Shown here: positions 1 to 16,721 of the stretch, in pieces
How positions within the stretch are numbered: the stretch's first letter is position 1
How the letters are laid out: the number at the start of each line of letters is the position of its first letter
Program-made: the position numbers and the translations under genes
Notes under the pieces: generated by a model
The model's input: the letters and a program-made list of their open reading frames with translations, nothing else
The model's database searches: none
What the model was told of the DNA's origin: nothing
Source: a virus
Lineage: Duplodnaviria > Heunggongvirae > Uroviricota > Caudoviricetes
IMG/VR virus record: IMGVR_UViG_2617270976_000017
Span: 1-16,721 of that record
Reading direction: 5' to 3' (one strand)
Length of the DNA: 16,721 nt

Positions 1-378
1 CCTGCTGACCATTGTCTGCATGATGTTCAGGATATGAGTACGATTAATCATCCCCGGGCTGACCTGAGCAAAGGGCAGTACGGCTGTGTCGGACAGGGCT
101 TACATATTGCCAAAAAACTGCTTCCGTATATCCCTAATAACGCGGGGATCCTGCTGGTACCATGCTGTCGTGGTGGTTCGGCATTCACCCAGGGCACGGA
201 GGGGACATTCAGCGAGTCCACGGGGGCCAGTCAGGATTCGGCTCGCTGGGGAGTGGGTAAGCCGTTATATCAGGATCTGCTTTTCCGCACGAAGGCAGCA
301 TTGCAGAAAAACCCGAAAAACGTTTTGCTGGCGATATGCTGGATGCAGGGGGAATTCGATATGACGAATGCCAGTTAG
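1..378 (+). CDS. 3' portion of a hypothetical prophage protein; reading frame is open from base 1, so probably 5'-truncated by the window edge
   Basis: Frame 1 has no stop from position 1 to TAG at 376-378; the ORF track starts it at ATG 34 only because that is the first Met. GC-rich like the phage backbone. No family recognised with confidence (a weak impression of an SGNH/esterase-like 'W-x-QGE-x-D' block, not verifiable here). Confidence 0.4.
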   Translation, partial: PADHCLHDVQDMSTINHPRADLSKGQYGCVGQGLHIAKKLLPYIPNNAGILLVPCCRGGSAFTQGTEGTFSESTGASQDSARWGVGKPLYQDLLFRTKAALQKNPKNVLLAICWMQGEFDMTNAS

Positions 379-587
379 TGCTGGTGAGCCTTGACGGGCT
401 GATCTCCTATGCAGCAAAGGTTCATCTCAAAGTAAGACGAACGCTATGACAAACCAAGATTCTATAGACCTATCTGATCTTCGTGGAATGGTCAGTTTTC
501 CAGACAAAAGGTAATCACCATAGTCGTATGGCTATGAATCTTGTTGCTGCAGATAAGCATTTTGTGATTGAAGTGGTCAAATCTCTC

Positions 588-644
588 AAATGCAGTAAAA
601 TGCAGTGCGCTATAATTCAATAACGGAGGGAGTAAGGAGAAGTC
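588..644 (+). promoter_or_regulatory. putative promoter/RBS region for the 645..1265 gene: tandem AAATGCAGT x2 (588-606), TATAAT (611-616), strong Shine-Dalgarno GGAGGG/AAGGAGA (625-640)
   Basis: Perfect -10 hexamer 29 nt upstream of ATG 645; double SD motif 5-15 nt upstream of the ATG; no convincing -35, so promoter call is weak. Confidence 0.3.
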
Positions 645-1265
645 ATGAAAGATCAAGATGTTAGGTTCGCGGTGCATCATAAGCTTTTGAAAGAATCGCA
701 TTTAGATCCAGACTGCCTTGTGGTCGATGAATTTTCCATATCCCTTGGCGCCAGTAGAGCAGACATTGCTGTAATAAATGGTGTTATACACGGGTACGAG
801 CTCAAAAGTGAATATGACTCTTTGGAGCGTTTGCCTCTTCAAATCAAGCATTATTCTTCTGTAATGGACAAGGTTACTCTTGTCGTAGCTGAGAAACACC
901 TTGAGGGAGCATTAAAGTTAATCCCAGGTTGGTGGGGCGTTAAAACGGTTTCTGTTGGGCCAAAAGGCGCCATTCTTATAAAGCACATGCGTGGAGAAAA
1001 GCTTAATCGAAACCATGACACATTGATGCTCGCTCAATTGCTTTGGAAAGATGAATGTATCGACGTACTTGAACGATGGGGCTATTCCAAAGGAATCAAA
1101 AGCAAGCCCCGATTTGAGTTATGGAATATTATTGCGGAAAATATTCCAATAGCGAATCTCAGGCTTGAAGTCAGAACAGCCTTAAAGAAACGCGTAGGCT
1201 GGAAAGTTAAGGCTTGGCAGGCTGAGTCTGCGCCAACCAATAAAGCTGTCTCACGACTAACGTAA
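645..1265 (+). CDS. hypothetical 206-aa protein with a PD-(D/E)xK-like nuclease signature (..RADIAVINGVIHGYELKSE..); accessory (moron) gene
   Basis: Long ORF with strong RBS; AT-richer than the flanking phage structural genes; Asp followed ~12 residues later by E-L-K in hydrophobic beta-strand-like context, as in restriction-endonuclease-fold proteins. Family assignment not possible without HMM search. Confidence 0.65.
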   Translation: MKDQDVRFAVHHKLLKESHLDPDCLVVDEFSISLGASRADIAVINGVIHGYELKSEYDSLERLPLQIKHYSSVMDKVTLVVAEKHLEGALKLIPGWWGVKTVSVGPKGAILIKHMRGEKLNRNHDTLMLAQLLWKDECIDVLERWGYSKGIKSKPRFELWNIIAENIPIANLRLEVRTALKKRVGWKVKAWQAESAPTNKAVSRLT

Positions 1266-2274
1266 TATGGTGCGTATGTGCAACTTTACGCCATTCTTTA
1301 GAGCCGCCAGATTTGTTAGCGCCTAATGATCTTTGGTAAATGTAATCATCCCCCCAACTAAATTTGGAGCCAAAGACTTGATACTCTGGCGAACTAACAA
1401 GGGTAGTACATAAGTTTTTAGTTTGGCCCCATCCATTTCCTTTAACTGCGGTACCTTTTACAAAGATCCATGAGGTATCGTTCGAATATCTCACTGAGAC
1501 ATACTGAGACATGAAGCGTGGGTCTACGCTCGTAATGGTAGAGCTAGCGGTGGGATAATCACTAAAACTTGGCGTTCTTCCATTGCTAAAATTCTGTACT
1601 ACGTACATCCAAAGATCGTATTCATGGCGCGGAATATGATGAACTTGATGTTGCGGTATCCCTGCCTGTGATGCCGGGTATGCGGTTGAAGATAAAATCA
1701 AGTTTCTCCACGGAGCTTGGCCTGATAATGTGTTGACCATGCTTAATGCTTGTTGTTTTAAACTATCAGTTGCGTTTTGAATATCTCCAAAATCAATGAT
1801 TACATCAATTAAACTAGGATGAATATTTAAGTGGTTAACCAGACTTGTGAATTGGTGCCATGTCTGGGGGGTGATAGATATAGCGAGCCCATTGATTAAG
1901 TTGCGTTGAACAGCATGTATATAGTTTGTTGAATATGCGGGAGAAACAACAGGGATAATTTCCTTACCATTTACTCTAGCATCTTGGATACACATATCTA
2001 GAGGATGATGGCGGCTCGAACCATGTTTATCTAAATATTTAACATCCAGCAAAACAGGACGATTGGCTTTCCAGGATGCCGCAAGGTTAATACCGAAGTC
2101 AGATAAGTAAGAACTCAAACTCTTCTTGTAGCATTCGTTTTCATAATCCCAGTCTATGTCTGGAATGGTAATGATCGGAGTAAAACCAGAGAGCGTAGTT
2201 TGATCTAAAAGCATCAGAGATTCATATTCAGCAGGCTTCCATTTCAGCTGTGGATAATATTGATGTTGACTCAT
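1207..2274 (-). CDS. hypothetical 355-aa protein, convergent to and overlapping the 3' end of 645..1265; accessory gene
   Basis: Long minus-strand ORF; ATG at 2274-2272 preceded by a perfect AAGGAG (complement of 2280-2285) with 5-nt spacing; same AT-rich composition as its neighbour. No recognisable lambda homolog. Confidence 0.65.
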   Translation of the reverse strand: MSQHQYYPQLKWKPAEYESLMLLDQTTLSGFTPIITIPDIDWDYENECYKKSLSSYLSDFGINLAASWKANRPVLLDVKYLDKHGSSRHHPLDMCIQDARVNGKEIIPVVSPAYSTNYIHAVQRNLINGLAISITPQTWHQFTSLVNHLNIHPSLIDVIIDFGDIQNATDSLKQQALSMVNTLSGQAPWRNLILSSTAYPASQAGIPQHQVHHIPRHEYDLWMYVVQNFSNGRTPSFSDYPTASSTITSVDPRFMSQYVSVRYSNDTSWIFVKGTAVKGNGWGQTKNLCTTLVSSPEYQVFGSKFSWGDDYIYQRSLGANKSGGSKEWRKVAHTHHITLVVRQLYWLAQTQPAKP

Positions 2275-2470
2275 TAAAACTCCTTAAAATCTTTACTTAT
2301 CCTAAGTATAGTGTTATGGCGTAACGCCAATTGTTTTTATACACTTGAAAACATTGGGAAAAGTTGAGCTATATCTAAATTTACAAAATTGGATGTTATA
2401 GAAATCGAGGTTTCAACTAGGCATGGAACTGCAAAATTTTTAATGCCTGCACGCGAAAGTCGTTGGCGGG

Positions 2471-2497
2471 TCCTTTCCGGTGATCCAGATCGTTACG
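2471..2497 (+). other. cosQ-like segment immediately upstream of cosN
   Basis: TCCTTTCCGGTGATCC...GTTACG matches my recollection of the last ~27 bases of the phage lambda genome (right end). Confidence 0.55.
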
Positions 2498-2509
2498 GGG
2501 CGGCGACCT
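2498..2509 (+). other. cosN: 12-nt cohesive-end sequence GGGCGGCGACCT
   Basis: Exact match to the lambda 12-nt cohesive end, followed by CTCGCGG(T)TTTTC-CTATTTATGAAAATTTT as at the lambda left end. Confidence 0.8.
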
Positions 2510-2684
2510 CGCGGTTTTTCACTATTTATGAAAATTTTTCAGGGAAAATCGTGTCGGTACTTCTCGAATATAACTTTTTGTTTTTTTTAATATTGCATTC
2601 ATAAATGTCCGACATGAAAGTGTCCGAAAATGCCTTTTTTTGGCGTTTTCATGTCGGGCCTTGTATTTGATAATGAGTTGTTCT
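2510..2684 (+). promoter_or_regulatory. cosB-like terminase binding region with three oppositely oriented core elements (TGTCGG at 2552-2557, CCGACA at 2609-2614, TGTCGG at 2652-2657) and an AT-rich segment between the first two
   Basis: Position between cosN and the Nu1 start, +/-/+ orientation and spacing (about +54, +111, +154 from cosN) mirror the lambda R3-I1-R2-R1 layout, but the element sequence differs from lambda's. Confidence 0.55.
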
Positions 2685-3233
2685 ATGAAGGTTAATAAAA
2701 AGAGGCTTGCCGAAATTTTTAACGTGGACCCGCGGACGATTGAACGCTGGCAGTCTCAGGGGCTCCCTTGCGTCTCCAAAGGCAGTAAGGGCATTGAATC
2801 TGTATTTGATACTGCCATGGCAATTCAGTGGTATGCGCAGAGGGAAACTGATATCGAAAACGAAAAGCTCCGCAAAGAACTGGCCGATTTGCGTGCGGCA
2901 GCGGAGTCAGATTTACAACCCGGCACCATTGACTATGAACGCTACCGGCTCACAAAAGCGCAGGCAGATGCGCAGGAACTGAAAAATGCCCGTGAAGACG
3001 GAGTGGTGCTGGAAACTGAACTATTTACCTTCATTCTGCAACGTGTGGCACAGGAGATTTCGGGGATACTTGTGCGTGTGCCGTTGACATTACAGCGTAA
3101 ATATCCGGACATTTCACCATCACACCTTGATGTGGTGAAAACTGAAATCGCGAAAGCCTCCAATGTTGCAGCTAAGGCCGGTGAAAACGTGGGCGGGTGG
3201 ATCGATGATTTCAGACGCACAGAAGGCAGCTAA
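2685..3233 (+). CDS. nu1: terminase small subunit (lambda Nu1 homolog)
   Basis: [12 protein letters not shown]...[12 protein letters not shown]...[49 protein letters not shown] aligns along its length with lambda gpNu1 as recalled. Start taken at ATG 2685 (the ORF track's 2640 uses an upstream TTG). Confidence 0.9.
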
Positions 3234-5133
3234 TGCAGCCGGTGCGATAGCTACAGGGCTTTTATCTCTCATTATTCCTGTTCCACTGACGACAGTTCAG
3301 TGGGCCAATAAACATTATTACCTTCCTAAAGAGTCGTCTTATACCCCGGGGCGGTGGGAAACACTGCCGTTTCAGGTTGGCATCATGAACTGTATGGGCA
3401 ACGATTTGATTCGCACTGTTAACCTGATTAAATCTGCCCGTGTTGGTTATACAAAGATGTTGCTGGGAGTGGAGGCTTATTTTATTGAGCATAAATCACG
3501 CAACAGCCTTCTTTTTCAGCCCACGGACTCAGCTGCTGAAGATTTTATGAAATCTCATGTTGAGCCAACGATAAGGGATGTTCCTGCATTGCTGGAGCTG
3601 GCTCCATGGTTCGGAAGAAAACACCGCGATAATACGCTCACCCTGAAGCGTTTTTCCTCCGGTGTGGGTTTCTGGTGTCTGGGGGGAGCGGCAGCAAAAA
3701 ACTACCGTGAAAAATCCGTGGATGTGGTTTGTTATGACGAGCTTTCCTCGTTCGAACCGGATGTTGAAAAAGAGGGTTCGCCAACCCTGCTGGGGGATAA
3801 ACGTATTGAGGGCTCTGTATGGCCAAAATCCATTCGCGGCTCGACGCCTAAAATCAAAGGCTCCTGCCAGATCGAAAAAGCCGCTAACGAGTCGGCACAT
3901 TTCATGCGTTTTTATGTGCCCTGTCCGCACTGTGGGGAGGAGCAGTATCTGAAATTTGGCGATGATGCCTCGCCTTTCGGTCTTAAGTGGGAGAAGAATA
4001 AGCCAGAAAGTGTTTTCTACCTTTGTGAGCATCATGGCTGTGTGATCCATCAGTCTGAGCTTGACCAGAGTAACGGGCGGTGGATCTGTGAAAACACGGG
4101 CATGTGGACTCGTGACGGTCTGACATTTTTCAGCGCCGCGGATAATGAAATTCCGCCGCCGCGCTCCATCACATTCCATATCTGGACGGCGTACAGTCCG
4201 TTCACCACCTGGGTACAGATTGTCTATGACTGGCTGGATGCACTGAAAGATCCCAACGGCCTGAAAACCTTTGTGAACACCACGCTGGGCGAGACCTGGG
4301 AAGAGGCCGTGGGCGAAAAACTCGATCACCAGGTGCTGATGGATAAGGTTGTGCGTTACACGGCTGCGGTGCCTTCCCGGGTGGTTTATCTGACGGCGGG
4401 CATTGACTCGCAGCGAAACCGTTTTGAGATGTATGTCTGGGGATGGGCTCCGGGAGAGGAAGCCTTTCTGGTGGATAAAATCATCATTATGGGGCGTCCC
4501 GATGAGGAAGAGACGCTGTTACGTGTGGATGTGGCGATCAACAAAAAATACCGCCATGCAGACGGAACCGAAATGACCATTTCCCGTGTCTGCTGGGACA
4601 CCGGGGGGATCGATGGCGAAATTGTCTATCAGAGGTCAAAAAAACACGGTGTTTTCCGGGTGCTGCCGGTAAAAGGTGCATCTGTTTATGGCAAGCCGGT
4701 GATCACCATGCCAAAAACCCGCAATCAGCGGGGCGTGTATCTGTGCGAAGTGGGGACGGACACCGCAAAAGAAATTCTCTATGCCCGTATGAAAGCCGAT
4801 CCCACGCCTGCGGATGAAGCCACGTCGTATGCCATCCGTTTTCCTGATGATCCGGAGATTTTTTCGCAGACAGAGGCGCAGCAACTGGTGGCGGAAGAGC
4901 TTGTGGAGAAGTGGGAAAAAGGAAAGATGCGTCTGCTGTGGGATAACAAAAAGCGGCGTAACGAAGCGCTGGACTGCCTGGTGTATGCCTACGCGGCATT
5001 ACGTGTGTCCGTGCAACGCTGGCAGCTTGATCTGGCTGTACTGGCAAAATCCCGGGAAGAAGAGACGACCCGGCCAACCCTTAAAGAACTGGCAGCGAAG
5101 CTGTCCGGAGGAGTGAATGGTTACAGTCGCTGA
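3205..5133 (+). CDS. A: terminase large subunit (lambda gpA homolog)
   Basis: Strong colinear similarity to lambda gpA ([24 protein letters not shown]..., [33 protein letters not shown]..., [10 protein letters not shown]...). Start placed at ATG 3205 (MISDAQ...), overlapping the Nu1 3' end as in lambda. Confidence 0.95.
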
Positions 5134-5323
5134 ACTGCAGGCGCTGCGTCAGGCGCGCCTTGATTTATTAACCGGTAAACGGGTGGTGTCTGTCCAGAAA
5201 GATGGTCGCAGAATTGAATATACGGCAGCTTCTCTGGATGAGCTTAACCGGGCGATCAATGATGCGGAGTCGGTACTGGGGACAACCCGCCGTCGCCGTC
5301 GTCCGCTGGGAGTGAGGTTATGA
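5117..5323 (+). CDS. W: head-tail joining / head completion protein (lambda gpW homolog, 68 aa)
   Basis: 68-aa ORF with LLTGKRVVSVQKDGRRIEYTA core matching lambda gpW; overlaps A stop and B start (ATGA) as in lambda. Confidence 0.9.
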   Translation: MVTVAELQALRQARLDLLTGKRVVSVQKDGRRIEYTAASLDELNRAINDAESVLGTTRRRRRPLGVRL

Positions 5324-7029
5324 AACGAACGCCTGTCCTGATTGATGTGAACGGCGTTCCGCTTCGGGAGAGCCTCAGCTACAACGGTGGCGGTGCAGGA
5401 TTTGGCGGGCAAATGGCAGAGTGGTTGCCACCCTCGCAGAGTGCCGATGCGGCCCTGCTGCCCGCGTTGCGTCTGGGGAATGCCCGTGCAGATGATCTGG
5501 TGCGCAATAACGGAATAGCGGCCAATGCGGTGGCCCTGCATAAGGATCACATTGTCGGGCATATGTTTCTGATTAGCTACCGTCCGAACTGGCGCTGGCT
5601 GGGGATGCGGGAGACCGCGGCAAAAAGTTTTGTCGATGAGGTGGAGGCGGCCTGGTCAGAATACGCAGAAGGGATGTTTGGTGAGATCGACGTGGAAGGG
5701 AAACGCACGTTTACGGAATTTATCCGTGAAGGTGTGTGCGTTCATGCGTTTAACGGCGAAATCTTTGTGCAGCCGGTCTGGGATACGGAGAGTACGCAAC
5801 TGTTTCGTACGCGTTTTAAAGCCGTGAGTCCGAAACGGGTGGACACGCCAGGACACGGTATCGGGAACCGTTTTCTGCGGGCCGGTGTGGAGGTTGATCG
5901 ATATGGCCGTGCCGTTGCGTACCATATCTGTGAGGATGATTTTCCTCGCTCCGGGAGTGGACGATGGGAACGGATCCCGCGTGAACTACCCACCGGGCGT
6001 CCGGCCATGCTGCATATTTTCGAGCCGGTGGAGGACGGGCAGACCCGTGGAGCCAATCAGTTTTACAGCGTTATGGAACGGCTGAAGATGCTCGATTCCC
6101 TGCAGGCAACACAGCTTCAGTCGGCCATAGTGAAGGCGATGTATGCAGCGACGATTGAAAGTGACCTTGATACCGAAAAGGCCTTTGAATATATCGCCGG
6201 TGCGCCGCAGGGGCAGAAGGATAATCCGCTTATTAATATTCTGGATAAGTTCTCCACCTGGTATGACACGAATAGCGTGACGCTGGGCGGTGTCAAAATT
6301 CCGCACCTTTTCCCCGGTGATGATCTGAAACTTCAGACCGCGCAGGATTCAGACAATGGATTTTCGGCGCTTGAACAGGCGCTGCTGCGGTATATCGCCG
6401 CCGGTCTTGGCGTTTCCTACGAACAGTTGTCCCGTGATTACTCGAAGGTCAGTTACTCAAGTGCCCGCGCATCCGCCAATGAGTCGTGGCGCTATTTTAT
6501 GGGGCGGCGAAAATTTATTGCGTCCCGGCTGGCCACGCAGATGTTTTCCTGCTGGCTGGAAGAGGCACTTCTTCGGGGGATTATTCGTCCGCCACGGGCA
6601 CGGTTTGATTTTTATCAGGCGCGATCAGCCTGGTCACGGGCTGAGTGGATTGGAGCCGGAAGAATGGCCATTGACGGGCTCAAGGAGGTTCAGGAATCAG
6701 TGATGCGCATTGAGGCCGGACTGAGCACGTATGAGAAAGAGCTGGCGCTGATGGGCGAGGATTATCAGGACATTTTCCGCCAGCAGGTCAGGGAATCTGC
6801 AGAGCGGGAAAAAGCCGGACTCTCACGTCCGGTGTGGATAGCGCAGGCGTATCAGCAGCAGATAGCGGAGAGTCGCAGGCCGGAAGAGGAGACAGTCGCG
6901 GATGAATATGACCAGCCGACGTCCGATATCACGAAGGATAAATGCAGCAAATGCCTGAGCGGCTGTAAGTTTCGCAATAACGTCGGCAACTTTGGCGGCT
7001 TCCTTTCCATTAACAAACTTTCGCAGTAA
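5320..7029 (+). CDS. B: portal protein (lambda gpB homolog) whose last codons are replaced by an in-frame fusion to the 3' end of tail gene L
   Basis: Residues 1-~525 colinear with lambda gpB (GGGAGFGGQ..., FEPVEDGQTRGANQFYSVME..., LRYIAAGLGVSYEQLSR...); the final 44 residues VADEYDQPTSDITKDKCSKCLSGCKFRNNVGNFGGFLSINKLSQ match the C-terminus of lambda gpL. Confidence 0.85.
   Translation: MKRTPVLIDVNGVPLRESLSYNGGGAGFGGQMAEWLPPSQSADAALLPALRLGNARADDLVRNNGIAANAVALHKDHIVGHMFLISYRPNWRWLGMRETAAKSFVDEVEAAWSEYAEGMFGEIDVEGKRTFTEFIREGVCVHAFNGEIFVQPVWDTESTQLFRTRFKAVSPKRVDTPGHGIGNRFLRAGVEVDRYGRAVAYHICEDDFPRSGSGRWERIPRELPTGRPAMLHIFEPVEDGQTRGANQFYSVMERLKMLDSLQATQLQSAIVKAMYAATIESDLDTEKAFEYIAGAPQGQKDNPLINILDKFSTWYDTNSVTLGGVKIPHLFPGDDLKLQTAQDSDNGFSALEQALLRYIAAGLGVSYEQLSRDYSKVSYSSARASANESWRYFMGRRKFIASRLATQMFSCWLEEALLRGIIRPPRARFDFYQARSAWSRAEWIGAGRMAIDGLKEVQESVMRIEAGLSTYEKELALMGEDYQDIFRQQVRESAEREKAGLSRPVWIAQAYQQQIAESRRPEEETVADEYDQPTSDITKDKCSKCLSGCKFRNNVGNFGGFLSINKLSQ
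6895..7029 (+). pseudogene. L: 3' remnant of tail tip gene L (last ~44 codons) fused to B
   Basis: C-terminal gpL sequence including the Cys-rich CSKCLSGC block; immediately followed by K as in lambda gene order L-K-I-J. Confidence 0.7.
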
Positions 7030-7033
7030 TCCC

Positions 7034-7777
7034 ATGACAGAGACAGAATCAGCGATTCTGGCGCACGCCCGGCGATGTGCGCCAGCGGAGTCGTGCGGCT
7101 TCGTGGTGAGAGCGCCGGAGGGGGAAAGATATTTCCCCGGCGTGAATATCTCCGGTGAGCCGGAGGATTATTTCCGTATGTCGCCGGAAGACTGGCTGCA
7201 GGCAGAAATGCAGGGTGAGATTGTGGCGCTGGTCCACAGCCACCACGGTGGTCTGCCCTGGCTGAGTGAGGCCGACCGGCGGCTGCAGGTGCAGAGTGAT
7301 TTGCCGTGGTGGCTGGTCTGCCGGGGGACGATTCACAAGTTCCGCTGTGTGCCGCATCTCACCGGGCGGCGCTTTGAGCACGGGGTGACGGACTGTTACA
7401 CGCTGTTCCGGGATGCTTATCATCTGGCGGGGATTGAGATGCCGGATTTTCATCGCGGGGATGACTGGTGGCGTCACGGTCAGAATCTCTATCTGGATAA
7501 TCTGGAAGCCACAGGGCTGTATCAGGTGCCGTTGTCATCAGCACAACCGGGCGATGTGCTGCTGTGCTGCTTTGGTTCATCGGTGCCGAATCATGCCGCC
7601 ATTTACTGTGGTGACGGCGAGCTGCTGCACCATATTCCTGAACAACTGAGCAAACGAGAGAGGTATACCGACAAATGGCAGCGACGCACACACTCCCTCT
7701 GGCGTCACCAGGCATGGCACGCATCTGCCTTTACGGGGATTTACAACGATTTGGCCGCCGCATCGATCTGCGTGTGA
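7034..7777 (+). CDS. K: tail assembly protein K (lambda gpK homolog)
   Basis: MTETESAILAHARRCAPAESCGFVV...HSHH... ORF; overlaps I by ~100 nt as K and I do in lambda. An internal Met at 7178 corresponds to the shorter classical K annotation. Confidence 0.85.
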   Translation: MTETESAILAHARRCAPAESCGFVVRAPEGERYFPGVNISGEPEDYFRMSPEDWLQAEMQGEIVALVHSHHGGLPWLSEADRRLQVQSDLPWWLVCRGTIHKFRCVPHLTGRRFEHGVTDCYTLFRDAYHLAGIEMPDFHRGDDWWRHGQNLYLDNLEATGLYQVPLSSAQPGDVLLCCFGSSVPNHAAIYCGDGELLHHIPEQLSKRERYTDKWQRRTHSLWRHQAWHASAFTGIYNDLAAASICV

Positions 7778-8316
7778 AAACGGGGGCCGAAGCCATCCGG
7801 GCGCTGGCCATGCAGATCCCGGCGTTTCGTCAGAAGCTGAGCGACGGCTGGTATCAGGTACGCATTGCCGGGCGTGATACAGGTGAAACGGAATTATCAG
7901 CCCGTCTTAATGAACCGCTGGCAAATGGTGCTGTGATCCATATCGTGCCGCGTCTGGCAGGAGCCAAAAGTGGCGGTGTGTTTCAGGCTGTGCTGGGGGC
8001 GGCTGTTATGGCGGTTGCTATATGGATGCCGGGGGTAGGAATTATGGCGAGTAATCTGCTGTTTTCTCTCGGTGCCAGTATGACGCTTGGCGGTGTTGCA
8101 CAGATGCTGGCCCCTAAACCCAAAACCCCCCGCACACAGACAACGGATAACGGCAAACAGAACACCTATTTCTCTTCACTGGATAACATGGTTGCCCAGG
8201 GCAATGTTCTGCCTGTTCTGTACGGTGAAATGCGCGTGGGGTCACGTGTGGCATCTCAGGAGATCAGCACGGCAGATGAAGGGGATGGTGGTCAGGTTGT
8301 GGTAATTGGGCGGTAA
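7675..8316 (+). CDS. I: tail assembly protein I (lambda gpI homolog)
   Basis: MAATHTLPLASPGMARICLYGDLQRFGRRIDLRVKTGAEAIRALA... and C-terminal ...NVLPVLYGEMRVGSRV.SQEISTADEGDGGQVVVIGR match lambda gpI. Confidence 0.9.
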   Translation: MAATHTLPLASPGMARICLYGDLQRFGRRIDLRVKTGAEAIRALAMQIPAFRQKLSDGWYQVRIAGRDTGETELSARLNEPLANGAVIHIVPRLAGAKSGGVFQAVLGAAVMAVAIWMPGVGIMASNLLFSLGASMTLGGVAQMLAPKPKTPRTQTTDNGKQNTYFSSLDNMVAQGNVLPVLYGEMRVGSRVASQEISTADEGDGGQVVVIGR

Positions 8317-8388
8317 TATTATTTACTCATGTTCTAACTGATTTAATATTTATATCGAACACTGATAATTATTCTATTGGTTAGCTAT

Positions 8389-8727
8389 ATGAACAAAACG
8401 ATTTTATTCTGCACGATTATTGCCTTAACAGGATGTAAATCTTTGGATTACGTAAAATCCGGAAAACCTGTAATGGAAGGTAATTCATTAAAAAATATTG
8501 ATGAATTGTCAGGCTGCATATCCAGACAATGGGCTGGTAATGGAACACCTATAACATCCCTTCCTATTGAGAATGGGGTAAGCCTTTTAGTTCCACAGGC
8601 TATGGGGGGATATGATGTTGTGCTTGATATCAAAAAAGCAGGAAATGGCAGTAGTTTTACTCTTTATGAACGTGTACCAGCATTAACGCCAAAAATTTTT
8701 GCTGATAGTGTTAATGCATGTAAATAA
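8389..8727 (+). CDS. small predicted lipoprotein (signal peptide MNKTILFCTIIALTG-C, lipobox LTGC); accessory gene inserted between I and J
   Basis: ORF with N-terminal hydrophobic segment ending in L-T-G-C; markedly AT-rich relative to flanking I and J; followed by a hairpin terminator. Start placed at ATG 8389; weak RBS. Confidence 0.6.
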   Translation: MNKTILFCTIIALTGCKSLDYVKSGKPVMEGNSLKNIDELSGCISRQWAGNGTPITSLPIENGVSLLVPQAMGGYDVVLDIKKAGNGSSFTLYERVPALTPKIFADSVNACK

Positions 8728-8750
8728 TAGTTAATCCTGCTGTAACTCAT

Positions 8751-8780
8751 GAGCCGCCTTTTGGGCGGCTTTGTTGTTTA
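8751..8780 (+). terminator. rho-independent terminator-like hairpin (GAGCCGCC-TTTT-GGGCGGCT) plus T-rich tail
   Basis: 8-bp GC-rich stem (one mismatch) with 4-nt loop followed by TTGTTGTTT, directly after the lipoprotein stop. Confidence 0.55.
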
Positions 8781-8793
8781 TGGAGTGTGAGGA

Positions 8794-10186
8794 ATGGGTA
8801 AAGGAAGCAGTAAGGGGCATACCCCGCGCGAAGCGAAGGACAACCTGAAATCCACGCAATTACTGAGTGTGATCGATGCCATCAGCGAAGGGCCGATTGA
8901 AGGTCCGGTGGATGGATTAAAAAGCGTGCTGCTGAACAGTACACCGGTGCTGGACAGTGAGGGGAATACCAACATCTCCGGTGTCACGGTGGTGTTCCGG
9001 GCAGGTGAGCAGGAGCAGACACCGCCGGAGGGATTTGAATCCTCCGGTTCCGAGACGGTGCTGGGTACGGAAGTGAAATACGACACGCCGATCACCCGGA
9101 CCATCACGTCTGCAAACATCGACCGTCTGCGCTTTACCTTCGGTGTGCAGGCTCTGGTGGAAACCACCTCAAAGGGGGACCGGAATCCGTCGGAAGTCCG
9201 CCTGCTGGTTCAGATACAACGTAACGGTGGCTGGGTGACGGAAAAAGACATCACCATTAAGGGCAAAACCACCTCGCAGTATCTGGCCTCGGTGGTGGTG
9301 GGTAACCTGCCGCCGCGCCCGTTTAATATCCGGATGCGCAGAATGACGCCGGACAGCACCACAGACCAGCTGCAGAACAAAACGCTCTGGTCGTCATACA
9401 CCGAAATCATCGATGTGAAACAGTGCTATCGGTGCCGGTATTGAGAATACGCCAGCAGGAATGCAGAGTCAGGTGCTGCTGGCGGCAGACAGGATTGCGA
9501 TGATTAATCCTGCGAATGGCAACACAAAGCCGATGTTTGTTGGTCAGGGCGATCAGATATTTATGAATGAAGTGTTCCTGAAATATCTGACGGCTCCCAC
9601 CATTACCAGCGGCGGTAATCCTCCGGCATTTTCCCTGACACCGGACGGGCGGCTGACGGCGAAAAATGCCGATATCAGCGGTAACGTGAATGCGAACTCC
9701 GGGACGCTCAACAACGTCACGATTAACGAGAACTGTCGGGTTCTGGGAAAATTGTCCGCGAACCAGATTGAAGGCGATCTCGTTAAAACAGTGGGCAAAG
9801 CTTTCCCCCGGGACTCCCGTGCACCGGAGCGGTGGCCATCAGGAACCATTACCGTCAGGGTTTATGACGATCAGCCGTTTGACCGGCAGATTGTTATTCC
9901 GGCGGTGGCATTCAGCGGCGCTAAACATGAGAAAGAGCATACTGATATTTACTCCTCATGCCGTCTGATAGTGCGGAAAAACGGTGCTGAAATTTATAAC
10001 CGTACCGCGCTGGATAATACGCTGATTTACAGTGGTGTTATTGATATGCCTGCCGGTCACGGTCACATGACACTGGAGTTTTCGGTGTCAGCATGGCTGG
10101 TAAATAACTGGTATCCCACAGCAAGTATCAGCGATTTGCTGGTTGTGGTGATGAAGAAAGCCACTGCAGGCATCACGATTAGCTGA
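8794..10186 (+). pseudogene. J: tail tip/host specificity gene J, disrupted: N-terminal ~210 codons (8794..9444) joined out of frame to the C-terminal ~240 codons (9461..10186); central ~2 kb missing
   Basis: 8794..9444 matches lambda gpJ residues 1-~212 nearly residue for residue and then stops (..VKQCYRCRY*); 9461..10186 in another frame matches the gpJ C-terminal region (..[32 protein letters not shown]..) with a divergent extreme C-terminus. Confidence 0.8.
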
Positions 10187-10204
10187 ATTTTATAACCCAG
10201 ATAC

Positions 10205-10230
10205 GGGCGCCAGAAATGGCGCCTTTTTTA
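10205..10230 (+). terminator. rho-independent terminator-like hairpin (GGGCGCC-AGAAAT-GGCGCC) followed by TTTTTTA
   Basis: 6/7-bp GC stem, 6-nt loop, T6 tract, just after the J stop. Confidence 0.55.
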
Positions 10231-10253
10231 TTGCAGAAAAGCGAGAGGTAATT

Positions 10254-10853
10254 ATGCGTAAATTATGTGCTGTTATTTTGTCCGCAGTAGTCTGGCAGGT
10301 CGCCGCTGCTACGCCAGCGAGTGCAGCAGAACATCAGTCCACGCTGAGCGCGGGGTATCTCCATGCCTCGACGAACGTTCCCGGTAGTGATGATCTGAAC
10401 GGGATTAACGTGAAATACCGTTATGAGTTTACGGACGCGCTGGGGCTGATTACGTCCTTCAGTTATGCCAATGCTGAGGATGAGCAAAAAACGCGCTACA
10501 GCGATACCCGCTGGCATGAAGATTCCGTGCGTAACCGCTGGTTCAGCGTGATGGCGGGGCCGTCTGTACGCGTGAATGAATGGTTCAGCGCGTATGCGAT
10601 GGTGGGTGTGGCTTACAGCCGTGTGTCGACTTTCTCCGGGGATTATCTCCGCGTAACTGACAACAAGGGGAAAACGCACGATGTGCTGACCGGAAGTGAT
10701 GACGGTCGCCACAGCAACACGTCTCTGGCGTGGGGGGCTGGCGTGCAGTTTAATCCGACCGAATCCGTGACCATTGACCTTGCTTATGAAGGTTCCGGTA
10801 GTGGCGACTGGCGAACGGATGCATTTATTGTTGGTATCGGATACCGTTTCTGA
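10254..10853 (+). CDS. lom: outer membrane beta-barrel protein Lom (Ail/Lom/PagC family)
   Basis: Signal-peptide-like N-terminus, alternating beta-strand pattern, C-terminal ...GIGYRF; position between J and stf as in lambda. Confidence 0.85.
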   Translation: MRKLCAVILSAVVWQVAAATPASAAEHQSTLSAGYLHASTNVPGSDDLNGINVKYRYEFTDALGLITSFSYANAEDEQKTRYSDTRWHEDSVRNRWFSVMAGPSVRVNEWFSAYAMVGVAYSRVSTFSGDYLRVTDNKGKTHDVLTGSDDGRHSNTSLAWGAGVQFNPTESVTIDLAYEGSGSGDWRTDAFIVGIGYRF

Positions 10854-10958
10854 CAACAGACGCCGATTTATCTTCTGTAAATATTGTTATGATACGCAGG
10901 TTCATCCACCTTATGGGGTGAACTGCGTTTGAGGAAACGTAAAGTTACACTGTCCTGA

Positions 10959-10990
10959 AGCCCGTGGCGTCACTGCTGCGGGCTTTTTTT
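10959..10990 (+). terminator. terminator-like stem (AGCCCG...CGGGCT) followed by T7 tract
   Basis: 6-bp stem with a long (14-nt) loop and TTTTTTT immediately downstream; loop is long, so call is weak. Confidence 0.4.
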
Positions 10991-11004
10991 ATTGGTGGAA
11001 AAGT

Positions 11005-13911
11005 ATGACAGTAAAAATTTCTGGCGTGCTTAAAGATGGCACAGGAAAACCAGTACAGAACTGCACCATTGTGCTGAAGGCCAGACGAACCAGCAGCACG
11101 GTGGTGGTGAACACGGTGGCCTCTGAAAATCCGGATGAAGCCGGACGTTACAGCATGGATGTTGAGCATGGTCAGTACAGCGTCACCCTGCTGGTTGAAG
11201 GTTTTCCGCCTTCACATGCCGGGACCATTACCGTCTATGAAGGTTCCAGACCAGGTACGCTGAATGATTTTCTCGGTGCCATGACGGAGGATGATGTCCG
11301 ACCGGAGGCACTGCGCCGCTTTGAGCAGATGGTAGAAGAGGTGTCACGTAACGCCTCCGCGGTTGCACAGAATACGGCAGCCGCGAAAAAATCAGTCAGC
11401 GATGCCAGTGCATCAGCCAGCGAGGCGGCAACTCATGCAACCGATGCTGCAGCCTCAGCACGTGCCGCCAGCACGTCAGCCGGACAGGCCGCGTCGTCGG
11501 CTCAGTCAGCGTCTTCCAGCGCAGGAACGGCATCGACAAAGGCCCGTGAAGCAGCAAAAAGTGCTGCTGCTGCAGAGTCATCAAAAAGCGCGGCAGCTAC
11601 CAGCGCCAGTGCCGCGAAAACGTCAGAAACGAATGCCGCAGCATCACAAAAATCGGCAGCCACTTCTGCATCCACAGCGACCACGAAGGCGTCAGAAGCT
11701 GCCACCTCGGCACGGGGTGCGGCGGCCTCAAAAGAGGCAGCGAAATCTTCAGAAACGAATGCATCATCAAGTGCCAGTAGTGCAGCTTCCTCGGCAACGG
11801 CGGCAGGAAATTCCGCGAAGGCGGCAAAAACGTCCGAGACGAACGCTAAGTCTTCTGAAACAGCAGCGGGACAGAGCGCCTCAGCTGCGGCAGGTTCAAA
11901 AACAGCGGCTGCATTATCTGCCAGTGCCGCGTCAACAAGTGCCGGGCAGGCCTCAGCCAGTGCCACCGCCGCCGGAAAATCGGCAGAAAGCGCCGCATCA
12001 TCCGCTTCAACAGCCACAACGAAGGCTGGCAAAGCCACTGAGCAAGCCACTGCAGCAGCGAGGTCTGCTTCTGCAGCAAAAACCTCTGAAACAAATGCAA
12101 AGACTTCAGCAGACAATGCTGCTTCCTCTAAGGCGGCAGCCGCATCGTCAGCCAGTTCAGCGGCGTCATCGGCATCATCTGCGTCTGCTTCAAAAGATGA
12201 GGCGACCAGACAAGCGTCAGCAGCGAAAGGTAGTGCCACGACAGCAACAACGAAAGCATCAGAGGCAGCTGGTAGTGCGACGGCGGCAGCTCAGAGCAAA
12301 AGTACGGCGGAATCCGCGGCAACGCGCGCCGAGACAGCAGCAAAACGGGCAGAGGATATTGCATCCGCCGTGGCGCTGGAGGATGCGAGCACGACGAAAA
12401 AGGGGATAGTACAGCTCAGCAGTGCGACCAACAGCACTTCCGAGTCACTGGCGGCAACGCCAAAAGCGGTTAAGGCGGTAATGGGTGAAACGAACAAGAA
12501 AGCGCCCTTAAATAGTCCTGCACTGACCGGAACGCCAACAACACCAACTGCGCGACAGGGAACGAATAATACCCAAATCGCAAGCACGGCTTATGTTATG
12601 GCTGCGATCGCTGCCCTCGTGGACTCGTCGCCTGACGCACTGAATACGCTGAACGAGCTGGCTGCGGCGTTGGGCAACGACCCGAATTTTGCGACCACCA
12701 TGACTAGCGCGCTTGCGGGTAAGCAACCGAAAGATGCCACCCTGACGGCGCTGGCCGGGCTTGCTACTGCGGCAGACAGGTTTCCGTATTTTACGGGGAA
12801 TGATGTTGCCAGTCTGGCAATCCTGACAAAAGTTGGGCGGGATATTCTTGCGAAATCGACCGTTGCCGCCGTTATCGAATACCTCGGTTTACAGGAAACG
12901 GTAAACAAGGCTGGTAACGCCGTTCAGCGTTCCGGCGATAAAATGACCGGAGAACTGAAAATTGGCACGGTGAATGCGCTGCGAATTTTCAATGATGCCT
13001 TCGGTCTTATTTTCCGTCGTTCAGAAGATTTTCTTCATTTCATTCCGACGGCTGAAGGACAAGGCGAAAACGGTGATATCGGCCCATTAAGGCCATTCGC
13101 TATAAATCTGAGAACAGGTGCTATATCTGTCAGCCACGGGGCCAAAATTGATGGTGGGCTGGCGCTTGGTACAGATAACGCACTGGGCGGTAATTCCATT
13201 ACTCTCGGAGATAACGACACTGGTATTAAACAGGGCGGCGACGGTGTCCTTTTATTCTATTCAAATGGACAACTGGCATTTGGGCTTCAACCCGCATCTG
13301 CTGATTTTTATAAGCGGGTTGCATATATTCATCAGGGAATAATTCCTGATGGAAGTGGCGCATTTGCAGACCAGTTGAATAATGCCACCGCGCCTTTTGT
13401 TCAGACGCAGTTTGCCTGGAATCCCACTCCTGGTGGTCATTACGTGCCGATAGTTAAGGGCTTGTCCATTCGCAATGGACAGGGCTATCCCGGCGCGGTC
13501 AGCTTTGGGTATTTACTGACAGAACAGTATGGATTTCCGGTTCCATGTATTCATATGCGTGGCGATGGAGGTAATGATGCTTTATGGTATTTTAACCCGA
13601 ACGATAAATCCTTTATTTCACCGGGTGCTCTTATTGCGGGTGGCGTCCGTTATAACACCGATGGAAATATATTTGGTGGGTGCTGGGGTTCAAACTTAAA
13701 TGATTACCTGAATAGTTCTTTTATCAGAAATGTGCGTCTGGGAGGCAGACGTTCTGACACATTATATCGCGGAGGACTTTGCGAACCAGGTAATGGTCAT
13801 GTGACAACAGGATTGCAAATTATTGGTGAGGTTGATGGAGATGACTGGATGGTGTCACGACCACTACAAAAATACATTTCTGGTAACTGGTATAACGTTG
13901 AACAGGCATAG
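11005..13911 (+). CDS. stf: side tail fibre protein (Stf family), 968 aa, with Ala/Ser-rich repetitive shaft
   Basis: N-terminus MTVKISGVLKDGTGKP.QNCTIVLKARRTSSTVV and ...YSVTLLVEGFPPSHAGTITVYE match the conserved Stf N-domain; long A/S-rich repeat region; C-terminal tip ...PLQKYISGNWYNVEQA. Confidence 0.9.
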   Translation: MTVKISGVLKDGTGKPVQNCTIVLKARRTSSTVVVNTVASENPDEAGRYSMDVEHGQYSVTLLVEGFPPSHAGTITVYEGSRPGTLNDFLGAMTEDDVRPEALRRFEQMVEEVSRNASAVAQNTAAAKKSVSDASASASEAATHATDAAASARAASTSAGQAASSAQSASSSAGTASTKAREAAKSAAAAESSKSAAATSASAAKTSETNAAASQKSAATSASTATTKASEAATSARGAAASKEAAKSSETNASSSASSAASSATAAGNSAKAAKTSETNAKSSETAAGQSASAAAGSKTAAALSASAASTSAGQASASATAAGKSAESAASSASTATTKAGKATEQATAAARSASAAKTSETNAKTSADNAASSKAAAASSASSAASSASSASASKDEATRQASAAKGSATTATTKASEAAGSATAAAQSKSTAESAATRAETAAKRAEDIASAVALEDASTTKKGIVQLSSATNSTSESLAATPKAVKAVMGETNKKAPLNSPALTGTPTTPTARQGTNNTQIASTAYVMAAIAALVDSSPDALNTLNELAAALGNDPNFATTMTSALAGKQPKDATLTALAGLATAADRFPYFTGNDVASLAILTKVGRDILAKSTVAAVIEYLGLQETVNKAGNAVQRSGDKMTGELKIGTVNALRIFNDAFGLIFRRSEDFLHFIPTAEGQGENGDIGPLRPFAINLRTGAISVSHGAKIDGGLALGTDNALGGNSITLGDNDTGIKQGGDGVLLFYSNGQLAFGLQPASADFYKRVAYIHQGIIPDGSGAFADQLNNATAPFVQTQFAWNPTPGGHYVPIVKGLSIRNGQGYPGAVSFGYLLTEQYGFPVPCIHMRGDGGNDALWYFNPNDKSFISPGALIAGGVRYNTDGNIFGGCWGSNLNDYLNSSFIRNVRLGGRRSDTLYRGGLCEPGNGHVTTGLQIIGEVDGDDWMVSRPLQKYISGNWYNVEQA
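11350..12370 (+). repeat. intragenic tandem-repeat region of stf encoding the Ala/Ser-rich shaft (recurring ..AAKTSETNA.. units)
   Basis: Repeated nucleotide blocks such as gcgaaaacgtcagaaacgaatgc / gcaaaaacgtccgagacgaacgc / gcaaaaacctctgaaacaaatgc recur at ~11615, ~11745, ~11825, ~12075. Confidence 0.6.
12872..12897 (+). other. 26-bp recombination (crossover) site of a Gin/Pin/Cin/Hin-type inversion system, inside stf
   Basis: TTATCGAATACCTCGGTTTACAGGAA closely resembles the gix/pix-type crossover sites as I recall them and is an inverted copy (22/26) of the site at 15951..15976. Confidence 0.65.
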
Positions 13912-13926
13912 CCATCAGGAGAATAT

Positions 13927-14454
13927 ATGCAACATCTGAAAAATATTACCGCCGGAAACCCCAAAACCATTGAGCAGTATCAGCTTACGAAAAAAGCTGG
14001 CGTTATCTGGCTATATACAGAAGACGGTAAAAACTGGTATGACGAATTAAAAAACTTTCAGGATGATACTTTAAAAATAGCTTATGACCAGAAGGGGATT
14101 ATTCGTTGTATTGAGAAAGACGTATCAATGCTTAACCCTGACGGGTTAAGTGTTGTTGAGTTACCGAATATAACAGCCAACCGTCGCGCCGATATCTCGG
14201 GAAACTGGAAGTTTCTGGATGGTAAAGTAGTAAAGCGGGAATATACAAAACAGGAACTGCAACAGCAGGCAGAGTTACAAAAAGCCGCTTTGCTTTCCGA
14301 AGCGGAGTCTGTGATTCAACCGCTGGAACGTGCTGTCAGACTGAATATGGCAACTGATGAGGAACGCACACGACTGGAATCATGGGAACGCTACAGCGTT
14401 ATGGTCAGCCGTGTGGATACTGCAAAGCCTGAATGGCCACAGAAACCAGAATAA
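13927..14454 (+). CDS. tfa: tail fibre assembly protein (Tfa family)
   Basis: 175-aa ORF directly after stf with good RBS (CAGGAGA); N-terminal half matches the conserved Tfa pattern and is paralogous to the inverted ORF at 14485..15018. Confidence 0.85.
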
Positions 14455-14465
14455 CAACAAATTAA

Positions 14466-14485
14466 GGCCCGTACGGGCCTTTTCT
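14466..14485. terminator. bidirectional terminator hairpin (GGCCCG-TA-CGGGCC) between the convergent tfa genes
   Basis: Perfect 6-bp GC stem with T-rich flanks on both strands, located between the stop codons of the two convergent tfa genes. Confidence 0.5.
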
Positions 14486-15018
14486 TATTCTGGTGGTTCC
14501 GGGAATGTTACAGGAAGAACCGAGGTATCAGTTGTCTCAACCTGTTGCACGTATCGCATCCAGTTCATCAGTTGCTGTCTGTCTGAATCAGTGATAATCC
14601 CCAAAGTAAGCTGTGTTTGCCAGAACTGCGTTTTTTCTCTGGCCTGCTGTAATAATATTTTTTTCTGGTTTTCCGTCTGTAGGCGCAACTCTTCTTCGGT
14701 ATATACACGTTTAATGACTGCGCCATCTTTAAACATCCATTTACCTGAGTCGTCAGCACGCCGGTTGGCGGTAATATCAGGAATCTCAACGACGCTATAA
14801 CCTTCAGGGTTAAGTGTGGAGGCATCTTTGGTTATGGCAACAATAATATTATTTTCATCGTAAACAATCTTTATGGTGTCTGGCTGAAAGTTTTTCACTT
14901 CCTCATACCAGTTTTTTCCGTCCTCAGAGTAAAGCCAGATAACTCCGTGTTTCTTTGTTAACTCATACTGTTCCAGTGTTTTAGCATTACCCGCTTTTAT
15001 GTTCTTTAAGTGCATCAT
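14485..15018 (-). CDS. tfa: tail fibre assembly protein, second copy in inverted orientation (Tfa')
   Basis: [45 protein letters not shown]... is clearly paralogous to the + strand Tfa ([45 protein letters not shown]...). Confidence 0.85.
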
Positions 15019-15019
15019 A

Positions 15020-15523
15020 TTAAACGCTCGCTACATTATACCAGGTGCCATTTATATACTTTTGAACGGGTCTGTAATAAACGCCCGCTATATTATCGGC
15101 AGAGTTAGACCCTGTATCCTGAACATTAATACCAGACAATACATGACCTGAAGGGCACTGGAAATTCCATGTTTGCCAGTTGTTCACTCCATAATATTGC
15201 TGTGAACCAAGTCGAACATCTTTCACATAACGGGAATCAAAGTTACCGTAATCCGAGGGGTTAACACGCCCTGTAATATTTATGGTTTTATTACTTTGAA
15301 TGCTTCCGGAGACAAAGCGCATAACATGGACGTTATTAGCATAAACATCCAGATTACCATCGCCATTTTGTTTAAAGCCCGTGTCATTATCACCCAATAC
15401 AATCGAATTACCGCCAAGAGCACTGGATGTTCCGATACCCAGTGCACCATTCAGTTGACCACCAGATAACGGCAGTGATAGAAACAGAAGCCACTGGAGC
15501 ACCTCAAAAACACCATCATACAC
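15020..15523 (-). CDS. stf: alternative side tail fibre C-terminal (receptor-binding) segment, inverted orientation (StfE-like fragment)
   Basis: Contains ..[22 protein letters not shown].. and C-terminal ..[16 protein letters not shown], paralogous to the stf tip (..ALGGNSITLGDNDTGIKQGGDG.. / ..PLQKYISGNWYNVEQA); stop abuts tfa' start. Confidence 0.75.
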
Positions 15524-15587
15524 TAAATCAGTAAGTTGGCAGCATCACCCACGGGCTGAACGATAAAAAATACCGCCATTTTTATAA

Positions 15588-15962
15588 TTAATCCAAAAAC
15601 TGAGCTGCAGGACAACTTCCTTCTCCCATATAAAAATGAATAATTAACGTTGATGCACCACTAATAGTTGCGTTATAGGCTCCGCTACTCCAGTTCCATC
15701 CAACTGCTTTATCATTCGCAACGGTGCTTCCTGTTTTCCCTAAGGCAAACGCACCAACATGACTTGCTTTTAATGTGATATCGGAGGAACCATCAAAAGC
15801 CACATTGCTTATTTTCCTGGCAGTTTTTAATTTTGCAGCTGTAGAAGCATTGCCGGATAGTTCACCAGAAAGGCCACCGCTGAATGTTTGTCGATTAGTC
15901 CAGGTATTCGCTGTACTGAGTAACGGTATTTTCTCCCCGCTTGTGCCGAGTTCTCGTAAACC
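15588..15962 (-). pseudogene. proximal part of the alternative stf variable segment, in frame with the crossover site but separated from the distal part (15020..15523) by stops in all frames
   Basis: Reading the minus strand from the crossover site at 15962 gives an open frame (GLRELGTSGEKIPLL...GSCPAAQFLD) ending at TAA 15588-15590; the downstream tip ORF is in a different frame. Confidence 0.45.
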
Positions 15963-15976
15963 GAGGTTTTAGATAA
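15951..15976 (+). other. second 26-bp crossover site, inverted relative to 12872..12897
   Basis: TTCTCGTAAACCGAGGTTTTAGATAA; its reverse complement TTATCTAAAACCTCGGTTTACGAGAA matches the stf-internal site at 22/26 positions with an identical central ACCTCGGTTTAC core. Confidence 0.65.
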
Positions 15977-16030
15977 TGGCGGTTTCTGGCCTGCATGGCA
16001 TGATTTGTGCTTTTGGACGGGAGATTCAGC

Positions 16031-16436
16031 GTGCTGATTGGCTATGTAAGGGTATCAACAAATGACCAGAATACAGATCTGCAACGAAACGCTCTTGTTT
16101 GTGCAGGATATGAACAAATATTTGAAGATAAATTAAGCGGAACAAGGACAGGCCGACCTGGATTAAAACGTGCTTTAAAGCGCCTTCAAAAAGGTGACGC
16201 ACTGGTTGTCTGAAAACTGGACTGACTGGTTCACTGTATGCGGCATCTTGTCGTGCTGGTGGTGGAAGCCTAGAAAAAGTATCGGGTGTTGCTGAACCGT
16301 GTTGATACATCAACTGCACCTGATATTGAGTGGCCTACGAACCCTGTCAGGGAGTAATCATTGGGATTATGCCGCAGCACGTCTTAAGCAAGAACGTGCT
16401 GCGGTTGGATGGTGAACTTTCGATAGTGCGAGTATT
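16031..16436 (+). pseudogene. pin: Pin/Gin/Cin/Hin-family serine DNA invertase, inactivated (first ~60 codons intact, then multiple in-frame stops)
   Basis: VLIGYVRVSTNDQNTDLQRNALVCAGYEQIFEDKLSGTRTGRPGLKRALKRLQKGDALVV matches the invertase N-terminus including the catalytic Ser context; TGA at 16211-16213 falls where a Trp is expected, followed by further stops while residual similarity (..MRHLVVLVVE.., ..RVDTST..) persists. 3' end approximate. Confidence 0.65.
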
Positions 16437-16472
16437 GAATGATTTCCAGCCGTTACCGATTTTACGTGTTAA

Positions 16473-16721
16473 TTAGTGAACAAACCACTCGTCAGCAGAC
16501 TCCCAGGTATCTTTCAGAGTTTCCTGAACAAAAGTTTTAGCTGAATCTTTATCGGCGGTGCGCGTAACAGAAAGGCCATCGTTGCTGGTGGCTTTTACGA
16601 TCACCTCTACATCGTCATAACGTTTACTGATGCGTCGGGTTAATTCTTCCTTTAACGCATCCACAGCACCGTTTGGCATTTTAGTGATTTTTTCTTTAGC
16701 GATACAGATCTCAACACGCAT
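16473..16721 (-). CDS. DinI-family protein (82 aa)
   Basis: [12 protein letters not shown]...[17 protein letters not shown]...LSV....[26 protein letters not shown] matches the DinI pattern as recalled (MRIEVTIAK..., ...ETWESADDWFV); start codon is the last three bases of the window. Confidence 0.8.

Follow-up and report, generated by a model that had tools for sequence, protein, structure and literature searches.

The open reading frame that enters the left edge of the window (the whole 16,721-nucleotide stretch analysed) is very probably a dead remnant of a nanS-p gene, truncated by one 3,032-bp deletion that would also have taken the lysis cassette of the prophage. The remnant occupies positions 1..375 of the plus strand, where it corresponds to codons 118–242 of an intact 618-aa sialate O-acetylesterase of the nanS-p type and spans the central third of the catalytic domain. 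The window reproduces contig JNQT01000033.1 (assembly GCA_000704325.1) from its third base, with two nucleotides of the contig preceding it. No stop interrupts frame 1 of the plus strand between base 1 and a TAG at 376–378, as the first-pass annotation had stated, and the frame comprises 125 sense codons. Stops are present in all five of the remaining frames of 1–378, and frame 1 stays open in 0.28% of mononucleotide shuffles of these bases. Judged by homology, the frame is a real coding sequence and a chance ORF is excluded. The phage 434 homologue differs from it at 31 nucleotides, 24 of them in the third position of a codon; counted by codon, 24 changes are synonymous and 5 non-synonymous, a bias that points to purifying selection on the nanS-p frame in the family. 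Both the homology and the open frame reach base 1 on the left. The ATG at position 34 is an internal codon, Met129 of the 618-aa relative WP_000874301.1; thus the ORF runs in from the left edge. It had been proposed to belong to a larger gene entering from that side, and it does, that gene being the 618-aa esterase. An exact-protein look-up of the 125-aa product returned a single match, JNQT01000033.1 of GCA_000704325.1 itself.

The fragment had been described as being of unknown function, with no family assignable and a faint SGNH/esterase-like impression that was disclaimed at once. Protein and profile searches place it in the SASA/NanS family, so the impression was correct. The 125-aa fragment matches the Pfam profile PF03629 (SASA) with 37.1 bits (E=3.3e-9, profile positions 56–134 of 226), the gathering score of this profile being 24.8 bits, and by this profile match the fragment is a member of the SASA family. 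Similarly, it aligns without gaps to residues 75–196 of E. coli NanS (PDB 3PT5; E=1.2e-54). Searches of NCBIfam and PADLOC with the same fragment gave no match. The closest relative found, WP_000874301.1, is encoded by an intact prophage of E. coli DA33133. Bases 1–377 are 99.7% identical to its gene, with one synonymous difference, and the encoded residues are 100% identical over positions 118–242. Identity at the nucleotide level reaches 99.2% over bases 1–377 with gp03 of the Stx2-converting phage 86, annotated as a "SASA family carbohydrate esterase", 91.5% over bases 1–364 with the esterase gene of phage 434 (CPT_434_71) and about 88% with the "yjhS" genes of many Stx1a phages. WP_000874301.1 carries a DUF1737 domain at residues 3–50, a SASA/NanS-like catalytic domain that aligns to 3PT5 over residues 59–379 (E=4.8e-122) and a C-terminal DUF6645 domain at residues 422–614, which matches the lectin-like domain 6YP6, "NanS-p". 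The gene family is already known, and the fragment is an ordinary pseudogene of it.

The truncation is defined by comparison with the DA33133 prophage, in which the corresponding region is one contiguous locus (L018). By BLAST, window 1–377 corresponds to L018 9863–10239 with 99.7% identity and window 372–6894 to L018 13266–19788 with 99.9% identity, and the two window segments share 6 bp. This overlap, at 372..377, locates the deletion junction and consists of one kept copy of the hexamer CAGTTA, a 6-bp microhomology. In the intact DA33133 locus CAGTTA is present at both breakpoints, at L004 3969–3974 and 7001–7006, with the two copies 3,032 bp apart. The left breakpoint of DA33133 reads GACGAATGC-CAGTTA-CGCCCAG and the right one GAGTAGT-CAGTTA-GTGCTGGTGAGCC, and the window across the junction reads GACGAATGC-CAGTTA-GTGCTGGTGAGCC, the junction-spanning sequence being GACGAATGCCAGTTAGTGCTGGTGAGCC. 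According to the DA33133 annotation, the deleted interval comprises nanS-p codons 243–618 and the genes for a class II holin, YdfR, a lysozyme (rrrQ) and an Rz-type lysis protein, and it also holds about 145 bp of spacer. The plus-strand TAG at 376..378 is a composite, with TA contributed by the Tyr243 codon TAC and G by the spacer 3' of Rz. Since the junction turns Tyr243 TAC into TAG, the stop is not the gene's own. The fragment is thus an internal segment and not, as had been supposed, the tail of its gene; a native tail was considered as a candidate and rejected on account of the junction-made stop. The sequence that follows, at 378..644, is recognised by its identity to L018 as the spacer separating Rz from the sce7726 gene in intact relatives; here it is joined directly to the esterase remnant. 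The composition profile drops from a GC content of about 0.55 in the remnant to about 0.40–0.43 past the junction. Truncation relative to a near-identical intact homologue, a non-native stop and the loss of essential residues are all found at the locus, which on these sequence criteria is a pseudogene and deletion remnant.

A single deletion between the two CAGTTA hexamers, with one copy retained, would account for this arrangement, presumably through microhomology-mediated illegitimate recombination or replication slippage. Codon 242 would have been fused to the spacer 5' of the sce7726/Beta module, creating the immediate TAG, and nanS-p codons 243–618 would have been lost in one event together with the whole lysis cassette (holin, YdfR, lysozyme and Rz/Rz1). 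The loss of the lysis genes may form part of ordinary prophage decay or domestication. With one synonymous difference from the intact relative, the remnant appears to carry no decay beyond the truncation itself, which fits a recent deletion without proving a loss of function. It is a long shot that the deletion was not neutral but a selected step of domestication: the cassette for killing the host by lysis is taken out precisely as far as the spacer of the putatively anti-phage sce7726/Beta module, which would leave that module and a DUF1737/half-esterase stub under the late promoter, the stub possibly having gained a non-catalytic role.

Intact relatives establish where the gene natively resides. 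Their order is Q, further genes, nanS-p, holin, lysozyme and Rz, with nanS-p preceding the lysis cassette, and the series nanS-p, holin, lysozyme, Rz, sce7726/Beta and Nu1 is found in several independent genomes and in phages 86 and 434. In loci that encode an identical 206-aa sce7726 protein, the sce7726 gene lies at a constant distance 3' of an Rz-type lysis gene (10 of 10 loci read), and in the same ten loci nanS-p, where present, is upstream of the holin gene. The native slot of the window gene would thus be between Q/(stx) and the holin gene, as judged from the 99.7–99.9% identical flanks, the holin side of the window having been deleted. The first-pass annotation had taken the fragment for an accessory gene located past the lysis module, a placement that the intact relatives contradict; an accessory gene 3' of the lysis module was accordingly rejected, its native site being 5' of the holin gene. 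It had also suggested that the lysis genes might lie further upstream. In intact relatives they are found between nanS-p and sce7726/Beta, and here that interval is deleted. Because the intervening lysis module was lost, the nearness of the fragment to cos is a secondary feature. The fragment does lie a little upstream of cos in a lambdoid prophage, as had been proposed: an exact copy of the 12-nt lambda cohesive-end sequence cosN, GGGCGGCGACCT, is present on the plus strand at 2498..2509 with no mismatches.

The expected product lacks a large part of the enzyme. In NanS, according to a passage in PMC9063846 that cites Rangarajan 2011, the catalytic residues are Ser19 and His301, and the oxyanion hole includes Gln18 and a Gly. 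NanS Gln18 and Ser19 align to Gln72 and Ser73 of the 618-aa relative (AGQSNA; block I, GQSN), and the equivalent of Ser73 falls 45 codons before the first base of the window. NanS His301 aligns to His359 (THFSS), which falls within the deleted codons 243–618, and the catalytic His of the SASA/NanS family is thereby absent from the remnant. Residues 243–379, the final 137 of the catalytic domain in the alignment, are deleted as well. Similarly, the C-terminal lectin-like domain (DUF6645/6YP6, residues 422–614) is missing, as the frame ends at codon 243 and is followed by the Rz–sce7726 spacer. The DUF1737 equivalent (residues 3–50) falls, like the remainder of the first 117 codons, upstream of the window and the contig edge. 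The longest product would be about 242 aa, and it would keep DUF1737 and the Ser nucleophile only if the 5' part beyond the contig edge is intact. From the mechanism of the family, the truncated product should be catalytically dead; no esterase activity is expected, because the catalytic His, those 137 residues and the carbohydrate-binding domain have been lost.

A naturally shorter but functional protein, either a truncated esterase or a DUF1737 protein retained for a task such as capsid decoration, would be compatible with a frame that is intact up to the junction and with 100% amino acid identity to a functional-type relative. This reading gains from the phi24B homologue, in which the processed DUF1737 alone is a capsid-binding decoration domain (bioRxiv 10.64898/2026.04.10.717836). 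It is nevertheless extremely improbable. The product would lack the His359 equivalent and residues 243–379 of the domain aligned to NanS, its stop arose by accident at the junction, none of 5,426 complete E. coli genomes carries the truncated allele and, with the capsid genes lost from the window prophage, nothing is left to decorate. An independent gene of 114 aa starting at ATG 34 has a practically negligible probability. An ATG-initiated ORF of this length at 34..378 does exist and is present in the ORF list, but homology and the open frame continue upstream of its ATG to base 1 and the contig end, the ATG itself is the internal Met129 codon, and all relatives at this position encode proteins of 617–662 aa. 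An isolated 114-aa ORF, which the first-pass annotation had said a stop just before position 34 and a lack of homologues would indicate, was rejected on the in-frame homology upstream of 34; there is no such stop, and homologues are abundant. The truncated nanS-p pseudogene is the reading that these observations favour.

The junction is known from a single draft assembly. A megablast search with window 230–520 against 5,426 complete E. coli genomes retrieved none that carries it, it was likewise missing from 50,697 phage records, the exact junction 38-mer gave 0 matches in GTDB representative genomes and a junction 24-mer gave 0 matches in JGI metagenome contigs. When proteins were searched with the 125-aa fragment, the matches were mainly "partial" fragments, and none was a truncated allele of about 242 aa with the C-terminus MTNAS. 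These partial nanS-p fragments sit on contigs of 250–650 bp, each representing hundreds to more than 1,000 sequences, which indicates that short-read assemblies break in nanS-p because it is a multi-copy repeat. The start of the contig inside nanS-p is, we infer, the result of such a repeat-induced break. The same property raises the question of whether the join at 372–377 is an assembly artefact, in which a nanS-p repeat copy was chimerically linked to the sce7726 region of a genome that in truth holds an intact nanS-p gene and lysis cassette; the position of the contig start within the gene and the observation of the junction in one assembly only would agree with this. It is very improbable all the same. 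An overlap of 6 bp is far below assembler k-mers and could not alone produce a false join, while both flanks of the junction are collinear with one relative, DA33133, the gap being a clean deletion bounded by direct repeats. Moreover, two other clean deletions are present in the window prophage, one of them recovered in an independent assembly, and analogous independent truncations occur in complete genomes. The deletion that created the nanS-p remnant is very probably genuine.

Downstream of the spacer, a two-gene accessory module of low GC content lies between the former position of Rz and cos. Its first gene, on the plus strand at 645..1265, encodes a 206-aa sce7726-family (phage P4 cII-like) protein (NF033832, E=2.3e-54; PADLOC "cll", E=4.3e-31; Pfam PF26915), and the second, on the minus strand at 1207..2274, encodes a 355-aa Beta-family protein (PF14350, Pfam E=8.2e-56; PADLOC PD-Lambda-2_C, E=4.4e-32, and "beta", E=3.5e-10). 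The two genes are convergent and overlap by 59 bp, and they form the surroundings of the esterase gene, not a part of it. Both proteins match PADLOC models of anti-phage systems, namely cll/beta of P4 gop-beta-cII and PD-Lambda-2_C (PMC9122126), and nothing obviously resembling gop as a third gene beside the pair was seen in the ORF listing. The start of the module was matched in 643 of 5,426 complete E. coli genomes and the exact sce7726-module protein is present in 8,256 index blocks, the module being very common in E. coli prophages; among 50,697 deposited phage genomes no close match was found, the best displaying 29.9% amino acid identity (Rac-SA53). The cosN site lies about 175 bp upstream of the start of Nu1 (2685–3233; Pfam Phage_Nu1, E=2.6e-81), which is followed by gpA (3205–5133) with its GpA ATPase and nuclease domains (Pfam). 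Cos and the terminase genes have been kept although the head genes are gone.

Two further deletions relative to DA33133 are found in the window. At 6893/6894 a 9,793-bp deletion with a 2-bp microhomology (CA) has fused the portal gene, near its 3' end, with tail gene L, taking the genes for the protease, decoration and capsid proteins, FI/FII, Z, U, V, G, T, H and M, and leaving a portal::L fusion ORF of 569 aa at 5320–7029. An independent Logan assembly of SRR1186598 contains the same fusion protein. At 9427/9428 a 2,087-bp out-of-frame deletion with a 2-bp microhomology (TA) lies inside the tail-tip gene J and splits it into short ORFs at 8794–9444 and 9461–10186. With the nanS-p/lysis deletion and these two, the element is, as read from its gene content, a cryptic E. 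coli prophage remnant that has lost its lysis and head functions and most of those of the tail. In other genomes, the nanS-p/lysis locus has been truncated independently: DLI.5a displays a truncated esterase followed by Rz1, FDAARGOS_1248 a truncated holin and an ENA contig (L013) a 297-aa esterase stub. From 10978 to 16721 the window diverges from DA33133, with 85–88% identity or no match. This region holds a tail fibre ORF of 968 aa (11005–13911), Caudo_TAP tail-fibre-assembly genes at 13927–14454 on the plus strand and at 14485–15018 on the minus strand, and a DinI-family gene at the right window edge. The opposite orientation of the two Caudo_TAP genes suggests that the tail-fibre region is invertible or mosaic.

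NanS-p copies enable E. coli to use the O-acetylated sialic acids of mucin. The number of nanS-p copies in a genome bears on inferences of gut fitness, and the copy in the window is not one that can be counted as functional. The proper label of the fragment is a pseudogene of nanS-p, a SASA-family sialate O-acetylesterase, in place of a gene of unknown function, and that of the prophage is a lysis-defective and morphogenesis-defective remnant. The contig also provides an example of short-read contigs breaking within multi-copy nanS-p. Beyond correct annotation the importance of the locus is slight.

The intact counterparts of the window gene are the NanS-p proteins, three-domain 9-O-acetyl-sialic-acid esterases of both Stx and non-Stx lambdoid phages and a late-operon family of lambdoid prophages to which the window gene likewise belongs (PMC10462455) and which includes 933W L0105, phi24B vb_24B_21/gp84, gp03 of Stx2 phage 86 and CPT_434_71 of phage 434. 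In contrast to these, the window carries no more than the middle of the gene: the 3' 60%, with the rest of the catalytic domain, its catalytic His and the 6YP6-type domain, has been deleted. The stop is made by the junction and the downstream lysis cassette is gone, so that the locus represents a pseudogene and not a functional member of the family. With the chromosomal NanS of E. coli (YjhS), a 9-O-acetyl-N-acetylneuraminic acid esterase, the fragment shares the SGNH type II catalytic fold family (PMC9063846). NanS, however, has one domain and about 326 aa and is encoded in the nan regulon, whereas the ancestor of the window gene was the three-domain phage version, and the fragment lacks the equivalents of both catalytic residues, Ser19 and His301. 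The prophage as a whole resembles cryptic or defective lambdoid prophages of E. coli such as DLP12, Rac and Qin, in which lysis and morphogenesis genes have likewise been lost. In the window prophage several deletions, with microhomologies of 6, 2 and 2 bp, have left accessory ("moron") genes in place. It represents a separate prophage lineage, which carries a lambda-like cos/Nu1/A region together with the sce7726/Beta module.

What the first reader, a model, noticed from the sequence alone, without database searches (positions are those of the whole stretch)
588..2330. AT-rich two-gene accessory cassette next to cos: candidate undescribed defence or exclusion module
Seen in sequence: two long ORFs (206 aa on +, 355 aa on -) sit in a block that is visibly AT-richer than the surrounding terminase and structural genes, and both have strong Shine-Dalgarno sites. 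The 206-aa protein has a D-x12-E-L-K arrangement (RADIAVINGVIHGYELKSE) typical of PD-(D/E)xK nuclease folds. Established knowledge: the interval between the lysis module and cos in lambdoid prophages is a recognised site for horizontally acquired morons, and prophage hotspots are enriched in anti-phage systems. Inference: this is a two-component nuclease-based defence, abortive-infection or toxin/immunity module. I have an unverified recollection that a ~200-aa PD-(D/E)xK-like 'sce7726-family' protein pairs with a ~350-aa partner ('sce7725' / Pfam Beta_protein-like); this pair may belong there, but I cannot confirm that from sequence alone.
Basis: partly seen in the sequence, partly recalled or inferred. 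Interest (0 to 1): 0.8.

Follow-up and report, generated by a model that had tools for sequence, protein, structure and literature searches.

The report
Minimal beta/cII phage-defence-type gene pair
The two genes are real and form a distant, stripped-down relative of the "beta" and "cII" genes of satellite phage P4, a TIM-barrel protein plus a nuclease that also sit at the centre of two proven anti-phage systems; this two-gene form has never been tested on its own.

Summary
Observation confirmed. Two intact ORFs lie in an AT-rich cargo block (36-44% GC against 48-59% in the flanks) just left of a phage-21-type cos: 645-1265 (+), 206 aa, and 1207-2274 (-), 355 aa. They converge, and their 3' ends overlap by 59 bp.

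The 206-aa protein belongs to the sce7726 / Phage_P4_cII family. It has a confidently predicted PD-(D/E)xK fold and invariant E29, D40, E52, K54 and Q66. The 355-aa protein is a full-length Pfam Beta_protein, predicted to be a TIM barrel.

P4 gop-beta-cII and PD-lambda-2 are published defence systems built on these families. This cassette lacks Gop and lacks HigB/M78, so it belongs to neither.

In 93 of 93 cII-anchored loci that carry beta, from bacteria, CPR and one archaeon, beta and cII converge. In 90 of these the 3' ends overlap, mostly in one reading phase. The pair looks like the conserved core, with Gop or HigB/M78 as add-ons.

Defence by the bare pair is inferred, not shown. The mechanism is unknown. 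I rate it a new variant of a known kind, of moderate interest.

The parts
372..2460 (.). AT-rich cargo block (moron) holding the two genes. The left edge is the deletion junction of this window. The right edge is where homology to other prophages with phage-21-type cos resumes.
   Evidence: GC 0.36-0.44 against 0.48-0.59 in the flanks. Only 126 of 1,201 matching E. coli genomes cover the block; the rest match only from about 2460 rightwards. Relatives carry other cargo at this site.
574..616 (+). Candidate promoter region for the cII-like gene: TGGTCA-16-TAAAAT at 574-601, and an exact TATAAT at 611-616 with no good -35. Consensus matches only.
   Evidence: (the scan found no more promoter-like sites than shuffled sequence gives) and the sequence.
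634..639 (+). Shine-Dalgarno AAGGAG, 5 nt upstream of the ATG at 645.
   Evidence: Sequence.
645..1265 (+). cII-like / sce7726-family gene, 206 aa. N-terminal PD-(D/E)xK nuclease domain (about residues 1-118), a C-terminal four-helix domain (about 120-185), and a disordered, non-conserved tail (192-206).
729..854 (+). Codons of the predicted nuclease active site: E29 (729-731), D40 (762-764), E52 (798-800), K54 (804-806), Q66 (840-842), Y70 (852-854).
   Evidence: E29, D40, E52, K54 and Q66 are identical in 84 of 84 diverse homologues, and Y70 in 82 of 84.
1207..1265 (.). 59-bp convergent overlap of the two 3' ends. It encodes cII residues 188-206 on one strand and beta residues 337-355 on the other. 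No intrinsic terminator or significant RNA structure.
   Evidence: The convergent arrangement holds in all 93 loci with beta and the overlap in 90, with overlap length = 2 mod 3 in 70 of 74.
1207..2274 (-). Beta-family gene, 355 aa: a TIM barrel with a C-terminal helical extension.
2280..2285 (-). Shine-Dalgarno AAGGAG (read on the - strand), 5 nt upstream of the beta ATG.
   Evidence: Sequence.
2317..2329 (.). Inverted repeat TGGCGTAACGCCA in the AT-rich leader upstream of beta. It could be an operator, or a + strand terminator-like element. Function not tested.

Best explanation
The cassette is the minimal two-gene form of the beta/cII module. It is carried as a moron in the Rz-cos cargo hotspot of a lambdoid prophage with phage-21-type packaging genes, and that prophage is lysis-defective in this window.

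Shown:
- One gene encodes a PD-(D/E)xK nuclease-fold protein of the P4-cII / sce7726 family with an intact, invariant catalytic set.
- The other encodes a TIM-barrel protein of the P4-beta family with invariant acidic, aromatic and His residues.
- The two genes face each other, their 3' ends overlap, and they are inherited as a unit across bacteria, CPR and one archaeon.
- The same pair is the shared element of P4 gop-beta-cII. It also sits in all sampled PD-lambda-2-like loci that carry beta.

Inferred:
- In the lysogen the pair acts as an anti-phage (superinfection-exclusion or abortive-infection) system.
- The cII-like nuclease is the DNA-directed effector.
- Beta is the partner that controls, activates or cooperates with it in response to an infecting phage. 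Gop (P4) or HigB plus an HTH-M78 peptidase (PD-lambda-2) would be lineage-specific add-ons placed upstream of beta.
- Because no terminator separates the genes, each transcript must run into the other. This probably couples their expression by antisense RNA or transcriptional interference.
For: Family assignment.

Folds.

Active-site conservation: cII E29, D40, E52, K54 and Q66 in 84 of 84 homologues. Beta P33 and D239 in 79/79, D161, Y263 and H336 in 78/79, and E16, D77 and R216 in 77/79.

Architecture: beta lies next to cII in 93 of 95 cII-anchored loci. All 93 are convergent and 90 overlap at the 3' ends, median 44 bp. The overlap is in one phase in 70 of 74, and exactly 25 nt separate the conserved W186 and H336 codons in 63 of 77. 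In that class the conserved C-terminal motifs of both proteins are encoded on opposite strands of the same DNA.

Co-inheritance: Mantel r = 0.85 between beta and cII pairwise identities; no permutation of 500 reaches it. In 38 of 38 beta-anchored viral contigs cII is present and convergent.

Link to defence: P4 has gop-beta facing cII, and gop-beta-cII protects against lambda and P1 (PMC9122126). A phage accessory gene triggers its toxicity (bioRxiv 10.1101/2023.04.06.535777). PD-lambda-2C is a beta protein required for defence (PMC9519451).

Add-on architecture: 9 of 48 locus groups have PD-lambda-2 A/B homologues directly upstream of beta. Three of three loci anchored on close PD-lambda-2B homologues show HigB(or none)-M78-beta facing cII.

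Context: a cargo hotspot. In Pasteurella and Acinetobacter prophages beta lies immediately downstream of the cI-type S24 repressor on the same strand, the position of rexAB in lambda.
Against: - No experiment in the searchable literature tests a Gop-less, HigB-less beta/cII pair.
- In both validated systems the identified toxic component is something else. In P4 it is Gop. In PD-lambda-2 it is the HTH-peptidase.
- The PD-lambda-2 clone extends only 396 bp past the beta gene. If ECOR42 has a convergent cII, the clone truncates it, which would mean cII is dispensable for that defence.
- The biochemical role of beta is unknown. Only generic TIM-barrel matches were found.
- Neither PADLOC model set calls this pair a system on its own.
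- The cII-anchored sample was drawn with two peptide patterns, so it covers one subfamily.
- More distant cII-like genes occur alone in virulent phages.
Confidence: 0.55

Rival explanations
1. Restriction-modification-like logic. Beta is a TIM-barrel enzyme that modifies DNA or a nucleotide, as the TIM-barrel DpdA/TGT enzymes do. The cII-like nuclease cuts DNA that lacks the mark. Convergent gene order would then be analogous to many type II R-M pairs.
Confidence: 0.12
2. An addiction or stabilisation module (toxin-antitoxin-like) that keeps the prophage or island in the genome and has no role against phages.
For: The P4 gop/beta pair behaves like a toxin-antitoxin pair (PMC9122126). The pair is often fused to a HigB/HigA-like module. 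It also occurs on chromosomes outside recognisable prophages. The cassette persists intact in a prophage that has lost its lysis genes.
Against: Neither beta nor cII is the known toxin in the studied systems. Both validated relatives do protect against phage. Enzymatic active sites conserved over thousands of clusters are more than a simple neutralisation pair needs.
Confidence: 0.15
3. A phage life-cycle or DNA-repair function. The nuclease and its partner act on phage or host DNA during lysogenisation, recombination or repair. This is suggested by the name cII (from clear-plaque mutants of P4, from my memory of the older literature) and by the MmcB-like label on a homologue.
For: Some homologues are annotated 'regulatory protein' or 'DNA repair protein MmcB-like'. 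cII-like genes sit inside co-directional operons of virulent phages, without beta.
Against: The cassette is present in only about 10% of otherwise similar prophages and is replaced by unrelated cargo in the rest, so it is not needed for the phage life cycle. It occurs in non-phage chromosomal sites. The P4 genes are non-essential (PMC9122126).
Confidence: 0.12
4. An inactive remnant: the genes are decaying passengers of a defective prophage.
For: The prophage in this window has lost its lysis genes. One strain has an IS2 inserted in the region (H1).
Against: Both ORFs are full length, keep all invariant residues, have strong ribosome-binding sites, and are about 100% identical in 126 genomes.
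Confidence: 0.03

Closest known systems
P4 gop-beta-cII (DefenseFinder Rst_gop_beta_cll; PADLOC gop/beta/cll), Rousset et al. 2022, PMC9122126
   Same: The same two protein families: beta of 355 aa in both, and cII with the same E...D...ExK...Q motif. Beta and cII converge in both. Both are carried as cargo next to cos on a mobile element.
   Different: No Gop: no homologue in the window or in any of the 94 other loci examined, and no ORF upstream of beta. Identity is only 22% (beta) and 27% (cII). P4 cII is 264 aa with a longer C-terminus. P4 has a 27-bp gap with a terminator where this cassette has a 59-bp overlap.
PD-lambda-2 (Vassallo et al. 2022, PMC9519451): HigB-like A, HTH-peptidase B, beta-like C
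   Same: Component C is a PF14350 Beta_protein. The window's beta hits the PD-Lambda-2_C models at 4e-32. PD-lambda-2-like loci in other taxa carry a convergent, overlapping cII just like this one.
   Different: There is no A or B gene here. The published definition has no cII. The PADLOC match covers only the C-terminal 60% of beta.
3dnx (SPO1766) and other small PD-(D/E)xK nucleases such as NucS and the Can2 nuclease domain
   Different: No significant sequence match to any solved structure. There is an extra conserved C-terminal helical domain (W134, E137, R183 invariant). The protein is obligately paired with beta.
Lambda rexAB and other lysogen-expressed exclusion genes (positional analogue)
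   Same: In Pasteurella and Acinetobacter prophages beta lies directly downstream of the cI-type repressor on the same strand. It is a two-gene moron. That rexAB occupies this position in lambda is established knowledge.
   Different: The proteins are unrelated. Here the pair lies at Rz-cos, not next to the repressor.

Membership tests
NCBIfam NF033832 sce7726 family | Whole-protein score at or above the curated cutoff (70 bits) | tested here: met
   184.1 bits, E 2.3e-54, profile positions 1-182 of 184.
Pfam PF26915 Phage_P4_cII | Match to the family model | tested here: inconclusive
   The model is absent from the local Pfam copy, which gave no hit. The 99%-identical cluster representative P0035 and all 120 listed homologues carry a precomputed PF26915 hit. 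P4 cII itself aligns at 27% identity, E 1e-18.
Pfam PF14350 Beta_protein | Whole-protein score at or above the gathering threshold (27 bits), full-length match | tested here: met
   190.4 bits, E 8.2e-56, residues 6-342 against profile positions 1-342 of 342.
   The only NCBIfam hit at E <= 1 is a spurious ndhI match (12 bits against a cutoff of 302). That an sce7725 model exists in the library was not checked.
PD-(D/E)xK nuclease superfamily | Restriction-endonuclease-like alpha/beta core | tested here: met
PD-(D/E)xK nuclease superfamily | Catalytic D...(D/E)xK motif, conserved | tested here: met
   D40-x11-E52-L-K54 plus E29 and Q66, all 84 of 84. Catalysis itself cannot be tested with these tools.
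TIM-barrel fold (beta protein) | Alternating beta/alpha barrel | tested here: met
gop-beta-cII system (Rst_gop_beta_cll) | Gop gene upstream of beta and co-directional with it | tested here: not met
   No Gop homologue by phmmer or tblastn. No ORF of 25 aa or more on the - strand between 2275 and cos.
gop-beta-cII system (Rst_gop_beta_cll) | Beta and cII homologues, convergent | tested here: met
   PADLOC beta 3.5e-10 and cll 4.3e-31. Same orientation as in P4.
PD-lambda-2 | HigB-like component A | tested here: not met
   No such ORF in 380-2660. The PADLOC scan covered the two cassette proteins only and neither matched an A model.
PD-lambda-2 | HTH + M78/IrrE peptidase component B | tested here: not met
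   Absent from the window. Present upstream of beta in 9 of 48 other locus groups.
PD-lambda-2 | Beta-like component C | tested here: met
   PDLC03984 4.4e-32 (residues 141-344) and PDLC03983 2.2e-25.
Anti-phage defence system (functional class) | Reduces phage plating when expressed | not testable with these tools
   Only relatives with extra genes have been tested (PMC9122126, PMC9519451).

The most novel reading that the evidence does not exclude
Beta/cII is an autonomous, ancient two-enzyme immune module: a TIM-barrel enzyme plus a PD-(D/E)xK nuclease. It would be the real core of both gop-beta-cII and PD-lambda-2, with cII as an overlooked fourth gene of PD-lambda-2-type loci. It would work by a chemistry not yet seen in defence; for example, beta might make, remove or sense a nucleotide or DNA mark that gates the nuclease. 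Its dual-coding convergent 3' overlap, at fixed phase and with 25-nt spacing from bacteria to an archaeon, would be functionally required, either as antisense coupling or as a lock that prevents the two genes from being separated.
Probability: 0.25. Interest if true: 0.8.

Novelty: new variant of a known kind. Interest (0 to 1): 0.55.

Why it matters
Two published E. coli defence systems, P4 gop-beta-cII and PD-lambda-2, have no known mechanism. They have been treated as unrelated three-gene toxin-antitoxin-like loci.

The comparison made here suggests they share one conserved core, beta/cII. That core also exists on its own in about 2% of complete E. coli genomes. The cII family alone has about 5,500 clusters at 50% identity.

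If the bare pair is active, it is the simplest handle on the mechanism of the whole group. It would also extend current detection rules, which require Gop or HigB/M78 and so miss most occurrences.

The conserved dual-coding convergent overlap is also an unusually clean natural case for studying why two genes stay physically interlocked.

Tried and rejected
- Gop search by phmmer and tblastn in the window and 94 other loci: only P4 itself.
- A third small gene in 380-2660: none plausible.
- sce7725 / NCBIfam match for the partner: none.
- Sequence search of the PDB with profiles of both families: nothing significant.
- Rfam scan of 1-3300: no hit.
- Terminator or RNA structure in the overlap: none; z-scores +1.3 and -0.3.
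- Promoter scan: no more sites than shuffled sequence gives, so promoters remain unassigned.
- Long cII-family proteins of 316-395 aa, checked for fused domains: no Pfam hit; probably read-through of the antisense strand.
- Broad beta-anchored census: alignments A3 and A4 were too divergent for the locus finder. Only the narrow A1 subfamily could be scanned, and it gave 38 of 38 with cII.
- Ghisotti et al. 1990 could not be read. Statements about it come from citing papers or my memory and are marked as such.
- One paper search was wasted on the phrase 'beta family protein', which returned TGF-beta papers.
- The ECOR42 PD-lambda-2 locus could not be retrieved, so whether it has a cII gene is unknown.
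Full report
**1. The observation**

The window has two intact ORFs: 645-1265 on the + strand (206 aa) and 1207-2274 on the - strand (355 aa). Each has an AAGGAG ribosome-binding site 5 nt from its ATG.

They lie in a block of 36-44% GC. The terminase and head genes to the right are 48-59% GC, and the first 400 bases are 54%.

The genes converge and their 3' ends overlap by 59 bp. The quoted motif is present as D40-x11-E52-L-K54. The cohesive-end sequence GGGCGGCGACCT lies at 2497-2508, and the cos region matches phage 21 at 94-98%.

**2. Where it sits**

The same cassette is about 100% identical in 126 of 5,426 complete E. coli genomes. PGAP annotates it there as 'sce7726 family protein' and 'beta family protein'.

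In an intact relative (strain DA33133, L001) it lies between the Rz lysis gene and the small terminase subunit. About 1,075 further genomes share only the cos side, from window about 2460. At the same place they carry other cargo: DUF6979, DUF1398 with YnfO, or Iss/Bor with a TonB-like gene. The Rz-cos interval is therefore a real cargo hotspot.

In this window, however, 3,026 bp present in L001 are missing. They carried the 3' two-thirds of a SASA esterase gene plus holin, YdfR, lysozyme and Rz. The junction is at about 372-377. No complete E. coli genome in the collection has this junction. The prophage here is lysis-defective but keeps the cassette intact.

No deposited phage genome carries the cassette at the DNA level.

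**3. What the proteins are**

*The 206-aa protein.* It scores 184 bits against NCBIfam sce7726 (cutoff 70) and 4e-31 against the PADLOC model 'cll'. Its homologues carry Pfam PF26915, Phage_P4_cII. It aligns with P4 cII at 27% identity, E 1e-18.

E29, D40, E52, K54 and Q66 are identical in 84 of 84 diverse homologues. So are W134, E137 and R183 of the C-terminal domain.

*The 355-aa protein.* It matches Pfam Beta_protein over the whole profile, at 8e-56. It also matches PADLOC PD-Lambda-2_C (4e-32) and 'beta' (3.5e-10). It is 22% identical to P4 beta, which is also 355 aa.

Conserved in at least 77 of 79 diverse homologues are Y6, E16, P33, D77, D161, R216, D239, Y263, W328 and H336. D77 and D239 lie at the ends of predicted strands, and R216 directly follows one. 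I read this as an enzyme-like active site, but that is inference.

Neither family has a solved structure detectable by sequence. PHROGs lists both as 'unknown function'.

**4. Relation to known systems**

In P4 the order is gop (247-648, +), beta (651-1718, +) and cII (1746-2540, -). Beta and cII therefore converge there too, with a terminator between them.

Rousset et al. showed that gop-beta-cII, cloned with its native promoter, protects against lambda and P1. They cite Ghisotti 1990 for Gop being toxic without beta (PMC9122126). A phage accessory gene, orf184, triggers cell death through this system (bioRxiv 10.1101/2023.04.06.535777).

Vassallo et al. found PD-lambda-2. It comprises a HigB-like A, an HTH-peptidase B that is toxic alone and neutralised by A, and a P4-beta-like C that is needed for defence but not for neutralisation (PMC9519451).

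The window has no Gop homologue. It has no A or B gene and no further ORF. It therefore fails a defining feature of each system.

**5. The pair is the conserved core**

*Sampling.* A scan of one genome per species with the cII alignment returned 80 loci. They come from Gamma-, Alpha- and Betaproteobacteria, Myxococcota, Firmicutes, Bifidobacterium, Dehalococcoidia, Elusimicrobiota, three CPR lineages and the archaeon Ca. Methanosuratincola.

*Architecture.* With the loci fetched earlier, a beta gene lies next to cII in 93 of 95. One exception is a contig end. The other is a Xenorhabdus locus with cII alone.

- In all 93 the genes converge.
- In 90 the 3' ends overlap, by 4-110 bp with a median of 44.
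- The overlap length is 2 mod 3 in 70 of 74.
- Exactly 25 nt separate the codons of cII W186 and beta H336 in 63 of 77 loci.
- In that class the conserved C-terminal motifs of both proteins are read from opposite strands of the same DNA. These are cII ...LKxRxxWR and beta ...NHH(I/V)TKVVxxLA.
- The window's subfamily has a 39-nt insertion, giving a spacing of 64 nt, yet the genes still overlap.

*Co-inheritance.* Pairwise identities of beta and cII across loci correlate at r = 0.85, and none of 500 permutations reaches this. In viral contigs anchored on beta (narrow subfamily), 38 of 38 have a convergent cII.

*Add-ons.* The only recurrent neighbours lie directly upstream of beta on its strand, in 9 of 48 locus groups. 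They are an HTH-M78 peptidase (PD-Lambda-2_B, down to 7e-140) preceded by HigB (PD-Lambda-2_A, 1e-37) or by DUF6932.

Three of three loci anchored on close PD-lambda-2B homologues show M78-beta facing cII with a 50-bp overlap. HigB precedes M78 in two of them. More distant HigB-M78 pairs on plasmids occur without beta/cII.

*My reading.* Beta/cII and HigB-M78 are independent modules. Gop and HigB-M78 are alternative add-ons to a beta/cII core. The published PD-lambda-2 clone ends 396 bp beyond beta, so it would truncate a cII gene if ECOR42 has one. I could not check this.

**6. Context elsewhere**

- In Pasteurella and Acinetobacter prophages beta lies immediately downstream of the S24-type repressor on the same strand, the position of rexAB in lambda.
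- In Rac-SA53 the pair lies between early genes and hok.
- In Gordonia phages it lies between the lysis genes and the integrase.
- In Burkholderia and an alphaproteobacterial MAG it stands alone in the chromosome.
- A second, divergent pair of the Rac-SA53 type is in 93 complete E. coli genomes.
- The cII family has 5,520 clusters at 50% identity with E <= 1e-3, and 1,374 with E <= 1e-30.

**7. Mechanism**

*Shown:* the two folds, the conserved catalytic-type residues, the obligate linkage, and the absence of any terminator or significant RNA structure in the overlap.

*Inferred:* the pair is expressed in lysogens from facing promoters, which I could not assign with confidence, and the transcripts overlap. 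The nuclease is the effector. Beta controls it or cooperates with it when a phage infects.

Confidence differs by level:
- About 0.95 that this is a beta/cII module.
- About 0.55 that the bare pair is an anti-phage system.
- About 0.3 for the specific division of labour.

The rivals are a restriction-modification-like scheme, a pure addiction module, a phage life-cycle or repair role, and decay. They are listed with their tests in the rival explanations.

**8. Caveats**

- The cII-anchored sample was drawn with two peptide patterns, so it represents one subfamily.
- More distant cII-like genes stand alone inside operons of virulent phages, namely Myxococcus Mx4 and Bacillus Edson. Many Staphylococcus and Bacillus phages give weaker hits.
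- In both validated systems the toxic part is not beta or cII.
- The searchable library holds no test of a two-gene form. That library is incomplete.

**9. Verdict**

'Undescribed' is not, because the families and two related defence systems are published.

The cassette is a new variant of a known kind: the minimal core without the known toxic partners. Interest is moderate. It rests on the untested autonomy of the core and on the conserved dual-coding convergent overlap.

Noticed in passing
window 1-378, junction about 372-377: Relative to the intact prophage in E. coli DA33133 (L001), 3,026 bp are deleted: the 3' two-thirds of a SASA-family esterase gene plus holin, YdfR, lysozyme and Rz. 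ORF 34-378 is the truncated esterase. No complete E. coli genome in the collection shares this junction.
   Followed up: partly
window 2496-2511: The 'terminator-like' hairpin reported by the scan is the phage-21-type cos cohesive-end sequence (GGGCGGCGACCT at 2497-2508), not evidence of a terminator.
   Followed up: yes
L003-L094 (63 loci); window 1200-1270: Exactly 25 nt separate the codons of cII W186 and beta H336 in 63 of 77 loci, and the conserved C-terminal motifs of both proteins are encoded on opposite strands of the same DNA. The window's subfamily has a 39-nt insertion here.
   Followed up: partly
L095 3705-6859, L096 3707-6887, L097 4001-6918, L047, L065: PD-lambda-2-like loci (HigB or DUF6932, then HTH-M78 peptidase, then beta) carry a convergent, overlapping cII gene that the published three-gene definition does not include. 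The published clone ends 396 bp past beta, so it would truncate such a gene.
   Followed up: partly
L105 2992-3561 (Myxococcus phage Mx4 p30); L104 2435-3028 (Bacillus phage Edson): Full-length or near full-length cII-like genes stand alone, without beta, inside co-directional operons of virulent phages. About 240 Staphylococcus and 30 Bacillus phage records give weaker N-domain hits. They could be DNA-metabolism nucleases or counter-defence decoys.
   Followed up: partly
L004 about 5001-5633 (+): In Gordonia phage DumpsterDude the cII homologue (43% identical to the window protein) is not annotated. A 216-bp ORF ('32') on the opposite strand is annotated instead. In phage Powerball the equivalent gene is called 'exonuclease'.
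   Followed up: no
L003 6001-7636 (Escherichia phage Rac-SA53): A second, divergent beta/cII pair (54% and 30% identity to the window proteins, 41-bp overlap) sits at a different prophage position. It is present in 93 of 5,426 complete E. coli genomes.
   Followed up: yes
NZ_CP115370.1 2716720-2720295 (hit H1): In strain CUVET17-972 the cassette region is interrupted by an IS2 element: the match is in two pieces and spans 3,576 bp instead of 2,240.
   Followed up: no
window 6894 onwards: Near-identity (99.9%) to the DA33133 prophage ends at window 6894, inside the portal gene region. This suggests a mosaic junction in the head genes.
   Followed up: no
L019 5001-5567; L142 3501-4217: Rare exceptions to the pairing. 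Xenorhabdus koppenhoeferi has cII followed by unrelated co-directional ORFs and no beta. One viral contig has a truncated, probably frameshifted, beta.
   Followed up: no

What the first reader, a model, noticed from the sequence alone, without database searches (positions are those of the whole stretch)
1207..1265. Convergent genes overlap by 59 bp at their 3' ends
The + gene stops at 1263-1265 and the - gene stops at 1207-1209, so the last ~19 codons of each are encoded on opposite strands of the same DNA. Defence and toxin/antitoxin partners are usually co-directional; a tail-to-tail overlap implies independent promoters and possible mutual transcriptional interference or antisense regulation. 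It could couple the expression of the two proteins inversely.
Basis: seen in the sequence. Interest (0 to 1): 0.4.

Follow-up and report, generated by a model that had tools for sequence, protein, structure and literature searches.

The report
Tail-to-tail overlapping phage-defence gene pair
Two real prophage genes, a nuclease-like protein and its "Beta" partner related to the phage P4 gop-beta-cII defence system, face each other and share 59 bases; facing and interlocking is the normal layout for this pair across bacteria, but most of the 59 bases here come from one recent loss of a stop codon.

Summary
The + ORF 645-1265 (206 aa, sce7726/P4-cII family, PD-(D/E)XK nuclease fold) and the - ORF 1207-2274 (355 aa, Beta_protein family, TIM barrel) are both real genes and overlap by 59 bp. 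RefSeq annotates them the same way.

They form a low-GC cassette between the lysis genes and cos of a phage-21-like prophage. It is a gop-less relative of P4 gop-beta-cII and PD-lambda-2.

Tail-to-tail orientation is the rule for this pair. About 155 of roughly 163 pairs surveyed, spanning many phyla and phages, have interpenetrating 3' ends (11-138 bp). In 69 of 79 pairs, two conserved codons lie exactly 28 nt apart. Selection switches from one reading frame to the other at a single point, so the overlapping tails are unconstrained.

In this window, 11 bp are shared with the closest relatives. The other 48 bp come from one A-to-G change at 1216 (TAG to TGG). It is synonymous in beta and adds a non-conserved tail, predicted disordered, to the nuclease.

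I found no terminator or conserved RNA structure in the overlap. Antisense coupling is therefore physically possible but untested. It is also not required, because the validated P4 system has a 27-bp gap with a terminator.

The parts
378..2460 (.). Low-GC cargo cassette (moron) between the prophage lysis region and cos/terminase
   Evidence: GC is 40.6% here against 52.8% for 2640-9000. Homology to phage 21 and other lambdoid phages resumes at about 2460. In other E. coli genomes the cassette sits between the lysis protein and the terminase small subunit.
574..601 (+). Candidate sigma-70 promoter for the nuclease-like gene (TGGTCA-16-TAAAAT)
   Evidence: Consensus scan only, 9 of 12 matches. 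This is weak evidence.
645..1265 (+). sce7726 / P4-cII family gene (206 aa), PD-(D/E)XK nuclease fold plus a helical C-terminal domain
1200..1202 (+). Invariant Trp186 codon of the nuclease; marks the end of its conserved core
   Evidence: W186 is invariant. In the typical family layout, codon-position variability switches frame at this codon.
1207..1265 (.). The 59-bp overlap. It codes nuclease residues 188-206 plus stop on the + strand and beta residues 337-355 plus stop on the - strand.
1207..1209 (-). Beta stop codon (TAA), embedded in nuclease codons V188/K189 (GTT AAG)
   Evidence: Read directly from the sequence. The position is the same in L008-L010.
1215..1217 (+). TGG (Trp191), the stop-loss site. 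The closest relatives have TAG here. G1216 is the third position of beta Ala353 (GCC against GCT), so the change is synonymous in beta.
   Evidence: DNA alignment with Klebsiella, Pantoea and Pectobacterium. Homolog C-termini.
1218..1265 (+). Lineage-specific read-through tail of the nuclease (residues 192-206 plus stop); non-conserved and predicted disordered
   Evidence: pLDDT is below 50 for residues 189-206. Most homologs cover only 91-92% of the query. Tails vary in length and sequence.
1207..2274 (-). Beta family gene (355 aa), TIM-barrel fold with a long C-terminal helix (residues 325-350)
2317..2329 (+). Hairpin TGGCGTAACGCCA followed by a T-run, lying between beta's start and cos. It may be a + strand terminator for read-through from the nuclease gene, or an operator.
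   Evidence: Pattern scan only. Not followed up.

Best explanation
**What the genes are**
- The two ORFs are the conserved core of a mobile two-gene module. One is a TIM-barrel 'Beta' protein, related to P4 beta and PD-lambda-2C. The other is a PD-(D/E)XK nuclease-like protein of the sce7726 / P4-cII family.
- Here the module is cargo in a phage-21-like prophage, next to cos, with no gop and no PD-lambda-2 A or B partner.
- It is most likely an anti-phage or exclusion module in which the nuclease is the effector and Beta its partner or regulator. This is inferred from family membership and fold and was not tested.

**Why they overlap**
- Tail-to-tail orientation with the 3' ends pushed into each other is the inherited layout of this pair.
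- In the typical layout the two conserved cores abut with no spacer. The nuclease Trp codon and the beta His codon are exactly 28 nt apart.
- Each ORF then runs on as an unconstrained tail until a stop happens to occur inside the partner's coding sequence.
- With no neutral spacer, indels and rearrangements are selected against, so the arrangement is frozen and the two genes are inherited together.

**What happened in this window**
- In the enterobacterial subclade that includes the window, a 39-nt expansion pulled the cores apart and left an 11-bp overlap.
- In the E. coli lineage a single A-to-G change at 1216 turned the nuclease stop TAG into TGG and added 16 residues. It is silent in beta. 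This gives the 59 bp.
- The extension is most likely neutral.

**Consequences**
- Each gene must have its own promoter.
- No terminator lies in or near the overlap, so the two mRNAs are expected to be complementary at their 3' ends.
- Transcriptional interference or RNase III processing is therefore possible. The evidence does not show that the overlap was selected for that purpose.
For: **Gene identity**
- Family hits.
- Folds.

**Convergent interlocking is the family rule**
- Genome survey: 80 of 85 pairs from about ten phyla overlap by 11-138 bp (mode 44 bp), and 78 of 85 are in the same phase.
- Viral contigs: 77 of 78 pairs are convergent and 75 of 78 overlap.
- Individual phages also overlap: Rac-SA53 by 41 bp, Gordonia phages Powerball and DumpsterDude by 89 bp, Mycofy1 by 107 bp.
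- The W-to-H spacing is exactly 28 nt in 69 of 79 pairs, 50 of them non-redundant at under 85% DNA identity.

**Single-frame constraint with a sharp hand-over**
- Left of the Trp codon, the most variable site is nuclease codon position 3.
- From +3 onward, the most variable site is beta position 3, which is nuclease position 2. Entropy there is 1.65, against 0.62 at the neighbouring position.

**Stop-loss**
- TAG in Klebsiella, Pantoea and Pectobacterium against TGG in the window; synonymous in beta.
- Close homologs are 190 aa. Independent extensions of +2, +12 and +16 residues exist.
- The tail is predicted disordered.
- The extension length is unremarkable, P about 0.23.

**No terminator or structure**
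-.

**The overlap is dispensable**
- P4 has a 27-bp gap with an annotated bidirectional terminator and is an active defence against lambda and P1 (PMC9122126).
- Other P4-type loci have gaps of 3-77 bp.

**The module is a core**
- gop lies upstream of beta in P4.
- DUF6932 plus a PD-Lambda-2_B-like gene lie upstream of beta in 36 of 80 loci.
- Nothing lies upstream of beta here.
Against: - No expression, toxicity or defence data exist for this cassette, so its function is inferred by homology only. The role of cII in P4 defence has not been dissected, and Beta's biochemical activity is unknown (generic TIM-barrel matches only).
- Convergent orientation persists even in clades where the overlap has been resolved (P4-type). 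A frozen-accident account does not fully explain this, which leaves room for selection on convergent transcription itself.
- The loci surveyed are the best 80 hits per collection, not a random or phylogenetically corrected sample.
- The promoter for beta was not identified.
- Disorder of the 16-residue tail is a prediction, and short disordered tails can be functional.
Confidence: 0.72

Rival explanations
1. The convergent, spacer-less junction is a selected regulatory device. Because the two mRNAs necessarily share complementary 3' ends and the polymerases collide, expression of Beta (and its upstream operon, where present) and of the nuclease is reciprocally limited, by transcriptional interference and/or RNase III cleavage of the RNA duplex. 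This would set a safe ratio in uninfected cells and let the balance flip on infection or prophage induction.
For: - Convergent orientation is kept in about 160 loci across phyla and in the P4-type clade even without overlap.
- There is no intrinsic terminator or hairpin in or near the overlap, so read-through into the partner is expected.
- The nuclease always has its own promoter, while beta is often the last gene of a 2- or 3-gene operon.
- In this prophage the nuclease gene runs with late transcription and beta runs against it, so induction would favour the nuclease.
- From my own knowledge: type I toxin-antitoxin pairs such as TxpA/RatA and BsrG/SR4, and 'excludon' loci, use 3'-overlapping convergent transcripts.
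Against: - Overlap length is very variable (11-138 bp), and the overlap is absent in P4, which still defends (PMC9122126).
- No conserved RNA structure or extra nucleotide conservation appears beyond what one coding frame explains.
- The window-specific 48 bp arose from one silent-in-beta substitution and is not shared by close relatives.
- There are no transcript data.
Confidence: 0.2
2. The overlap is an annotation or ORF-calling artefact: one of the two ORFs, or its 3' end, is not really translated.
For: [quoted passage not shown]
- The nuclease tail here is exactly such an extension.
Against: - Both ORFs have strong family hits over nearly their full length, strong ribosome-binding sites and confident fold models.
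- There is no in-frame stop before 1263 in the + frame or before 1207 in the - frame, so ribosomes must read through the shared bases.
- Even with the ancestral TAG, an 11-bp overlap remains.
- The same sequence is present in 126 E. coli genomes, so it is not a sequencing error.
Confidence: 0.03
3. The 16-residue extension of the nuclease is an adaptive gain specific to the E. coli prophage lineage, for example a degron or a Beta-binding tail. On this reading the longer overlap is a by-product of selection on the protein.
For: - The extended form is the only one seen in the E. coli cassette: a cluster of 203 member sequences, 126 genomes and 27 viral contigs.
- Independent extensions also occur in Cronobacter (+12) and other lineages (+2).
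Against: - The E. coli copies are about 99.9% identical, so their uniformity reflects recent common descent and says little about selection.
- The tail sequence is dictated by beta's conserved C-terminal helix on the other strand.
- It is predicted disordered.
- The tails of different lineages share no sequence.
Confidence: 0.05

Closest known systems
Phage P4 gop-beta-cII locus (Ghisotti et al. 1990, as cited in PMC9122126; shown there to protect against lambda and P1)
   Same: - Both have a Beta_protein family gene and a cII/sce7726 family gene (PF26915 Phage_P4_cII) placed tail to tail, next to a cos site on a mobile element.
- Both are non-essential cargo.
   Different: - The window has no gop. 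There are only 365 bp between beta's start and the terminase gene, and they hold no - strand ORF.
- Identity is only about 20-27%.
- P4 cII is longer (264 aa) and carries an extra C-terminal region.
- P4 has a 27-bp gap with an annotated bidirectional terminator in place of an overlap.
PD-lambda-2 (Vassallo et al. 2022, PMC9519451)
   Same: - Its third gene, PD-lambda-2C, is a Beta_protein (PF14350) required for defence.
- The window's beta hits the PADLOC PD-Lambda-2_C models at E 4e-32.
   Different: - The HigB-like A and Xre-peptidase B genes are absent here.
- PD-lambda-2 as defined has no nuclease gene. However, 36 of 80 related loci combine a PD-Lambda-2_B-like gene, beta and a convergent sce7726.
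Convergent gene overlaps created by 3'-end extension after stop-codon mutation (group iii of Palleja et al. 2008, PMC2478687)
   Same: 48 of the 59 bp arise in exactly this way, by a TAG-to-TGG point mutation.
   Different: The residual overlap, and the overlap in the wider family, are conserved across phyla. Palleja et al. found apparently real long convergent overlaps mostly conserved only in very close species.
Type I toxin-antitoxin loci and 'excludons' with 3'-overlapping convergent transcripts (TxpA/RatA, BsrG/SR4; named from my own knowledge, not tested here)
   Same: Convergent transcription units whose RNAs would pair at their 3' ends; a possible toxin-like effector paired with a partner.
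   Different: Here both partners are protein-coding. No antisense regulation has been shown, and no RNA structure or conserved non-coding element was found.

Membership tests
Gop-beta-cII anti-phage system (P4 type) | Beta_protein (PF14350) family gene | tested here: met
   Pfam E 8e-56 over profile positions 1-342 of 342. PADLOC 'beta' E 3.5e-10.
Gop-beta-cII anti-phage system (P4 type) | cII / sce7726 family gene (PF26915) adjacent and convergent to beta | tested here: met
   NCBIfam sce7726_fam E 2e-54. PADLOC 'cll' E 4e-31. tblastn to P4 cII at 27% identity, E 2e-11. Convergent in the window.
Gop-beta-cII anti-phage system (P4 type) | gop gene immediately upstream of beta, on the same strand | tested here: not met
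   No - strand ORF of 40 aa or more lies between 2275 and the terminase gene at 2640, and the region contains cos. P4 gop hits the PADLOC gop model. I did not run the gop model on window ORFs; absence is inferred from the lack of any ORF.
Gop-beta-cII anti-phage system (P4 type) | Protection against phages; gop toxicity neutralised by beta | not testable with these tools
   Experimental property (PMC9122126).
PD-lambda-2 | Gene C: Beta_protein family | tested here: met
   PADLOC PD-Lambda-2_C, E 4e-32 and 2e-25, both partial matches over roughly residues 132-349.
PD-lambda-2 | Gene A (HigB-like) and gene B (Xre HTH plus M78 peptidase) upstream of C | tested here: not met
   No ORFs lie upstream of beta in the window. 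Such genes are present in 36 of 80 related loci.
Conserved convergent overlapping gene pair (both frames functional in the shared bases) | Overlap conserved in orthologous pairs from distant taxa | tested here: met
   80 of 85 genome pairs and 75 of 78 viral pairs overlap, 78 of 85 in the same phase.
Conserved convergent overlapping gene pair (both frames functional in the shared bases) | Purifying selection on both reading frames within the shared bases | tested here: not met
   The codon-position entropy pattern follows the nuclease frame up to the Trp codon and the beta frame after it. Joint constraint covers only about 2 codons.
3'-overlap antisense regulation (type I TA / excludon-like) | Overlapping complementary transcripts that alter each other's level | not testable with these tools
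   Only indirect evidence: no terminator or structure in the overlap and no Rfam match.

The most novel reading that the evidence does not exclude
The spacer-less, phase-locked tail-to-tail junction of Beta and the cII/sce7726 nuclease is a selected control element, not a frozen accident. Obligatory 3' RNA complementarity and polymerase collision would keep the nuclease effector silent while the Beta operon is transcribed, and release it when infection or prophage induction changes transcription. On this reading the convergent nuclease is also the overlooked effector of gop-beta-cII and PD-lambda-2-type defence systems.
Probability: 0.15. Interest if true: 0.7.

Novelty: new variant of a known kind. 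Interest (0 to 1): 0.38.

Why it matters
- For this window, the finding is mostly explained. It is a known pair of gene families in their usual orientation, plus an ordinary stop-loss extension.
- The comparative result is more useful. The Beta / cII-sce7726 pair is a widely distributed, tightly interlocked two-gene core. Different front-end modules attach to it: gop in P4, and DUF6932 plus an Xre-M78 peptidase in PD-lambda-2-like loci. The window has none.
- This points to the PD-(D/E)XK protein as a candidate effector that current system definitions omit for PD-lambda-2 and leave unexplained for gop-beta-cII.
- It also exposes an annotation trap. At least two phage GenBank records do not annotate the nuclease gene at all. 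The overlap may have made gene callers drop it.
- The cassette gives a natural test of whether 3' overlap matters, because alleles with 11-bp and 59-bp overlaps differ by one base that is silent in beta.

Tried and rejected
1. Conserved RNA structure or bidirectional terminator in the overlap. RNAalifold on 50 non-redundant loci gave no structure on either strand, and the mean single-sequence z was -0.15. The window itself gives z 0.08 and -0.45. The pattern scan found no terminator between 1100 and 1400. Rfam found nothing in 380-2700.
2. The only structured stretch is on the - strand downstream of beta's stop (1070-1206, z -2.7). It is AT-rich with no U-tract, so I did not count it as a terminator.
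3. Sequence relatives with solved structures: none for either protein at E up to 1.
5. Locus searches with the diverse alignments (A1 in genome contigs, A2 in viral contigs) failed for lack of a conserved stretch.
6. Literature searches for sce7726, PF14350 or 'beta family protein' returned only incidental mentions or unrelated TGF-beta and importin papers. I found no description of the conserved overlap.
7. A third conserved gene in the window: none. The recurrent third and fourth genes elsewhere are PD-Lambda-2_B-like and DUF6932.
8. Whether the original E. coli PD-lambda-2 locus has a convergent sce7726 could not be checked, because the ECOR42 contig is not in the searchable collections. 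The published clone leaves only 396 bp beyond gene C.
9. No beta promoter was found by consensus scan or by eye.

Full report
**1. The observation**

- The window has a + ORF at 645..1265 (206 aa, stop TAA 1263-1265) and a - ORF at 1207..2274 (355 aa, stop at 1207-1209). They share 1207-1265, 59 bp.
- Both are real genes.
  - The + product matches NCBIfam sce7726_fam (E 2e-54, residues 1-183) and the PADLOC 'cll' model.
  - The - product matches Pfam Beta_protein PF14350 (E 8e-56, residues 6-342) and the PADLOC PD-Lambda-2_C and 'beta' models.
  - Each ATG is preceded by AAGGAG.
- RefSeq/PGAP annotates the same two CDS with the same overlap in other E. coli genomes.
- 126 complete E. coli genomes carry the cassette at about 99.9% identity.

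**2. Context**

- The pair forms a 40.6% GC cassette in a 52.8% GC lambdoid prophage.
- It lies between the lysis genes and the phage-21-type cos and small terminase gene.
- In this window a 3,026-bp deletion with 6-bp microhomology has removed the lysis genes.

**3. What the proteins are**

- AlphaFold models are confident.
- Residues 189-206 of sce7726, the part encoded in the overlap, have pLDDT below 50.
- Neither protein has a sequence relative of solved structure.

**4. Relation to known systems**

- Phage P4 carries gop (247-648, +), beta (651-1718, +) and cII (1746-2540, -). Beta and cII are therefore also tail to tail there, separated by 27 bp that hold an annotated bidirectional terminator.
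- Rousset et al. showed that gop-beta-cII protects against lambda and P1, and cite Ghisotti 1990 for gop toxicity relieved by beta (PMC9122126).
- Vassallo et al. found that PD-lambda-2C, 'related to a P4 phage antitoxin', is needed for defence (PMC9519451).
- The window has neither gop nor PD-lambda-2 A or B. Only 365 bp, including cos and no - strand ORF, separate beta's start from the terminase gene.

**5. Is the convergent overlap conserved?**

Yes, strikingly.

- Phage records:
  - Rac-SA53 overlaps by 41 bp.
  - Gordonia phages Powerball and DumpsterDude overlap by 89 bp.
  - Mycolicibacterium phage Mycofy1 overlaps by 107 bp.
- Genome survey (one genome per species; 393 relatives found, best 80 kept):
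  - The loci come from Gamma-, Alpha- and Betaproteobacteria, Desulfobacterota, Myxococcota, Firmicutes, Actinobacteria, Bacteroidota, Elusimicrobiota, Gastranaerophilales, Acidobacteriota and Planctomycetota.
  - HMM searches of all ORFs found a beta gene convergent and immediately downstream in all but one locus.
  - 80 of 85 pairs overlap by 11-138 bp (mode 44 bp), and 78 of 85 are in one phase.
- IMG/VR viral contigs: 77 of 78 pairs are convergent and 75 of 78 overlap. 27 of them show the E. coli 59-bp state.
- P4-type loci in Pseudomonas, Achromobacter and Aeromonas are convergent with gaps of 77, 3 and 27 bp.

**6. Anatomy of the junction**

- In 69 of 79 pairs the invariant Trp codon of the nuclease (W186) and the invariant His codon of beta (H336) are exactly 28 nt apart. 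50 of these pairs are non-redundant at under 85% DNA identity.
- Beta's stop usually lies 17 nt to the left of the Trp codon, inside the nuclease motif LKxRxxW. The nuclease stop lies anywhere from +5 to +140.
- Codon-position entropy shows a sharp hand-over.
  - Up to the Trp codon, the most variable position is nuclease position 3.
  - From +3 onward, the most variable position is beta position 3, which is nuclease position 2 (entropy 1.65 against 0.62).
  - Only the W-R and A-[S/T/N] codons are jointly fixed.
- So the two functional cores abut with no spacer. What overlaps are unconstrained tails: beta's last 5 or so residues, and the nuclease tail after WR.
- The Myxococcus phage Mx4 homolog has no beta neighbour and ends right after the WR motif.
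- With no neutral spacer, indels are selected against. That is sufficient to explain why the spacing and orientation are frozen.

**7. This window specifically**

- The window, Klebsiella, Pantoea and Pectobacterium share a 39-nt expansion, giving a W-to-H spacing of 67 nt (directly measured in the window, Pantoea and Pectobacterium; the Klebsiella measurement failed). Beta's TAA is then embedded in nuclease codons 188/189.
- In those relatives the nuclease stops at codon 191 (TAG) and the overlap is 11 bp.
- The window has TGG at that codon. The A-to-G change at 1216 is the third position of beta Ala353 (GCT to GCC, synonymous). It lets the nuclease read 16 more codons, to TAA at 1263-1265.
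- Close homologs are 190 aa. Independent extensions of +2, +12 and +16 residues exist, including two alleles within Cronobacter turicensis.
- The extension length is unremarkable. Stops occur at 31 of 356 codons in that frame, so P(16 or more) is about 0.23.

**8. Regulation**

- Convergent genes need separate promoters. A sigma-70-like site lies at 574-601 for the nuclease. I could not identify one for beta.
- No intrinsic terminator or significant structure lies in or next to the overlap in the window.
- No conserved structure appears across the family, and there is no Rfam match.
- If both promoters fire, the transcripts are therefore complementary at their 3' ends and the polymerases converge. 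That step is inferred.
- Selection for such coupling is not indicated, for four reasons.
  - Overlap length varies about twelve-fold.
  - Only one frame is constrained at each site.
  - The experimentally validated P4 system has no overlap and has a terminator.
  - The window's extra 48 bp are a recent change that is silent in beta.
- One point keeps the regulatory reading alive at about 0.2. Orientation stays convergent even in clades without overlap, and the nuclease always has its own promoter, whereas beta often ends a 2- or 3-gene operon.

**9. Module architecture**

- In 36 of 80 genome loci, two genes precede beta on the same strand. One is a PD-Lambda-2_B-like HTH-M78 peptidase (E 1e-85 to 1e-88). 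The other is a DUF6932/PDC-M63A protein.
- In P4 beta is preceded by gop. In the window nothing precedes it.
- The convergent Beta-plus-nuclease pair is therefore the conserved core.
- The published PD-lambda-2 clone leaves only 396 bp beyond gene C. An intact convergent nuclease, if present in ECOR42, was not part of the tested construct.

**10. Verdict**

- The cassette is a gop-less, two-gene variant of a known kind (gop-beta-cII / PD-lambda-2).
- Its tail-to-tail interlocking is the family's ancestral, frozen layout. The particular 59-bp length is an ordinary stop-loss extension.
- Functional antisense coupling remains possible but unproven.
- Interest is moderate to low for the window itself. 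It is somewhat higher for the family-level pattern and for the candidate effector role of the nuclease.

Noticed in passing
window 372-377 (and 1-378): This is the junction of a 3,026-bp deletion relative to other E. coli copies of the prophage, with 6-bp microhomology. The C-terminal two thirds of the SASA/NanS-like esterase, the holin, YdfR, the lysozyme and the Rz-like lysis gene are missing, so this prophage copy is lysis-defective (compared).
   Followed up: partly
window 2317-2329: A + strand hairpin TGGCGTAACGCCA followed by a T-run lies 43 nt beyond beta's ATG and just before cos. It could terminate + strand read-through from the nuclease gene after it has crossed all of beta in antisense, or it could be an operator in beta's leader.
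   Followed up: no
L022, L033, L066 and 33 other loci, about 1.1-3.4 kb to the right of the pair (for example L066 5642-6904 and 6904-7374, - strand): 36 of 80 genome loci carry DUF6932/PDC-M63A plus a PD-Lambda-2_B-like HTH-M78 peptidase upstream of beta, with the sce7726 nuclease convergent. PD-lambda-2-like operons therefore have an unlisted fourth gene. The published PD-lambda-2 clone leaves only 396 bp beyond gene C.
   Followed up: partly
L003 3001-3633 (Gordonia phage DumpsterDude MT024859) and L005 2989-3642 (Mycolicibacterium phage Mycofy1 PQ356897): These GenBank records do not annotate the sce7726/cII-family gene at all. DumpsterDude has a 72-aa reverse ORF called in its place. The overlap with beta may have made the gene callers drop it.
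   Followed up: yes
L012 1127-2752 (Xenorhabdus vietnamensis) and L011 (X. koppenhoeferi): Exceptions to the rule. In L012 both genes are trimmed at the junction, leaving a 39-bp gap, and beta ends early (...KVAQHTSLDHGR). In L011 no beta ORF was detected downstream of the nuclease gene. These look like decaying copies.
   Followed up: no
window 400-2460 in NZ_CP115370.1 (hit H1): One E. coli genome (strain CUVET17-972) has an IS2 insertion within the matched cassette region. The insertion point relative to the two genes was not examined.
   Followed up: no
window 1170-1265 compared with typical loci: The enterobacterial subclade has 39 extra nt between the nuclease Trp codon and the beta His codon (spacing 67 against 28 nt). 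Short repeats of the form AGGCTGG / AAGGCTTGG / CAGGCTGAG lie in this stretch, so a duplication that un-overlapped the two cores is conceivable. I did not test this.
   Followed up: no

Follow-up and report, generated by a model that had tools for sequence, protein, structure and literature searches.

Published genetics have established that the bacteriophages lambda and 21 share the cosQ and cosN subsites of their packaging sites and differ in cosB and in the recognition helix of the small terminase (TerS), a difference that leads to a more than 1000-fold packaging discrimination between the two phages. The two specificities are incompatible (PMC4669245), and the standard architecture of cosB is described as R3-I1-R2-R1 with R2 in inverted orientation (PMC9026076). 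Within R3, base pairs 56 and 59 are critical for specificity, and the G-C pair that the phage 21 R3 box (R3-21) has at the former position is described as clashing with Glu24 of lambda TerS; the I2 segment is credited with a function in termination (PMC4669245). A lambda-like cohesive end and cosQ, combined with specificity that is conferred via cosB, have also been described for N15/Monarch cos and for the cos sites of phage-inducible chromosomal islands (PICIs) (PMC4669245, PMC9026076). However, N15 and PICIs have just one R3-like site and lack I1, R2 and R1, and their R sequences are unrelated to those of the locus described here.

The DNA analysed in this study, hereafter referred to as the window, is the whole stretch of 16,721 nucleotides of the IMG/VR virus record IMGVR_UViG_2617270976_000017. 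The original prediction, made from the letters of the window, had proposed a lambda-type cos site with lambda-like cosN and cosQ but with different terminase-binding elements. Among phage records, the best match to the cos region was obtained for phage 21 (M81255, X02501 and OL657228) with 95-97% identity, and the cos subsites were placed by transferring the annotation of the phage 21 records through alignments (Table 1). The segment 2498-6894 is collinear with bases 1-4398 of phage 21 at 97.5% identity, while the sequence to the left of approximately position 2460 is unrelated to the right arm of phage 21. From these comparisons, we conclude with high confidence that the segment 2467-2683 represents a cos site with the packaging specificity of phage 21, located in a defective lambdoid prophage of E. 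coli.

Table 1. Predicted cos subsites, adjoining genes and deletions in the window (deletions relative to the chromosomal prophage of E. coli DA33133).
Feature	Position	Strand	Basis or content
cosQ, GGGTCCT, packaging-termination subsite	2468-2474	+	identical to OL657228 42902-42908 and lambda
cosN, 12-nt cohesive-end sequence GGGCGGCGACCT between two staggered nicks (predicted)	2498-2509	+	phage 21 and lambda alignment
I2, between cosN and cosB, annotated IHF site in M81255 196-210	2527-2541	+	identical to phage 21
cosB R3, AATCGTGTCGGTACTT, predicted small-terminase binding site	2547-2562	+	identical to OL657228 50-65 'cosB R3'
cosB I1, TAACTTTTTGTTT, predicted IHF bending site between R3 and R2	2571-2583	+	identical to OL657228 74-86
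cosB R2, inverted, minus strand reads TTTCATGTCGGACATT	2604-2619	-	OL657228 107-122 'cosB R2, opposite orientation'
cosB R1, TTTCATGTCGGGCCTTG	2647-2663	+	identical to OL657228 150-166 'cosB R1'
Gene 1, small terminase (TerS, Nu1 family), 182 aa	2685-3233	+	Pfam Phage_Nu1, E = 2.6e-81
Gene 2, large terminase (TerL, gpA family), 642 aa, intact	3205-5133	+	Pfam GpA_ATPase, GpA_nuclease
Portal gene fused in frame to 3' end of tail gene L	5320-7029	+	Pfam Phage_portal_2 and C-terminal Phage_tail_L, one ORF
Deletion 1, about 3.0 kb	about 372-377		lost: SASA esterase 3' part, holin, ydfR, lysozyme, Rz-like lysis gene
Deletion 2, 9.8 kb	6893/6894		lost: protease/scaffold, decoration, major capsid, FI, FII, Z, U, V, G, T, H, M, most of L
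Deletion 3, 2.1 kb	9427/9428		lost: middle of J

Starting with the cutting site itself, the cohesive end had been assigned correctly, as GGGCGGCGACCT has a single exact match in the entire 16.7 kb, at precisely the proposed position. In phage 21, it corresponds to bases 1-12 of the virion genome; it also aligns to the cos site annotated in lambda(DE3), and its flanks (2493-2514) show no difference from either phage. The proposed likeness of cosN and cosQ to lambda likewise held in the alignment, in which both subsites are identical; moreover, the distance from cosQ to the nick amounts to 30 nt in the window, in phage 21 and in lambda alike. The 'R4' box of M81255 maps to 2467-2478 and encloses cosQ. 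To the left of cosN, eight substitutions relative to phage 21 were counted within 38 bp, none of them in cosQ. In the spacer that separates cosQ from cosN, six bases deviate from phage 21 (2480-2481 and 2488-2491); of these, 2480-2481 carry the lambda bases, while 2488-2491 read GATC in the window versus ACAG in both lambda and phage 21. The same spacer allele is present in the DA33133 prophage. As other lambdoid phages, e.g. PhiR5_1, also vary in this spacer, it seems to be tolerant of change.

To the right, from cosN to the start of gene 1 (2498 to 2685; 187 bp), six substitutions (2599, 2601, 2606, 2640, 2676 and 2683) and one single-base deletion set the window apart from phage 21. Only 2606 lies in an R box, namely R2, whereas 2676, 2683 and the single-base deletion fall near the ribosome-binding site of gene 1. 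The subsites cosQ, cosN, I2, R3, I1 and R1 are identical to those of phage 21 (X02501, M81255 and OL657228), with the same spacing and orientation, and the I2 segment is conserved in comparison with lambda as well.

Within cosB, the three TGTCGG/CCGACA cores were found as predicted, in +,-,+ orientation at 2552-2557, 2609-2614 and 2652-2657, i.e. at +54, +111 and +154 from position 2498, with an AT-rich stretch (2565-2600) between the first two. In the alignments, these cores coincide exactly with the annotated R3, R2 and R1 boxes of phage 21 and with the positions of the same boxes in lambda, and all four elements including I1 line up column for column with the sites of both phages. The proposed mirroring of the lambda R3-I1-R2-R1 layout was thus confirmed, and the alignment to lambda and phage 21 showed that the three elements do correspond to R sites. 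While the layout, cosQ, the cohesive end with its immediate flanks and the nick distances are shared with lambda, the R-box core in the same columns reads TGTCGG in the window and CGTTTCC in lambda. The difference extends to the specificity-critical positions of R3, since base pair 56 (position 2553) is G in the window and T in lambda, and base pair 59 (position 2556) is G and C, respectively; both bases of the window are of the phage 21 type.

The statistical weight of the motif is of less importance here. The bare TGTCGG hexamer is not enriched across the window (7 found versus 7.7 expected). The extended core TCRTGTCGG occurs three times, with all copies located in one 106-bp stretch, against 0.24 expected in 16.7 kb, and none of 200 shuffles reached three copies; however, this pattern was taken post hoc from the three copies themselves and the shuffle count is to be read as descriptive only. 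The decisive evidence for the predicted cos elements is instead their homology. The only box that departs from phage 21 is R2, which matches at 15 of 16 positions and carries T2606 where phage 21 has G, corresponding to a C to A change on the box strand at position 14 of the 16-bp box. This variant is also present in the DA33133 prophage; it was found in none of the isolated phages of the phage collection and was detected in prophages only, including ones with a complete annotated head and tail gene set.

The terminase genes adjoining cos gave a matching picture, with 98-99% protein identity to those of phage 21. TerS is identical to phage 21 gp1 at 179 of 182 residues, and residues 1-29, which include the helix-turn-helix (HTH) recognition helix, are those of gp1 throughout; the sole N-terminal change, A30V, falls after the recognition helix. 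TerL matches gp2 at 634 of 642 residues and is uninterrupted, with no gaps in the alignment. The lambda terminases (Nu1 and gpA families) are homologous to both proteins, but the N-terminal 102 residues of TerS are only 63% identical to Nu1, and position 24 is Ser in the window and Glu in lambda.

Taken together, the locus combines the hallmarks of a lambda-like cos (a cohesive end, cosQ, a complex cosB with three R boxes and an IHF site, and adjoining Nu1/gpA terminase genes) with those of phage 21 specificity (21-type R boxes, G-C at base pairs 56 and 59, and a gp1-type TerS helix with Ser24). The assumption of a small-terminase specificity that differs from lambda in the manner of phage 21 was therefore substantiated, as cosB and TerS are those of phage 21. 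The comparison of lambda and 21 goes beyond an analogy in this case because the window carries phage 21's own cosB; judged by sequence, the supposedly different elements are the known cosB of phage 21 and hence a feature that had already been described. The cos segment was detected at a coverage of at least 80% in 602 of 5,426 complete E. coli genomes, and 29 records of this search reached an identity of at least 99%.

Based on the genetics of lambda and phage 21 (PMC4669245, PMC9026076), a packaging mechanism can be proposed for this site. Dimers of gp1 would bind R3 and R2, as well as R1, and bending of I1 by IHF would bring R3 and R2 together. Bound gp1 would then anchor the large terminase gp2 on cosN, where gp2 is expected to introduce two nicks 12 bp apart and thereby to generate the 5' cohesive end GGGCGGCGACCT. 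Packaging would run rightward from cosB, and the terminating cut at the next cos would be directed by cosQ, cosN and I2. The content of the window fits this general R3/R2-IHF-TerS model with 21 specificity. Given R boxes and a TerS recognition helix of the 21 type, the site should be used by a 21-specific terminase and ignored by a lambda-specific one. Such use would be possible in trans only, with proheads and tails supplied by a co-resident or superinfecting phage of 21 specificity, since the lysis cassette, the head and tail-shaft genes and the middle of J have been lost from the prophage.

The genomic context of these losses was derived from the closest relative of the window, a chromosomal prophage of E. 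coli DA33133 that is apparently intact and contains a full annotated set of head and tail genes. The segment 372-6894 is 99.89% identical to this prophage (7 mismatches in 6,523 bp). In DA33133, genes for immunity and replication are followed by the antiterminator, lysis genes, accessory genes, cos, terminase, head and tail genes, J and lom. Relative to this arrangement, the window has undergone three deletions (Table 1). At the first, the two alignment blocks overlap by 6 bases, and a truncated gene of a SASA-family carbohydrate esterase (34-378) abuts the region upstream of the accessory genes. At the second, which created the portal-L fusion, the sequence jumps from position 4398 to 14181 of phage 21, or from 24455 to 34247 of the DA33133 locus. 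The third deletion, of about 2.1 kb relative to both DA33133 and phage 21, leaves J in two pieces, of which the N-terminal one (8794-9444) contains FNIII-A and the C-terminal one (9461-10186) is the receptor-binding part.

Judged by this gene content, the prophage is defective. The portal-L junction was found in none of the 5,426 complete E. coli genomes and gave no exact match in species-representative genomes; it is contained in two records, namely the source assembly (GCA_000704325.1) and one sequencing run. An exact protein look-up led to this assembly, in which the window takes up positions 3-16723 of contig JNQT01000033.1. As the module is 99.9% identical to its DA33133 relative, the deletions look recent.

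The original prediction had also concluded from the internal position of cos that the element is an integrated prophage in prophage map order. An internal cos alone is no proof of integration, as circular or permuted assemblies show it too. The conclusion nevertheless stands, supported instead by the chromosomal homologue in DA33133 and by the loss of essential genes, and the gene order from lysis and accessory genes through cos and terminase to head and tail agrees with the proposed map.

Considering the extent of the deletions, we asked whether the site might be a relic that is intact in sequence but functionally dead, i.e. unusable even in the presence of a helper phage, owing either to the R2 and spacer substitutions or to lost expression of the terminase. 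Besides the heavily deleted state of the prophage, such a reading could draw on the absence of the R2 variant from the isolated phages of the collection, and on the substitutions at 2640 and 2676, which are private to the window in comparison with the closest prophage. However, the cos allele including the R2 variant is found at 99.2% identity in prophages that retain a full annotated head and tail gene set, and the deletions look recent, with a module nearly unchanged from its relative and a junction missing from all complete genomes searched. In lambda cosB, moreover, a single change in R2 or R1 has a milder effect than one in R3. We thus regard a dead cos as unlikely, and the preferred reading remains that of a 21-type site that could be used with help.

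The opposite view, that the module of cos, TerS, TerL and W has been kept because it is used and not by accident, appears to us very unlikely. If it were so, the module may serve as a helper-dependent origin from which 21-type phages package adjacent chromosomal DNA, or it may provide terminase that would either hinder or complement phages entering the cell, and the R2 and spacer variants might tune such use. Recent decay is the simpler reading compared with retention by selection, and it is favoured because the module is nearly identical to that of an intact prophage while the junction is essentially private to the strain.

It is likewise extremely unlikely that the site defines a new packaging specificity, a third one besides those of lambda and phage 21. 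In favour of such a specificity, the R boxes are clearly unlike those of lambda, and one substitution in R2 separates the window from phage 21; yet I1, R1 and R3 with its critical base pairs 56 and 59 show the phage 21 sequence throughout, TerS agrees with gp1 up to residue 29, with A30V lying outside the recognition helix, and there is no hint of a new protein-DNA code. This possibility was rejected on account of the identity of R3, R1 and the helix. Finally, the idea that the locus is the cos of a PICI hijacking a helper terminase via Rpp was prompted by the lambda-like cosQ and cosN beside a different cosB that are also seen in PICI cos sites (PMC9026076) and by the lack of capsid genes in the element. 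It was dismissed as next to inconceivable, since repeated R sequences are absent from PICI cos sites, which have rpp and not terminase genes downstream (PMC9026076), whereas in the window three R boxes and I1 precede full-length genes for TerS, TerL, W and the portal that are collinear with phage 21, and simple deletions from an intact prophage account for the genes that the element lacks. Accordingly, a cos of phage 21 specificity in a recently decayed prophage remains the reading that we adopt.

A cos site that is likewise retained in a deleted lambdoid prophage is known from the cryptic prophage Qin of E. coli K-12, where it lies upstream of nohA. This site was also considered as a candidate of the 21 type and was rejected, as the alignment shows lambda-type R boxes in its cosB, in contrast to the 21-type boxes of the window. 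The DA33133 prophage shares the Qin-type genes dicB, ydfA, ydfB, ydfC, rem, hokD and rrrQ, yet possesses a 21-type cosB and TerS. Since Qin has lambda-type R boxes and the DA33133 prophage with which it shares these genes has 21-type ones, the packaging-specificity module appears to have been exchanged among otherwise related prophages.

Several further genes of the window deserve mention. Just upstream of cos, a convergent, overlapping gene pair (645-1265 on the plus strand and 1207-2274 on the minus strand) is also present in the intact DA33133 prophage. One gene of the pair is named as sce7726-family for the DA33133 homologue in RefSeq, or is Phage_P4_cII-like according to Pfam, and corresponds to the PADLOC model 'cll'; the other is assigned to the Pfam family 'Beta protein' and matches the PADLOC models 'beta' and PD-Lambda-2_C. 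The pair lies in the accessory-gene slot that separates cos from the lysis genes, and it looks like a cargo for anti-phage defence. Further to the right, two tail-fibre assembly genes are arranged face to face (13927-14454 on the plus strand and 14485-15018 on the minus strand) and are accompanied by an ORF for a tail-fibre C-terminus in opposite orientation (15020-15523). The region 13927-16320 resembles an invertible host-range segment of the Pin/Gin type. Whereas related E. coli genomes carry an annotated 'recombinase family protein' beside the tail-fibre segment, only short ORFs are left in the window at about 15590-16320; the invertase may have decayed. An Ail/Lom-family outer-membrane protein gene (10254-10853) located after J and a DinI-like gene on the minus strand at the right edge of the window (16473-16721) are typical lambdoid prophage cargo.

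The cosB/TerS pair of lambda versus 21 is a classic, genetically dissected system, and the window carries its 21 allele. In practical terms, the cos site indicates where packaging starts in this prophage family and where its virion map has its left end. The strain also has a cos that is in principle open to recognition by a 21-specific helper phage, even though the prophage is unable to form particles of its own.

Follow-up and report, generated by a model that had tools for sequence, protein, structure and literature searches.

The window, that is, the whole 16,721-nucleotide stretch of DNA analysed here, holds late genes whose Pfam families are collinear with those of lambdoid phages, in lambda order. 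It derives from contig JNQT01000033.1 of the E. coli draft genome GCA_000704325.1. This genomic contig of 53 kb starts within the prophage, and the integrase side lies on a different contig. Close relatives are chromosomal prophages adjoining ompW/yciE-trp, while the DinI-family protein encoded at the right prophage end (16473-16721, minus strand; Pfam DinI) adjoins btsS/yehU, at a prophage end, in the other genomes inspected. Its regulatory and lysis genes belong to the Qin type, its packaging module to that of phage 21.

A complete phage 21-type cos site occupies positions 2468-2663 on the plus strand, as aligned to the annotated cos of phage 21 (OL657228.1). The cosQ heptamer GGGTCCT (2468-2474) and cosN (GGGCGGCGACCT, 2498-2509) match those of phage 21, and within cosB the R3 (2547-2562), I1 (2571-2583) and R1 (2647-2663) subsites match exactly, so that one mismatch in R2 (2604-2619) is the only one over all subsites. 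With cosQ, cosN and cosB in this order upstream of Nu1-A, the site has phage 21-type specificity at the sequence level. The terminase small subunit gene (phage 21 gp1, homologue of lambda Nu1; 2685-3233, plus strand; Pfam Phage_Nu1, 2.6e-81) is full length at 182 aa and encodes a protein with three substitutions relative to phage 21 gp1 (179/182 identical). The large subunit gene (gp2, homologue of lambda A; 3205-5133, plus strand; Pfam GpA_ATPase, 9e-57, and GpA_nuclease, 5e-71) is likewise full length at 642 aa, with eight substitutions (634/642 identical), and the 68-aa head completion protein (gp3, homologue of lambda W; 5117-5323, plus strand; Pfam gpW, 1.2e-22) differs by one (67/68 identical). 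The overlaps of 29 bp between Nu1 and A, 17 bp between A and W, and 4 bp between W and B are those of phage 21.

Further downstream, a single ORF of 569 aa (5320-7029, plus strand) fuses codons 1-525 of the 530 codons of the portal gene (gp4/B) in frame to the 3'-terminal 44 codons of L, with the join at 6894/6895. Both parts are recognised in this one ORF (Pfam Phage_portal_2, 4e-100, aa 29-397; Phage_tail_L, 1.8e-12, aa 525-567), and the L part is identical to residues 189-232 of phage 21 L plus stop (45/45). The fusion, the scar of a deletion described below, falls inside the interval 2471-8316, to which a preliminary description of this DNA was devoted, and was absent from that description, as was the loss of the lysis cassette just upstream. 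The fusion is followed by the full-length gene for the 247-aa tail-tip assembly protein K (7034-7777, plus strand; Pfam Prok-JAB and NLPC_P60), which has the length of phage 21 K and is identical to it at 235/247 positions, and by that for tail-tip assembly protein I (7675-8316, plus strand; Pfam Lambda_tail_I, 7.5e-24), the ATG of which aligns with the phage 21 start. Protein I has 213 aa as against 223 aa in phage 21, an in-frame difference of 10 codons within a full-length alignment; automated calls start the gene at 7714, and I is annotated at 200 aa in the DA33133 prophage and in sequence L004. DNA identity to phage 21 is 97.5% from cos through the portal gene and 89.6% across the L remnant, K and I.

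To the right of I, and outside the packaging and tail module, lies a low-GC moron (8389-8727, plus strand) encoding a lipoprotein with a lipobox, MNKTILFCTIIALTGC, which matches a family of unknown function (phrog_914, 8e-33) and is also present in the DA33133 prophage. The central tail fibre gene J is represented by an N-terminal fragment with a frameshifted end (8794-9444, plus strand; Pfam FNIII-A_GpJ, 3.7e-42) and, in a different frame, by a C-terminal fragment comprising the tail tip and receptor-binding domain (9461-10186, plus strand; Pfam Phage_Tail_Tip, 1.3e-16, and Ig_GpJ_C, 3.6e-38). Next come lom (10254-10853; Pfam Ail_Lom, 4e-124), the side tail fibre gene stf (11005-13911; Pfam phage_tail_N, 1.4e-69) and the tail fibre assembly gene tfa (13927-14454; Pfam Caudo_TAP, 7.8e-35), all on the plus strand. 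The remnant of an invertible tail-fibre cassette (14485-16213, mixed strands) contains tfa' (14485-15018, minus strand; Pfam Caudo_TAP, 6e-32), an alternative stf C-terminus (15020-15523, minus strand; phrog_454 tail fibre, 1e-74) and the N-terminal ~60 aa only of a DNA invertase (16007-16213, plus strand; phrog_125, profile positions 20-80 of 254 only); the corresponding invertase is annotated as a partial recombinase in the E100341 prophage.

From 2460 leftwards, upstream of cos, the genes differ from those of phage 21. They comprise the 5' part of a carbohydrate esterase gene of the SASA family (1-378, plus strand; Pfam SASA, 2.9e-9), a P4 cII-like moron of the 'sce7726 family' (645-1265, plus strand; PADLOC cll, 4.3e-31; phrog_984), and a Beta-family protein gene (1207-2274, minus strand; Pfam Beta_protein, 8.2e-56; PADLOC PD-Lambda-2_C, 4.4e-32, and beta, 3.5e-10) that is convergent and overlapping with it. 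The cII-like gene is conserved, in the corresponding place, in the prophages of DA33133, E100341 and AST198. Two small, probably non-coding ORFs had no informative match in Pfam, PHROGs or PADLOC.

Alignment to phage 21 and to the complete DA33133 prophage (coordinates of the latter given as L015) located the breakpoints of three deletions. The first (D1, ~3.0 kb) removed the 3' end of the esterase gene, the holin gene, YdfR, the lysozyme gene and Rz: window positions 1-377 correspond to L015 14510-14886, after which the sequence resumes at L015 17913, with 3,032 bp lost and a 6-bp microhomology, CAGTTA, at 372-377. The second (D2, ~9.8 kb; phage 21 4399-14180, L015 24436-34228) produced the portal-L fusion at a 2-bp microhomology, CA. 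The last five portal codons and the greater part of L went with it, as did C, Nu3, D, E, FI, FII, Z, U, V, G, T, H and M, and none of the genes from C to M in this list is present elsewhere in the window. The third (D3, ~2.1 kb) lies inside J, where the window is 2,087 bp shorter than L015 and the frame is shifted: window positions 8763-9428 equal phage 21 15662-16327, and phage 21 18413 follows, with the junction at 9427-9428 and a 2-bp microhomology, TA. A search of 5,426 complete E. coli genomes and of the GTDB species representatives found no copy of any of these junctions, and the exact fusion protein was found in only two contigs of a large assembly collection; the undeleted portal-protease junction is present in 1,874 of the same 5,426 genomes. 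D2 could have joined two different prophages rather than arising within one, because identity to DA33133 falls to 95.5% in the tail part on its right.

Genes needed for lytic growth have thereby been lost or disrupted: the lysis cassette, C through M with the greater part of L, and the middle of J, so that the losses cover lysis, head, tail-shaft and receptor-binding genes. The invertase is shortened as well. With the homology of its late operon and the loss of these genes, the element is very probably a defective (cryptic) lambdoid prophage, which on its own is unable to lyse the cell or to build heads or tails. It might remain excisable and replicative, with the integrase, immunity and replication half on the other contig.

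The preliminary description had reported an intact cos, full-length Nu1, A, W, K and I with preserved starts and overlaps, and the lack of capsid, scaffold, decoration, tail tube and tape-measure genes, and the comparison with phage 21 bears it out on each of these points, with no internal stop in any of the five genes. Relative to DA33133, A and W have no nucleotide differences and Nu1 has a single synonymous one. As judged from the sequence, cos and terminase look fully functional. The accompanying statement that the tail-tip assembly genes were kept intact does not hold, as M has been lost, only a 44-codon stub of L is left and an out-of-frame deletion of 2,087 bp splits J.

The comparison with DA33133 is central to how these intact genes are read. 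Over window positions 372-6894, the apparently complete DA33133 prophage is 99.89% identical, with seven SNPs and no gaps; it also holds the Qin-type genes dicB, ydfABC, rem and hokD, a class II holin gene, YdfR and rrrQ. With divergence this close to zero, the ORFs would look intact for lack of elapsed time, and dN/dS is unusable. Other relatives have suffered different losses. In the E100341 prophage the 5' end of A is joined to lom, and most of the terminase is gone; in the AST198 prophage V is joined to J; and in Qin of K-12, cosN (GGGCGGCGACCT) and nohA are kept and followed directly by stfQ, tfaQ and pinQ. We consider it very probable that the window represents the late-gene half of a lambdoid prophage that recent deletions have rendered defective. 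At least three independent deletions by illegitimate recombination would have occurred relative to a structurally complete relative, and cos, Nu1, A, W, K and I would have been spared simply in that no deletion struck them and the events are too young for point mutations.

The preliminary description had put selective retention of cos and terminase first and kept a recent deletion as a fallback; our results reverse this order. In a simulation that placed deletions of the three observed sizes at random, without overlap, in a 30-kb late region, cos-Nu1-A was spared in 24% of trials, which lies within chance expectation (P about 0.24). Terminase is lost in relatives. The unrelated lesions in the lysis genes, J and the tail-fibre invertase form a general pattern of decay. 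The fallback is supported by three strain-private microhomology deletions, by flanks that are 99.9% identical to those of DA33133, and by relatives with different losses. The intact cos and terminase are what chance would leave, and not evidence of a satellite. That D2 is in frame (a 1-in-3 chance) and spares 99% of the portal gene is treated as coincidence. We infer recent, neutral deletions and a retention of cos and terminase that serves no function.

A decaying element of this kind could nevertheless contribute to a 'defective prophage pool', being excised, replicated and packaged in the heads and tails of a co-resident lambdoid prophage, and spreading the cII/beta-like pair, the lipoprotein and lom between strains. 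We regard this as unlikely. cosQ, cosN, cosB and terminase are intact, and at least 80% of window positions 2460-6894 is present in 1,826 of 5,426 E. coli genomes, a commonness of the packaging module that makes matching helpers plausible. Against this, the excision and replication genes lie beyond the contig, which starts inside the prophage, and ~14.9 kb is gone from a genome of ~45-50 kb, so that the cos-to-cos length is probably near or below the lower limit for packaging. Chromosome-length work by Feiss reportedly places that limit at ~78% of genome length for lambda-type terminases. Head-defective lambdoid prophages of E. coli O157 Sakai are packaged through complementation: Sp4, Sp9, Sp15 and Sp6, which have defects in head formation, were packaged and some were transferred, complemented by other prophages (PMC2669165). 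Sp4, which is without an intact terminase, was most likely packaged by the Sp14 terminase, as inferred by the authors, and the two have identical cos sites (PMC2669165). Occasional packaging in trans would be an incidental property rather than a sign of selection, and an instance of this known effect rather than a new lifestyle (PMC2669165); helper-assisted packaging of such prophages has been known since 2009.

It is very improbable that the element is an adapted satellite, in which cos and terminase, and perhaps the portal, were selectively kept to parasitise the capsid and tail proteins of a helper. If true, lambdoid satellites with a terminase of their own would form a new class. The intact cos, Nu1 and A, W and near-complete portal alongside the loss of capsid and tail-shaft genes are the sole features that speak for it. 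The architecture is strain-private, whereas satellites form conserved families; the lack of divergence since the intact relative gives no sign of maintenance by selection; terminase is lost just as readily in relatives; and the lesions in the lysis cassette, J and the invertase point to general decay. Known cos satellites have cos without terminase genes, plus Rpp or psu/sid/delta, none of which is present here, and capsid-forming PICIs make their own capsid, for which the window has no gene. Scans of the window with Pfam, PHROGs and PADLOC named no PICI- or P4-type satellite function, and there is no extra Rpp-like ORF in 2471-8316, where every gene is a phage 21 homologue. Matches to P4 accessory (defence) genes are confined to the cII-like and the beta-like protein, and the same pair occurs in ordinary lambdoid prophages.

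Chimeric joining of short reads from similar prophages of one genome is an equally improbable source of the junctions. The source is a draft, and the contig starts in a prophage gene that recurs from one lambdoid prophage to another. However, the junctions lie at 2-6 bp microhomologies outside the long shared repeats prone to mis-joins, hundreds of bases of unique collinear sequence flank each of them, and the D2 fusion was recovered independently in contig L005 of the Logan assembly of run SRR1186598. Scarcely credible, finally, is a parasite in which the portal fusion nucleates proheads from helper capsid and scaffold proteins and the element's own terminase docks only there, giving private packaging without a capsid gene; we know of no described satellite with such a 'portal-and-terminase' strategy.

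Recent decay by deletion, our preferred reading, makes the window a clean case of early prophage decay, with three private microhomology deletions on sequence that is 99.9% like that of an intact prophage. It also shows that intact-looking ORFs beside a deletion are uninformative on selection when no time has elapsed; beyond such bookkeeping, the finding is of little consequence.

Among known systems, cos-type PICIs, cf-PICIs and P4 all have a cos site for a lambda- or P2-type terminase and need a helper for virion parts. Cos-type PICIs are ~10-15 kb in size, and the Rpp-type PICIs and P4 have no terminase genes but carry dedicated genes for hijacking (Rpp; psu/sid/delta) as well as int and replication modules of their own. 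The window differs from PICIs and P4 in having terminase without capsid, in its tail-tip and tail-fibre genes, and in being 99.9% identical to a normal prophage. It is not a cos-type PICI (EcCICFT073-like), a class that has a cos site and an Rpp redirecting the helper TerS but lacks both terminase and structural genes (PMC6739421), as it has its own TerS, TerL, portal fragment, K, I, J fragments, stf and tfa. Nor is it a capsid-forming PICI (EcCIEDL933-like), since members of that class supply the major capsid protein, protease, portal, connectors, HNH, TerS and TerL themselves and are devoid of tail genes (bioRxiv 10.1101/2022.09.08.507074), and the window has tail-tip and fibre genes and no capsid, protease or connector (FII) gene. 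A P4-like satellite is also rejected, the window having its own terminase genes and no psu/sid/delta or alpha primase, and for any phage satellite a recurrent architecture is absent (junctions in 0/5,426 complete E. coli genomes and in no GTDB representatives).

Sakai Sp4, Sp6, Sp9 and Sp15 resemble the window in their morphogenetic lesions and mostly intact terminase and cos, and represent the documented counterpart of the packaging in trans raised by the preliminary description; their excision and replication were shown experimentally, whereas the present element is known from sequence and has larger deletions. In phage 21 (OL657228.1, M81255), cos and the genes gp1, gp2, gp3 and gp4 follow the order seen in the window, at the identity given above, and the cos subsites are conserved, but phage 21 is complete, and the window is without its coordinates 4399-14180 and 16328-18412. 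Qin is, like the window, a defective lambdoid prophage with a morphogenetic deletion and with cos and a Nu1 homologue beside tail-fibre remnants, and DLP12 is a further cryptic prophage of K-12 that we take to be comparable. Unlike the window, Qin is also without the large terminase, W, portal, K, I, J and lom, its lysis genes are kept, and its cos-nohA region is only 66% identical to that of the window. The window is the younger and less eroded of the two, and has lost its lysis genes instead.

The window corresponds to positions 3–16,723 of JNQT01000033.1, a 53-kb contig of the draft assembly GCA_000704325.1, and represents an ordinary defective lambdoid prophage that has undergone recent deletions. 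As the contig starts within a prophage gene, the early half of the prophage must lie on another contig. Gene order was established from an ORF listing together with Pfam, PHROGs, and PADLOC scans of the window. The window opens with the 5′ part of a gene for a SASA-family esterase (1–378), after which come a P4 cII-related gene (645–1265, plus strand), a P4 beta-related gene (1207–2274, minus strand), and a phage 21-type cos located between the beta-like gene and the gene encoding the small subunit of terminase (2685–3233). Downstream are the terminase large subunit gene (3205–5133), a W homologue (5117–5323), and a 569-codon ORF (5320–7029) that matches lambda-family portal proteins over residues 29–397 and the C-terminus of L over residues 525–567. 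K (7034–7777), I (7675–8316), a small lipoprotein gene (8389–8727), and two fragments of J in differing frames (8794–9444 and 9461–10186) come next. The genes lom, stf, and tfa are found 3′ of the J fragments, and an inverted tfa′/stf′ cassette separates tfa from a DNA invertase remnant (16007–16213). The last gene is DinI (16473–16721, minus strand).

The packaging region was checked against phage 21, whose genome is fully annotated (OL657228.1). The cosN site (2498–2509) and the cosQ heptamer (2468–2474) are identical in the two, as are R3, I1, and R1 of cosB, while R2 has one mismatch. Relative to phage 21, there are three substitutions in Nu1 (gp1; 182 aa), eight in A (gp2; 642 aa), one in W (gp3; 68 aa), and 12 in K (247 aa), and none of these genes contains an internal stop. 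The I protein, at 213 aa, is an in-frame variant of its phage 21 counterpart (223 aa). The overlaps between Nu1 and A (29 bp), A and W (17 bp), and W and B (4 bp) have the phage 21 values. No capsid, scaffold/protease, decoration, FI, FII, Z, U, V, G, T, H, or M gene was found in the window scans. The preliminary description of the window is thus partly confirmed: it had correctly called cos, Nu1, A, W, K, and I, the preserved overlaps, and the absence of capsid, scaffold, decoration, tail tube, and tape-measure genes. It had also regarded the tail-tip set as intact, which does not hold, as M is lost, only a stub of L remains, and J is interrupted; the fusion of portal and L and the deletion of the lysis cassette had been overlooked.

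Breakpoints were mapped by BLAST of the window against the prophage of E. coli DA33133 (locus L015), which was the best reference available. The early and lysis genes of this prophage, which is apparently complete, are of the Qin type (dicB, ydfABC, rem, hokD, a class II holin, YdfR, and rrrQ), and its head and tail gene sets are full. The window matches it in four blocks: 1–377 to L015 14510–14886 (99.7% identity), 372–6894 to 17913–24435 (99.89% identity, with seven mismatches and no gaps), 6893–9428 to 34227–36762 (95.5% identity), and 9427–9807 to 38848–39228 (86.6% identity). Three segments are therefore missing from the window. The first deletion (D1) removed 3,032 bp comprising the remainder of the esterase gene, the holin, YdfR, lysozyme, and Rz, and its junction at 372–377 has a 6-bp microhomology (CAGTTA). 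With its lysis cassette wholly gone, the element cannot lyse its host. The second (D2) removed 9,793 bp, equivalent to phage 21 positions 4399–14180, from portal codon 526 through C, Nu3, D, E, FI, FII, Z, U, V, G, T, H, and M to L codon 188, with a 2-bp microhomology (CA); 525 of the 530 portal codons are kept and joined in frame, at 6894/6895, to the final 44 codons of L. The third (D3) removed 2,087 bp within J (8794–10186; junction at 9428/9429), out of frame and with a 2-bp microhomology (TA), splitting the gene into a 211-aa N-terminal part and a C-terminal receptor-binding part. Judged from sequence, microhomologies of 6, 2, and 2 bp are the signature of illegitimate recombination. Homologous recombination between repeats was rejected as the cause, as the overlaps span just 2–6 bp, and an assembly artefact was rejected on the basis of the junction microhomology and the presence of the D2 fusion in an independent Logan assembly contig.

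Queries of 200–300 bp centred on each of D1, D2, and D3 found no locus covering both sides of any junction in 5,426 complete E. coli genomes, of which 1,874 carry the intact portal-protease junction and 1,826 hold at least 80% of the block from cos to portal. The exact portal-L fusion protein was found in only two contigs of a large assembly collection. The 24-mer spanning the D2 junction (GAAGAGGAGACAGTCGCGGATGAA) is absent from GTDB species-representative genomes, as would be expected if D2 were strain-specific. Seven positions differ from DA33133 over 6.5 kb: one is a synonymous change in Nu1, three fall in the portal gene (two non-synonymous, one synonymous), one is non-synonymous in the cII-like gene, and two are intergenic (in the cosB R2–R1 interval and the Nu1 ribosome-binding region), with none in A or W. 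The ORFs are intact because essentially no time has elapsed since the ancestor shared with the complete prophage. The strain-private microhomology junctions and the 99.89% identity to an intact prophage support recent deletion, which the preliminary description had offered as its alternative. Its suggested dN/dS comparison of the terminase genes was set aside: with no changes in A or W and a single synonymous one in Nu1, the nearest intact relative is too close for the ratio to have any power, and a comparison with phage 21 measures only past selection on a functional phage. The two intergenic differences lie at 2640 and 2676 in cos and the Nu1 leader, and the leader difference alters the annotated ribosome-binding site from GGGT to GAGT. 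Identity to DA33133 also steps at D2, from 99.9% on the left (372–6894) to 95.5% on the right (6893–9428), so the head and tail halves differ in history; this could reflect mosaicism, or D2 could have formed between two different prophages.

The retention of cos and terminase had been regarded as selective. Related E. coli prophages have decayed in other ways: in E100341 the first ~220 bp of A are joined to the 3′-end of lom, with the terminase, heads, and tails lost and the lysis genes kept; AST198 keeps its terminase and heads and has V joined to J; and K-12 Qin keeps cosN and nohA, followed by stfQ-tfaQ-pinQ. Terminase is hence lost along some paths of decay and kept along others. When three deletions matching the observed ones in size were placed at random, without overlap, in a 30-kb late region, cosQ through A was spared in 24% of simulated trials. 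Nothing in the retention of cos and terminase calls for selection.

The convergent cII-like and beta-like genes (645–2274) overlap by 59 bp. The 206-aa cII-like protein matches PADLOC ‘cll’ (4e-31) and Pfam Phage_P4_cII, and the 355-aa beta-like protein matches Pfam Beta_protein (8e-56), PADLOC PD-Lambda-2_C (4e-32), and ‘beta’. By these matches, the pair seems related to the P4 gop-beta-cII and PD-Lambda-2 defence systems but has two genes, the third partner being absent. Several ordinary lambdoid prophages of E. coli conserve it at the site between cos and Rz, so that it is a moron rather than a marker of satellites. The low-GC lipoprotein gene (MNKTILFCTIIALTGC...), inserted between I and J, encodes a lipobox and belongs to phrog_914 (function unassigned); the intact prophage of DA33133 carries it too, and it could be a moron for superinfection exclusion or receptor masking. 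Within stf, positions 11500–12500 are strongly AT-skewed (0.38) and contain short repeats; this is probably the repetitive shaft region. What remains of an invertible tail-fibre switch of the Pin/Gin type occupies positions 13927–16213, with tfa on the plus strand and, inverted on the minus strand, tfa′ and an alternative C-terminus of stf. As the invertase has been cut to ~60 N-terminal residues, this switch can presumably no longer invert. The arms of a weak inverted repeat of 40 nt lie at 13859–13898 and 15033–15072. At the right end (16260–16721), a tfa 3′ fragment is directly followed by DinI. In one related locus (L001), a SAM-methyltransferase gene is flanked by two copies of this fragment, and in IS-rich genomes with the same DinI (L006–L013), ipaH effector genes are found nearby. 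These arrangements suggest that the right end of the prophage has been rearranged repeatedly.

A head-defective element of this kind might in principle be packaged in trans by a co-resident prophage. Co-resident prophages complement the head-defective lambdoid prophages Sp4, Sp6, Sp9, and Sp15 of O157 Sakai, which are thereby packaged and in some cases even transferred (PMC2669165), so that such packaging is already known for defective prophages. Here it would depend on excision and replication functions, which would be encoded outside the window. Moreover, the loss of ~14.9 kb probably brings the cos-to-cos length near or below the lower packaging limit for lambda-type phages. That lower size limit, about 78% of genome length, reportedly comes from Feiss’s work on chromosome length.

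The satellite-like lifestyle proposed in the preliminary description is unsupported, as the window fails to show the defining features of any of the satellite families compared. In E. coli, PICIs of the Rpp type combine Rpp with a cos of their own whose cosB differs, and use the TerS and TerL of the helper (PMC6739421), while P4 and some SaPIs simply carry the cos of the helper (bioRxiv 10.1101/2022.09.08.507074). Unlike Rpp-type PICIs and P4, the window has its own terminase, and no extra gene is present in its packaging region. Capsid-forming PICIs encode capsid, protease, portal, connectors, HNH, TerS, and TerL and lack tail genes (bioRxiv 10.1101/2022.09.08.507074), whereas the window has tail-tip and fibre genes and no capsid gene. 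It is instead 99.9% identical to an ordinary prophage.

What the first reader, a model, noticed from the sequence alone, without database searches (positions are those of the whole stretch)
5320..7034. In-frame portal-L fusion marks a roughly 10-kb deletion of head and tail-shaft genes
The portal ORF tracks lambda gpB to about residue 525 and then continues directly into the last ~44 residues of gpL (..VADEYDQPTSDITKDKCSKCLSGCKFRNNVGNFGGFLSINKLSQ), with K starting 5 bp later. Junction is near 6890-6897. In lambda the genes C, Nu3, D, E, FI, FII, Z, U, V, G, T, H, M and most of L lie between these points, so the prophage cannot build capsids or tail shafts. The fusion keeps an open frame and would produce a chimeric portal carrying the Cys-rich gpL tail (three of its cysteines).
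Basis: partly seen in the sequence, partly recalled or inferred. Interest (0 to 1): 0.6.

Follow-up and report, generated by a model that had tools for sequence, protein, structure and literature searches.

The report
Deletion scar in a decaying prophage
A defective lambda-like virus embedded in one E. coli strain has lost about 9.8 kb of head and tail genes, which by accident welded its portal gene in frame to the last 44 codons of tail gene L; this is ordinary prophage decay.

Summary
ORF 5320..7029 (569 aa) consists of residues 1-525 of a 530-aa phage-21-type portal, the homologue of lambda gpB. These are joined in frame to residues 189-232 of gpL, which match lambda and phage 21 at 44/44. 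The junction is 6894|6895, with a 2-bp microhomology (CA). K starts at 7034.

Compared with phage 21, 9,782 bp are missing; compared with the E. coli 042 prophage, 9,835 bp. The missing genes are C, Nu3, D, E, FI, FII, Z, U, V, G, T, H, M and the 5' 564 nt of L. Relatives 99.9-100% identical to either flank have a normal 530-aa portal followed by C, and a full-length L. So the tail is not a native portal extension.

The junction was found in one NCBI contig (JNQT01000033.1; protein WP_072005640.1) and one Logan assembly. It is absent from 5,426 complete E. coli genomes and from three other collections.

The same prophage carries two more microhomology deletions. One removed the lysis cassette (3,007 bp). 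The other is a 2,087-bp frameshifting deletion inside J. Close relatives carry other, independent deletions.

The fusion keeps only two of gpL's four Fe-S cysteine ligands. I read it as an accidental by-product of illegitimate recombination in a cryptic prophage. Interest is low.

The parts
5320..7029 (+). Chimeric ORF of 569 aa (WP_072005640.1): portal residues 1-525 plus gpL residues 189-232, ending at L's own TAA stop
5320..6894 (+). Portal (phage-21-type gpB homologue) gene, first 1,575 of 1,593 nt. The last 5 codons (TPRET) and the stop are lost, as is the overlapping start of C
6893..6894 (+). Deletion junction: 2-bp microhomology CA shared by the parental portal (..GAGACA|ACACC) and L (..CCGGCA|GTCGC) sequences
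6895..7029 (+). 3' remnant of tail-tip gene L (44 codons plus stop). It holds Cys205, Cys208 and Cys212 of gpL but lacks Cys173 and Cys182
7034..7777 (+). Tail-tip assembly gene K (JAB + NlpC/P60), intact, with one private change P71H
2685..5323 (+). Retained left arm upstream of the fusion: Nu1 (2685-3233), terminase A (3205-5133), W (5117-5323). Phage 21 position 1 (cos) aligns to window 2498
7714..10186 (+). Retained right arm: I (7714-8316), a 112-aa ORF (8389-8727), and J broken into two frames (8794-9444 and 9461-10186) by a 2,087-bp internal deletion at 9427/9428
372..377 (+). Scar of a separate 3,007-bp deletion (6-bp microhomology CAGTTA). It removed the 3' part of the SASA esterase gene, holin, ydfR, lysozyme and Rz

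Best explanation
The feature is the scar of a single intra-prophage deletion of about 9.8 kb in a phage-21-like lambdoid prophage of one E. coli isolate (assembly GCA_000704325.1). Illegitimate, microhomology-level recombination (2 bp, CA) joined nucleotide 1,575 of the portal gene to nucleotide 565 of L. This removed C, Nu3, D, E, FI, FII, Z, U, V, G, T, H, M and the 5' 564 nt of L. The two reading frames happened to coincide, so the portal ORF now runs through 44 gpL codons to L's own stop. The element is a cryptic prophage in an advanced state of decay. It has also lost its lysis cassette and the middle of J. On its own it cannot make capsids, tail tubes or a working tail tip. If the chimeric protein is made at all, it has no assembly partners and carries an incomplete Fe-S site; I infer that it has no function. 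Shown here: the anatomy, the junction, the parental states, and the restriction to one strain. Inferred: the recombination mechanism, the order of events, and the lack of function.
For: DNA on each side of 6894|6895 matches different genes that lie about 9.8 kb apart in intact phages. Relatives that are 99.9% identical on the left (L019, L022, L023) continue from ...GAGACA into ACACCACGTGAGACG, that is, portal codons TPRET and then C, D, E ... H. Relatives that are 99.96% identical on the right (L013, L016) have T, H, M and a full 232-aa L upstream of the same bases. L012 carries both flanks (window 375-5860 and 9427-15477) at 99.96-100% in one prophage, so the two sides belong to one lineage. 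The other two lesions in the window have the same signature: 6-bp and 2-bp microhomologies. Close relatives show further independent deletions: A'-'J, B'-'J, A'-'lom, V'-'J and B'-FII. The exact protein occurs on one NCBI contig and one Logan contig only. The junction is absent from 5,426 complete E. coli genomes, GTDB representatives, IMG/VR and JGI metagenomes. The fragment lacks gpL Cys173 and Cys182, two of the four Fe-S ligands. Defective lambdoid prophages with morphogenesis-gene defects are well documented (PMC2669165).
Against: Nothing contradicts it. Open points remain. Expression was not tested. I could not establish whether the two assemblies that contain the junction come from the same reads. 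The contig's right end (DinI-btsS) differs from the ompW-yciE site of the nearest relatives, so this strain's prophages have undergone at least one further rearrangement. An inter-prophage origin of the junction is therefore not formally excluded.
Confidence: 0.9

Rival explanations
1. Illegitimate recombination between two different resident lambdoid prophages, giving a chromosomal deletion or inversion, created the junction, rather than a deletion within one prophage.
For: The contig's right end is of the mlrA/yehV-btsS type (tfa-DinI-btsS, as in 306 complete genomes). The body of the element is near-identical to prophages sitting at ompW-yciE. So prophage-prophage exchange has happened in this lineage.
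Against: Both sides of the junction are 99.9-100% identical to a single prophage lineage and occur together in L012. Gene order and orientation are exactly those of a simple internal deletion.
Confidence: 0.06
2. The join is an assembly artefact: a chimeric contig.
For: The window is the first 16.7 kb of a draft contig that starts inside a repeated prophage gene. E. coli genomes carry many similar lambdoid prophages, with a median of 3 places matching this stretch per genome.
Against: Two different assemblies (NCBI JNQT01000033.1 and Logan SRR1186598_454) contain the junction at 100% identity over 3.6 kb. The portal and L share no repeat that could mislead an assembler, only 2 bp.
Confidence: 0.02
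3. The 44-residue tail is a native or selected feature, and the chimera is a domesticated protein. For example, it could be a defective portal that poisons head assembly of superinfecting phage-21/lambda-type phages.
For: The frame is open. The portal domain is complete. The upstream genes Nu1, A and W are intact. Native L-K spacing is kept.
Against: It is found in one strain only. Being in frame is a 1-in-3 chance. Neighbouring genes are decaying. The portal part has a private nonsynonymous change, G140C, and K has P71H. Close relatives show unrelated deletions with no recurrence of this join.
Confidence: 0.02

Closest known systems
Phage 21 portal (gp4/CPT_21_04) and lambda gpB; Pfam PF05136 Phage_portal_2
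   Same: Residues 1-525 are 97.5% identical to the phage 21 portal and 61% to lambda gpB. The profile match is full-length, and the position after Nu1-A-W is the same.
   Different: The last five residues (TPRET) are replaced by 44 residues of gpL. The downstream partner genes (C protease/scaffold, D, E) are gone.
Lambda gpL tail-tip protein (PF05100), [4Fe-4S] protein
   Same: The last 44 residues are identical to gpL 189-232.
   Different: Only 19% of the protein is present. Two of the four cluster ligands (Cys173, Cys182) and the whole hub domain are missing.
Defective lambdoid prophages of E. coli, e.g. the Sp prophages of O157 Sakai (PMC2669165)
   Same: A chromosomal lambdoid prophage with multiple deletions in morphogenesis and lysis genes. 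Related copies in other strains carry different lesions.
   Different: Only the particular break points differ. Here one of them happens to give an in-frame portal-L chimera.
Intact prophage of E. coli 042 at ompW-yciE (NC_017626.1 1424660-1448500)
   Same: Same gene order and 96-99% identity across Nu1-B and L-stf, including the 112-aa ORF between I and J.
   Different: 042 keeps the 9,835 bp between B and L, the full 1,159-aa J and the lysis cassette.

Membership tests
Lambda-family portal protein (PF05136) | Full-length match to the family profile above the curated cut-off | tested here: met
   335.8 bits against a cut-off of 32.9; profile positions 2-354 of 354
Lambda-family portal protein (PF05136) | Native C-terminus, and the C (protease/scaffold) gene overlapping the 3' end as in phage 21 and lambda | tested here: not met
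   TPRET and the stop are replaced by gpL codons, and the start of C is deleted
gpL tail-tip protein (PF05100) | Complete Phage_tail_L domain | tested here: not met
   Only profile positions 161-206 of 206 are present
gpL tail-tip protein (PF05100) | Four cysteines that coordinate the [4Fe-4S] cluster (Cys173, 182, 205, 212; PMC10721106) | tested here: not met
   Only Cys205 and Cys212, plus the non-ligand Cys208, are retained
Defective (cryptic) lambdoid prophage | Essential morphogenesis genes are missing that are present in collinear intact relatives | tested here: met
   C through M and most of L are absent, compared with phage 21, 042 and L019/L013
Defective (cryptic) lambdoid prophage | Further inactivating lesions in other modules | tested here: met
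   The lysis cassette is deleted (3,007 bp) and J has a 2,087-bp frameshifting deletion
Defective (cryptic) lambdoid prophage | Integrated in a bacterial chromosome | tested here: met
   The contig continues into btsS-btsR-yehS-yehR-yehQ (L014)
Phage satellite or tailocin-like domesticated module | A coherent, intact subset of structural genes able to build a particle or a tail | tested here: not met
   There are no capsid, tube, tape-measure or M genes; J is broken and lysis genes are lost

The most novel reading that the evidence does not exclude
The chimeric portal-gpL protein is expressed from the late operon when a related phage infects or is induced. It then co-assembles with wild-type phage-21/lambda-type portal subunits and poisons their head assembly, so the deletion scar acts as an accidental superinfection-interference factor.
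Probability: 0.02. Interest if true: 0.5.

Novelty: already known. Interest (0 to 1): 0.1.

Why it matters
It matters little on its own. It is a clean, base-resolved example of how lambdoid prophages are inactivated by short-microhomology deletions. It is also an annotation caution: WP_072005640.1 is named 'phage portal protein' in the database although it is a portal-gpL chimera from a deletion. The wider pattern is of modest use for studies of prophage decay rates. Near-clonal copies of one prophage carry at least six different deletions in the same gene cluster across strains. The phenomenon itself is well known.

Tried and rejected
I searched for the exact junction (32-mer) in GTDB species representatives, IMG/VR and JGI metagenomes; all three scans found nothing. 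Megablast of the junction region against 5,426 complete E. coli genomes found no record spanning it. An exact look-up of K, meant to obtain an intact parent covering both break points, found K on this contig alone because of a private P71H change. I looked for longer homology or a repeat at the break points and found only 2 bp. I considered a deletion hot spot at the 3' end of the portal gene, because B-JRPT-4119 breaks 54 nt upstream. I rejected it because other relatives break at portal nt 541, in A, or in V. I did not run structure prediction or the large protein searches; the DNA-level evidence is decisive and they would add nothing.

Full report
**Observation**

The window has an ORF at 5320..7029 (569 aa). 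Pfam finds a complete Phage_portal_2 domain (residues 29-397, E 4e-100). It also finds a match to only the last 46 of 206 positions of Phage_tail_L (residues 525-567, E 1.8e-12).

Megablast against 50,697 phage records splits the stretch cleanly. Window 5320-6894 matches portal genes: 99.4% to PhiR12_1 and 96-97.5% to phage 21. Window 6893/6895-7034 matches the 3' end of L and the start of K at 100% (ev207, cdtI, 2B8).

At protein level:
- Residues 1-525 match the PhiR12_1 portal at 522/525 and the phage 21 portal at 512/525.
- The same stretch is 61% identical to lambda gpB residues 7-527.
- Residues 526-569 match gpL 189-232 of lambda, phage 21 and ev207 at 44/44.

The stop TAA is at 7027-7029 and K's ATG is at 7034. 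The only qualification is that the portal is phage-21-type rather than lambda's own.

**Junction**

The parental portal sequence reads ...GGAAGAGGAGACA|ACACCACGTGAGACG. This encodes codons TPRET and a stop, with the start of C overlapping. The parental L sequence in the nearest relatives reads ...CACGGTCCGGCA|GTCGCGGATGAA. The window reads ...GGAAGAGGAGACA|GTCGCGGATGAA.

The break is at 6894|6895, with a 2-bp overlap (CA) and no longer homology. Codon phase is preserved: E-E-E-T|V-A-D-E.

The DNA missing is 9,782 bp relative to phage 21 (OL657228 positions 4399-14180) and 9,835 bp relative to the E. coli 042 prophage. In phage 21, lambda, 042 and near-identical relatives this interval holds C, Nu3, D, E, FI, FII, Z, U, V, G, T, H, M and the first 564 nt of L.

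**Is the tail native to the portal?**

No. Contigs L019, L022 and L023 are 99.76-99.89% identical to window 372-6894 (seven differences over 6,523 nt for L019). They have a 530-aa portal followed by C, D, E, FI, FII, Z, U, V, G, T and H. Contigs L013 and L016 differ from window 6893-9428 at a single base. They have T, H, M, a full 232-aa L, K, I and an intact 1,159-aa J. L012 carries both flanks of the junction (window 375-5860 and 9427-15477) at 99.96-100% in one prophage. The simplest history is a deletion inside one prophage.

**Distribution**

The exact 569-aa protein is WP_072005640.1, named 'phage portal protein [Escherichia coli]'. It is recorded on one NCBI contig (JNQT01000033.1 of GCA_000704325.1; the window is positions 3-16723 of that contig). 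It also appears on one Logan contig assembled from SRR1186598, which is 100% identical over 3,602 bp across the junction.

No record among 5,426 complete E. coli genomes spans the junction. A 32-mer across it is absent from GTDB representatives, IMG/VR and JGI metagenomes. The lesion is strain-specific as far as public data show. Two assemblers agree, and there is no repeat at the break, so an assembly artefact is unlikely.

**Context: a decaying prophage**

The same element has two more deletions.
- At 372-377, 3,007 bp present in AST198, E100341 and L019-L023 are missing. This removed the 3' part of the SASA/DUF6645 esterase gene, the holin, ydfR, the lysozyme and Rz. The junction has a 6-bp microhomology, CAGTTA.
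- At 9427/9428, 2,087 bp of J are missing, with a 2-bp microhomology (TA). The remainder is split into two frames, 8794-9444 and 9461-10186.

Relatives of the lineage carry other, independent deletions in the same gene cluster:

| Relative | Deletion |
|---|---|
| L011 | A' joined to J nt 766 |
| L012, L015 | portal nt 541 joined to J nt 2318 |
| E100341 | A' joined to 'lom (4-bp microhomology) |
| AST198 (more distant) | V' joined to 'J |
| B-JRPT-4119 (more distant) | portal nt 1521 joined to FII |

L011 and L012 keep J segments that the window lacks, so they do not derive from the window's state. The two private base changes seen against the nearest relatives are both nonsynonymous: portal G140C and K P71H. 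That fits relaxed constraint, but two changes are too few to weigh.

**Mechanism and consequence**

Shown here: one illegitimate-recombination event with 2-bp microhomology removed about 9.8 kb and fused two frames.

Inferred: the open frame is accidental (a 1-in-3 chance) and the product has no function.
- The portal lacks its protease/scaffold and capsid partners.
- The gpL fragment keeps Cys205, 208 and 212 but lacks Cys173 and Cys182. The cryo-EM structure of the lambda tail tip identifies Cys173, 182, 205 and 212 as the [4Fe-4S] ligands (PMC10721106). Only half the site is therefore present.

On its own the element cannot make heads, tail tubes or a working tip, and it has no lysis genes. 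Nu1, A, W and the region that aligns with the phage 21 cos end (window 2498 onward) are retained. Complementation or packaging in trans by other resident lambdoid prophages is conceivable; this has been documented for O157 Sakai (PMC2669165). It was not tested here.

**Comparison with the known, and novelty**

This is a standard defective lambdoid prophage. Membership in the portal family is met for the domain but not for the native C-terminus or the downstream context. Membership in the gpL family is not met, because only a fragment is present. A satellite- or tailocin-like reading fails because no coherent structural set remains. The phenomenon is already known. The only new element is the particular junction, and the database name of its product hides that.

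**Verdict**

Interest is 0.1. The most novel reading not excluded is an assembly-poisoning chimeric portal, to which I give about 2%.

Noticed in passing
window 372-377: Scar of a 3,007-bp deletion (6-bp microhomology CAGTTA) that removed the 3' part of the SASA esterase gene and the whole lysis cassette (holin, ydfR, lysozyme, Rz). L012 and L015 have a different junction that shares exactly the same right end (TTA|GTGCTGGTGAGCC), but their left end is 747 bp further right. This suggests either sequential deletions or a preferred break site.
   Followed up: partly
window 9427-9428 (J fragments 8794-9444 and 9461-10186): A 2,087-bp out-of-frame deletion inside the tail-tip gene J (2-bp microhomology TA). 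It leaves an N-terminal FNIII-A fragment and a C-terminal receptor-binding fragment in different frames.
   Followed up: yes
window 645-2274 (645-1265 +, 1207-2274 -): A convergent, overlapping gene pair between the lysis region and cos: sce7726/P4-cII-like plus Beta_protein (PF14350). It hits the PADLOC models cll, beta and PD-Lambda-2_C, so it is a candidate anti-phage defence moron. It is conserved in the relatives, including the heavily deleted ones.
   Followed up: partly
window 8389-8727: A 112-aa ORF with no Pfam or PADLOC hit, inserted between I and J. The 491-bp stretch is present in 338 of 5,426 complete E. coli genomes (100% identical in strain 042). It has no blastn match in the 50,697-record phage collection.
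   Followed up: partly
window 13927-16213: A tail-fibre inversion cassette: tfa (13927-14454), an inverted second tfa (14485-15018) and an inverted alternative fibre C-end. The C-end is broken into 15020-15523 and 15588-15803, whereas relatives have one 261-aa ORF. The resolvase/invertase is truncated to 68 aa (16007-16213), so the switch is probably frozen.
   Followed up: partly
window 16411-16721 and L014 15400-22907: Right of 16411 the contig runs DinI, then btsS(yehU)-btsR-yehS-yehR-yehQ. This is the right end typical of prophages at the mlrA/yehV site (306 complete genomes). The near-identical relatives instead continue methyltransferase-ompW'-yciE-trp. The element looks like a recombinant between prophages at two chromosomal sites, or a mosaic.
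   Followed up: partly
L011, L012, L015, L001, L005, L006 (relatives): Copies of this prophage lineage, several of them near-clonal, carry at least five other independent deletions in the morphogenesis cluster: A'-'J, B'-'J, A'-'lom, V'-'J and B'-FII. Where I examined the junctions, they had short microhomologies. This makes a compact natural series of prophage decay.
   Followed up: partly
L021 8575-9411: One otherwise intact relative (GCA_949768265.1) has an IS1 insertion between the Beta_protein gene and Nu1, at the position equivalent to window 2532-2539.
   Followed up: no

What the first reader, a model, noticed from the sequence alone, without database searches (positions are those of the whole stretch)
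8317..8790. Small lipoprotein gene inserted between tail genes I and J
In lambda, I and J are separated by about 60 bp; here they are about 480 bp apart. The gap contains an AT-rich ORF with a classical lipoprotein signal (MNKTILFCTIIALTG-C) followed by its own hairpin terminator. Phage-encoded lipoproteins at tail-gene boundaries (Cor, Llp, Bor-type) are known to act in superinfection exclusion by blocking outer-membrane receptors or in serum resistance, so this could be an uncharacterised exclusion or virulence factor. The residue after the lipid-modified Cys is Lys, which would favour outer-membrane sorting under the +2 rule.
Basis: partly seen in the sequence, partly recalled or inferred. 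Interest (0 to 1): 0.6.

Follow-up and report, generated by a model that had tools for sequence, protein, structure and literature searches.

The report
Uncharacterised prophage outer-membrane lipoprotein cargo gene
A real, conserved 112-residue lipoprotein gene has been added between tail genes I and J of a decaying lambda-like prophage; it belongs to an unstudied phage-borne family whose function is untested and may be to alter the cell envelope against other phages.

Summary
Between I (stop at 8316) and J (start at 8794) lies a 477-bp AT-rich stretch (GC 0.36 against about 0.56). It carries an intact ORF, 8389-8727, with a canonical lipoprotein signal (LTG|C, Lys at +2).

One detail is wrong. 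The hairpin at 8751-8771 is not specific to the insert, because lambda and mEp332 have a homologous hairpin in their short I-J spacer.

The protein is RefSeq WP_001332187.1, annotated "hypothetical protein". It matches phrog_914 (unknown function) and has no Pfam or PADLOC hit.

- **Distribution:** the cassette is 98-100% identical in 337 of 5426 complete E. coli genomes.
- **Family:** about 125 clusters of roughly 112-residue lipoproteins share three invariant cysteines.
- **Location:** relatives occupy different accessory slots in other prophages: I|J, K|I, T|tape-measure, beside a cI-like repressor, and an early-region island.
- **Relatives:** it is unrelated in sequence to Cor, Llp, Bor and Lpp010. 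Its predicted fold is nearest Flpp3 and the BamC N-domain.
- **Receptor link:** the same cassette precedes at least four J receptor-binding types, and most J genes of the window's type lack it. A Cor-style blocker matched to the phage's own receptor is therefore not supported.

Most likely it is an envelope-acting accessory protein, probably for superinfection exclusion, but this is untested.

The parts
7675..8316 (+). Tail assembly gene I, the left flank. Homology with lambda and mEp332 runs up to its stop codon.
   Evidence: ORF list. Annotated as 'tail assembly protein' in E. coli 042. Alignment A3.
8317..8388 (+). AT-rich 72-nt leader of the insert. It has no clear Shine-Dalgarno sequence and only weak sigma-70-like matches, for example TTAATA-15-GATAAT ending at 8369.
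   Evidence: Sequence. Promoter scans. Absent from lambda and mEp332.
8389..8727 (+). Lipoprotein ORF of 112 aa plus stop, identical to WP_001332187.1 and matching phrog_914. The mature protein is about 97 aa, with conserved Cys43 (8515-8517) and Cys111 (8719-8721), a likely disulfide pair.
   Evidence: AlphaFold2 model with mean pLDDT 83.7.
8389..8436 (+). Signal peptide (residues 1-15) ending in the lipobox L-T-G, plus the lipid-modified Cys16 codon (8434-8436). Residue +2 is Lys (8437-8439).
   Evidence: Read from the sequence. C16 is invariant in 54 of 54 aligned members. 128 of 135 members have a lipobox and none has Asp at +2.
8751..8781 (+). GC-rich hairpin (GAGCCGCC-TTT-TGGGCGGCTT) with a T-rich tail, lying just before the J ribosome-binding site. 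It is homologous to the hairpin in the I-J spacer of lambda and mEp332, so it belongs to the junction and is not specific to the insert.
   Evidence: All cassettes in other slots end in the same hairpin / T-run / SD arrangement.
8794..9444 (+). N-terminal fragment of the tail-tip gene J, the right flank. It equals residues 1-212 of E. coli 042 J. The rest of J is deleted up to 9461-10186, which equals residues 919-1159.

Best explanation
The region holds an accessory cargo gene of the moron type, added at the I-J junction of a lambdoid prophage tail operon. It encodes a small lipoprotein.

**Predicted fate of the protein (inferred, not shown).** It is exported and lipid-modified at Cys16. Because residue +2 is Lys, it is then sorted to the inner leaflet of the outer membrane. 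There a compact alpha/beta domain, stabilised by a Cys43-Cys111 disulfide, sits within a few residues of the membrane anchor.

**Most likely role (inferred).** It acts on the cell envelope of the lysogen or the infected cell to interfere with incoming phages, which would be superinfection exclusion. It would do so by binding an outer-membrane component from the periplasmic side. The target is probably not matched to the phage's own J receptor-binding domain.

**Expression (inferred).** It is probably made at least from the late polycistronic transcript. Expression in the lysogen is possible but not shown.

**What is shown here.** The gene, its signal, its family, its mobility between slots and its purifying selection.

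**Confidence.** About 0.9 that it is a genuine accessory lipoprotein gene. About 0.35-0.4 for the exclusion mechanism; the number given below is for the mechanism.
For: - **Real gene and family:** phrog_914 matches over the full length at E = 7e-33. 125 representative clusters of about 112 aa were found, with invariant C16, C43 and C111. Of 64 E. coli copies, 60 are intact and synonymous changes outnumber non-synonymous ones 11 to 6.
- **Accessory status:** the cassette is in 337 of 5426 E. coli genomes, while the flanking I/J sequence is in 4095. GC is 0.36 against 0.56.
- **Mobility between slots:** homologs lie at I|J and at K|I in Klebsiella, Kluyvera and phages Fraca and LMessi. They also lie between T and the tape-measure gene in Enterobacter, Citrobacter and Salmonella, which is the slot of the HK97 gp15 exclusion moron (PMC3594210). 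One lies directly downstream of a cI-like HTH repressor on the same strand in a Burkholderia prophage, and one in an early-region island on the opposite strand.
- **Outer-membrane targeting:** the lipobox is present and no family member has Asp at +2.
- **Short tether:** the ordered structure begins around residues 19-21.
- **Precedent:** small lipoproteins encoded in siphophage tail modules exclude phages. Examples are Cor, Llp, and Lpp021 and Lpp010 of the mEpimmI phages, where Lpp010 excludes lambda (PMC11893012; PMC9586334).
Against: - There are no experimental data for any family member, and no literature hit.
- PADLOC finds no defence model.
- The fold is generic and says nothing about function; the function of Flpp3 itself is unknown.
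- No clear promoter was found, so expression in a lysogen is unproven.
- Some distant members are chromosomal and not obviously on prophages, so the ancestral role may be housekeeping.
- Location in a tail module is only circumstantial evidence.
Confidence: 0.38

Rival explanations
1. A Cor/Llp-type blocker of the phage's own receptor. The lipoprotein would bind the periplasmic face of the outer-membrane protein recognised by this prophage's J protein. That would prevent superinfection by the same phage type and stop progeny being lost on cell debris.
For: - It is an outer-membrane lipoprotein next to the host-specificity gene J.
- Precedents exist in Cor, Llp and Lpp010 (PMC11893012; PMC9586334).
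- If it is made with the late genes, as the K|I copies suggest (they start 32 nt after the K stop with a strong SD), it would be present at lysis, like Llp.
Against: - The 98-100% identical cassette precedes at least 4 J C-terminal types (28, 6, 3 and 2 of 39 full-length J genes), one of them unrelated to the rest.
- The window's J type occurs at 95% identity or more in at least 2275 records, while the cassette is in only 337 genomes.
- Fraca has both cor and a homolog of this gene.
- The known blockers lie just downstream of the end of the gene that encodes the receptor-binding domain. This gene lies 3.4 kb or more upstream of that end.
- There is no sequence relationship to Cor, Llp or Lpp010 beyond the signal peptide.
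Confidence: 0.15
2. A lysogenic-conversion factor that benefits the host rather than excluding phages. Possible roles are serum or complement resistance as with Bor/Iss, envelope robustness, adhesion, or immune modulation.
For: - The cassette occurs in pathogenic lineages: EAEC 042, O104:H4 C227-11, NMEC IHE3034 and CE10, and APEC.
- The nearest solved fold is the Francisella virulence lipoprotein Flpp3.
- It neighbours lom, a known conversion gene.
- It remains intact in the window's heavily deleted prophage.
Against: - It does not match Pfam Lambda_Bor or any other family.
- The similarity to Flpp3 is at fold level only (6-9% identity), and Flpp3's function is unknown.
- The strain list was not tested for enrichment in pathogens.
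- Homologs also occur in isolated phages and in environmental genera.
Confidence: 0.2
3. A function in the phage's own lytic cycle. Examples would be modulating the NlpC/P60 peptidase K or host cell-wall enzymes, helping lysis, or helping tail function.
For: - It is always co-oriented with the late tail genes.
- The K|I copies look translationally embedded in the operon.
- There is no clear promoter of its own.
Against: - It is absent from most lambdoid tail modules, including lambda and mEp332, so it is not needed for assembly.
- It is exported, so it cannot join cytoplasmic tail assembly.
- Its position relative to K varies.
- It is not spanin-like, being a globular alpha/beta domain.
Confidence: 0.07
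4. Functionless passenger DNA: an ORF kept only by hitch-hiking in recombining tail modules.
For: - No function is known.
- The E. coli copy has a weak ribosome-binding site and no clear promoter.
- 3 of 64 copies are frameshifted.
Against: - The family is broad, with invariant cysteines and lipobox.
- Synonymous variation exceeds non-synonymous variation.
- It has been acquired independently at at least five kinds of site.
Confidence: 0.05

Closest known systems
HK97 gp15 moron (Cumby et al. 2012; reviewed in PMC3594210)
   Same: - Both are extra small envelope-protein genes inserted between conserved tail genes, with composition unlike their neighbours.
- The Enterobacter-type homologs occupy exactly the gp15 slot, between the tail assembly chaperone and tape-measure genes.
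- Both have bacterial chromosomal relatives.
   Different: - gp15 is an inner-membrane YebO-like protein. This one is a lipoprotein predicted to go to the outer membrane, and the sequences are unrelated.
- The function of gp15 is demonstrated; this one is untested.
- The classic moron has its own promoter and terminator. Here the promoter is unclear and the hairpin is shared with lambda.
Cor (phi80/N15/HK022 type) and T5 Llp, FhuA-blocking lipoproteins
   Same: All are small phage-encoded lipoproteins with disulfide-forming cysteines, encoded in or near the tail and host-range genes of siphophages.
   Different: - There is no homology beyond the signal peptide.
- The mature domain is about 97 aa and alpha/beta, against roughly 60 aa for Cor and Llp.
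- The gene lies upstream of J rather than downstream of the receptor-binding gene.
- It is not linked to one J receptor-binding type.
- It co-occurs with cor in phage Fraca.
Lpp010 and Lpp021 exclusion lipoproteins of mEpimmI phages (PMC11893012)
   Same: They are lipoproteins encoded within the structural gene cluster of temperate coliphages with J-type tail tips. Lpp010 excludes phages that use LamB, including lambda.
   Different: - Lpp010 is 82 aa, lies on the opposite strand just downstream of J, and is unrelated in sequence.
- The Lpp types track receptor use, whereas this cassette does not track the J C-terminus.
Lambda Bor / Iss
   Same: A prophage-encoded outer-membrane lipoprotein of about 100 aa.
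   Different: There is no match to Pfam Lambda_Bor at E <= 1. Bor lies in the lysis region and is expressed from the prophage.
Francisella Flpp3 (DUF3568) and the BamC N-terminal domain
   Different: Identity is 6-10%, there is no Pfam DUF3568 hit, and the fold is generic, also matching DUF302, KA1 and TBP-like domains. No function can be transferred.

Membership tests
Bacterial lipoproteins (Lgt/Lsp/Lnt substrates; PROSITE PS51257-type signal) | A positively charged N-region, a hydrophobic core, and a lipobox [LVI][ASTVI][GAS]C with the Cys within roughly residues 15-35. | tested here: met
   The sequence is MNKTILFCTIIALTG|C, with K3 and lipobox L-T-G-C at residues 13-16. C16 is invariant in the family, and 128 of 135 members have a lipobox. 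No SignalP or LipoP tool was available, so the rule was applied by hand.
Bacterial lipoproteins (Lgt/Lsp/Lnt substrates; PROSITE PS51257-type signal) | Actual acylation, globomycin-sensitive processing, and outer-membrane location. | not testable with these tools
   This needs labelling and fractionation experiments. The only indication is the +2 rule: Lys here, and no Asp at +2 in 128 members.
PHROG 914 (phage protein family, unknown function) | A significant full-length match to the family HMM. | tested here: met
   E = 7.3e-33, residues 1-112 against profile positions 1-118 of 118.
Moron (Juhala et al. 2000; as described in PMC3594210) | An extra gene between genes that are adjacent in related phages, with a different base composition. 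| tested here: met
   Lambda and mEp332 have a 60-70 bp I-J spacer, against 477 bp here. GC is 0.36 against about 0.56.
Moron (Juhala et al. 2000; as described in PMC3594210) | Its own promoter, allowing expression from the repressed prophage. | tested here: inconclusive
   The tool scan found no promoter on the + strand. A looser scan gave only 8-9 of 12 matches with a 15-nt spacer in AT-rich DNA. The K|I homologs start 32 nt after the K stop codon. The Burkholderia homolog follows a cI-like gene.
Moron (Juhala et al. 2000; as described in PMC3594210) | Its own terminator. | tested here: inconclusive
   A hairpin with a T-rich tail is present at 8751-8781, but it is homologous to the lambda and mEp332 I-J spacer hairpin. 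All other cassettes also end in such a hairpin.
Cor superinfection-exclusion lipoproteins | Sequence homology of the mature domain. | tested here: not met
   BLASTP and a family HMM against Fraca Cor align only residues of about 2-32, the signal peptide. The PHROG scan returned only phrog_914.
Cor superinfection-exclusion lipoproteins | FhuA-dependent exclusion. | not testable with these tools
   This needs plating and adsorption assays.
T5 Llp | Sequence or fold similarity to Llp (PDB 8A60 chain B). | tested here: not met
Lambda Bor / Iss (Pfam Lambda_Bor) | A match to the Pfam model. | tested here: not met
   No Pfam family matched at E <= 1.
mEpimmI Lpp010-type exclusion lipoproteins | Sequence homology, and a position just downstream of J. 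| tested here: not met
   The Lpp010 sequence aligns only in the signal peptide. Its gene lies downstream of J on the opposite strand.
Flpp3 / DUF3568 | A sequence-family match (Pfam DUF3568). | tested here: not met
Known anti-phage defence systems (PADLOC-DB 2.0) | A match to any defence-protein model. | tested here: not met
   No family matched at E <= 1.

The most novel reading that the evidence does not exclude
PHROG 914 would be a new class of phage-borne outer-membrane lipoprotein that blocks infection independently of the receptor. It would act at a step shared by J-type siphophages, for example by stopping the tail tip or tape-measure protein from crossing the outer membrane and periplasm. 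This would explain why it travels with tail-tip and tape-measure genes (the T|H, K|I and I|J slots) but not with any one J receptor-binding domain, and why it coexists with cor.
Probability: 0.15. Interest if true: 0.7.

Novelty: new member of a known kind. Interest (0 to 1): 0.4.

Why it matters
- **Scale:** the exact protein was seen on at least 1000 contigs (the counter's cap), and the cassette is in about 6% of complete E. coli genomes. These include the O104:H4 outbreak strain, EAEC 042 and neonatal-meningitis strains. Yet it has no name, no Pfam family and no publication.
- **If it excludes phages:** it would add a fourth unrelated family of lipoproteins to the exclusion factors encoded in tail modules. 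It would also be relevant to phage-therapy host range in clinical E. coli, Klebsiella and Enterobacter.
- **Evolution:** one gene family recurs at several different junctions of the tail operon, each time ending in the same hairpin / T-run / SD arrangement. This is a clean example for studying how cargo is slotted into late operons.
- **If it does nothing measurable:** it is simply one more hypothetical moron gene.

Tried and rejected
**Searches that found nothing useful**
- Pfam, NCBIfam and PADLOC gave no informative match. The only NCBIfam hit was to the VirB7 signal peptide.
- A PDB sequence-profile search matched only signal peptides.
- Rfam found no RNA family in the window.
- Literature searches for the accession and the PHROG id found nothing.
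- Owen et al. 2020 (PMC7067206), on prophage transcriptomes, contained nothing on this gene.
- A profile search with the 54-sequence alignment returned no annotated relatives. The one label, 'YceK' from JGI, is probably a signal-peptide artefact.
- The wide alignment A4 was too divergent for locus scans. The genome-contig scan with A2 returned a single locus, from Kluyvera.

**Readings considered and rejected**
- o-spanin: the protein is globular, not short and proline-rich.
- Tail structural or assembly protein: it is exported, and it is absent from most lambdoid phages.
- An own-receptor blocker co-inherited with the J receptor-binding domain: the linkage test failed.
- The TTG at 8377 as the start codon: RefSeq and the homolog alignment support the ATG at 8389.

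Full report
**What is in the sequence**

Tail gene I ends at 8316 and J starts at 8794. In lambda the same two genes are 60 bp apart: I ends at 15444 and J starts at 15505. The 477-bp gap here is AT-rich, with GC 0.34-0.37 in 300-nt windows against 0.54-0.62 on either side.

The gap holds one substantial ORF on the + strand. The mechanical ORF list starts it at a TTG at 8377. RefSeq and all homologs start at the ATG at 8389, which gives 112 residues.

The N-terminus MNKTILFCTIIALTG|CKS has a Lys in the N-region, an uncharged hydrophobic core and the lipobox L-T-G-C, with Cys at position 16. This meets the PROSITE lipoprotein rule applied by hand; no SignalP or LipoP tool was available. Residue +2 is Lys.

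**The hairpin**

A 9-bp GC-rich stem with a T-rich tail lies at 8751-8781. Its fold z-score against shuffles is -2.7.

Aligning the junction with lambda and phage mEp332 shows two things. Homology stops exactly at the I stop codon, and it resumes just upstream of this hairpin. Both insert-free phages carry a homologous hairpin (AAACCGCCTGCGGGCGGTTT, then a T-run, then the J Shine-Dalgarno sequence).

The inserted DNA is therefore about 8317-8746, and the terminator-like hairpin belongs to the I-J junction, not specifically to the insert. Homologous cassettes at other positions also all end in a GC hairpin, a T-run and the ribosome-binding site of the next tail gene. This could be a shared 3' boundary. 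I did not pursue it.

**Promoter**

The consensus scan found no sigma-70-like site on the + strand. A looser scan of my own found only 8-9 of 12 matches with sub-optimal spacing, as expected in AT-rich DNA. There is no clear Shine-Dalgarno sequence before the ATG.

In the Klebsiella and Kluyvera type, the gene starts 32 nt after the K stop codon with a strong AAGGAG-like site. That looks like simple co-translation from the late mRNA. Autonomous expression in the lysogen is therefore unproven for this copy.

**Is it a real gene?**

Yes, on four grounds.

- It matches phrog_914 ('unknown function') over its full length at E = 7e-33.
- An exhaustive profile search of 1.84 billion representatives found 125 clusters at E <= 1e-3. 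Nearly all are 105-125 residues long.
- An alignment of 54 of them has three invariant columns: C16 (the lipid site), C43 and C111. P27, K35, W48 and G63 are nearly invariant.
- Of 135 members of suitable length, 128 have a recognisable lipobox and none has Asp at +2. Of those 128, 112 have exactly three cysteines in the mature part.

Among 64 E. coli copies, 60 are intact, three are frameshifted and one is cut by a contig end. The intact alleles differ at 11 synonymous and 6 non-synonymous codon variants. Non-synonymous sites are roughly three times more numerous, so this indicates purifying selection (a rough count, since the alleles are not independent).

**Distribution**

- The 433-bp insert is present at 98-100% identity in 337 of 5426 complete E. 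coli genomes. The flanking I/J sequence is in 4095.
- Carriers include EAEC 042, O104:H4 C227-11, IHE3034, CE10 and APEC strains.
- In these genomes it sits in apparently complete lambdoid prophages with different head modules and side-fibre genes, always between I and J. It is annotated 'hypothetical protein' WP_001332187.1.
- The exact protein was seen on at least 1000 contigs.
- No isolated phage in the GenBank phage set carries this DNA. Only two, Fraca and LMessi, encode a distant (about 30%) homolog.

**Position in other elements**

This was the most informative result. Homologs occupy several different accessory slots.

- **I|J:** all 58 E. coli IMG/VR loci.
- **K|I:** Klebsiella, Kluyvera, phages Fraca and LMessi, and several IMG/VR contigs.
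- **Between tail chaperone T and the tape-measure gene:** Enterobacter, Citrobacter and Salmonella prophages. This is the slot of the HK97 gp15 exclusion moron (PMC3594210).
- **Directly downstream of a cI-like HTH repressor, same strand:** a Burkholderia gladioli prophage.
- **A small island on the opposite strand, among early replication genes**.

Some distant members are chromosomal with no obvious phage context. This is the signature of mobile cargo that serves the cell or the infection, not a structural or assembly component.

**Structure**

AlphaFold2 on a 12-sequence alignment gave mean pLDDT 83.7 and pTM 0.76. The model is an alpha/beta domain with two helices packed on a five-stranded antiparallel sheet. 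It becomes ordered within about five residues of the lipid Cys.

This fold is generic and transfers no function. The short tether does imply that the domain works at the periplasmic face of the outer membrane. That is an inference from the model.

**Comparison with known exclusion or conversion lipoproteins**

- Pfam gives no hit, so the protein is not Bor/Iss. PADLOC gives none either.
- The PDB profile search touches T5 Llp (8A60_B) only in the signal peptide, at E = 1.6.
- I took Cor from phage Fraca and Lpp010 from mEp010. Lpp010 was experimentally shown to exclude LamB-using phages, including lambda (PMC11893012). BLASTP and a family HMM align both only over the signal peptide.

This is therefore a separate family.

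**Testing the 'blocks its own receptor' idea**

Cor, Llp and Lpp010 lie immediately next to the end of the gene that encodes the receptor-binding domain, and they track receptor use. Four observations show that the linkage expected of an own-receptor blocker is absent here.

- I extracted J from 39 loci that carry the near-identical cassette. Their last 200 residues fall into four groups (28, 6, 3 and 2 loci). The groups are about 50-68% identical to each other, and one is unrelated to the rest.
- The window's J C-terminal type is the commonest in E. coli. It occurs at 95% identity or more in at least 2275 records, far more than the 337 genomes with the cassette.
- Fraca carries cor as well as the homolog.
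- In other genera the gene lies several genes upstream of J.

This does not exclude receptor blocking, because different receptor-binding domains can use one receptor.

**Most likely mechanism**

Taking together the outer-membrane lipoprotein signal, the short tether, the cargo-like mobility, the location beside a repressor in one prophage and in the gp15 slot in others, and the experimental precedents, I favour one reading. The protein is an envelope-acting accessory protein that interferes with incoming phages from the periplasmic face of the outer membrane. Its target is not tied to the J type of the carrier.

I put this at about 0.38. The own-receptor variant gets about 0.15. A host-benefit conversion factor (serum resistance, envelope or virulence) gets about 0.2. 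A role in the phage's own lytic cycle gets about 0.07. Functionless passenger DNA gets about 0.05. None of these is tested. That the region holds a genuine, selected accessory lipoprotein gene I put at about 0.9.

**Context of this particular copy**

The window's prophage is a remnant. ORF 5320-7029 joins a lambda-type portal to the last 46 profile positions of tail protein L. J is reduced to residues 1-212 and 919-1159 of the E. coli 042 protein. The lipoprotein ORF is nevertheless identical to the 042 allele.

**Verdict**

The kind of element, a small envelope-protein cargo gene in a siphophage tail operon, is well known. The claimed analogy to Cor, Llp and Bor fails on sequence, on position and on linkage to the receptor-binding domain. 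Interest is moderate: the family is widespread, unnamed and easy to test, but nothing here would surprise a phage geneticist.

Noticed in passing
window 5320-7029 and 8794-10186: The prophage is a deletion remnant. One ORF fuses a lambda-family portal (residues 29-397) to the C-terminal end of tail protein L (residues 525-567), so the head and tail-shaft genes are gone. J is split into fragments that equal residues 1-212 and 919-1159 of E. coli 042 J. The lipoprotein ORF between them is intact.
   Followed up: partly
window 8751-8781; L004 (lambda I-J spacer); L002, L006, L010, L013, L093 downstream of the homologs: Lambda's insert-free I-J spacer holds a hairpin homologous to the one after the cassette. 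Cassettes in the K|I and T|H slots end in the same arrangement: a GC hairpin, a T-run, and an ATGGAG or ATGGGG ribosome-binding site for the next gene. This may be a common 3' boundary, a landing site, or a scar of cassette loss.
   Followed up: partly
L083 2051-6929 (IMG/VR contig 2836662228_000003): A 4.9-kb island lies between K and I. It holds an Arc-like ORF, three ORFs that look like KilA-N or antirepressor proteins, an HTH protein, the lipoprotein homolog, and a second, apparently different 149-aa lipoprotein (MMKKLAIIGFAALVLSGC...). These labels are my reading of the translations; none was checked with a family search.
   Followed up: no
L010 5975-6003 (Enterobacter-type T|H copy): The Shine-Dalgarno sequence GGAGG of the homolog could pair with an upstream CCTCC (aaCCTCCttacttctGGAGGtgtgaaaATG). 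This suggests a possible translational control hairpin.
   Followed up: no
L095 6125-7342 (Burkholderia gladioli prophage): A family member lies directly downstream of a cI-like HTH_3 repressor gene on the same strand, the classic place for genes expressed in the lysogen. A reverse-transcriptase/bAvd cassette of the diversity-generating-retroelement type lies a few kb further on.
   Followed up: no
window 34-2274: Upstream of the terminase gene Nu1 there are three features: a fragment of a SASA-family carbohydrate esterase (34-378), an ORF with no Pfam match (645-1265), and a Pfam 'Beta_protein' (PF14350) gene on the minus strand (1207-2274). This may be cargo at the prophage end.
   Followed up: no
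window 13927-15523: After the side tail fibre gene (11005-13911) and the next ORF on the same strand (13927-14454, not checked), a tail-fibre assembly gene (Caudo_TAP, 14485-15018) and an adjoining ORF with no Pfam match (15020-15523) lie in the opposite orientation. This resembles an invertible host-range segment.
   Followed up: no
E. coli genome collection: The window's J C-terminal (receptor-binding) type is very common. It occurs at 95% identity or more in at least 2275 E. coli records, with up to 11 copies per genome.
   Followed up: partly

What the first reader, a model, noticed from the sequence alone, without database searches (positions are those of the whole stretch)
8794..10186. 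J tail-tip gene carries an internal ~2-kb deletion with frameshift; surviving C-terminus is not lambda-like
The first ~210 codons match lambda gpJ almost exactly and end at a stop (9442-9444). The gpJ C-terminal region resumes in a different frame at about 9455-9461, with a scrambled junction around 9430-9460. The last ~150 residues diverge from lambda's LamB-binding region, implying a different receptor specificity for the ancestral phage. Whether the 241-aa C-terminal ORF is independently expressed is unknown.
Basis: partly seen in the sequence, partly recalled or inferred. Interest (0 to 1): 0.4.

Follow-up and report, generated by a model that had tools for sequence, protein, structure and literature searches.

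The report
Broken phage tail-tip gene J
This is an ordinary dead gene: the tail-tip (host-recognition) gene J of a decaying lambda-like prophage in an E. coli stool isolate has lost 2,087 internal bases, one of at least three deletions that have wrecked this prophage.

Summary
Window 8700-9428 and 9427-10300 are each 100% identical to one intact J allele, E. coli 042 gpJ (1159 aa). They are joined so that J nucleotides 636-2722 (2,087 bp, not a multiple of 3) are missing. The junction is clean, with 2 bp of microhomology (TA, 9427-9428). There is no scrambled stretch: 9429-9460 is plain J sequence in the other frame.

The 5' ORF encodes J residues 1-212 plus RCRY-stop. The 3' ORF (9461-10186) is J residues 919-1159. 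The lost part holds the hub domain, both Ig-like domains and the start of the central fibre.

The same prophage, at the yehV site of E. coli 2-316-03_S4_C2, has two more microhomology deletions: a portal-to-L fusion of 9.8 kb, and loss of the lysis cassette (about 3.0 kb).

The receptor-binding domain belongs to the lambda J family (full-length Pfam hit) but is only about 41% identical to lambda's. It is 100% identical to the phage VT1-Sakai J C-terminus and 60% identical to the OmpC-binding A8 gpJ. A non-LamB receptor is therefore plausible but unproven.

The junction occurs in no other genome searched. This is routine prophage decay and of low interest.

The parts
8794..9428 (+). J 5' remnant: J nt 1-635 (codons 1-211 and the first two bases of codon 212). 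It contains the FNIII-A domain.
   Evidence: 100% identical to E. coli 042 gpJ (L001 6035-6669). 210/212 aa identical to lambda J. Pfam FNIII-A_GpJ hit at residues 86-207.
8794..9444 (+). Truncated ORF of 216 aa: J residues 1-212 followed by the out-of-frame residues RCRY and TGA (9442-9444).
   Evidence: Deposited as KDY15904.1 'putative host specificity protein J' and found on a single assembly.
9427..9428 (+). Deletion junction. The 2-bp microhomology 'TA' is shared by both parental breakpoints. 2,087 bp (J nt 636-2722) are missing here.
   Evidence: Three-way alignment of the window with the left and right parental sequences of E. coli 042. BLAST segments end at 9428 and begin at 9427.
9429..10186 (+). 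J 3' remnant: J nt 2723-3480. It covers the distal part of the central tail fibre and the C-terminal receptor-binding domain, in a frame shifted relative to the 5' remnant.
   Evidence: 100% identical to E. coli 042 gpJ and to the phage VT1-Sakai J C-terminus. Pfam Phage_Tail_Tip (profile 48-138 of 139) and Ig_GpJ_C (profile 1-135 of 135).
9461..10186 (+). Open reading frame of 241 aa (J residues 919-1159) starting at the first in-frame ATG. Probably not a gene in its own right.
   Evidence: There is no sigma-70-like promoter on the + strand in 8300-10300. The only Shine-Dalgarno-like AGGA (9457-9460) abuts the ATG with no spacer (read).
10205..10224 (+). Terminator-like hairpin followed by a T-run, just after the J stop codon and before lom.
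6893..6894 (+). Second deletion junction in the same prophage. The portal gene is fused to the 3' end of tail gene L. 9,835 bp are missing (C/Nu3, D, E, FI, FII, Z, U, V, G, T, H, M and most of L). 2-bp microhomology 'CA'.
   Evidence: An independent Logan assembly of SRR1186598 reproduces window 3795-7396 exactly.
372..377 (+). Third deletion junction. About 3.0 kb is missing relative to the related prophage of strain E100341: the 3' part of the esterase gene, holin, YdfR, lysozyme and Rz-like lysis gene. Up to 6 bp of overlap.

Best explanation
The region is a pseudogene of the lambdoid tail-tip/host-specificity gene J. It was made by one recent illegitimate-recombination deletion of 2,087 bp between two sites that share only 2 bp.

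The deletion removes residues 213-907: the Phage-tail_3 hub domain, both Ig/FNIII-like domains and the start of the central fibre. It also shifts the frame, so translation from the J start ends after 216 codons.

Neither fragment can build a tail tip, and the prophage could not use one anyway. It has also lost its head genes, most tail genes and its lysis cassette through two further microhomology deletions.

The 241-codon downstream ORF is a by-product of the frameshift and most likely has no function of its own. At most it could be translated weakly by reinitiation 16 nt after the upstream stop, whenever the late operon is transcribed.

The ancestral phage carried a J receptor-binding domain of the type found in VT1-Sakai and the PPompW-type prophages, not the lambda LamB type. 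Its receptor is inferred to be a porin other than LamB, possibly OmpC.

Shown: the breakpoints, the frame, the parent allele, the lost domains, the other deletions and the rarity of the junction. Inferred: that the deletion is real rather than an assembly artefact, that the fragments are not expressed or functional, and the receptor.
For: - Both flanks are 100% identical to one intact allele (E. coli 042 gpJ), with a 2,087-bp gap and a TA microhomology.
- There are no substitutions against the 042 prophage from window 8209 to 11250 other than the gap, so the deletion is recent.
- The intact allele has six domains; the window keeps only FNIII-A, a partial Phage_Tail_Tip and Ig_GpJ_C.
- Two more deletions with 2-bp and 6-bp microhomology lie in the same prophage. 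One is reproduced by an independent Logan assembly.
- The junction is absent from 5,426 complete E. coli genomes, from GTDB species representatives and from viral and metagenome contigs. The truncated protein occurs in one assembly only.
- Other closed E. coli genomes carry different J pseudogenes, and VT1-Sakai's own J is annotated as split by a mutation.
- There is no promoter-like site and only a poor ribosome-binding context for the 241-aa ORF.
- RBD identities: 41% to lambda, 60% to OmpC-binding A8 gpJ, 100% to VT1-Sakai.
Against: - The source is a draft assembly (JNQT01000033.1), and the J junction itself is not seen in the independent Logan assembly by exact-protein look-up. Raw-read support was not examined.
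- Non-expression of the fragments is inferred from sequence context only. The stop at 9442-9444 lies 16 nt upstream of the ATG at 9461, so termination-reinitiation cannot be excluded.
- Whether the late promoter and Q antiterminator survive is unknown, because the contig starts inside the prophage.
Confidence: 0.86

Rival explanations
1. Assembly artefact. The strain has an intact J gene here, and the contig wrongly joins the J 5' and 3' parts because J sequences are repeated among several lambdoid prophages in the genome.
For: - The source is a draft assembly.
- J 5' sequences are present several times per E. coli genome: median 3 places, up to 17.
- The junction is found in no other genome or collection.
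- Exact-protein look-ups of the fragment ORFs found them only in the NCBI assembly, with no Logan contig.
Against: - Repeat-driven misjoins occur at long shared sequence and keep colinearity. Here the breakpoints share only 2 bp.
- Both flanks belong to the same allele.
- Two other deletions with the same signature lie in the same prophage, and one is reproduced by an independent assembly of the reads.
- The Logan look-ups would miss the junction if its contig ended inside the fragment ORFs; whether that is so was not examined. The one Logan contig recovered from this prophage is only 3.6 kb.
Confidence: 0.09
2. The C-terminal 241-aa fragment (central-fibre segment plus receptor-binding domain) is expressed and retained because it does something. 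It might act as a trigger or decoy for J-sensing abortive-infection systems such as HepS, or interfere with incoming phages.
For: - The ORF is intact, and its ATG lies 16 nt after the upstream stop.
- It retains the equivalent of lambda J 902-933, including the F924 position (QIFMN). That 32-residue peptide is sufficient to activate HepS (PMC13043305; alignment).
Against: - The flanks show no substitutions against the intact allele, so there has been no time for selection to act.
- The deletion is private to one strain.
- There is no promoter-like site and the SD spacing is poor.
- There is no PADLOC hit.
- An intact ORF is what one expects by default for the undisturbed 3' end of a recently broken gene.
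Confidence: 0.03
3. The two J pieces come from two different prophages, joined by recombination between J genes, rather than from a simple intragenic deletion.
For: Lambdoid prophages are mosaic. Identity to the 042 prophage changes from about 96% to 100% at window ~8209.
Against: - Both pieces, plus 1.2 kb to the left and 1.8 kb to the right, are identical to one contiguous stretch of the 042 prophage.
- Homologous exchange between J genes would keep register, not remove 2,087 bp at a 2-bp overlap.
Confidence: 0.02

Closest known systems
E. coli 042 prophage gpJ (WP_000515468.1, 1159 aa; NC_017626.1 1440604-1444083)
   Same: Identical nucleotide sequence on both sides of the junction, with the same neighbours (a small ORF of unknown function upstream, lom and stf downstream).
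   Different: The 042 gene is intact. The window lacks nt 636-2722 and is frameshifted. The 042 prophage sits at the ompW/trp locus, whereas this one is at yehV.
Phage lambda J (NP_040600.1 / P03749), the LamB-binding tail-tip protein
   Same: Residues 1-212 are 99% identical. The family and domain order are the same. The C-terminal domain hits the same Pfam family (Ig_GpJ_C).
   Different: The parent allele is 27 residues longer, owing to 29 gap positions in the alignment within the divergent stretch from about residue 820 to 900. The last 131-150 residues are only 40-41% identical. The lambda gene is functional.
J of VT1-Sakai (Sp15) Stx1 prophage, also integrated at yehV
   Same: The C-terminal 874 bp (J 3' end plus the start of lom) are 100% identical. 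The integration site is the same (dinI, yehV', yehU, yehT). Its J is also a pseudogene, annotated 'truncated protein by a mutation'.
   Different: Sakai's J is split by a frameshift without a large deletion. Its 5' part is only about 78% identical to the window at the DNA level.
A8 gpJ chimera (PDB 9wca/9wcb; Nature 2024, PMC11338833), an OmpC-binding J receptor-binding domain
   Same: It is the best solved-structure match to the 241-aa ORF (E 5.5e-102). The RBD is 60% identical, against 41% for lambda.
   Different: It is not the same RBD type, and the receptor of the window's type has not been determined.
ECB_00512, the J relic of E. coli REL606
   Same: It is a J remnant in a defunct prophage. 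It was shown to donate about 1.3 kb to infecting lambda by recombination, doubling phage fitness (bioRxiv 10.1101/2020.11.02.365361).
   Different: Its sequence was not compared here. No such exchange is documented for the window's remnant.

Membership tests
Lambda gpJ / TipJ tail-tip attachment protein (functional member) | One continuous ORF of about 1,130-1,160 aa | tested here: not met
   The gene is split into a 216-aa and a 241-aa ORF in different frames, and 2,087 bp are missing.
Lambda gpJ / TipJ tail-tip attachment protein (functional member) | N-terminal region with the FNIII-A domain (PF24801) | tested here: met
   Residues 86-207, E 3.7e-42. 99% identical to lambda J residues 1-212.
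Lambda gpJ / TipJ tail-tip attachment protein (functional member) | Hub domain Phage-tail_3 (PF13550) and the two Ig-like domains Ig_J and Ig_J_second | tested here: not met
   They are present in the intact 042 allele at 330-498, 610-714 and 716-818. They are absent from both window ORFs.
Lambda gpJ / TipJ tail-tip attachment protein (functional member) | Complete central tail fibre domain (PF09327) | tested here: not met
   Only profile positions 48-138 of 139 remain. The intact allele matches positions 1-138.
Lambda gpJ / TipJ tail-tip attachment protein (functional member) | C-terminal receptor-binding domain (PF12421 Ig_GpJ_C) | tested here: met
   Profile 1-135 of 135, E 3.6e-38, in the 241-aa ORF.
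LamB-specific (lambda-type) J receptor-binding domain | High sequence identity to lambda J residues ~990-1132 | tested here: not met
   40-41% identity over the last 131-150 residues.
LamB-specific (lambda-type) J receptor-binding domain | Adsorption that depends on LamB | not testable with these tools
   This needs adsorption or plating assays with a chimeric phage on lamB and ompC mutants.
OmpC-specific J receptor-binding domains (A8 gpJ type) | Close sequence similarity to an RBD shown experimentally to use OmpC | tested here: inconclusive
   60% identity (76 of 127) to the A8 gpJ RBD. J receptor choice can change with few mutations, as in phage 21 (PMC11336670), so 60% does not settle it.
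Defective (cryptic) lambdoid prophage | Loss of genes essential for particle formation and lysis, while remaining integrated at a known attachment site | tested here: met
   Portal-L fusion missing 9.8 kb of head and tail genes. Lysis cassette missing. J broken. dinI, yehV', yehU and yehT lie downstream, as in VT1-Sakai.

The most novel reading that the evidence does not exclude
The 241-aa C-terminal J fragment is translated, for example by reinitiation 16 nt after the upstream stop, and matters biologically in one of two ways. It could be a constitutive source of the J central-fibre peptide (the equivalent of lambda J 902-933, with F924 conserved) that J-sensing abortive-infection nucleases such as HepS recognise. 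Or its intact receptor-binding module, flanked by conserved J and lom sequence, could serve as a ready donor that lets incoming lambdoid phages switch receptor by recombination.
Probability: 0.04. Interest if true: 0.4.

Novelty: already known. Interest (0 to 1): 0.08.

Why it matters
It matters little beyond correct annotation. The two ORFs should be annotated as one J pseudogene, and the prophage as defective (three deletions).

The region is a clean worked example of prophage decay by short-microhomology deletions. Each breakpoint can be fixed to the base because an intact, identical allele exists elsewhere.

Two minor points of wider use follow. The surviving receptor-binding module is of the common VT1-Sakai/PPompW type, for which no receptor was found in the literature searched. 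J relics of this kind are known to be able to donate sequence to infecting lambda.

Tried and rejected
- Scrambled junction: rejected. 9429-9460 is colinear and identical to J nt 2723-2754.
- Longer repeats at the breakpoints that could explain the deletion or a misassembly: only 'TA' is shared.
- Same junction elsewhere: not found in complete E. coli genomes, phage records, GTDB representatives, IMG/VR contigs or JGI metagenomes. The exact proteins occur only in this assembly.
- Independent confirmation of the J junction from Logan: not obtained. Only the portal-L junction was confirmed.
- Receptor assignment from the literature:
  - Sequences of the OmpC-binding gpJ variants A8 and 1A2 were not retrievable from the supplements of PMC11338833. 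A8 was recovered through the PDB instead.
  - The papers on EHEC phages (PMC12502783) and on the PhiR phages (PMC13190303) give no receptor for this RBD type.
- Defence-system role for the J fragments: no PADLOC hit.
- Internal promoter for the 241-aa ORF: none on the + strand.

Full report
**Where the window comes from**

The truncated J protein was looked up by exact sequence. This placed the window at positions 3-16723 of contig JNQT01000033.1 (53 kb) of the draft genome of E. coli 2-316-03_S4_C2, GCA_000704325.1. In the deposited record the 216-aa product is KDY15904.1, 'putative host specificity protein J'.

Downstream of the window the contig continues with dinI, a yehV remnant, yehU and yehT. 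This is the arrangement at the right end of the Stx1 prophage VT1-Sakai. The element is therefore a lambdoid prophage integrated at the yehV site.

**The observation**

ORFs 8794-9444 (216 aa) and 9461-10186 (241 aa) exist as described. The first 212 residues of the upstream ORF are 210/212 identical to lambda J.

Megablast against 5,426 complete E. coli genomes showed two things. Window 8760-9428 is 100% identical to the 5' end of the gpJ gene of E. coli 042. Window 9427-10300 is 100% identical to J 3' ends found in many strains and in VT1-Sakai.

I aligned the window directly to the 042 locus:
- Window 8700-9428 equals L001 5941-6669.
- Window 9427-10300 equals L001 8755-9628.
- Both segments have no mismatch.

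One intact allele (WP_000515468.1, 1159 aa) therefore explains both pieces.

**The breakpoint**

The three-way alignment at the breakpoint shows the left parent ...CAGTGCTA|CCCGAAC and the right parent ...GCGGGTA|TCGGTGCC. The window reads ...CAGTGCTATCGGTGCC.

- The only shared bases are TA (window 9427-9428).
- J nt 636-2722 are missing: 2,087 bp, which leaves a remainder of 2 on division by 3.
- Tyr212 is preserved (TAC becomes TAT). Four out-of-frame codons (RCRY) follow, then TGA at 9442-9444.
- J sequence resumes at 9429, in the frame of the downstream ORF. Its first in-frame ATG is at 9461 (J residue 919).

That stretch is ordinary J sequence read in the other frame.

**What was lost**

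Pfam domains on the intact 042 protein:

| Domain | Residues |
|---|---|
| FNIII-A | 86-207 |
| Phage-tail_3 (hub) | 330-498 |
| Ig_J | 610-714 |
| Ig_J_second | 716-818 |
| Phage_Tail_Tip (central fibre) | 872-1000 |
| Ig_GpJ_C (receptor-binding domain) | 1029-1159 |

The window keeps FNIII-A in the first ORF. In the second ORF it keeps Phage_Tail_Tip profile positions 48-138 and a complete Ig_GpJ_C. Residues 213-907 are gone. Neither fragment can form a tail tip.

**Context: a prophage in decay**

I aligned the whole window to the intact 042 prophage and to the related prophage of strain E100341. This revealed two more deletions.

- *Portal to L, at window 6893/6894.* The portal gene runs straight into the last ~45 codons of tail gene L. 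The 569-aa ORF hits both Phage_portal_2 and Phage_tail_L. 9,835 bp are missing: protease/scaffold, D, E, FI, FII, Z, U, V, G, T, H, M and most of L. The breakpoints share 2 bp (CA). A Logan assembly made independently from run SRR1186598 contains a 3.6-kb contig identical to window 3795-7396, which spans this junction.
- *Lysis cassette, at window 372-377.* About 3.0 kb is missing: the 3' part of the esterase gene, holin, YdfR, lysozyme and the Rz-like gene. The overlap is up to 6 bp.

So the prophage cannot lyse, cannot build heads or tails, and has a broken J.

**Age and rarity**

Apart from the gap, the window has no substitution against the 042 prophage from 8209 to 11250. Further left, identity is about 96%. 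The deletion is therefore recent relative to allelic divergence, and sequence conservation of the fragments says nothing about selection.

The junction was not found in:
- any complete E. coli genome (no place covered at least 80% of the query);
- phage records;
- GTDB species representatives;
- IMG/VR contigs;
- JGI metagenomes.

The exact fragment proteins occur in this one assembly only.

Different J pseudogenes are easy to find in closed genomes. Examples are O157:H16 98-3133 and strain 1916D18. VT1-Sakai's own J is annotated as truncated by a mutation. J breakage is a routine form of prophage decay.

**Real deletion or assembly error?**

I could not inspect reads. Three points argue against an artefact:
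- A misjoin through repeated J sequence would occur at long shared sequence and keep register, whereas here only 2 bp are shared.
- Both flanks belong to one allele.
- The same prophage has two other deletions with the same signature, one independently reproduced.

I put the artefact at about 9%.

**Is the 241-aa ORF a gene?**

- The scan found no sigma-70-like promoter on the + strand between 8300 and 10300.
- The only Shine-Dalgarno-like element, AGGA at 9457-9460, abuts the ATG with no spacer.
- The gene caller's alternative start is the GTG at 9473, which lies 12 nt beyond that AGGA.
- The upstream stop lies 16 nt before the ATG. Weak reinitiation during late transcription cannot be excluded, but this is inference.
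- There is no PADLOC hit.

An intact reading frame is the default state of the undisturbed 3' end of a recently broken gene.

**The C-terminus and receptor**

- The parent allele is 92-100% identical to lambda J in 50-residue windows up to residue 800.
- It then diverges: 26-60% identity for residues 801-950, with 29 gap positions in the alignment.
- It is again 92% identical for residues 951-1000.
- It is 32-54% identical from residue 1001 to 1150.
- The last 131-150 residues are 40-41% identical to lambda.

The domain is nonetheless a full-length Ig_GpJ_C member.

- It is 100% identical to the J C-terminus of VT1-Sakai, the PPompW prophages and phage vB_EcoS-783R2.
- It is 98-99% identical to several Stx1a/Stx2a phages and to phage PhiR5_1.

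The closest solved structure is 'A8 gpJ' (PDB 9wca/9wcb), with E 5.5e-102, against 1e-79 to 2e-80 for lambda J. A8 is a chimeric lambda J whose natural C-terminal portion uses OmpC instead of LamB (PMC11338833). Identity to A8 in the RBD is 60%, 76 of 127.

A receptor other than LamB is therefore plausible, and OmpC is the best guess. J receptor use can shift with few mutations, as in phage 21 (PMC11336670), and I found no experiment on this exact RBD type.

**Side observations with possible relevance**

- The 241-aa ORF retains the equivalent of lambda J 902-933, including the F924 position (...GDQIFMNEV...). That 32-residue peptide is sufficient to activate the prophage-encoded anticodon nuclease HepS (PMC13043305).
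- A J relic in E. coli REL606 was shown to donate about 1.3 kb to infecting lambda, doubling its fitness (bioRxiv 10.1101/2020.11.02.365361).

Either effect could give a J remnant some consequence. Nothing in this window indicates that either applies here.

**Verdict**

The finding is real and correctly interpreted in outline. It needs corrected coordinates: junction at 9427-9428, 2,087 bp missing, no scrambling. It is an ordinary, strain-private pseudogene in a multiply deleted prophage.

Noticed in passing
window 5320-7029 (junction 6893-6894): The 569-aa 'portal' ORF is an in-frame fusion of the portal gene to the last ~45 codons of tail gene L. A 9,835-bp deletion with 2-bp microhomology (CA) created it and removed all head-shell genes and most tail genes. 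An independent Logan assembly (SRR1186598) reproduces it.
   Followed up: yes
window 1-378 (junction 372-377): The SASA/DUF6645 esterase gene is cut short, and the holin, YdfR, lysozyme and Rz-like genes present in the related E100341 prophage are missing. The deletion is about 3.0 kb with up to 6 bp of overlap.
   Followed up: partly
window 645-1265 (+) and 1207-2274 (-): A convergent, overlapping gene pair sits between the lysis region and cos/Nu1. One gene is a 'sce7726 family' protein; the other is a Beta_protein (PF14350). They hit the PADLOC models 'cII', 'beta' and PD-Lambda-2_C, which suggests an intact anti-phage defence cargo in this otherwise decayed prophage. The same pair is present in E100341.
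   Followed up: partly
window 8377-8727 (+), hairpin 8751-8771: A small ORF of unknown function (phrog_914, no Pfam hit) lies between tail genes I and J, where lambda has no gene. A terminator-like hairpin follows it just upstream of the J start, so it looks like a moron. It is also present in the E. coli 042 prophage.
   Followed up: partly
window 13927-15523: The tail-fibre assembly gene (13927-14454, +) faces an inverted second tfa (14485-15018, -) and an inverted tail-fibre C-terminal segment (15020-15523, -). This is the layout of a Pin/Gin-type invertible host-range cassette. In the related E100341 prophage the adjacent recombinase is annotated as a fragment.
   Followed up: no
window 8209-11250: This block is identical to the E. 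coli 042 ompW-site prophage apart from the J deletion. The K/I region to its left is only about 96% identical, which marks a mosaic boundary near 8209.
   Followed up: yes
window 9494-9589 (J residues equivalent to lambda 902-933): The surviving ORF keeps the central-fibre peptide, with F924 conserved, that was reported to trigger the HepS abortive-infection nuclease.
   Followed up: partly
L002 3288-6760 (VT1-Sakai): The J gene of the Stx1 prophage VT1-Sakai, at the same yehV site and with an identical J 3' end, is itself annotated as two overlapping ORFs 'truncated by a mutation'.
   Followed up: no
L009 10213-10627 (E. coli E100341): A sister prophage at the ompW locus carries a different large deletion that joins the 5' end of terminase A directly to the 3' end of lom. 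This is independent decay of the same phage type.
   Followed up: partly

Follow-up and report, generated by a model that had tools for sequence, protein, structure and literature searches.

A Mu G-type invertible tail-fibre cassette, orphaned and decaying, in a defective lambdoid prophage

The stf gene of the defective lambdoid prophage analyzed here most probably contains an invertible tail-fibre cassette of the Mu G type that has become an orphan, is decaying, and can be flipped only in trans; we put the probability of this reading at about 0.9. Tail-fibre inversion systems have been textbook knowledge since Mu G, P1 C, and e14 P, and this particular cassette is already known from Phi4, a nearly identical prophage of E. 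coli ST131. We call the switch orphan and decaying because the resident invertase is dead and the alternative fibre tip (tip B) is broken by a frameshift and by a scar derived from the end of IS1. Within the window, by which we mean the whole stretch of 16,721 nt that was analyzed, the prophage is defective: it is without head and tail genes, one of its ORFs is a portal::gpL fusion, and its J gene is fragmented.

Crossover sites and layout of the segment

Sites of the Gin/Pin/Cin/Hin (Din) family are 26 bp long and form an inverted pair, each site consisting of two imperfect 12-bp half-sites that flank a 2-bp core, and religation in Din inversion needs the same central dinucleotide at both sites. 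The initial annotation had proposed that two 26-mers of the window are inverted copies of each other (22/26) and resemble Gin/Pin/Cin crossover sites. Their coordinates, 12872-12897 and 15951-15976, and the 22 matching positions were confirmed, and a search for inverted repeats extended the pair to 32 nt (12866-12897 and 15951-15982, 84% complementary, 27/32). Alignment also bore out the family resemblance: the left site matches Mu gixL/gixR at 24 of 26 positions, P1 cixR at 21 of 26, and the e14 site at 18 of 26, and the right site matches Mu gix at 23 of 26. The remaining 26-mers of the window match the left site at no more than 17/26. When the whole window was scanned with the Mu gix 26-mer, allowing up to three mismatches, these two sites alone were recovered, in opposite orientation, against a chance expectation of 0.00 from 200 shuffles. 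The central dinucleotide is common to both (TC on the left and GA, which is TC on the other strand, on the right), and in Mu the site centres coincide with the annotated boundaries of the G segment (AF083977). We also considered and rejected a Min/p15B-type system with multiple inversions, as further sites within three mismatches of Mu gix were sought in the window and not found. A separate inverted repeat (I1, 13859-13898 and 15033-15072) is the conserved C-terminal end common to both fibre tips; the remaining inverted repeats of the window were dismissed as weak chance pairs.

The segment bounded by the two sites extends from 12885 to 15963 (3.08 kb). ORFs and Pfam matches agree with the content first proposed for it, namely the 3' end of stf and tfa on one strand and tfa' and an alternative stf tip on the other (Table 1). 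The site within stf had been described as lying in frame at ..VIEYLGLQET.., and we indeed found the left site read as ..VIEYLGLQE.. within a 968-aa ORF (11005-13911) that is open across it. Flipping the segment in silico fused the constant part of stf to the other tip without a change of frame (..VIEYLGLRELGTSGEK..), so that the site leaves the stf reading frame open in either orientation. Both chaperone genes, tfa and tfa', are intact. Tandem Repeats Finder reported no repeats in the Ala/Ser/Thr-rich part of stf.

Table 1. Features of the cassette and its surroundings, in window coordinates
Feature	Position	Strand	Evidence or remark
stf (side tail fibre), constant N-terminal part, codons 1 to ~627	11005-12884	+	Upstream of the crossover point; Pfam phage_tail_N, E=1.4e-69
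Left crossover site (gix/pix type)	12872-12897	+	TTATCGAATACC-TC-GGTTTACAGGAA; the stf frame runs through it
Variable tip A of Stf, ~342 codons, intact	12885-13911	+	Frame open to 13911; predicted to be expressed in the present orientation
tfa, tail fibre assembly chaperone of tip A, 175 aa	13927-14454	+	Pfam Caudo_TAP, E=7.8e-35; 77% aa identity to Mu U
tfa', chaperone of tip B, 177 aa, intact	14485-15018	-	Pfam Caudo_TAP, E=6.2e-32; 69% aa identity to Mu U'
Tip B, the alternative end of Stf; pseudogene in the window	15020 to ~15963	-	Stops and frame changes in three-frame translation
IS1 left-end remnant, 74 nt (IS1 nt 1-74)	15476-15549	-	About 77 bp of tip B replaced; 74-nt exact match
+1 frameshift in tip B	15595-15599	-	A5 here, GAAA in EC958 (+ strand)
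Right crossover site	15951-15976	-	Minus-strand reading TTATCTAAAACC-TC-GGTTTACGAGAA
Gin/Pin-family serine invertase pseudogene	16031-16290	+	GTG start, 60 intact codons including the catalytic Ser region, then TGA and more stops
Putative enhancer-equivalent	16049-16120	+	Positional homologue of the annotated P1 cin enhancer (L005 6679-6750)
tfa 3' remnant fused to the invertase remnant	16277-16357	+	Translation (YRVLLNRVDTSTAPDIEWPTNPVRE*); EC958 annotation: tail fiber assembly protein fragment

The invertase remnant and the lesions of tip B

A functional serine invertase gene adjoining the segment is absent, and only the remnant of 60 codons is found. Its match to the Pfam Resolvase N-terminal domain is confined to residues 3-60, it agrees with Mu gin at 57 of 60 aa and 174 of 180 nt, and the same gene is annotated in EC958 and JJ1886 as an incomplete recombinase. 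Its presence shows that the segment once had a gin-like gene beside it. In this family, recombination depends on an enhancer that acts with Fis and sits within the 5' end of the gene for the invertase. The equivalent stretch of the window matches Mu gin at 70 of 72 positions and P1 at 55 of 72; from this near-identity to Mu gin and from homology to the P1 annotation we infer a possible enhancer function. The cis elements, that is, both sites and the enhancer-equivalent, look intact. Because the resident invertase gene is dead while these elements look intact, inversion here requires an invertase provided in trans. A possible source is the intact Phi1 invertase of EC958, at a locus named by Forde et al. 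(2014), which has 85% identity to Gin. Among 5426 complete E. coli genomes, only 3160 had a Gin-family 3' half that could be recognized at the DNA level.

Tip B contains a 72-bp patch that differs from EC958. Comparison of this patch with inverted, reversed, or shuffled native sequence was negative; instead, alignment of the scar to a 769-bp contig (L012) identified it as the left end of IS1. An exact 55-mer from the scar occurs in more than 120 genome stretches, in many of them at nt 19-73 of 768-bp contigs. The second lesion, the frameshift, leads to a premature stop (..AAQFLD*), whereas the tip B alleles of EC958 and JJ1886 are intact. The initial annotation had envisaged that inversion swaps the receptor-binding end of the fibre. 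The in-frame fusion to the other tip supports this proposal, with the qualification that in the window, where tip B is broken, Stf would be truncated. Because a flip would be predicted to give a truncated Stf of 751 aa, its outcome would be to turn Stf on or off and not to exchange one tip for another. The disruption of the alternative tip and the decay of the switch had not been part of the earlier description. We also looked for the IS1-scar allele in complete E. coli genomes, none of which carries it and none of which has it flipped; the lineage with the scar may be frozen.

Orientation in related genomes and the explanations considered

In ST131 genomes the locus is 99.5% identical to that of the window and present in both orientations. 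This evidence comes from sister genomes; none of the complete E. coli genomes covers at least 80% of the window. The invertible segment of EC958 Phi4 has been listed with exactly these sites (Phi4_5prime and Phi4_3prime in Table 3 of that paper, letter-identical to our left and right site, respectively) and with PacBio contigs and reads in both orientations, and the truncated Phi4 invertase and its consequence, action in trans, were noted as well (Forde et al., 2014, PLoS One, PMC4134206). Between EC958 and JJ1886 the flanks are collinear, the interior is reverse-complemented (99.8%), and the half-sites are reciprocal hybrids. The exchange point maps within the 26-mers both in this pair and in two contigs of strain O25b:H4, whose chromosome has one orientation and an extra 32.7-kb contig the other. 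The complete genomes comprise about 232 in the orientation of the window and about 209 in the flipped one, and among strains with related names, U12A and U13A-U15A have opposite orientations at about the same chromosomal coordinates.

Serine invertases of the Gin/Pin/Cin family bind two inverted 26-bp sites, assisted by Fis on the enhancer, and cut at the central TC/GA dinucleotide, after which the strands rotate and are religated. If this mechanism applies here, the 3.08-kb segment between 12885 and 15963 would invert and join the 627 constant stf codons in frame to either C-terminal tip, each with its own chaperone gene behind it. The present orientation is the only productive one, with the 968-aa Stf intact and Tfa encoded, and a flip would require a Gin-family invertase from another prophage or a plasmid in the cell.

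Apart from the shortness of the repeat, no point favors the 26-mers being a chance repeat or a mere substrate of homologous recombination, and we give this reading practically no credence. It is refuted by the near-identity of the sites to Mu gix, by the two gix matches found where none was expected, and by the JJ1886-EC958 exchange, which lies inside the 26-mers and leaves hybrid half-sites; RecA recombination is inefficient on a repeat as short and imperfect as 27/32. A far more serious possibility, which we rate at somewhat under even odds, is that the same cassette is fixed in its orientation in a host that makes no compatible invertase, and that its sites, enhancer, and tip B are decaying. 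The resident invertase is a pseudogene, the two inactivating lesions of tip B together with the missing head and tail genes suggest relaxed selection, the scarred allele was flipped in none of the complete genomes, and no Gin-family 3' half could be detected in about 42% of the complete genomes of E. coli. Yet the two 26-bp sites and the enhancer-equivalent show no damage and have the same sequence as in the ST131 locus, where the segment flips despite the same truncated invertase. In addition, PMC4134206 cites literature according to which Gin, Pin, and Cin can substitute for one another, and Pin action across prophages has been shown, as PinQ inverts the e14 segment in trans to give an adsorption-blocking Stf chimera, StfE2 (PMC12529663).

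The PinQ precedent would also fit the idea that the bacterium profits from Stf/Tfa expression toggled in trans, for instance in that other phages are kept from adsorbing. The persistence of intact stf (968 aa), tfa, and tfa' in a defective prophage points the same way, but it may reflect recent decay only, and the flipped state would here give a truncated product; we consider such a benefit very improbable. It seems similarly improbable that the orphan cassette, with its dead invertase and its intact sites and enhancer, is kept in a virion-incompetent prophage and driven in trans by the invertase of another element as a host-level Stf on/off switch, for instance one that modulates the adsorption of other phages.

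We therefore retain the orphan, decaying cassette that is flippable in trans as the preferred reading. Its significance beyond annotation is small, inversion at the locus having already been shown in EC958 and action in trans being implied by the truncated invertase. In annotations, the region is best entered as an invertible segment in which the invertase gene and the alternative tip are both pseudogenes, and assemblies of such strains may contain orientation heterogeneity or spurious extra contigs. It also raises the modest question of whether hosts make use of orphan switches in defective prophages or whether these are merely decaying.

Likeness to known invertible cassettes

The window shares with EC958 Phi4 both 26-bp sites, tip A, tfa, tfa', and the fusion of a truncated invertase to the remnant of a tfa gene, with 99.5% nt identity over window positions 10629-16411, the scar apart. 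The two differ in tip B, where the +1 frameshift and the IS1-end scar are found in the window. Moreover, lom is intact in the window but interrupted by IS21 in ST131, the downstream flank has a DinI-like gene in the window and a SAM methyltransferase in ST131 Phi4, and the deletion pattern of the upstream morphogenesis region is different.

The likeness to the Mu G segment extends from the sites and the two chaperones to the size (3.08 kb in the window, 3.06 kb in Mu), the common gene order S-U-U'-S', and the first 180 nt of gin, which include the enhancer-equivalent. In contrast to Mu, the cassette resides in a lambdoid stf (phage_tail_N) and not in Mu S, its invertase is dead, and tip A has just 26% aa identity to the variable part of Mu S, although the start (LGLQETVN) and the end (WYNV) are conserved. 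P1 C/Cin and e14 P/PinE follow the same logic with related sites, and in P1 the invertase gene likewise adjoins the segment and is annotated with an internal enhancer. Their sites and invertase genes are less similar to the sites and remnant of the window than those of Mu, and their segments measure 4.2 kb (P1) and 1.8 kb (e14).

Crossover sites and layout of the segment

A repeat search of the window returned an inverted 32-nt pair (12866-12897 and 15951-15982) that is 84% complementary with a spacing of 3,053 nt. The initial annotation had placed two 26-bp crossover sites here, at 12872-12897 (left) and 15951-15976 (right), as inverted copies sharing 22/26 positions; both sequences are present there, and direct matching of the two 26-nt cores gave the same identity. 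Both cores have a 12-2-12 layout, the left reading TTATCGAATACC-TC-GGTTTACAGGAA and the right, on the other strand, TTATCTAAAACC-TC-GGTTTACGAGAA, with the central dinucleotide TC common to both. As had been claimed, the left site lies in frame within the side tail fibre gene stf, where it reads ..AAVIEYLGLQETVN.. in an intact 968-aa ORF (11005-13911) that bears a prophage tail fibre N-terminal domain.

We compared the sites with annotated reference elements, including Mu (AF083977), in which TTATCCAAAACCTCGGTTTACAGGAA is present twice with centres that coincide with both annotated G-segment boundaries. Identity of the left site is 24/26 to Mu gix, 21/26 to P1 cixR and 18/26 to the crossover site of e14; the resemblance to Gin/Pin/Cin-family sites proposed earlier is therefore confirmed. 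A search for the Mu gix 26-mer with ≤3 mismatches found only the left and right sites in the window, in opposite orientation, whilst 200 shuffles gave a chance expectation of none. Sites, frame and gix scan together bear out the observation of a segment bounded by an inverted pair.

The segment measures 3.08 kb, compared with 3.06 kb for Mu G, and its gene order is that of Mu S-U-U'-S'-gin but set on a lambdoid stf. Each of the two alternative C-terminal ends of Stf (tips A and B) lies beside its cognate chaperone gene, tfa or tfa'. The anatomy, the Mu-like lengths and the gin-like identities thus indicate a Mu S-U-U'-S'-gin layout grafted onto lambdoid stf. The proposed content, with the stf 3' end and tfa opposed to tfa' and a second tip on the other strand, holds, except that tip B is broken here.

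Features of the invertible segment and its right flank
Feature	Position	Strand	Basis or likeness
stf 3' 342 codons (tip A)	12885-13911	+	open reading frame
tfa, Caudo_TAP	13927-14454	+	77% identical to Mu U
tfa', Caudo_TAP	14485-15018	-	69% identical to Mu U'
second tip (tip B)	15020-~15963	-	translation
Gin-like serine recombinase gene	16031 onward	+	immediately right of the right site

The low-complexity Ala/Ser/Thr-rich part of Stf (11300-12450) gives rise to long but spurious ORFs on the opposite strand and in alternative frames, for example 11363-12409 (+) and 11502-12239 (-). Tandem Repeats Finder detected no array at 11300-12450.

Orientation of the segment in E. coli genomes

We built the flipped sequence in silico by inversion at the central dinucleotide and searched complete E. 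coli genomes with 1.2 kb across the flipped left junction (coverage ≥80%). The flipped orientation occurs in ~209 genomes, with top matches 99.6-99.7% identical, and the window orientation in ~232; ST131 accounts for the majority of the matches listed in both sets. In the ST131 genomes EC958 and JJ1886 the same prophage end adjoins ompW/trpA and the flanks are collinear and 99.4-100% identical; the interior of one is the exact reverse complement of the other at 99.8% identity. The JJ1886 sites are the reciprocal hybrids TTATCGAATACC-TC-GGTTTACGAGAA and TTATCTAAAACC-TC-GGTTTACAGGAA, and the exchange therefore happened within the 26-mers. The chromosome of O25b:H4 has the window orientation and an extra 32.7-kb contig carries the same locus flipped, and U12A is flipped versus the unflipped U13A, U14A and U15A, at about equal chromosomal coordinates. 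The suggested swap of the fibre end by inversion stands in that the stf frame stays open through the modelled hybrid site (..VIEYLGLRELGTSGEKIPLL..), but the flipped stf of the window would stop after 751 codons.

This locus is the Phi4 prophage of EC958 (Forde et al., 2014; PMC4134206), for which Table 3 gives the segment ends as ccgccgTTATCGAATACCTC GGTTTACAGGAA and ccgccaTTATCTAAAACCTC GGTTTACGAGAA and the invertible segment as 3,106 bp, and the PacBio assembly yielded a separate contig in which this segment has the other orientation. The invertible cassette is therefore already known, both as a kind and as this individual element.

Decay of the cassette and possible supply of invertase in trans

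The recombinase gene is 57/60 identical to Gin over codons 1-60 (174/180 to gin over the first 180 nt) and is a pseudogene, with a TGA after codon 60 followed by more stops; the remnant joins a tfa 3' end (YRVLLNRVDTSTAPDIEWPTNPVRE*) by ~16277. The same truncation is annotated in EC958 and JJ1886. Kept within the remnant is a homologue of the annotated P1 cin enhancer (16049-16120; 70/72 to Mu gin), and because this putative enhancer is retained the cis requirements for inversion in the window appear intact. The remnant (16031-16357) is a mosaic, gin-like (97%) over the first 180 nt, nearer to e14 pinE at nt ~200-260 and ending in the 3'-terminal 27 codons of tfa; a second copy of this tfa end (88% identical) lies further downstream in the ST131 genomes.

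Tip B is unbroken in EC958 and JJ1886, whereas in the window it has a +1 frameshift at 15595-15599 and an exact 74-nt IS1 left end (IS1 nt 1-74; 15476-15549) in place of ~77 bp of coding sequence. The latter is a solo IS1-end scar, presumably left by an IS1 insertion and a subsequent adjacent deletion; it is absent from all complete E. coli genomes of the collection.

In the Gin/Hin family, invertase dimers bind both sites, a Fis-bound enhancer takes part, and cleavage at the 2-bp core is followed by subunit rotation and religation. By analogy, the cassette of the window would invert by the same course, with dimers on its sites, the Fis-enhancer, core cleavage, rotation and religation.

The invertase gene of Phi4 has been described as severely truncated, so that inversion must be in trans, with the Phi1 invertase as suggested source (PMC4134206). 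The recombinase at the EC958 Phi1 locus is intact (199 aa, 85% identical to Gin). A search by DNA similarity detects the 3' half of Gin-family genes in 3160 of the 5426 complete E. coli genomes, so trans supply is common, not universal. We read the window locus as a Gin-type cassette that is orphaned and decaying and can be flipped in trans only (probability about 0.9). The interpretation of the initial annotation is supported, qualified in that the switch is orphaned and decayed in this copy. On this reading, the odds that the cassette still flips in the strain of the window are roughly even. That the host has domesticated the cassette would be an improbable alternative; it draws on the finding that the Pin enzyme of one cryptic prophage inverts the segment of another, with an effect on phage adsorption (PMC12529663).

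Phi1 is a tail-module prophage of EC958 with baseplate genes V, W/gp25 and I, and its crossover sites are nearly identical to those of the window. Its silent tip (2819-3248 of the EC958 Phi1 sequence analysed), beside the intact invertase, is 97.9% identical to tip B at ~15550-15980; tip cassettes are therefore common to unrelated prophages of one genome.

Remainder of the prophage

The window corresponds to nt 3-16723 of contig JNQT01000033.1 (GCA_000704325.1), and its prophage is unable to form virions. In one 569-aa ORF (5320-7029), residues 29-397 match the lambda-family portal and residues 525-567 the C-terminal end of minor tail protein L, implying in-frame deletion of the genes for head, tail tube and tape measure; this exact fusion is recorded in 2 contigs only. 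The tail tip protein gpJ (8377-10186) is split into three ORFs of 116, 216 and 241 aa, whereas JJ1886 has one long ORF (CDS 1479445-1482918), so J has been deleted or frameshifted.

The lom gene (10254-10853) is intact in the window and broken by an IS21-family element in ST131. Upstream of Nu1, 34-2274 contains accessory genes: part of a SASA-type carbohydrate esterase, an ORF of 206 aa with a Phage_P4_cII match on record and, encoded on the opposite strand, a 355-aa 'Beta protein' (PF14350). The region may be a hotspot for morons or defence genes. The window ends (16473-16721) in a DinI-like gene (-), a position taken in the ST131 relatives by a SAM-dependent methyltransferase.

What the first reader, a model, noticed from the sequence alone, without database searches (positions are those of the whole stretch)
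15524..15962. Alternative fibre segment is not a continuous ORF from the crossover site
Reading the minus strand from the site at 15962, the frame stays open for about 125 codons (GLRELGTSGEKIPLL...GSCPAAQFLD) and stops at 15588-15590. The recognisable receptor-binding tip (15020..15523) is in a different frame, and around 15540-15590 all three frames contain stops. After inversion the constant Stf part would therefore be fused to a truncated tail lacking the tip, so the alternative state looks non-functional or encodes something different from the current fibre. A similar short StfE-like remnant is annotated in E. coli K-12 e14 as far as I recall, so this may be an old conserved lesion.
Basis: seen in the sequence. 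Interest (0 to 1): 0.45.

Follow-up and report, generated by a model that had tools for sequence, protein, structure and literature searches.

The report
Silent tail-fibre cassette broken by IS1 scar
The spare, switchable end of a prophage tail-fibre gene has been knocked out in this strain by a one-base frameshift and by the 74-base leftover of an IS1 insertion, which is ordinary recent gene decay in an already crippled prophage.

Summary
On the minus strand the frame from 15962 is open for 124 codons and stops at 15590-15588. The tip (15523..15020) lies in the next frame. The cause is two separate lesions. (1) CAGTTTCGG has become CAGTTTTTGG (15602-15593), a +1 shift that creates the TAA. 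(2) Bases 15549-15476 are IS1 nucleotides 1-74 (74/74). They replace 77 nt of fibre sequence and bring an in-frame TGA.

The locus matches the invertible tail-fibre switch of E. coli EC958 prophage Phi4 (Forde 2014). It has the same 26-bp crossover sites and the same truncated invertase. With both lesions repaired in silico, the cassette is 945/945 nt identical to EC958. In EC958 and about 380 other complete genomes the cassette is one continuous ORF. In strains caught in the flipped state it forms a full 941-aa fibre.

Neither lesion occurs in 5,426 complete E. coli genomes. One independent read set carries the frameshift alone, so the frameshift is real and probably came first. Flipping this window would give a 751-aa tipless fibre.

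The "old conserved lesion like e14 StfE" is wrong: StfE is an intact, unrelated cassette. The prophage also lacks head and tail-shaft genes. This is an ordinary finding of low interest.

The parts
11005..13911 (+). stf, the side tail-fibre gene in its current expressed state. It is an intact 968-aa ORF. The constant part is aa 1-627 and the variable part Sv starts at 12886.
   Evidence: (PF08400 phage_tail_N, E=1e-69)
12872..12897 (.). Left 26-bp crossover site TTATCGAATACC-TC-GGTTTACAGGAA, with core dinucleotide at 12884-12885.
   Evidence: Identical to the EC958 Phi4_5prime site in Table 3 of PMC4134206.
13927..14454 (+). tfa, the tail-fibre assembly gene that goes with the current Sv.
   Evidence: PF02413, E=8e-35
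14485..15018 (-). tfa', the assembly gene that goes with the silent cassette. It is intact and its protein is identical to EC958 WP_000972097.1.
15020..15475 (-). Distal piece of the silent cassette Sv', equal to residues 165-314 of the intact cassette (the receptor-binding tip). It is 100% identical to EC958.
   Evidence: Matches the Mu S C-terminus in PDB 5YVQ.
15476..15549 (-). IS1 remnant covering nucleotides 1-74: the left inverted repeat, the insA start at nt 56, and 6 codons. It replaces 77 nt of fibre sequence. Its GG-TGA (15547-15545) is a stop in the corrected fibre frame.
   Evidence: (74/74, E=3e-34)
15550..15962 (-). Proximal piece of the silent cassette Sv', residues 1-138 of the intact cassette. 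It is read as 124 codons plus TAA because of the frameshift.
15593..15602 (-). Frameshift site: CAGTTTTTGG where intact alleles have CAGTTTCGG (C changed to TT, +1 nt). It creates the TAA at 15590-15588.
   Evidence: The same change occurs without the IS1 scar in Logan ERR14760663.
15951..15976 (.). Right 26-bp crossover site TTCTCGTAAACC-GA-GGTTTTAGATAA, with core at 15963-15964.
   Evidence: Identical to the EC958 Phi4_3prime site.
16031..16266 (+). Truncated serine-invertase (pin/hin-like) pseudogene. It has about 79 N-terminal codons, TGG changed to TGA at 16211-16213, and no HTH domain. It has 1 mismatch in 472 nt against the EC958 Phi4 remnant.
   Evidence: (PF00239 N-terminal part only)

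Best explanation
Region 12872-15976 is a Gin/Cin/Pin-type invertible host-range segment of a lambdoid prophage side tail-fibre operon. Its layout is: constant stf, site, Sv-tfa, then tfa'-Sv' on the other strand, site, and a pin remnant. The finding covers the silent cassette Sv'. In this strain Sv' was inactivated by two independent, recent mutations.

First, a C-to-TT change at 15599-15595 shifts the frame by +1 and gives the TAA at 15590-15588. Second, an IS1 inserted after CAGCCCGTG. An illegitimate deletion of about 780 bp then removed IS1 nt 75-768, the second 9-bp target duplication and 77 nt of fibre, with CA/CA microhomology at the junction. That deletion left a 74-nt IS1 left-end scar. 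The net length change from the scar is -3 nt, so it keeps the frame, but it removes 26 residues (DGYGFEADWSEFYTTTRKPSAGDVGA) and adds a TGA.

Each lesion alone truncates the protein. If a trans-acting invertase flips the segment, the product is a 751-aa fibre without the tip or the tfa'-dependent C-terminus. That is in effect a fibre-null state.

Shown directly: the lesions, their uniqueness to this lineage, the intact ancestral allele, inversion in sister strains, and the frameshift-only intermediate. Inferred: the full-length IS1 intermediate, the order of insertion and deletion, and loss of function of the truncated protein.
For: The IS1 identity is 74/74, and the remnant replaces 77 nt of the EC958 allele. 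With both lesions repaired the cassette is 945/945 nt identical to EC958 and its protein is identical to the alternative part of the strain 4/0 fibre. Repairing either lesion alone still gives a stop.

The intact allele is present at >=99% in 384 complete-genome records. No record carries the frameshift (best 98.5%) or the scar. The scar junction is absent from GTDB representatives, IMG/VR and JGI metagenomes.

The Logan ERR14760663 contig has the frameshift with the 77 nt intact. JJ1887 has a complete 768-bp IS1 at the same nucleotide, in the same orientation, with the 9-bp duplication CAGCCCGTG.

Strain 4/0 carries the inverted state with a 941-aa fibre. Its hybrid crossover sites show exchange at the core dinucleotide. 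Both junction types are common among genomes. Forde et al. 2014 observed this Phi4 segment inverting in EC958 despite the truncated invertase. Mu S' (PDB 8JU3) is continuous across the lesion region, E=2e-54. The window is identical to GCA_000704325.1 contig JNQT01000033.1.
Against: The IS1 scar is supported by only one public assembly, a draft, and no reads could be inspected. A full-length IS1 intermediate in this lineage was not found. The JJ1887 IS1 sits in a different (P2-like) prophage whose flanking SNPs differ from the window. The sequence insertion-then-deletion is therefore inferred. Whether the source strain has a trans-acting invertase is unknown, so the flipped state may never arise in it.
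Confidence: 0.9

Rival explanations
1. The discontinuity is a sequencing or assembly artefact of the draft genome: a homopolymer error for the frameshift and a mis-join through an IS1 repeat for the scar.
For: The source is a draft WGS contig. The scar-specific ORF is recorded in only that one assembly. The frameshift lies in a T-run.
Against: The same frameshift is present in an independent run, ERR14760663. At the scar's inner junction, IS1 nt 74 is joined to fibre nt +78 with only 2 nt of shared sequence. The target duplication and the right IS1 end are missing. A repeat-collapse mis-join would not produce this pattern.
Confidence: 0.05
2. The two pieces are normally separate genes, a shaft fragment and an independent tip gene, so nothing is broken.
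For: A gene caller reports two ORFs, of 71 aa and 160 aa.
Against: EC958, strain 4/0, JJ1887 (after removing its IS1), Mu S' (PDB 8JU3) and P2 H are all single continuous polypeptides across the junction. The N-terminus of the 160-aa ORF is translated IS1 sequence.
Confidence: 0.01
3. This is an old lesion conserved across lineages, comparable to the stfE pseudogene of K-12 e14.
For: K-12 stfE is flagged as a pseudogene in RefSeq.
Against: The lesions are absent from 5,426 complete genomes. The rest of the cassette has zero substitutions against EC958. stfE is an uninterrupted cassette from its crossover site to its stop, unrelated in sequence, and functional after inversion (PMC12529663).
Confidence: 0.02

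Closest known systems
Invertible tail-fibre segment of prophage Phi4 in E. coli ST131 EC958 (Forde et al. 2014, PMC4134206)
   Same: The 26-bp crossover sites are identical. The pin remnant is the same (1 mismatch in 472 nt). tfa' is the same. Once the two lesions are repaired, the alternative cassette is 945/945 nt identical. The segment length is 3105 bp in the window, against about 3106 bp reported for EC958.
   Different: The window's silent cassette carries a +1 frameshift and an IS1 scar. The surrounding prophage differs: no complete genome covers more than 63% of the window. A DinI-like gene follows the pin remnant, where EC958 has a methyltransferase gene.
Phage Mu G segment (S/U and S'/U' with Gin), P1 C segment (Cin), and e14 P segment (Pin)
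   Same: The mirror arrangement of two fibre C-terminal cassettes, each with its own assembly gene. The 26-bp sites with a 2-bp core. A serine invertase gene next to one site. Residues 70-164 of the alternative cassette are about 85-90% identical to Mu S' (PDB 8JU3). Muvirus vB_YpM_3 carries the window's active Sv-tfa-tfa' at 97% identity with an intact hin gene.
   Different: Here the constant part is a lambdoid Stf (PF08400 N-terminus). The invertase is a dead fragment. One cassette is a pseudogene. The e14 StfE cassette is not homologous.
IS1 insertion in the same cassette of the P2-like (Phi1-like) prophage of E. coli JJ1887
   Same: The same insertion nucleotide, the same orientation, and the same flanking 9 bp CAGCCCGTG.
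   Different: JJ1887 has the whole 768-bp IS1 with both target duplications and no frameshift. The window keeps only nt 1-74 and has lost 77 nt of adjacent fibre. Flanking SNPs differ between the two.

Membership tests
Gin/Cin/Pin/Hin-type invertible tail-fibre switch | Two 26-bp crossover sites in inverted orientation with identical central dinucleotide | tested here: met
   Sites at 12872-12897 and 15951-15976 with core TC/GA. Identical to the published EC958 Phi4 sites.
Gin/Cin/Pin/Hin-type invertible tail-fibre switch | A constant fibre N-terminus outside the segment, with two alternative C-terminal cassettes and their cognate assembly genes in mirror arrangement inside it | tested here: met
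   stf 11005-13911, tfa 13927-14454, tfa' 14485-15018 (minus strand), Sv' 15020-15962 (minus strand). The second cassette is present but disrupted.
Gin/Cin/Pin/Hin-type invertible tail-fibre switch | A functional serine invertase encoded next to the segment | tested here: not met
   Only about 79 N-terminal codons remain, with a TGA at 16211-16213 and no HTH domain. The same remnant is present in EC958, where inversion still occurs in trans.
Gin/Cin/Pin/Hin-type invertible tail-fibre switch | Both orientations observed, with recombinant sites | tested here: met
   Observed in sister genomes, not in this strain. Strain 4/0 has hybrid sites and a 941-aa fibre. Junction searches found both states. 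PacBio evidence exists for EC958.
Gin/Cin/Pin/Hin-type invertible tail-fibre switch | Fis-dependent recombinational enhancer in the 5' part of the invertase gene | not tested
   The 5' 191 nt of the remnant are 96% identical to the intact hin gene of vB_YpM_3, so the enhancer is probably retained. No enhancer motif was examined.
IS1 insertion sequence | Terminal inverted repeat and insA start that match IS1 | tested here: met
   74/74 identity to nt 1-74 of the JJ1887 IS1, whose annotated transposase CDS starts at nt 56.
IS1 insertion sequence | A complete element: two ends, transposase genes and a 9-bp target duplication | tested here: not met
   No other IS1 sequence exists in the window. 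The right end and the second copy of the duplication are absent. This is a remnant, not an element.
   BLASTP E=2.4. stfE is an uninterrupted ORF from its crossover site to its stop.

The most novel reading that the evidence does not exclude
The IS1 remnant keeps the inward-facing promoter region of IS1; there is a sigma-70-like match at 15542..15515 on the minus strand. That promoter could transcribe the orphan tip ORF (15523..15020) and tfa' while the cassette is in its silent orientation. The result would be a free receptor-binding tip with its chaperone, which might block a surface receptor against other phages, as reported for the e14 chimera StfE2. The evidence does not exclude this, but it is weak. 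The insA start codon is in a different frame from the tip and yields only a 27-aa peptide. The GTG at the start of the tip ORF has no ribosome-binding site. The promoter scan found fewer hits than expected from shuffled sequence.
Probability: 0.03. Interest if true: 0.5.

Novelty: already known. Interest (0 to 1): 0.15.

Why it matters
It matters mostly for annotation. ORFs 15588-15803 and 15020-15502/15523 should be annotated as one tail-fibre pseudogene interrupted by an IS1 fragment, not as two hypothetical proteins. The locus also gives a small dated series of decay in a silent cassette whose own invertase is dead: intact, then frameshift, then frameshift plus IS1 scar. It suggests that IS1 hits this cassette repeatedly (JJ1887, Ec-23 and this window). 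No new mechanism is implied.

Tried and rejected
Exact-match scans for the scar junction and for the fibre/IS1 left junction in GTDB representative genomes, IMG/VR and JGI metagenomes found nothing. The spread of the scar and the question of an IS1 hot spot therefore remain open.

Ec-23 (H27) looked at first like a second genome with the same junction. Its IS1 is about 460 nt further 3' and has deleted tfa', tfa and Sv.

The Muvirus vB_YpM_3 S' cassette was checked as a possible intact homologue of the alternative cassette. It is a different cassette. Only the active Sv, tfa and tfa' are shared.

Pfam gave no significant domain for the proximal piece and only a sub-threshold gp37_trimer hit for the tip. 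PDB sequence search was more informative.

Searching the whole window against complete E. coli genomes found no record covering more than 63%. The source was found instead by exact-protein look-up of the portal::gpL fusion ORF.

Programmed recoding was considered and rejected, because stops close all three frames across 15523-15590 and intact homologues need no recoding.

Full report
**1. Observation**

The frame starting at 15962 reads GLRELGTSGEKIPLL...GSCPAAQFLD for 124 codons and ends at TAA 15590-15588. The 167-codon tip ORF 15523..15020 lies in the frame starting at 15961. One detail needs correcting: the third frame has no stop within 15540-15590. Its nearest stop is at 15525-15523, so all three frames are closed only across 15523-15590.

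**2. What the locus is**

An imperfect inverted repeat (12866-12897 and 15951-15982) contains two 26-bp sites. These are TTATCGAATACC-TC-GGTTTACAGGAA and TTCTCGTAAACC-GA-GGTTTTAGATAA.

- Between the sites lie the variable 3' part of stf (the ORF is 11005-13911, 968 aa, with a PF08400 N-terminus), tfa (13927-14454), an oppositely oriented tfa' (14485-15018) and the silent cassette (15020-15962).
- Just outside the right site is a serine-invertase fragment at 16031-16266. It has about 79 codons, a TGA at 16211-16213 and no DNA-binding domain.

This is the architecture of the Mu G, P1 C and e14 P segments. Both sites are letter-for-letter the Phi4_5prime and Phi4_3prime sites that Forde et al. 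2014 tabulated for E. coli ST131 EC958. Those authors saw the segment in both orientations in PacBio reads and noted the truncated invertase. They concluded that inversion must be catalysed in trans, probably by the invertase of the P2-like prophage Phi1 (PMC4134206). The window's pin remnant differs from EC958's by 1 nt in 472.

**3. The lesions**

EC958 (L001) has a continuous ORF from the crossover site to the stop. Part of it reads ...GSCPAAQFRINYKNGGIFYRSARDGYGFEADWSEFYTTTRKPSAGDVGALPLSGGQ...NVASV*. Against this allele the window differs in exactly two places.

(a) Frameshift. CAGTTTCGG has become CAGTTTTTGG at 15602-15593.

(b) IS1 scar.
- Bases 15549-15476 (minus strand) match nucleotides 1-74 of IS1 at 74/74 (E=3e-34). 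The remnant covers the left inverted repeat, the insA start at nt 56 and six codons.
- It replaces 77 nt of fibre sequence. The net change is -3 nt, so the scar keeps the frame.
- It deletes 26 residues, and the IS1 end GG-TGA supplies a stop at 15547-15545 in the corrected frame.

Repairing only the frameshift gives ...YRSARG*. Repairing only the scar still stops at ...AAQFLD*. Repairing both gives a cassette 945/945 nt identical to EC958, with a protein identical to the alternative part of the strain 4/0 fibre. Simulated inversion of the window as it stands gives a 751-aa product (627 constant residues plus 124).

**4. Origin of the scar**

In JJ1887 (L002) the homologous cassette of a P2-like prophage carries a complete 768-bp IS1. 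It sits at exactly the same nucleotide and in the same orientation, flanked by the 9-bp duplication CAGCCCGTG.

The window keeps the left copy of that 9-mer, followed by IS1 nt 1-74, and then resumes at fibre nt +78. The simplest history is an IS1 insertion followed by a deletion of about 780 bp. That deletion would have removed IS1 nt 75-768, the 9-bp duplicate and 77 nt of fibre, between CA/CA microhomology. This history is an inference, because no full-length intermediate in this lineage was found.

The window's flanks match the EC958 allele and not the JJ1887 allele. It is therefore unresolved whether the two insertions are independent hits on a hot spot or a single event. Ec-23 has yet another IS1 further 3' in the same cassette.

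**5. Age and reality of the lesions**

- The intact 220-nt allele spanning both sites is present at >=99% identity in 384 complete-genome records.
- No record matches the frameshifted version better than 98.5%, and none has the scar.
- The scar junction is absent from GTDB representatives, IMG/VR and JGI metagenomes.
- The window is identical to NCBI GCA_000704325.1 contig JNQT01000033.1, positions 3-16723.
- The scar-specific 160-aa ORF is recorded only in that assembly.
- The frameshift-specific 71-aa ORF also occurs in an independent Logan assembly (ERR14760663). That contig has the frameshift but an intact 77 nt.

The frameshift is therefore real and most parsimoniously older than the IS1 event. 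The silent arm 14131-15962 has no other substitution against EC958, whereas the constant and active parts have 24. The lesions are recent and private to this lineage, not old and conserved.

**6. The alternative state is normally functional**

Strain 4/0 (L007) carries the flipped state. It has a 941-aa fibre (WP_023363168.1) ending in this cassette, followed by tfa'. Its crossover sites are exact hybrids of the two window sites, exchanged at the core dinucleotide.

Junction-specific searches list many genomes at 100% for each state. About 138 records fall in the >=99% band for the flipped junction and 233 for the window-type junction. These bands are not cross-tabulated with coverage, so the counts are approximate.

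Residues 70-164 of the cassette align with Mu S' in PDB 8JU3 (E=2e-54) as one chain across both lesion sites. The tip aligns with Mu S in 5YVQ. P2 H and G are colinear with the cassette and tfa' at 78% nucleotide identity.

**7. The e14 comparison**

K-12 stfE (L003 3120-3656) is an uninterrupted ORF from its crossover repeat (3604-3624, with 1797 nt between the arms) to its stop. It has no similarity to this cassette (E=2.4). Kirigo et al. 2025 report that inversion of that 1797-bp segment creates a functional chimera, StfE2 (PMC12529663). The pseudogene flag on stfE reflects a missing start codon in the silent orientation, not a lesion.

**8. Context**

The prophage itself is a remnant.
- ORF 5320-7029 fuses a lambda-type portal to the C-terminus of gpL, so the head and tail-shaft genes are deleted.
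- gpJ survives only as fragments.
- No complete E. coli genome covers more than 63% of the window.

The broken cassette is one more step in the decay of a cryptic element.

**9. Verdict**

The system is already described, and the lesions are mundane, although they are absent from the public collections searched apart from the source assembly itself. Interest is low.

Noticed in passing
window 5320-7029: One 569-aa ORF joins a lambda-family portal (aa 29-397) to the C-terminal 43 residues of minor tail protein L. This implies a deletion of all head-maturation, capsid, tail-tube and tape-measure genes, so the prophage cannot make virions.
   Followed up: partly
window 8377-10186: The tip attachment protein J is present only as fragments: FNIII-A domain ORF 8794-9444, and tail-tip plus C-terminal receptor-binding domain ORF 9461-10186. 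An intact lom gene follows at 10254-10853.
   Followed up: partly
window 16031-16411: The invertase pseudogene (79 codons with internal TGA codons) is fused to a fragment of another tail-fibre assembly gene. The structure is nearly identical to EC958 Phi4, which still inverts in trans according to PMC4134206.
   Followed up: yes
L002 2550-3317 (JJ1887, NZ_CP014316): A complete IS1 sits at the same nucleotide and in the same orientation as the window's scar, but in a P2-like prophage and with different flanking SNPs. Whether this is a hot spot or a shared event is not resolved.
   Followed up: partly
L004 about 3010-3758 (Ec-23, NZ_CM192150): A third IS1 event affects the same alternative cassette. 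The insertion is about 460 nt further 3', and tfa', tfa and the active variable part have been lost.
   Followed up: partly
L008 (Yersinia phage vB_YpM_3, MT374852) 2501-5790: A Mu-like phage isolated on Yersinia pestis carries the window's active Sv-tfa-tfa' module at about 97% nucleotide identity, next to an intact hin gene. The same fibre module therefore circulates among Mu-like, P2-like and lambdoid elements.
   Followed up: partly
window 11300-15962: Substitutions against EC958 are unevenly spread. There are 24 in the constant and active parts, with a cluster of 12 at 12213-12273, and none in the silent arm 14131-15962 apart from the two lesions. This suggests a mosaic history for the active gene.
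   Followed up: no
window 34-2274: Upstream of the terminase small-subunit gene lie a SASA-type carbohydrate esterase fragment, a P4 cII-like ORF (645-1265) and a 355-aa Beta_protein (PF14350) on the minus strand. This is cargo not typical of lambda.
   Followed up: no
window 14464-14481: A perfect GC-rich hairpin (AAGGCCCGTACGGGCCTT) lies between the convergent tfa and tfa' genes. It scores as a terminator on both strands and would serve whichever cassette is expressed.
   Followed up: no
window 15515-15542 (minus strand): The only sigma-70-like match in 14400-16100 lies inside the IS1 remnant and points towards the tip ORF and tfa'. The retained insA start would give only a 27-aa out-of-frame peptide.
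   Followed up: partly

What the first reader, a model, noticed from the sequence alone, without database searches (positions are those of the whole stretch)
16031..16440. Invertase gene decayed after codon 60: possible retention of the cis-acting enhancer with inversion driven in trans
The first ~60 codons match the Pin/Gin/Hin N-terminus almost perfectly, including the catalytic Ser context (YVRVSTNDQ). A TGA at 16211-16213 replaces an expected Trp and further stops follow, although residual similarity continues. In this invertase family the Fis-dependent recombinational enhancer lies within the 5' part of the invertase gene (established knowledge as I recall it). The sharp conserved/decayed boundary could therefore reflect selection on the enhancer DNA while catalytic function is supplied by an invertase from another prophage.
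Basis: partly seen in the sequence, partly recalled or inferred. Interest (0 to 1): 0.55.

Follow-up and report, generated by a model that had tools for sequence, protein, structure and literature searches.

The report
Orphaned tail-fibre switch with invertase stub
A defective prophage keeps a flippable tail-fibre DNA segment whose own flipping enzyme gene is cut down to a short stub; near-identical copies in E. coli ST131 still flip using an enzyme from another prophage, and this has been published, so the finding is real but largely known.

Summary
Positions 16031-16210 encode the first 60 codons of a Gin/Pin-type serine invertase, 92-95% identical in DNA to Mu gin and the P88 invertase up to 16221. 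TGA at 16211 replaces Trp and TGA at 16223 replaces Arg.

The rest is not gradual decay. A 15-nt scrambled patch (16222-16236) is followed by ten PinE-type codons (16237-16266). The gene is then fused to the 3' end of a tail-fibre-assembly gene (16257-16357). Nothing after about 16266 is invertase.

The stub lies next to an intact pair of 26-bp crossover sites (12872-12897 and 15951-15976) that flank a 3.1-kb tail-fibre segment. By homology, the Fis enhancer (about 16052-16115) lies inside the stub.

The same stub occurs in 536 of 5426 complete E. coli genomes. The segment beside it is found in both orientations (374 versus 153 genomes). Sister isolates differ only by an exact inversion, and they carry intact invertases in other prophages. 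Inversion in trans is therefore well supported.

It was already reported for the 99.5%-identical Phi4 prophage of E. coli EC958 (Forde et al. 2014). Selection on the enhancer is not shown. The conserved/diverged boundary lies 100 bp beyond the enhancer, and polymorphism in the enhancer is not significantly reduced.

The parts
11005..13911 (+). Side tail-fibre gene (968 codons). The constant part runs up to the left crossover site. The currently joined variable C-terminal part (Sv) is 12898-13911.
   Evidence: Intact ORF. 99.5% identical to the ST131 Phi4-type tail fibre region. Annotated 'prophage tail fiber N-terminal domain-containing protein' in homologues.
12872..12897 (+). Left 26-bp crossover site, TTATCGAATACC-TC-GGTTTACAGGAA, lying inside the tail-fibre gene.
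   Evidence: Inverted repeat I2. Identical to 'Phi4_5prime' of EC958 in Forde et al. 2014, Table 3. It is the inversion breakpoint between U12A and U15A.
12885..15963 (.). Invertible segment, 3079 nt between the site centres. It carries Sv-U on the + strand and U'-Sv' on the - strand.
   Evidence: The homologous 3081-nt segment occurs in both orientations in E. coli genomes.
13927..14454 (+). Tail-fibre assembly gene (U-like, 175 aa), partner of the currently expressed fibre tip.
   Evidence: ORF and translation. Annotated tfa in homologues.
14485..15018 (-). Alternative tail-fibre assembly gene (U'-like, 177 aa).
15020..15950 (-). Alternative fibre C-terminal part (Sv'). In this window it is broken by the IS1 scar.
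   Evidence: The reading frame switches around 15470-15590. The ST131 homologue is uninterrupted.
15476..15549 (-). 74-nt terminal remnant of IS1 that replaces 75 nt of Sv'.
   Evidence: 100% identical to positions 695-768 of the annotated IS1A sequence of MG1655. The window/ST131 alignment breaks exactly here.
15951..15976 (+). Right 26-bp crossover site, TTCTCGTAAACC-GA-GGTTTTAGATAA.
   Evidence: One mismatch from the P88 site and three from Mu gix. Identical to the reverse complement of 'Phi4_3prime' of EC958.
16031..16213 (+). Invertase stub: 60 gin-type codons that include the catalytic-serine motif YVRVSTNDQ, ending at TGA in place of Trp.
   Evidence: RefSeq annotates the homologue as 'recombinase family protein, incomplete, missing C-terminus'.
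16052..16115 (.). Inferred Fis-dependent recombinational enhancer. Proximal Fis-site homologue is 16052-16066 (GTATCAACAAATGAC). Distal homologue is 16101-16115 (GTGCAGGATATGAAC).
   Evidence: Placed by in-frame homology to the hin enhancer (hin sequence from my memory). Centres are 49 bp apart, and the proximal centre is 95.5 bp from the crossover-site centre. This fits the published description: a 65-bp element with a Fis site at each end, about 100 bp from hixL, in the N-terminal coding region (PMC3798978; PMC2724282). Fis binding was not tested.
16222..16236 (+). Scrambled patch where the catalytic DRLGRS motif should be. It reads D*LVHC and includes TGA 16223-16225.
   Evidence: 8 of 18 nt differ from the pinE-type sequence over the six DRLGRS codons (16220-16237), and the stretch also differs from the gin type. 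No intact phage invertase matches it. The TGA is shared by all truncated alleles.
16237..16266 (+). Last invertase-derived piece, PinE-type codons about 70-79 (MRHLVVLVVE).
   Evidence: About 29 of 30 positions identical to e14 pinE, against about 50% identity to gin and P88. PinE protein reads MRHLVVLVEE.
16257..16357 (+). 3' fragment of a tail-fibre assembly gene, fused in frame to the stub: A[W to stop]KKYRVLLNRVDTSTAPDIEWPTNPVRE*. About 10 nt overlap the invertase piece at the junction.
   Evidence: Intact tfa genes in thousands of genomes match from 16257-16263 onward. Annotated as a tfa fragment in L001, L002, L009 and L010.

Best explanation
This is the right end of a G/P-type invertible tail-fibre segment in a badly deleted lambda-like prophage.

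How the stub arose. The cognate Gin/Pin-family serine invertase gene was cut off at about codon 79. A deletion or illegitimate recombination joined it, across about 10 nt of overlap, to the 3' end of a tail-fibre-assembly gene. The remnant later picked up nonsense mutations. TGA 16223 is found in all truncated alleles. TGA 16211 and TAG 16270 occur only in the window/ST131 lineage.

What survives. The stub cannot make an active enzyme: the DRLGR motif is ruined, and the E-helix and DNA-binding domain are gone. Because the break lies downstream, the stub still carries every cis element needed for inversion. These are the right crossover site 55 bp upstream of the start codon, its partner site inside the fibre gene, and (inferred) the Fis enhancer in codons 8-29.

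How it works. A Pin-family invertase encoded by another prophage binds the two 26-bp sites. It is activated by Fis bound to the stub's enhancer and exchanges strands at the central TC/GA dinucleotide, flipping the 3.1-kb segment.

What is shown: the anatomy; the identity of the cis elements with those of ST131 prophage Phi4; natural inversion of that homologue; and co-resident intact invertases.

What is inferred: which invertase acts; that the stub's enhancer is what makes inversion efficient; and that this window's own host has an invertase.

Retention of the 5' part is best explained by where the deletion happened to end, not by demonstrated selection. In this window the switch has no phage function, because the alternative fibre tip is destroyed by an IS1 scar and the prophage lacks most head and tail genes.
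For: Anatomy and homology:
-.

The truncated junction is a shared, old allele:
- 536 of 5426 complete E. coli genomes carry it.
- 35 IMG/VR loci carry it, giving 14 haplotypes over 15964-16243.

Both orientations occur next to the same stub:
- 374 genomes match the as-is right junction and 153 match the computed flipped junction, both at 99.8%.
- U12A and U15A are identical over 12.5 kb except for an exact 3065-nt reverse complement bounded within the sites.

Intact invertases in the same genomes:
- A 190-aa gene next to aroA is 100% identical in U12A-U15A, 4/0, 4/1-1, 4/4, EC958 and JJ1886.
- U12A has a second, 199-aa invertase in a P2-like prophage.

Published direct observation:
- Mixed orientations were seen in one EC958 culture, with the trans interpretation, for Phi4. 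Its 26-bp sites are identical to the window's (PMC4134206).

Literature on mechanism:
- A cis enhancer and Fis are required by wild-type invertases, and the enhancer lies in the N-terminal coding region (PMC2724282; PMC3798978).
- Cross-prophage action of a Pin invertase has a precedent in PinQ acting on e14 (PMC12529663).

Defective state of this prophage:
-.
Against: - The rest of the source genome is unavailable, so it is unknown whether an intact invertase is present or whether this copy actually flips.
- The enhancer is placed only by homology. Fis consensus scanning is not discriminating, and the hin sequence used for register is from memory.
- No experiment links the stub's enhancer to inversion.
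- Which trans invertase acts is unknown.
- The scrambled patch at 16222-16236 is unexplained.
Confidence: 0.85

Rival explanations
1. The 5' stub is kept by natural selection because it carries the enhancer. An enhancer-bearing stub keeps the segment switchable by foreign invertases, and that switching benefits the phage or the host.
For: - The stub allele is widespread and old: 10% of complete E. coli genomes, 14 haplotypes over the stub and at least four kinds of downstream sequence.
- The right crossover site is intact in 35 of the 37 loci that reach it, the two Fis-site homologues are unchanged at their G/C anchors in all but L041/L046 and L017, and a partner site was found in most loci with enough upstream sequence.
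- Inversion is ongoing.
- An independent truncation that also keeps about 89 5' codons exists in phage vB_EcoM-606R2.
- Inversion of a cryptic-prophage fibre segment can benefit the host, as in PinQ/e14 phage defence (PMC12529663).
- Polymorphism is nominally lower in the enhancer (4/78 versus 12/99).
Against: - The difference in polymorphism is not significant (p = 0.12 and 0.23). The same region is also the most conserved part of intact invertase genes, and some stub variants look imported from intact genes (P88-state cluster at 16141-16171 in L028/L041/L046), so the comparison is confounded.
- The conserved block extends 100 bp beyond the enhancer, and its end is a recombination junction.
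- Some alleles damage the element: C to T at the +7 anchor of the proximal Fis site in L041/L046, and a 110-nt deletion removing half of the crossover site and the proximal Fis site in L017.
- Ascertainment bias applies. A deletion entering from the 5' side would also remove the crossover site 55 bp upstream, so only 5'-retaining stubs remain recognisable beside a switch.
- In this window the alternative fibre tip and the prophage are already dead.
Confidence: 0.12
2. Pure wreckage. The stub, the sites and the segment are inert relics in this genome. No inversion occurs here, and the conserved 5' block only reflects a recent origin.
For: - The prophage is grossly deleted: a portal::L fusion and a fragmented J gene.
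- Sv' is broken by an IS1 remnant.
- The source genome could not be examined for an invertase. It is not among complete RefSeq E. coli genomes or GTDB species representatives.
Against: - The cis elements are base-for-base identical to those of ST131 Phi4: no differences over 15940-16243, and the same left site. Phi4 flips in culture and between sister isolates.
- Pin-family invertases are common in E. coli-type genomes: 3129 of 5426 genomes match an invertase 3' half.
Confidence: 0.2
3. The in-frame stops are sequencing or assembly errors, and the invertase is intact.
For: None beyond the general possibility.
Against: - The same stops occur in hundreds of independent complete assemblies.
- Even with the stops read through, the sequence after codon 79 is a tfa gene fragment. 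It has no E-helix or DNA-binding domain.
Confidence: 0.01

Closest known systems
Prophage Phi4 of E. coli O25b:H4-ST131 EC958 (truncated invertase EC958_1582; Forde et al. 2014, PLoS One 9:e104400)
   Same: - 99.5% identical DNA from the tail-fibre gene to 16411.
- Identical 26-bp crossover sites and the same stub::tfa junction with the same stops.
- Phi4 was shown to exist in both orientations within one culture. The authors proposed inversion in trans by the Phi1 invertase.
   Different: - The window has an IS1 scar in Sv' (15476-15549).
- The downstream sequence differs from 16411 on: a DinI-like gene here, a methyltransferase insertion next to trp in ST131.
- The prophage body carries different deletions.
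- The text I read from Forde et al. does not mention the enhancer.
Mu G segment/Gin, P1 C segment/Cin, e14 P segment/Pin and Salmonella H segment/Hin (Fis-enhancer-dependent serine DNA invertase systems)
   Same: - Layout: Sc-[Sv U | U' Sv']-invertase.
- 26-bp inverted crossover sites with a matching central dinucleotide (gix-type GA/TC core).
- The invertase gene starts about 55 bp outside the right site.
- The enhancer homologue lies in codons 8-29, about 95 bp from the site.
- Stub DNA is 92% identical to Mu gin.
   Different: - The invertase here is a 79-codon remnant: gin-type, then a patch, then PinE-type, fused to a tfa 3' end.
- The system is not autonomous.
- The host element is a lambda-like prophage, not a Mu-, P1- or e14-type element.
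PinQ (Qin prophage) inverting the P segment of e14 (Kirigo et al. 2025, NAR, PMC12529663)
   Same: A Pin-family invertase from one cryptic prophage inverts a tail-fibre segment in another cryptic prophage. This shows such zombie switches can matter to the host.
   Different: - e14 still has its own intact pinE, whereas here the cis invertase is dead.
- No host phenotype is known for this segment.

Membership tests
Gin/Pin/Cin/Hin DNA invertase (small serine recombinase), functional gene | N-terminal catalytic serine in the Y-x-R-V-S-T-x-D-Q motif | tested here: met
   YVRVSTNDQ at codons 5-13. 60 codons align with Gin, P88 and PinE.
Gin/Pin/Cin/Hin DNA invertase (small serine recombinase), functional gene | Complete catalytic domain including the D-R-L-G-R motif | tested here: not met
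   The stub reads D*LVHC at 16220-16237. There are stops at 16211 and 16223.
Gin/Pin/Cin/Hin DNA invertase (small serine recombinase), functional gene | E-helix (oligomerisation) and C-terminal helix-turn-helix DNA-binding domain | tested here: not met
   Invertase homology ends at about codon 79. A tfa fragment follows. Forde et al. likewise note a truncated invertase lacking the helix-turn-helix.
G/P/C-type invertible tail-fibre segment | Two 26-bp crossover sites in inverted orientation with an identical central dinucleotide, one of them inside the fibre gene | tested here: met
   Sites at 12872-12897 and 15951-15976, both with a TC/GA core.
G/P/C-type invertible tail-fibre segment | Two opposed sets of variable fibre tip plus assembly gene | tested here: met
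   Sv-U on the + strand and U'-Sv' on the - strand. Sv' is disrupted here by an IS1 remnant.
G/P/C-type invertible tail-fibre segment | Segment observed in both orientations | tested here: met
   Met for the near-identical homologue: 374 versus 153 genomes, an exact inversion between U12A and U15A, and mixed reads in EC958. It could not be tested for this window's own strain.
G/P/C-type invertible tail-fibre segment | Adjacent functional cognate invertase | tested here: not met
   Only a stub is present.
Fis-dependent recombinational enhancer | Two Fis sites about 48 bp apart, in the 5' coding region of the invertase, about 100 bp from the nearest crossover site | tested here: inconclusive
   Homologous 15-mers with G/C anchors lie at 16052-16066 and 16101-16115. 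Their centres are 49 bp apart, and the proximal centre is 95.5 bp from the site centre. This is consistent with PMC3798978 and PMC2724282. The Fis consensus is too degenerate to prove binding.
Fis-dependent recombinational enhancer | Fis binding and cis stimulation of inversion | not testable with these tools
   This needs footprinting or inversion assays with enhancer and fis mutants.

The most novel reading that the evidence does not exclude
Enhancer-bearing invertase stubs are not accidents. They are a recurrent, selectively maintained way of turning a prophage's tail-fibre segment into a 'client' switch. Any resident Pin-family invertase can drive such a switch, so that cryptic prophages keep supplying switchable fibre or receptor-blocking proteins to the host or to superinfecting phages. 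Two independent stubs support the possibility: this one, cut at codon 79, and the phage vB_EcoM-606R2 stub, cut at about codon 89.
Probability: 0.1. Interest if true: 0.55.

Novelty: already known. Interest (0 to 1): 0.3.

Why it matters
It is a clean natural example showing that a site-specific inversion switch can outlive its own recombinase, provided the cis elements (crossover sites and, presumably, the enhancer) survive and a related enzyme is present elsewhere in the genome.

This affects genome annotation and assembly. Tail-fibre regions appear as 'spurious contigs' or as differences between sister isolates.

It also affects how cryptic prophages are read, because cross-prophage inversion has recently been linked to phage defence.

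The trans-inversion of this very allele is already in the literature. The only new angle is the explicit role of the retained enhancer, which remains untested.

Tried and rejected
1. Gradual decay after codon 60. Rejected. Ungapped alignment shows a gin-type block, a 15-nt patch, a PinE-type block and then a tfa gene fragment.

2. Stops as sequencing errors. Rejected.

3. Looking for an intact invertase that carries the 16222-16236 patch or spans 16170-16268. None was found among 50,697 phage records.

4. Identifying the source organism. It is not among complete RefSeq E. coli genomes; the best hit over the right end is 93.8% identical, and no genome covers at least 80% of the window. The junction 27-mer hit only one contaminant-like 2.5-kb contig among GTDB species representatives. 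No IMG/VR locus has the IS1 scar or the window's downstream sequence.

5. Using 'places_in_record' to argue that U12A-U15A lack a second invertase. Abandoned. U12A has a 199-aa invertase in its P2-like prophage whose 5' DNA is pinE-type and so invisible to megablast.

6. Fis consensus scanning to locate the enhancer independently. Not discriminating; several equally good 15-mers were found.

7. Retrieving the Johnson 2015 review and Huber et al. 1985 for exact enhancer coordinates. Not held.

8. Polymorphism test for constraint on the enhancer. Under-powered and confounded.

Full report
**What is in the sequence**

GTG 16031 opens a frame reading VLIGYVRVSTNDQNTDLQRNALVCAGYEQIFEDKLSGTRTGRPGLKRALKRLQKGDALVV, followed by TGA at 16211-16213. 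This is the N-terminus of a Gin/Pin-type serine invertase. At the DNA level, window 15940-16221 is 95.0% identical to the invertase region of phage P88_4B11 and 92.1% identical to Mu gin, in one ungapped register. The TGA stands where intact genes have the Trp codon TGG.

After 16221 the gin-type identity collapses, but not into decayed gin sequence.

- Positions 16222-16236 are a patch that disagrees with every reference. The catalytic DRLGRS becomes D*LVHC, with a second TGA at 16223.
- Positions 16237-16266 are about 29 of 30 identical to the e14 pinE lineage (MRHLVVLVVE against PinE MRHLVVLVEE).
- From 16257-16263 onward the DNA is the 3' end of a tail-fibre-assembly gene. Thousands of intact tfa genes match it at 95-99% from exactly that point, and RefSeq annotates the homologous stretch as a tfa fragment missing its N-terminus.
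- The TAG at 16270 is a mutated Trp codon of that tfa piece.

The invertase therefore ends at about codon 79, at a fusion junction with roughly 10 nt of overlap. Positions 16267-16440 are not invertase at all. No intact invertase in 50,697 phage records spans 16170-16268 or carries the patch. The patch remains unexplained.

**Surroundings**

The stub is the outer flank of a classical invertible tail-fibre segment.

- A 26-bp site TTCTCGTAAACC-GA-GGTTTTAGATAA lies at 15951-15976, 55 bp upstream of the start codon. It has one mismatch to the P88 site and three to Mu gix.
- Its inverted partner TTATCGAATACC-TC-GGTTTACAGGAA lies at 12872-12897, inside the 968-codon fibre gene.
- Between them are Sv and U on the + strand and U' and Sv' on the - strand.
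- In this window Sv' is broken. A 74-nt end of IS1, 100% identical to the end of MG1655 IS1A, replaces 75 nt of it at 15476-15549.
- The prophage is badly deleted. It has Nu1, terminase, a portal fused to the C-terminus of tail protein L, K, I, two J fragments and Lom. It cannot make virions.

**Enhancer**

The literature states that wild-type invertases require Fis and a cis-acting enhancer. It describes the hin enhancer as a 65-bp element with a Fis site at each end, located in the N-terminal coding region about 100 bp from hixL. The AT-rich ATTTA and TAATG segments lie between the Fis sites (PMC2724282; PMC3798978).

I aligned the hin 5' sequence, which I recalled from memory, in frame with the window. 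The recalled sequence does contain ATTTA and TAATG at the expected place. This puts the proximal Fis-site homologue at 16052-16066 (GTATCAACAAATGAC) and the distal one at 16101-16115 (GTGCAGGATATGAAC). Their centres are 49 bp apart, and the proximal centre is 95.5 bp from the centre of the right crossover site.

The placement is by homology only. A Fis consensus scan is not discriminating.

**Does the segment still invert?**

The same stub::tfa junction is present in 536 of 5426 complete E. coli genomes.

- A query joining the inside of the segment to the stub as in the window (15800-16300) is matched over at least 80% of its length by 374 genomes, at 99.8% in the listed top hits.
- A query I built for the flipped arrangement (reverse complement of 12885-13048 joined to 15964-16300) is matched in the same way by 153 genomes, also at 99.8% in the listed top hits.
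- Opposite orientations occur in sister isolates: 4/1-1 and 4/4 versus 4/0; U13A-U15A versus U12A; 2017_APHA versus 2019_APHA; p4A versus p11A.
- U12A and U15A are identical over 12.5 kb except for an exact reverse complement of 3065 nt whose ends fall inside the 26-bp sites. That is the signature of site-specific exchange at the central dinucleotide.

All these genomes carry an intact 190-aa Pin-family invertase next to aroA, about 486 kb away. U12A also has a 199-aa invertase in a P2-like prophage.

**Already published**

Forde et al. 2014 (PMC4134206) describe EC958 prophage Phi4 with exactly these two 26-bp sites, a 3106-bp invertible segment seen in both orientations in PacBio reads of one culture, and a 'severely truncated' invertase (EC958_1582). 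[quoted passage not shown] The window is 99.5% identical to the ST131 Phi4-type locus from 10629 to 16411. The trans-inversion idea is therefore correct and already known. Cross-prophage action of a Pin invertase is also documented for PinQ acting on e14 (PMC12529663).

**Is the stub retained because of selection on the enhancer?**

The evidence does not show it.

1. The conserved/diverged boundary at 16221 is about 100 bp beyond the distal Fis site. It is the edge of a mosaic followed by a gene fusion, so it is explained by recombination history.
2. I aligned 37 truncated alleles over 15964-16243 (35 with the junction 27-mer from IMG/VR minus one deleted, plus E. coli loci and the window). 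They give 14 haplotypes. Polymorphic sites number 7/81 between site and enhancer, 4/78 in the enhancer and 12/99 after it. Fisher tests give p = 0.12 and p = 0.23.
3. The same region is also the least diverged part of intact invertase genes. Some stub variants look imported from intact genes: the P88-state cluster at 16141-16171 in L028, L041 and L046. Even the nominal difference is therefore confounded.
4. Some alleles damage the element. L041 and L046 have C to T at the +7 anchor of the proximal site. L017 has a 110-nt deletion that removes the outer half of the crossover site, the start codon and the proximal site.
5. Ascertainment bias applies. The crossover site is only 55 bp upstream of the start codon, so a truncation from the 5' side would destroy the switch and would not be recognised as one.

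What can be said is functional rather than evolutionary. Efficient inversion by wild-type invertases needs a cis enhancer, the homologue flips readily, and the stub holds the only recognisable enhancer. The stub is therefore very probably what keeps the segment switchable.

**This window specifically**

Its cis elements are base-for-base those of ST131 Phi4, with no differences over 15940-16243. It should flip if its host has a Pin-family invertase.

I could not examine the host. The window is not in complete RefSeq E. coli genomes. The junction 27-mer is not in GTDB species representatives, apart from one contaminant-like contig.

Inversion here would join the fibre gene to an IS1-broken tip in a prophage that cannot form particles. 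Any activity is residual.

**Verdict**

The feature is real. The mechanistic guess of inversion in trans is right but already published for this allele. The selection claim is unsupported. Interest is low to moderate.

Noticed in passing
window 9724-9749 (core TC at 9736-9737); locus L020 5540-5620 and 11770-11850: One IMG/VR relative (L020) carries a 6.2-kb inversion between the right crossover site and a quasi-site in the J/lom region of the prophage. On the window's minus strand (the reverse complement of 9724-9749) the quasi-site reads TTCCCAGAACCC-GA-CAGTTCTCGTTA, with the same GA core. This looks like invertase-mediated recombination at a secondary site, of the kind known for Cin quasi-sites.
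   Followed up: partly
locus L017 3440-3520 (corresponds to window about 15968-16077 deleted): One truncated allele has a further 110-nt deletion. It removes the outer half of the right crossover site, the invertase start codon and the proximal Fis-site homologue. This is a fully dead version of the switch.
   Followed up: partly
locus L007 1537-1851 (phage vB_EcoM-606R2; also 611R5 and 683R1): A deposited phage genome carries an independently truncated PinE-type invertase next to its tail-fibre segment. Homology to pinE ends at about codon 89, and the ORF is 104 aa. This is a second case of a 5'-retaining invertase stub.
   Followed up: partly
window 15476-15549: A 74-nt IS1 terminal remnant replaces 75 nt of the alternative fibre tip. 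It looks like the scar of an IS1 insertion followed by deletion. No related locus in IMG/VR or ST131 has it.
   Followed up: yes
window 16222-16236: A dense cluster of substitutions lies exactly over the catalytic DRLGRS codons, between the gin-type and PinE-type blocks. About 6-8 nt in 15-18 differ from both invertase lineages. The cluster is shared by all truncated alleles, and no donor sequence was found.
   Followed up: partly
window 5320-7029 and 8794-10186: The 'portal' ORF is a fusion of a lambda-family portal (residues 29-397) to the C-terminal 45 residues of tail protein L. The J gene is split into fragments. Large internal deletions have removed head and tail genes.
   Followed up: partly
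window 1207-2274 (- strand): A 355-aa ORF with a full-length Pfam 'Beta_protein' (PF14350) match sits upstream of the Nu1/terminase genes. Its role was not examined.
   Followed up: no
NZ_CP015085.1 and NZ_CP015087.1 (same assembly): One O25b:H4 assembly has the segment in the as-is orientation in the chromosome and in the flipped orientation on a separate 32.8-kb record. This is probably the 'spurious contig' effect of a mixed population described by Forde et al.
   Followed up: no
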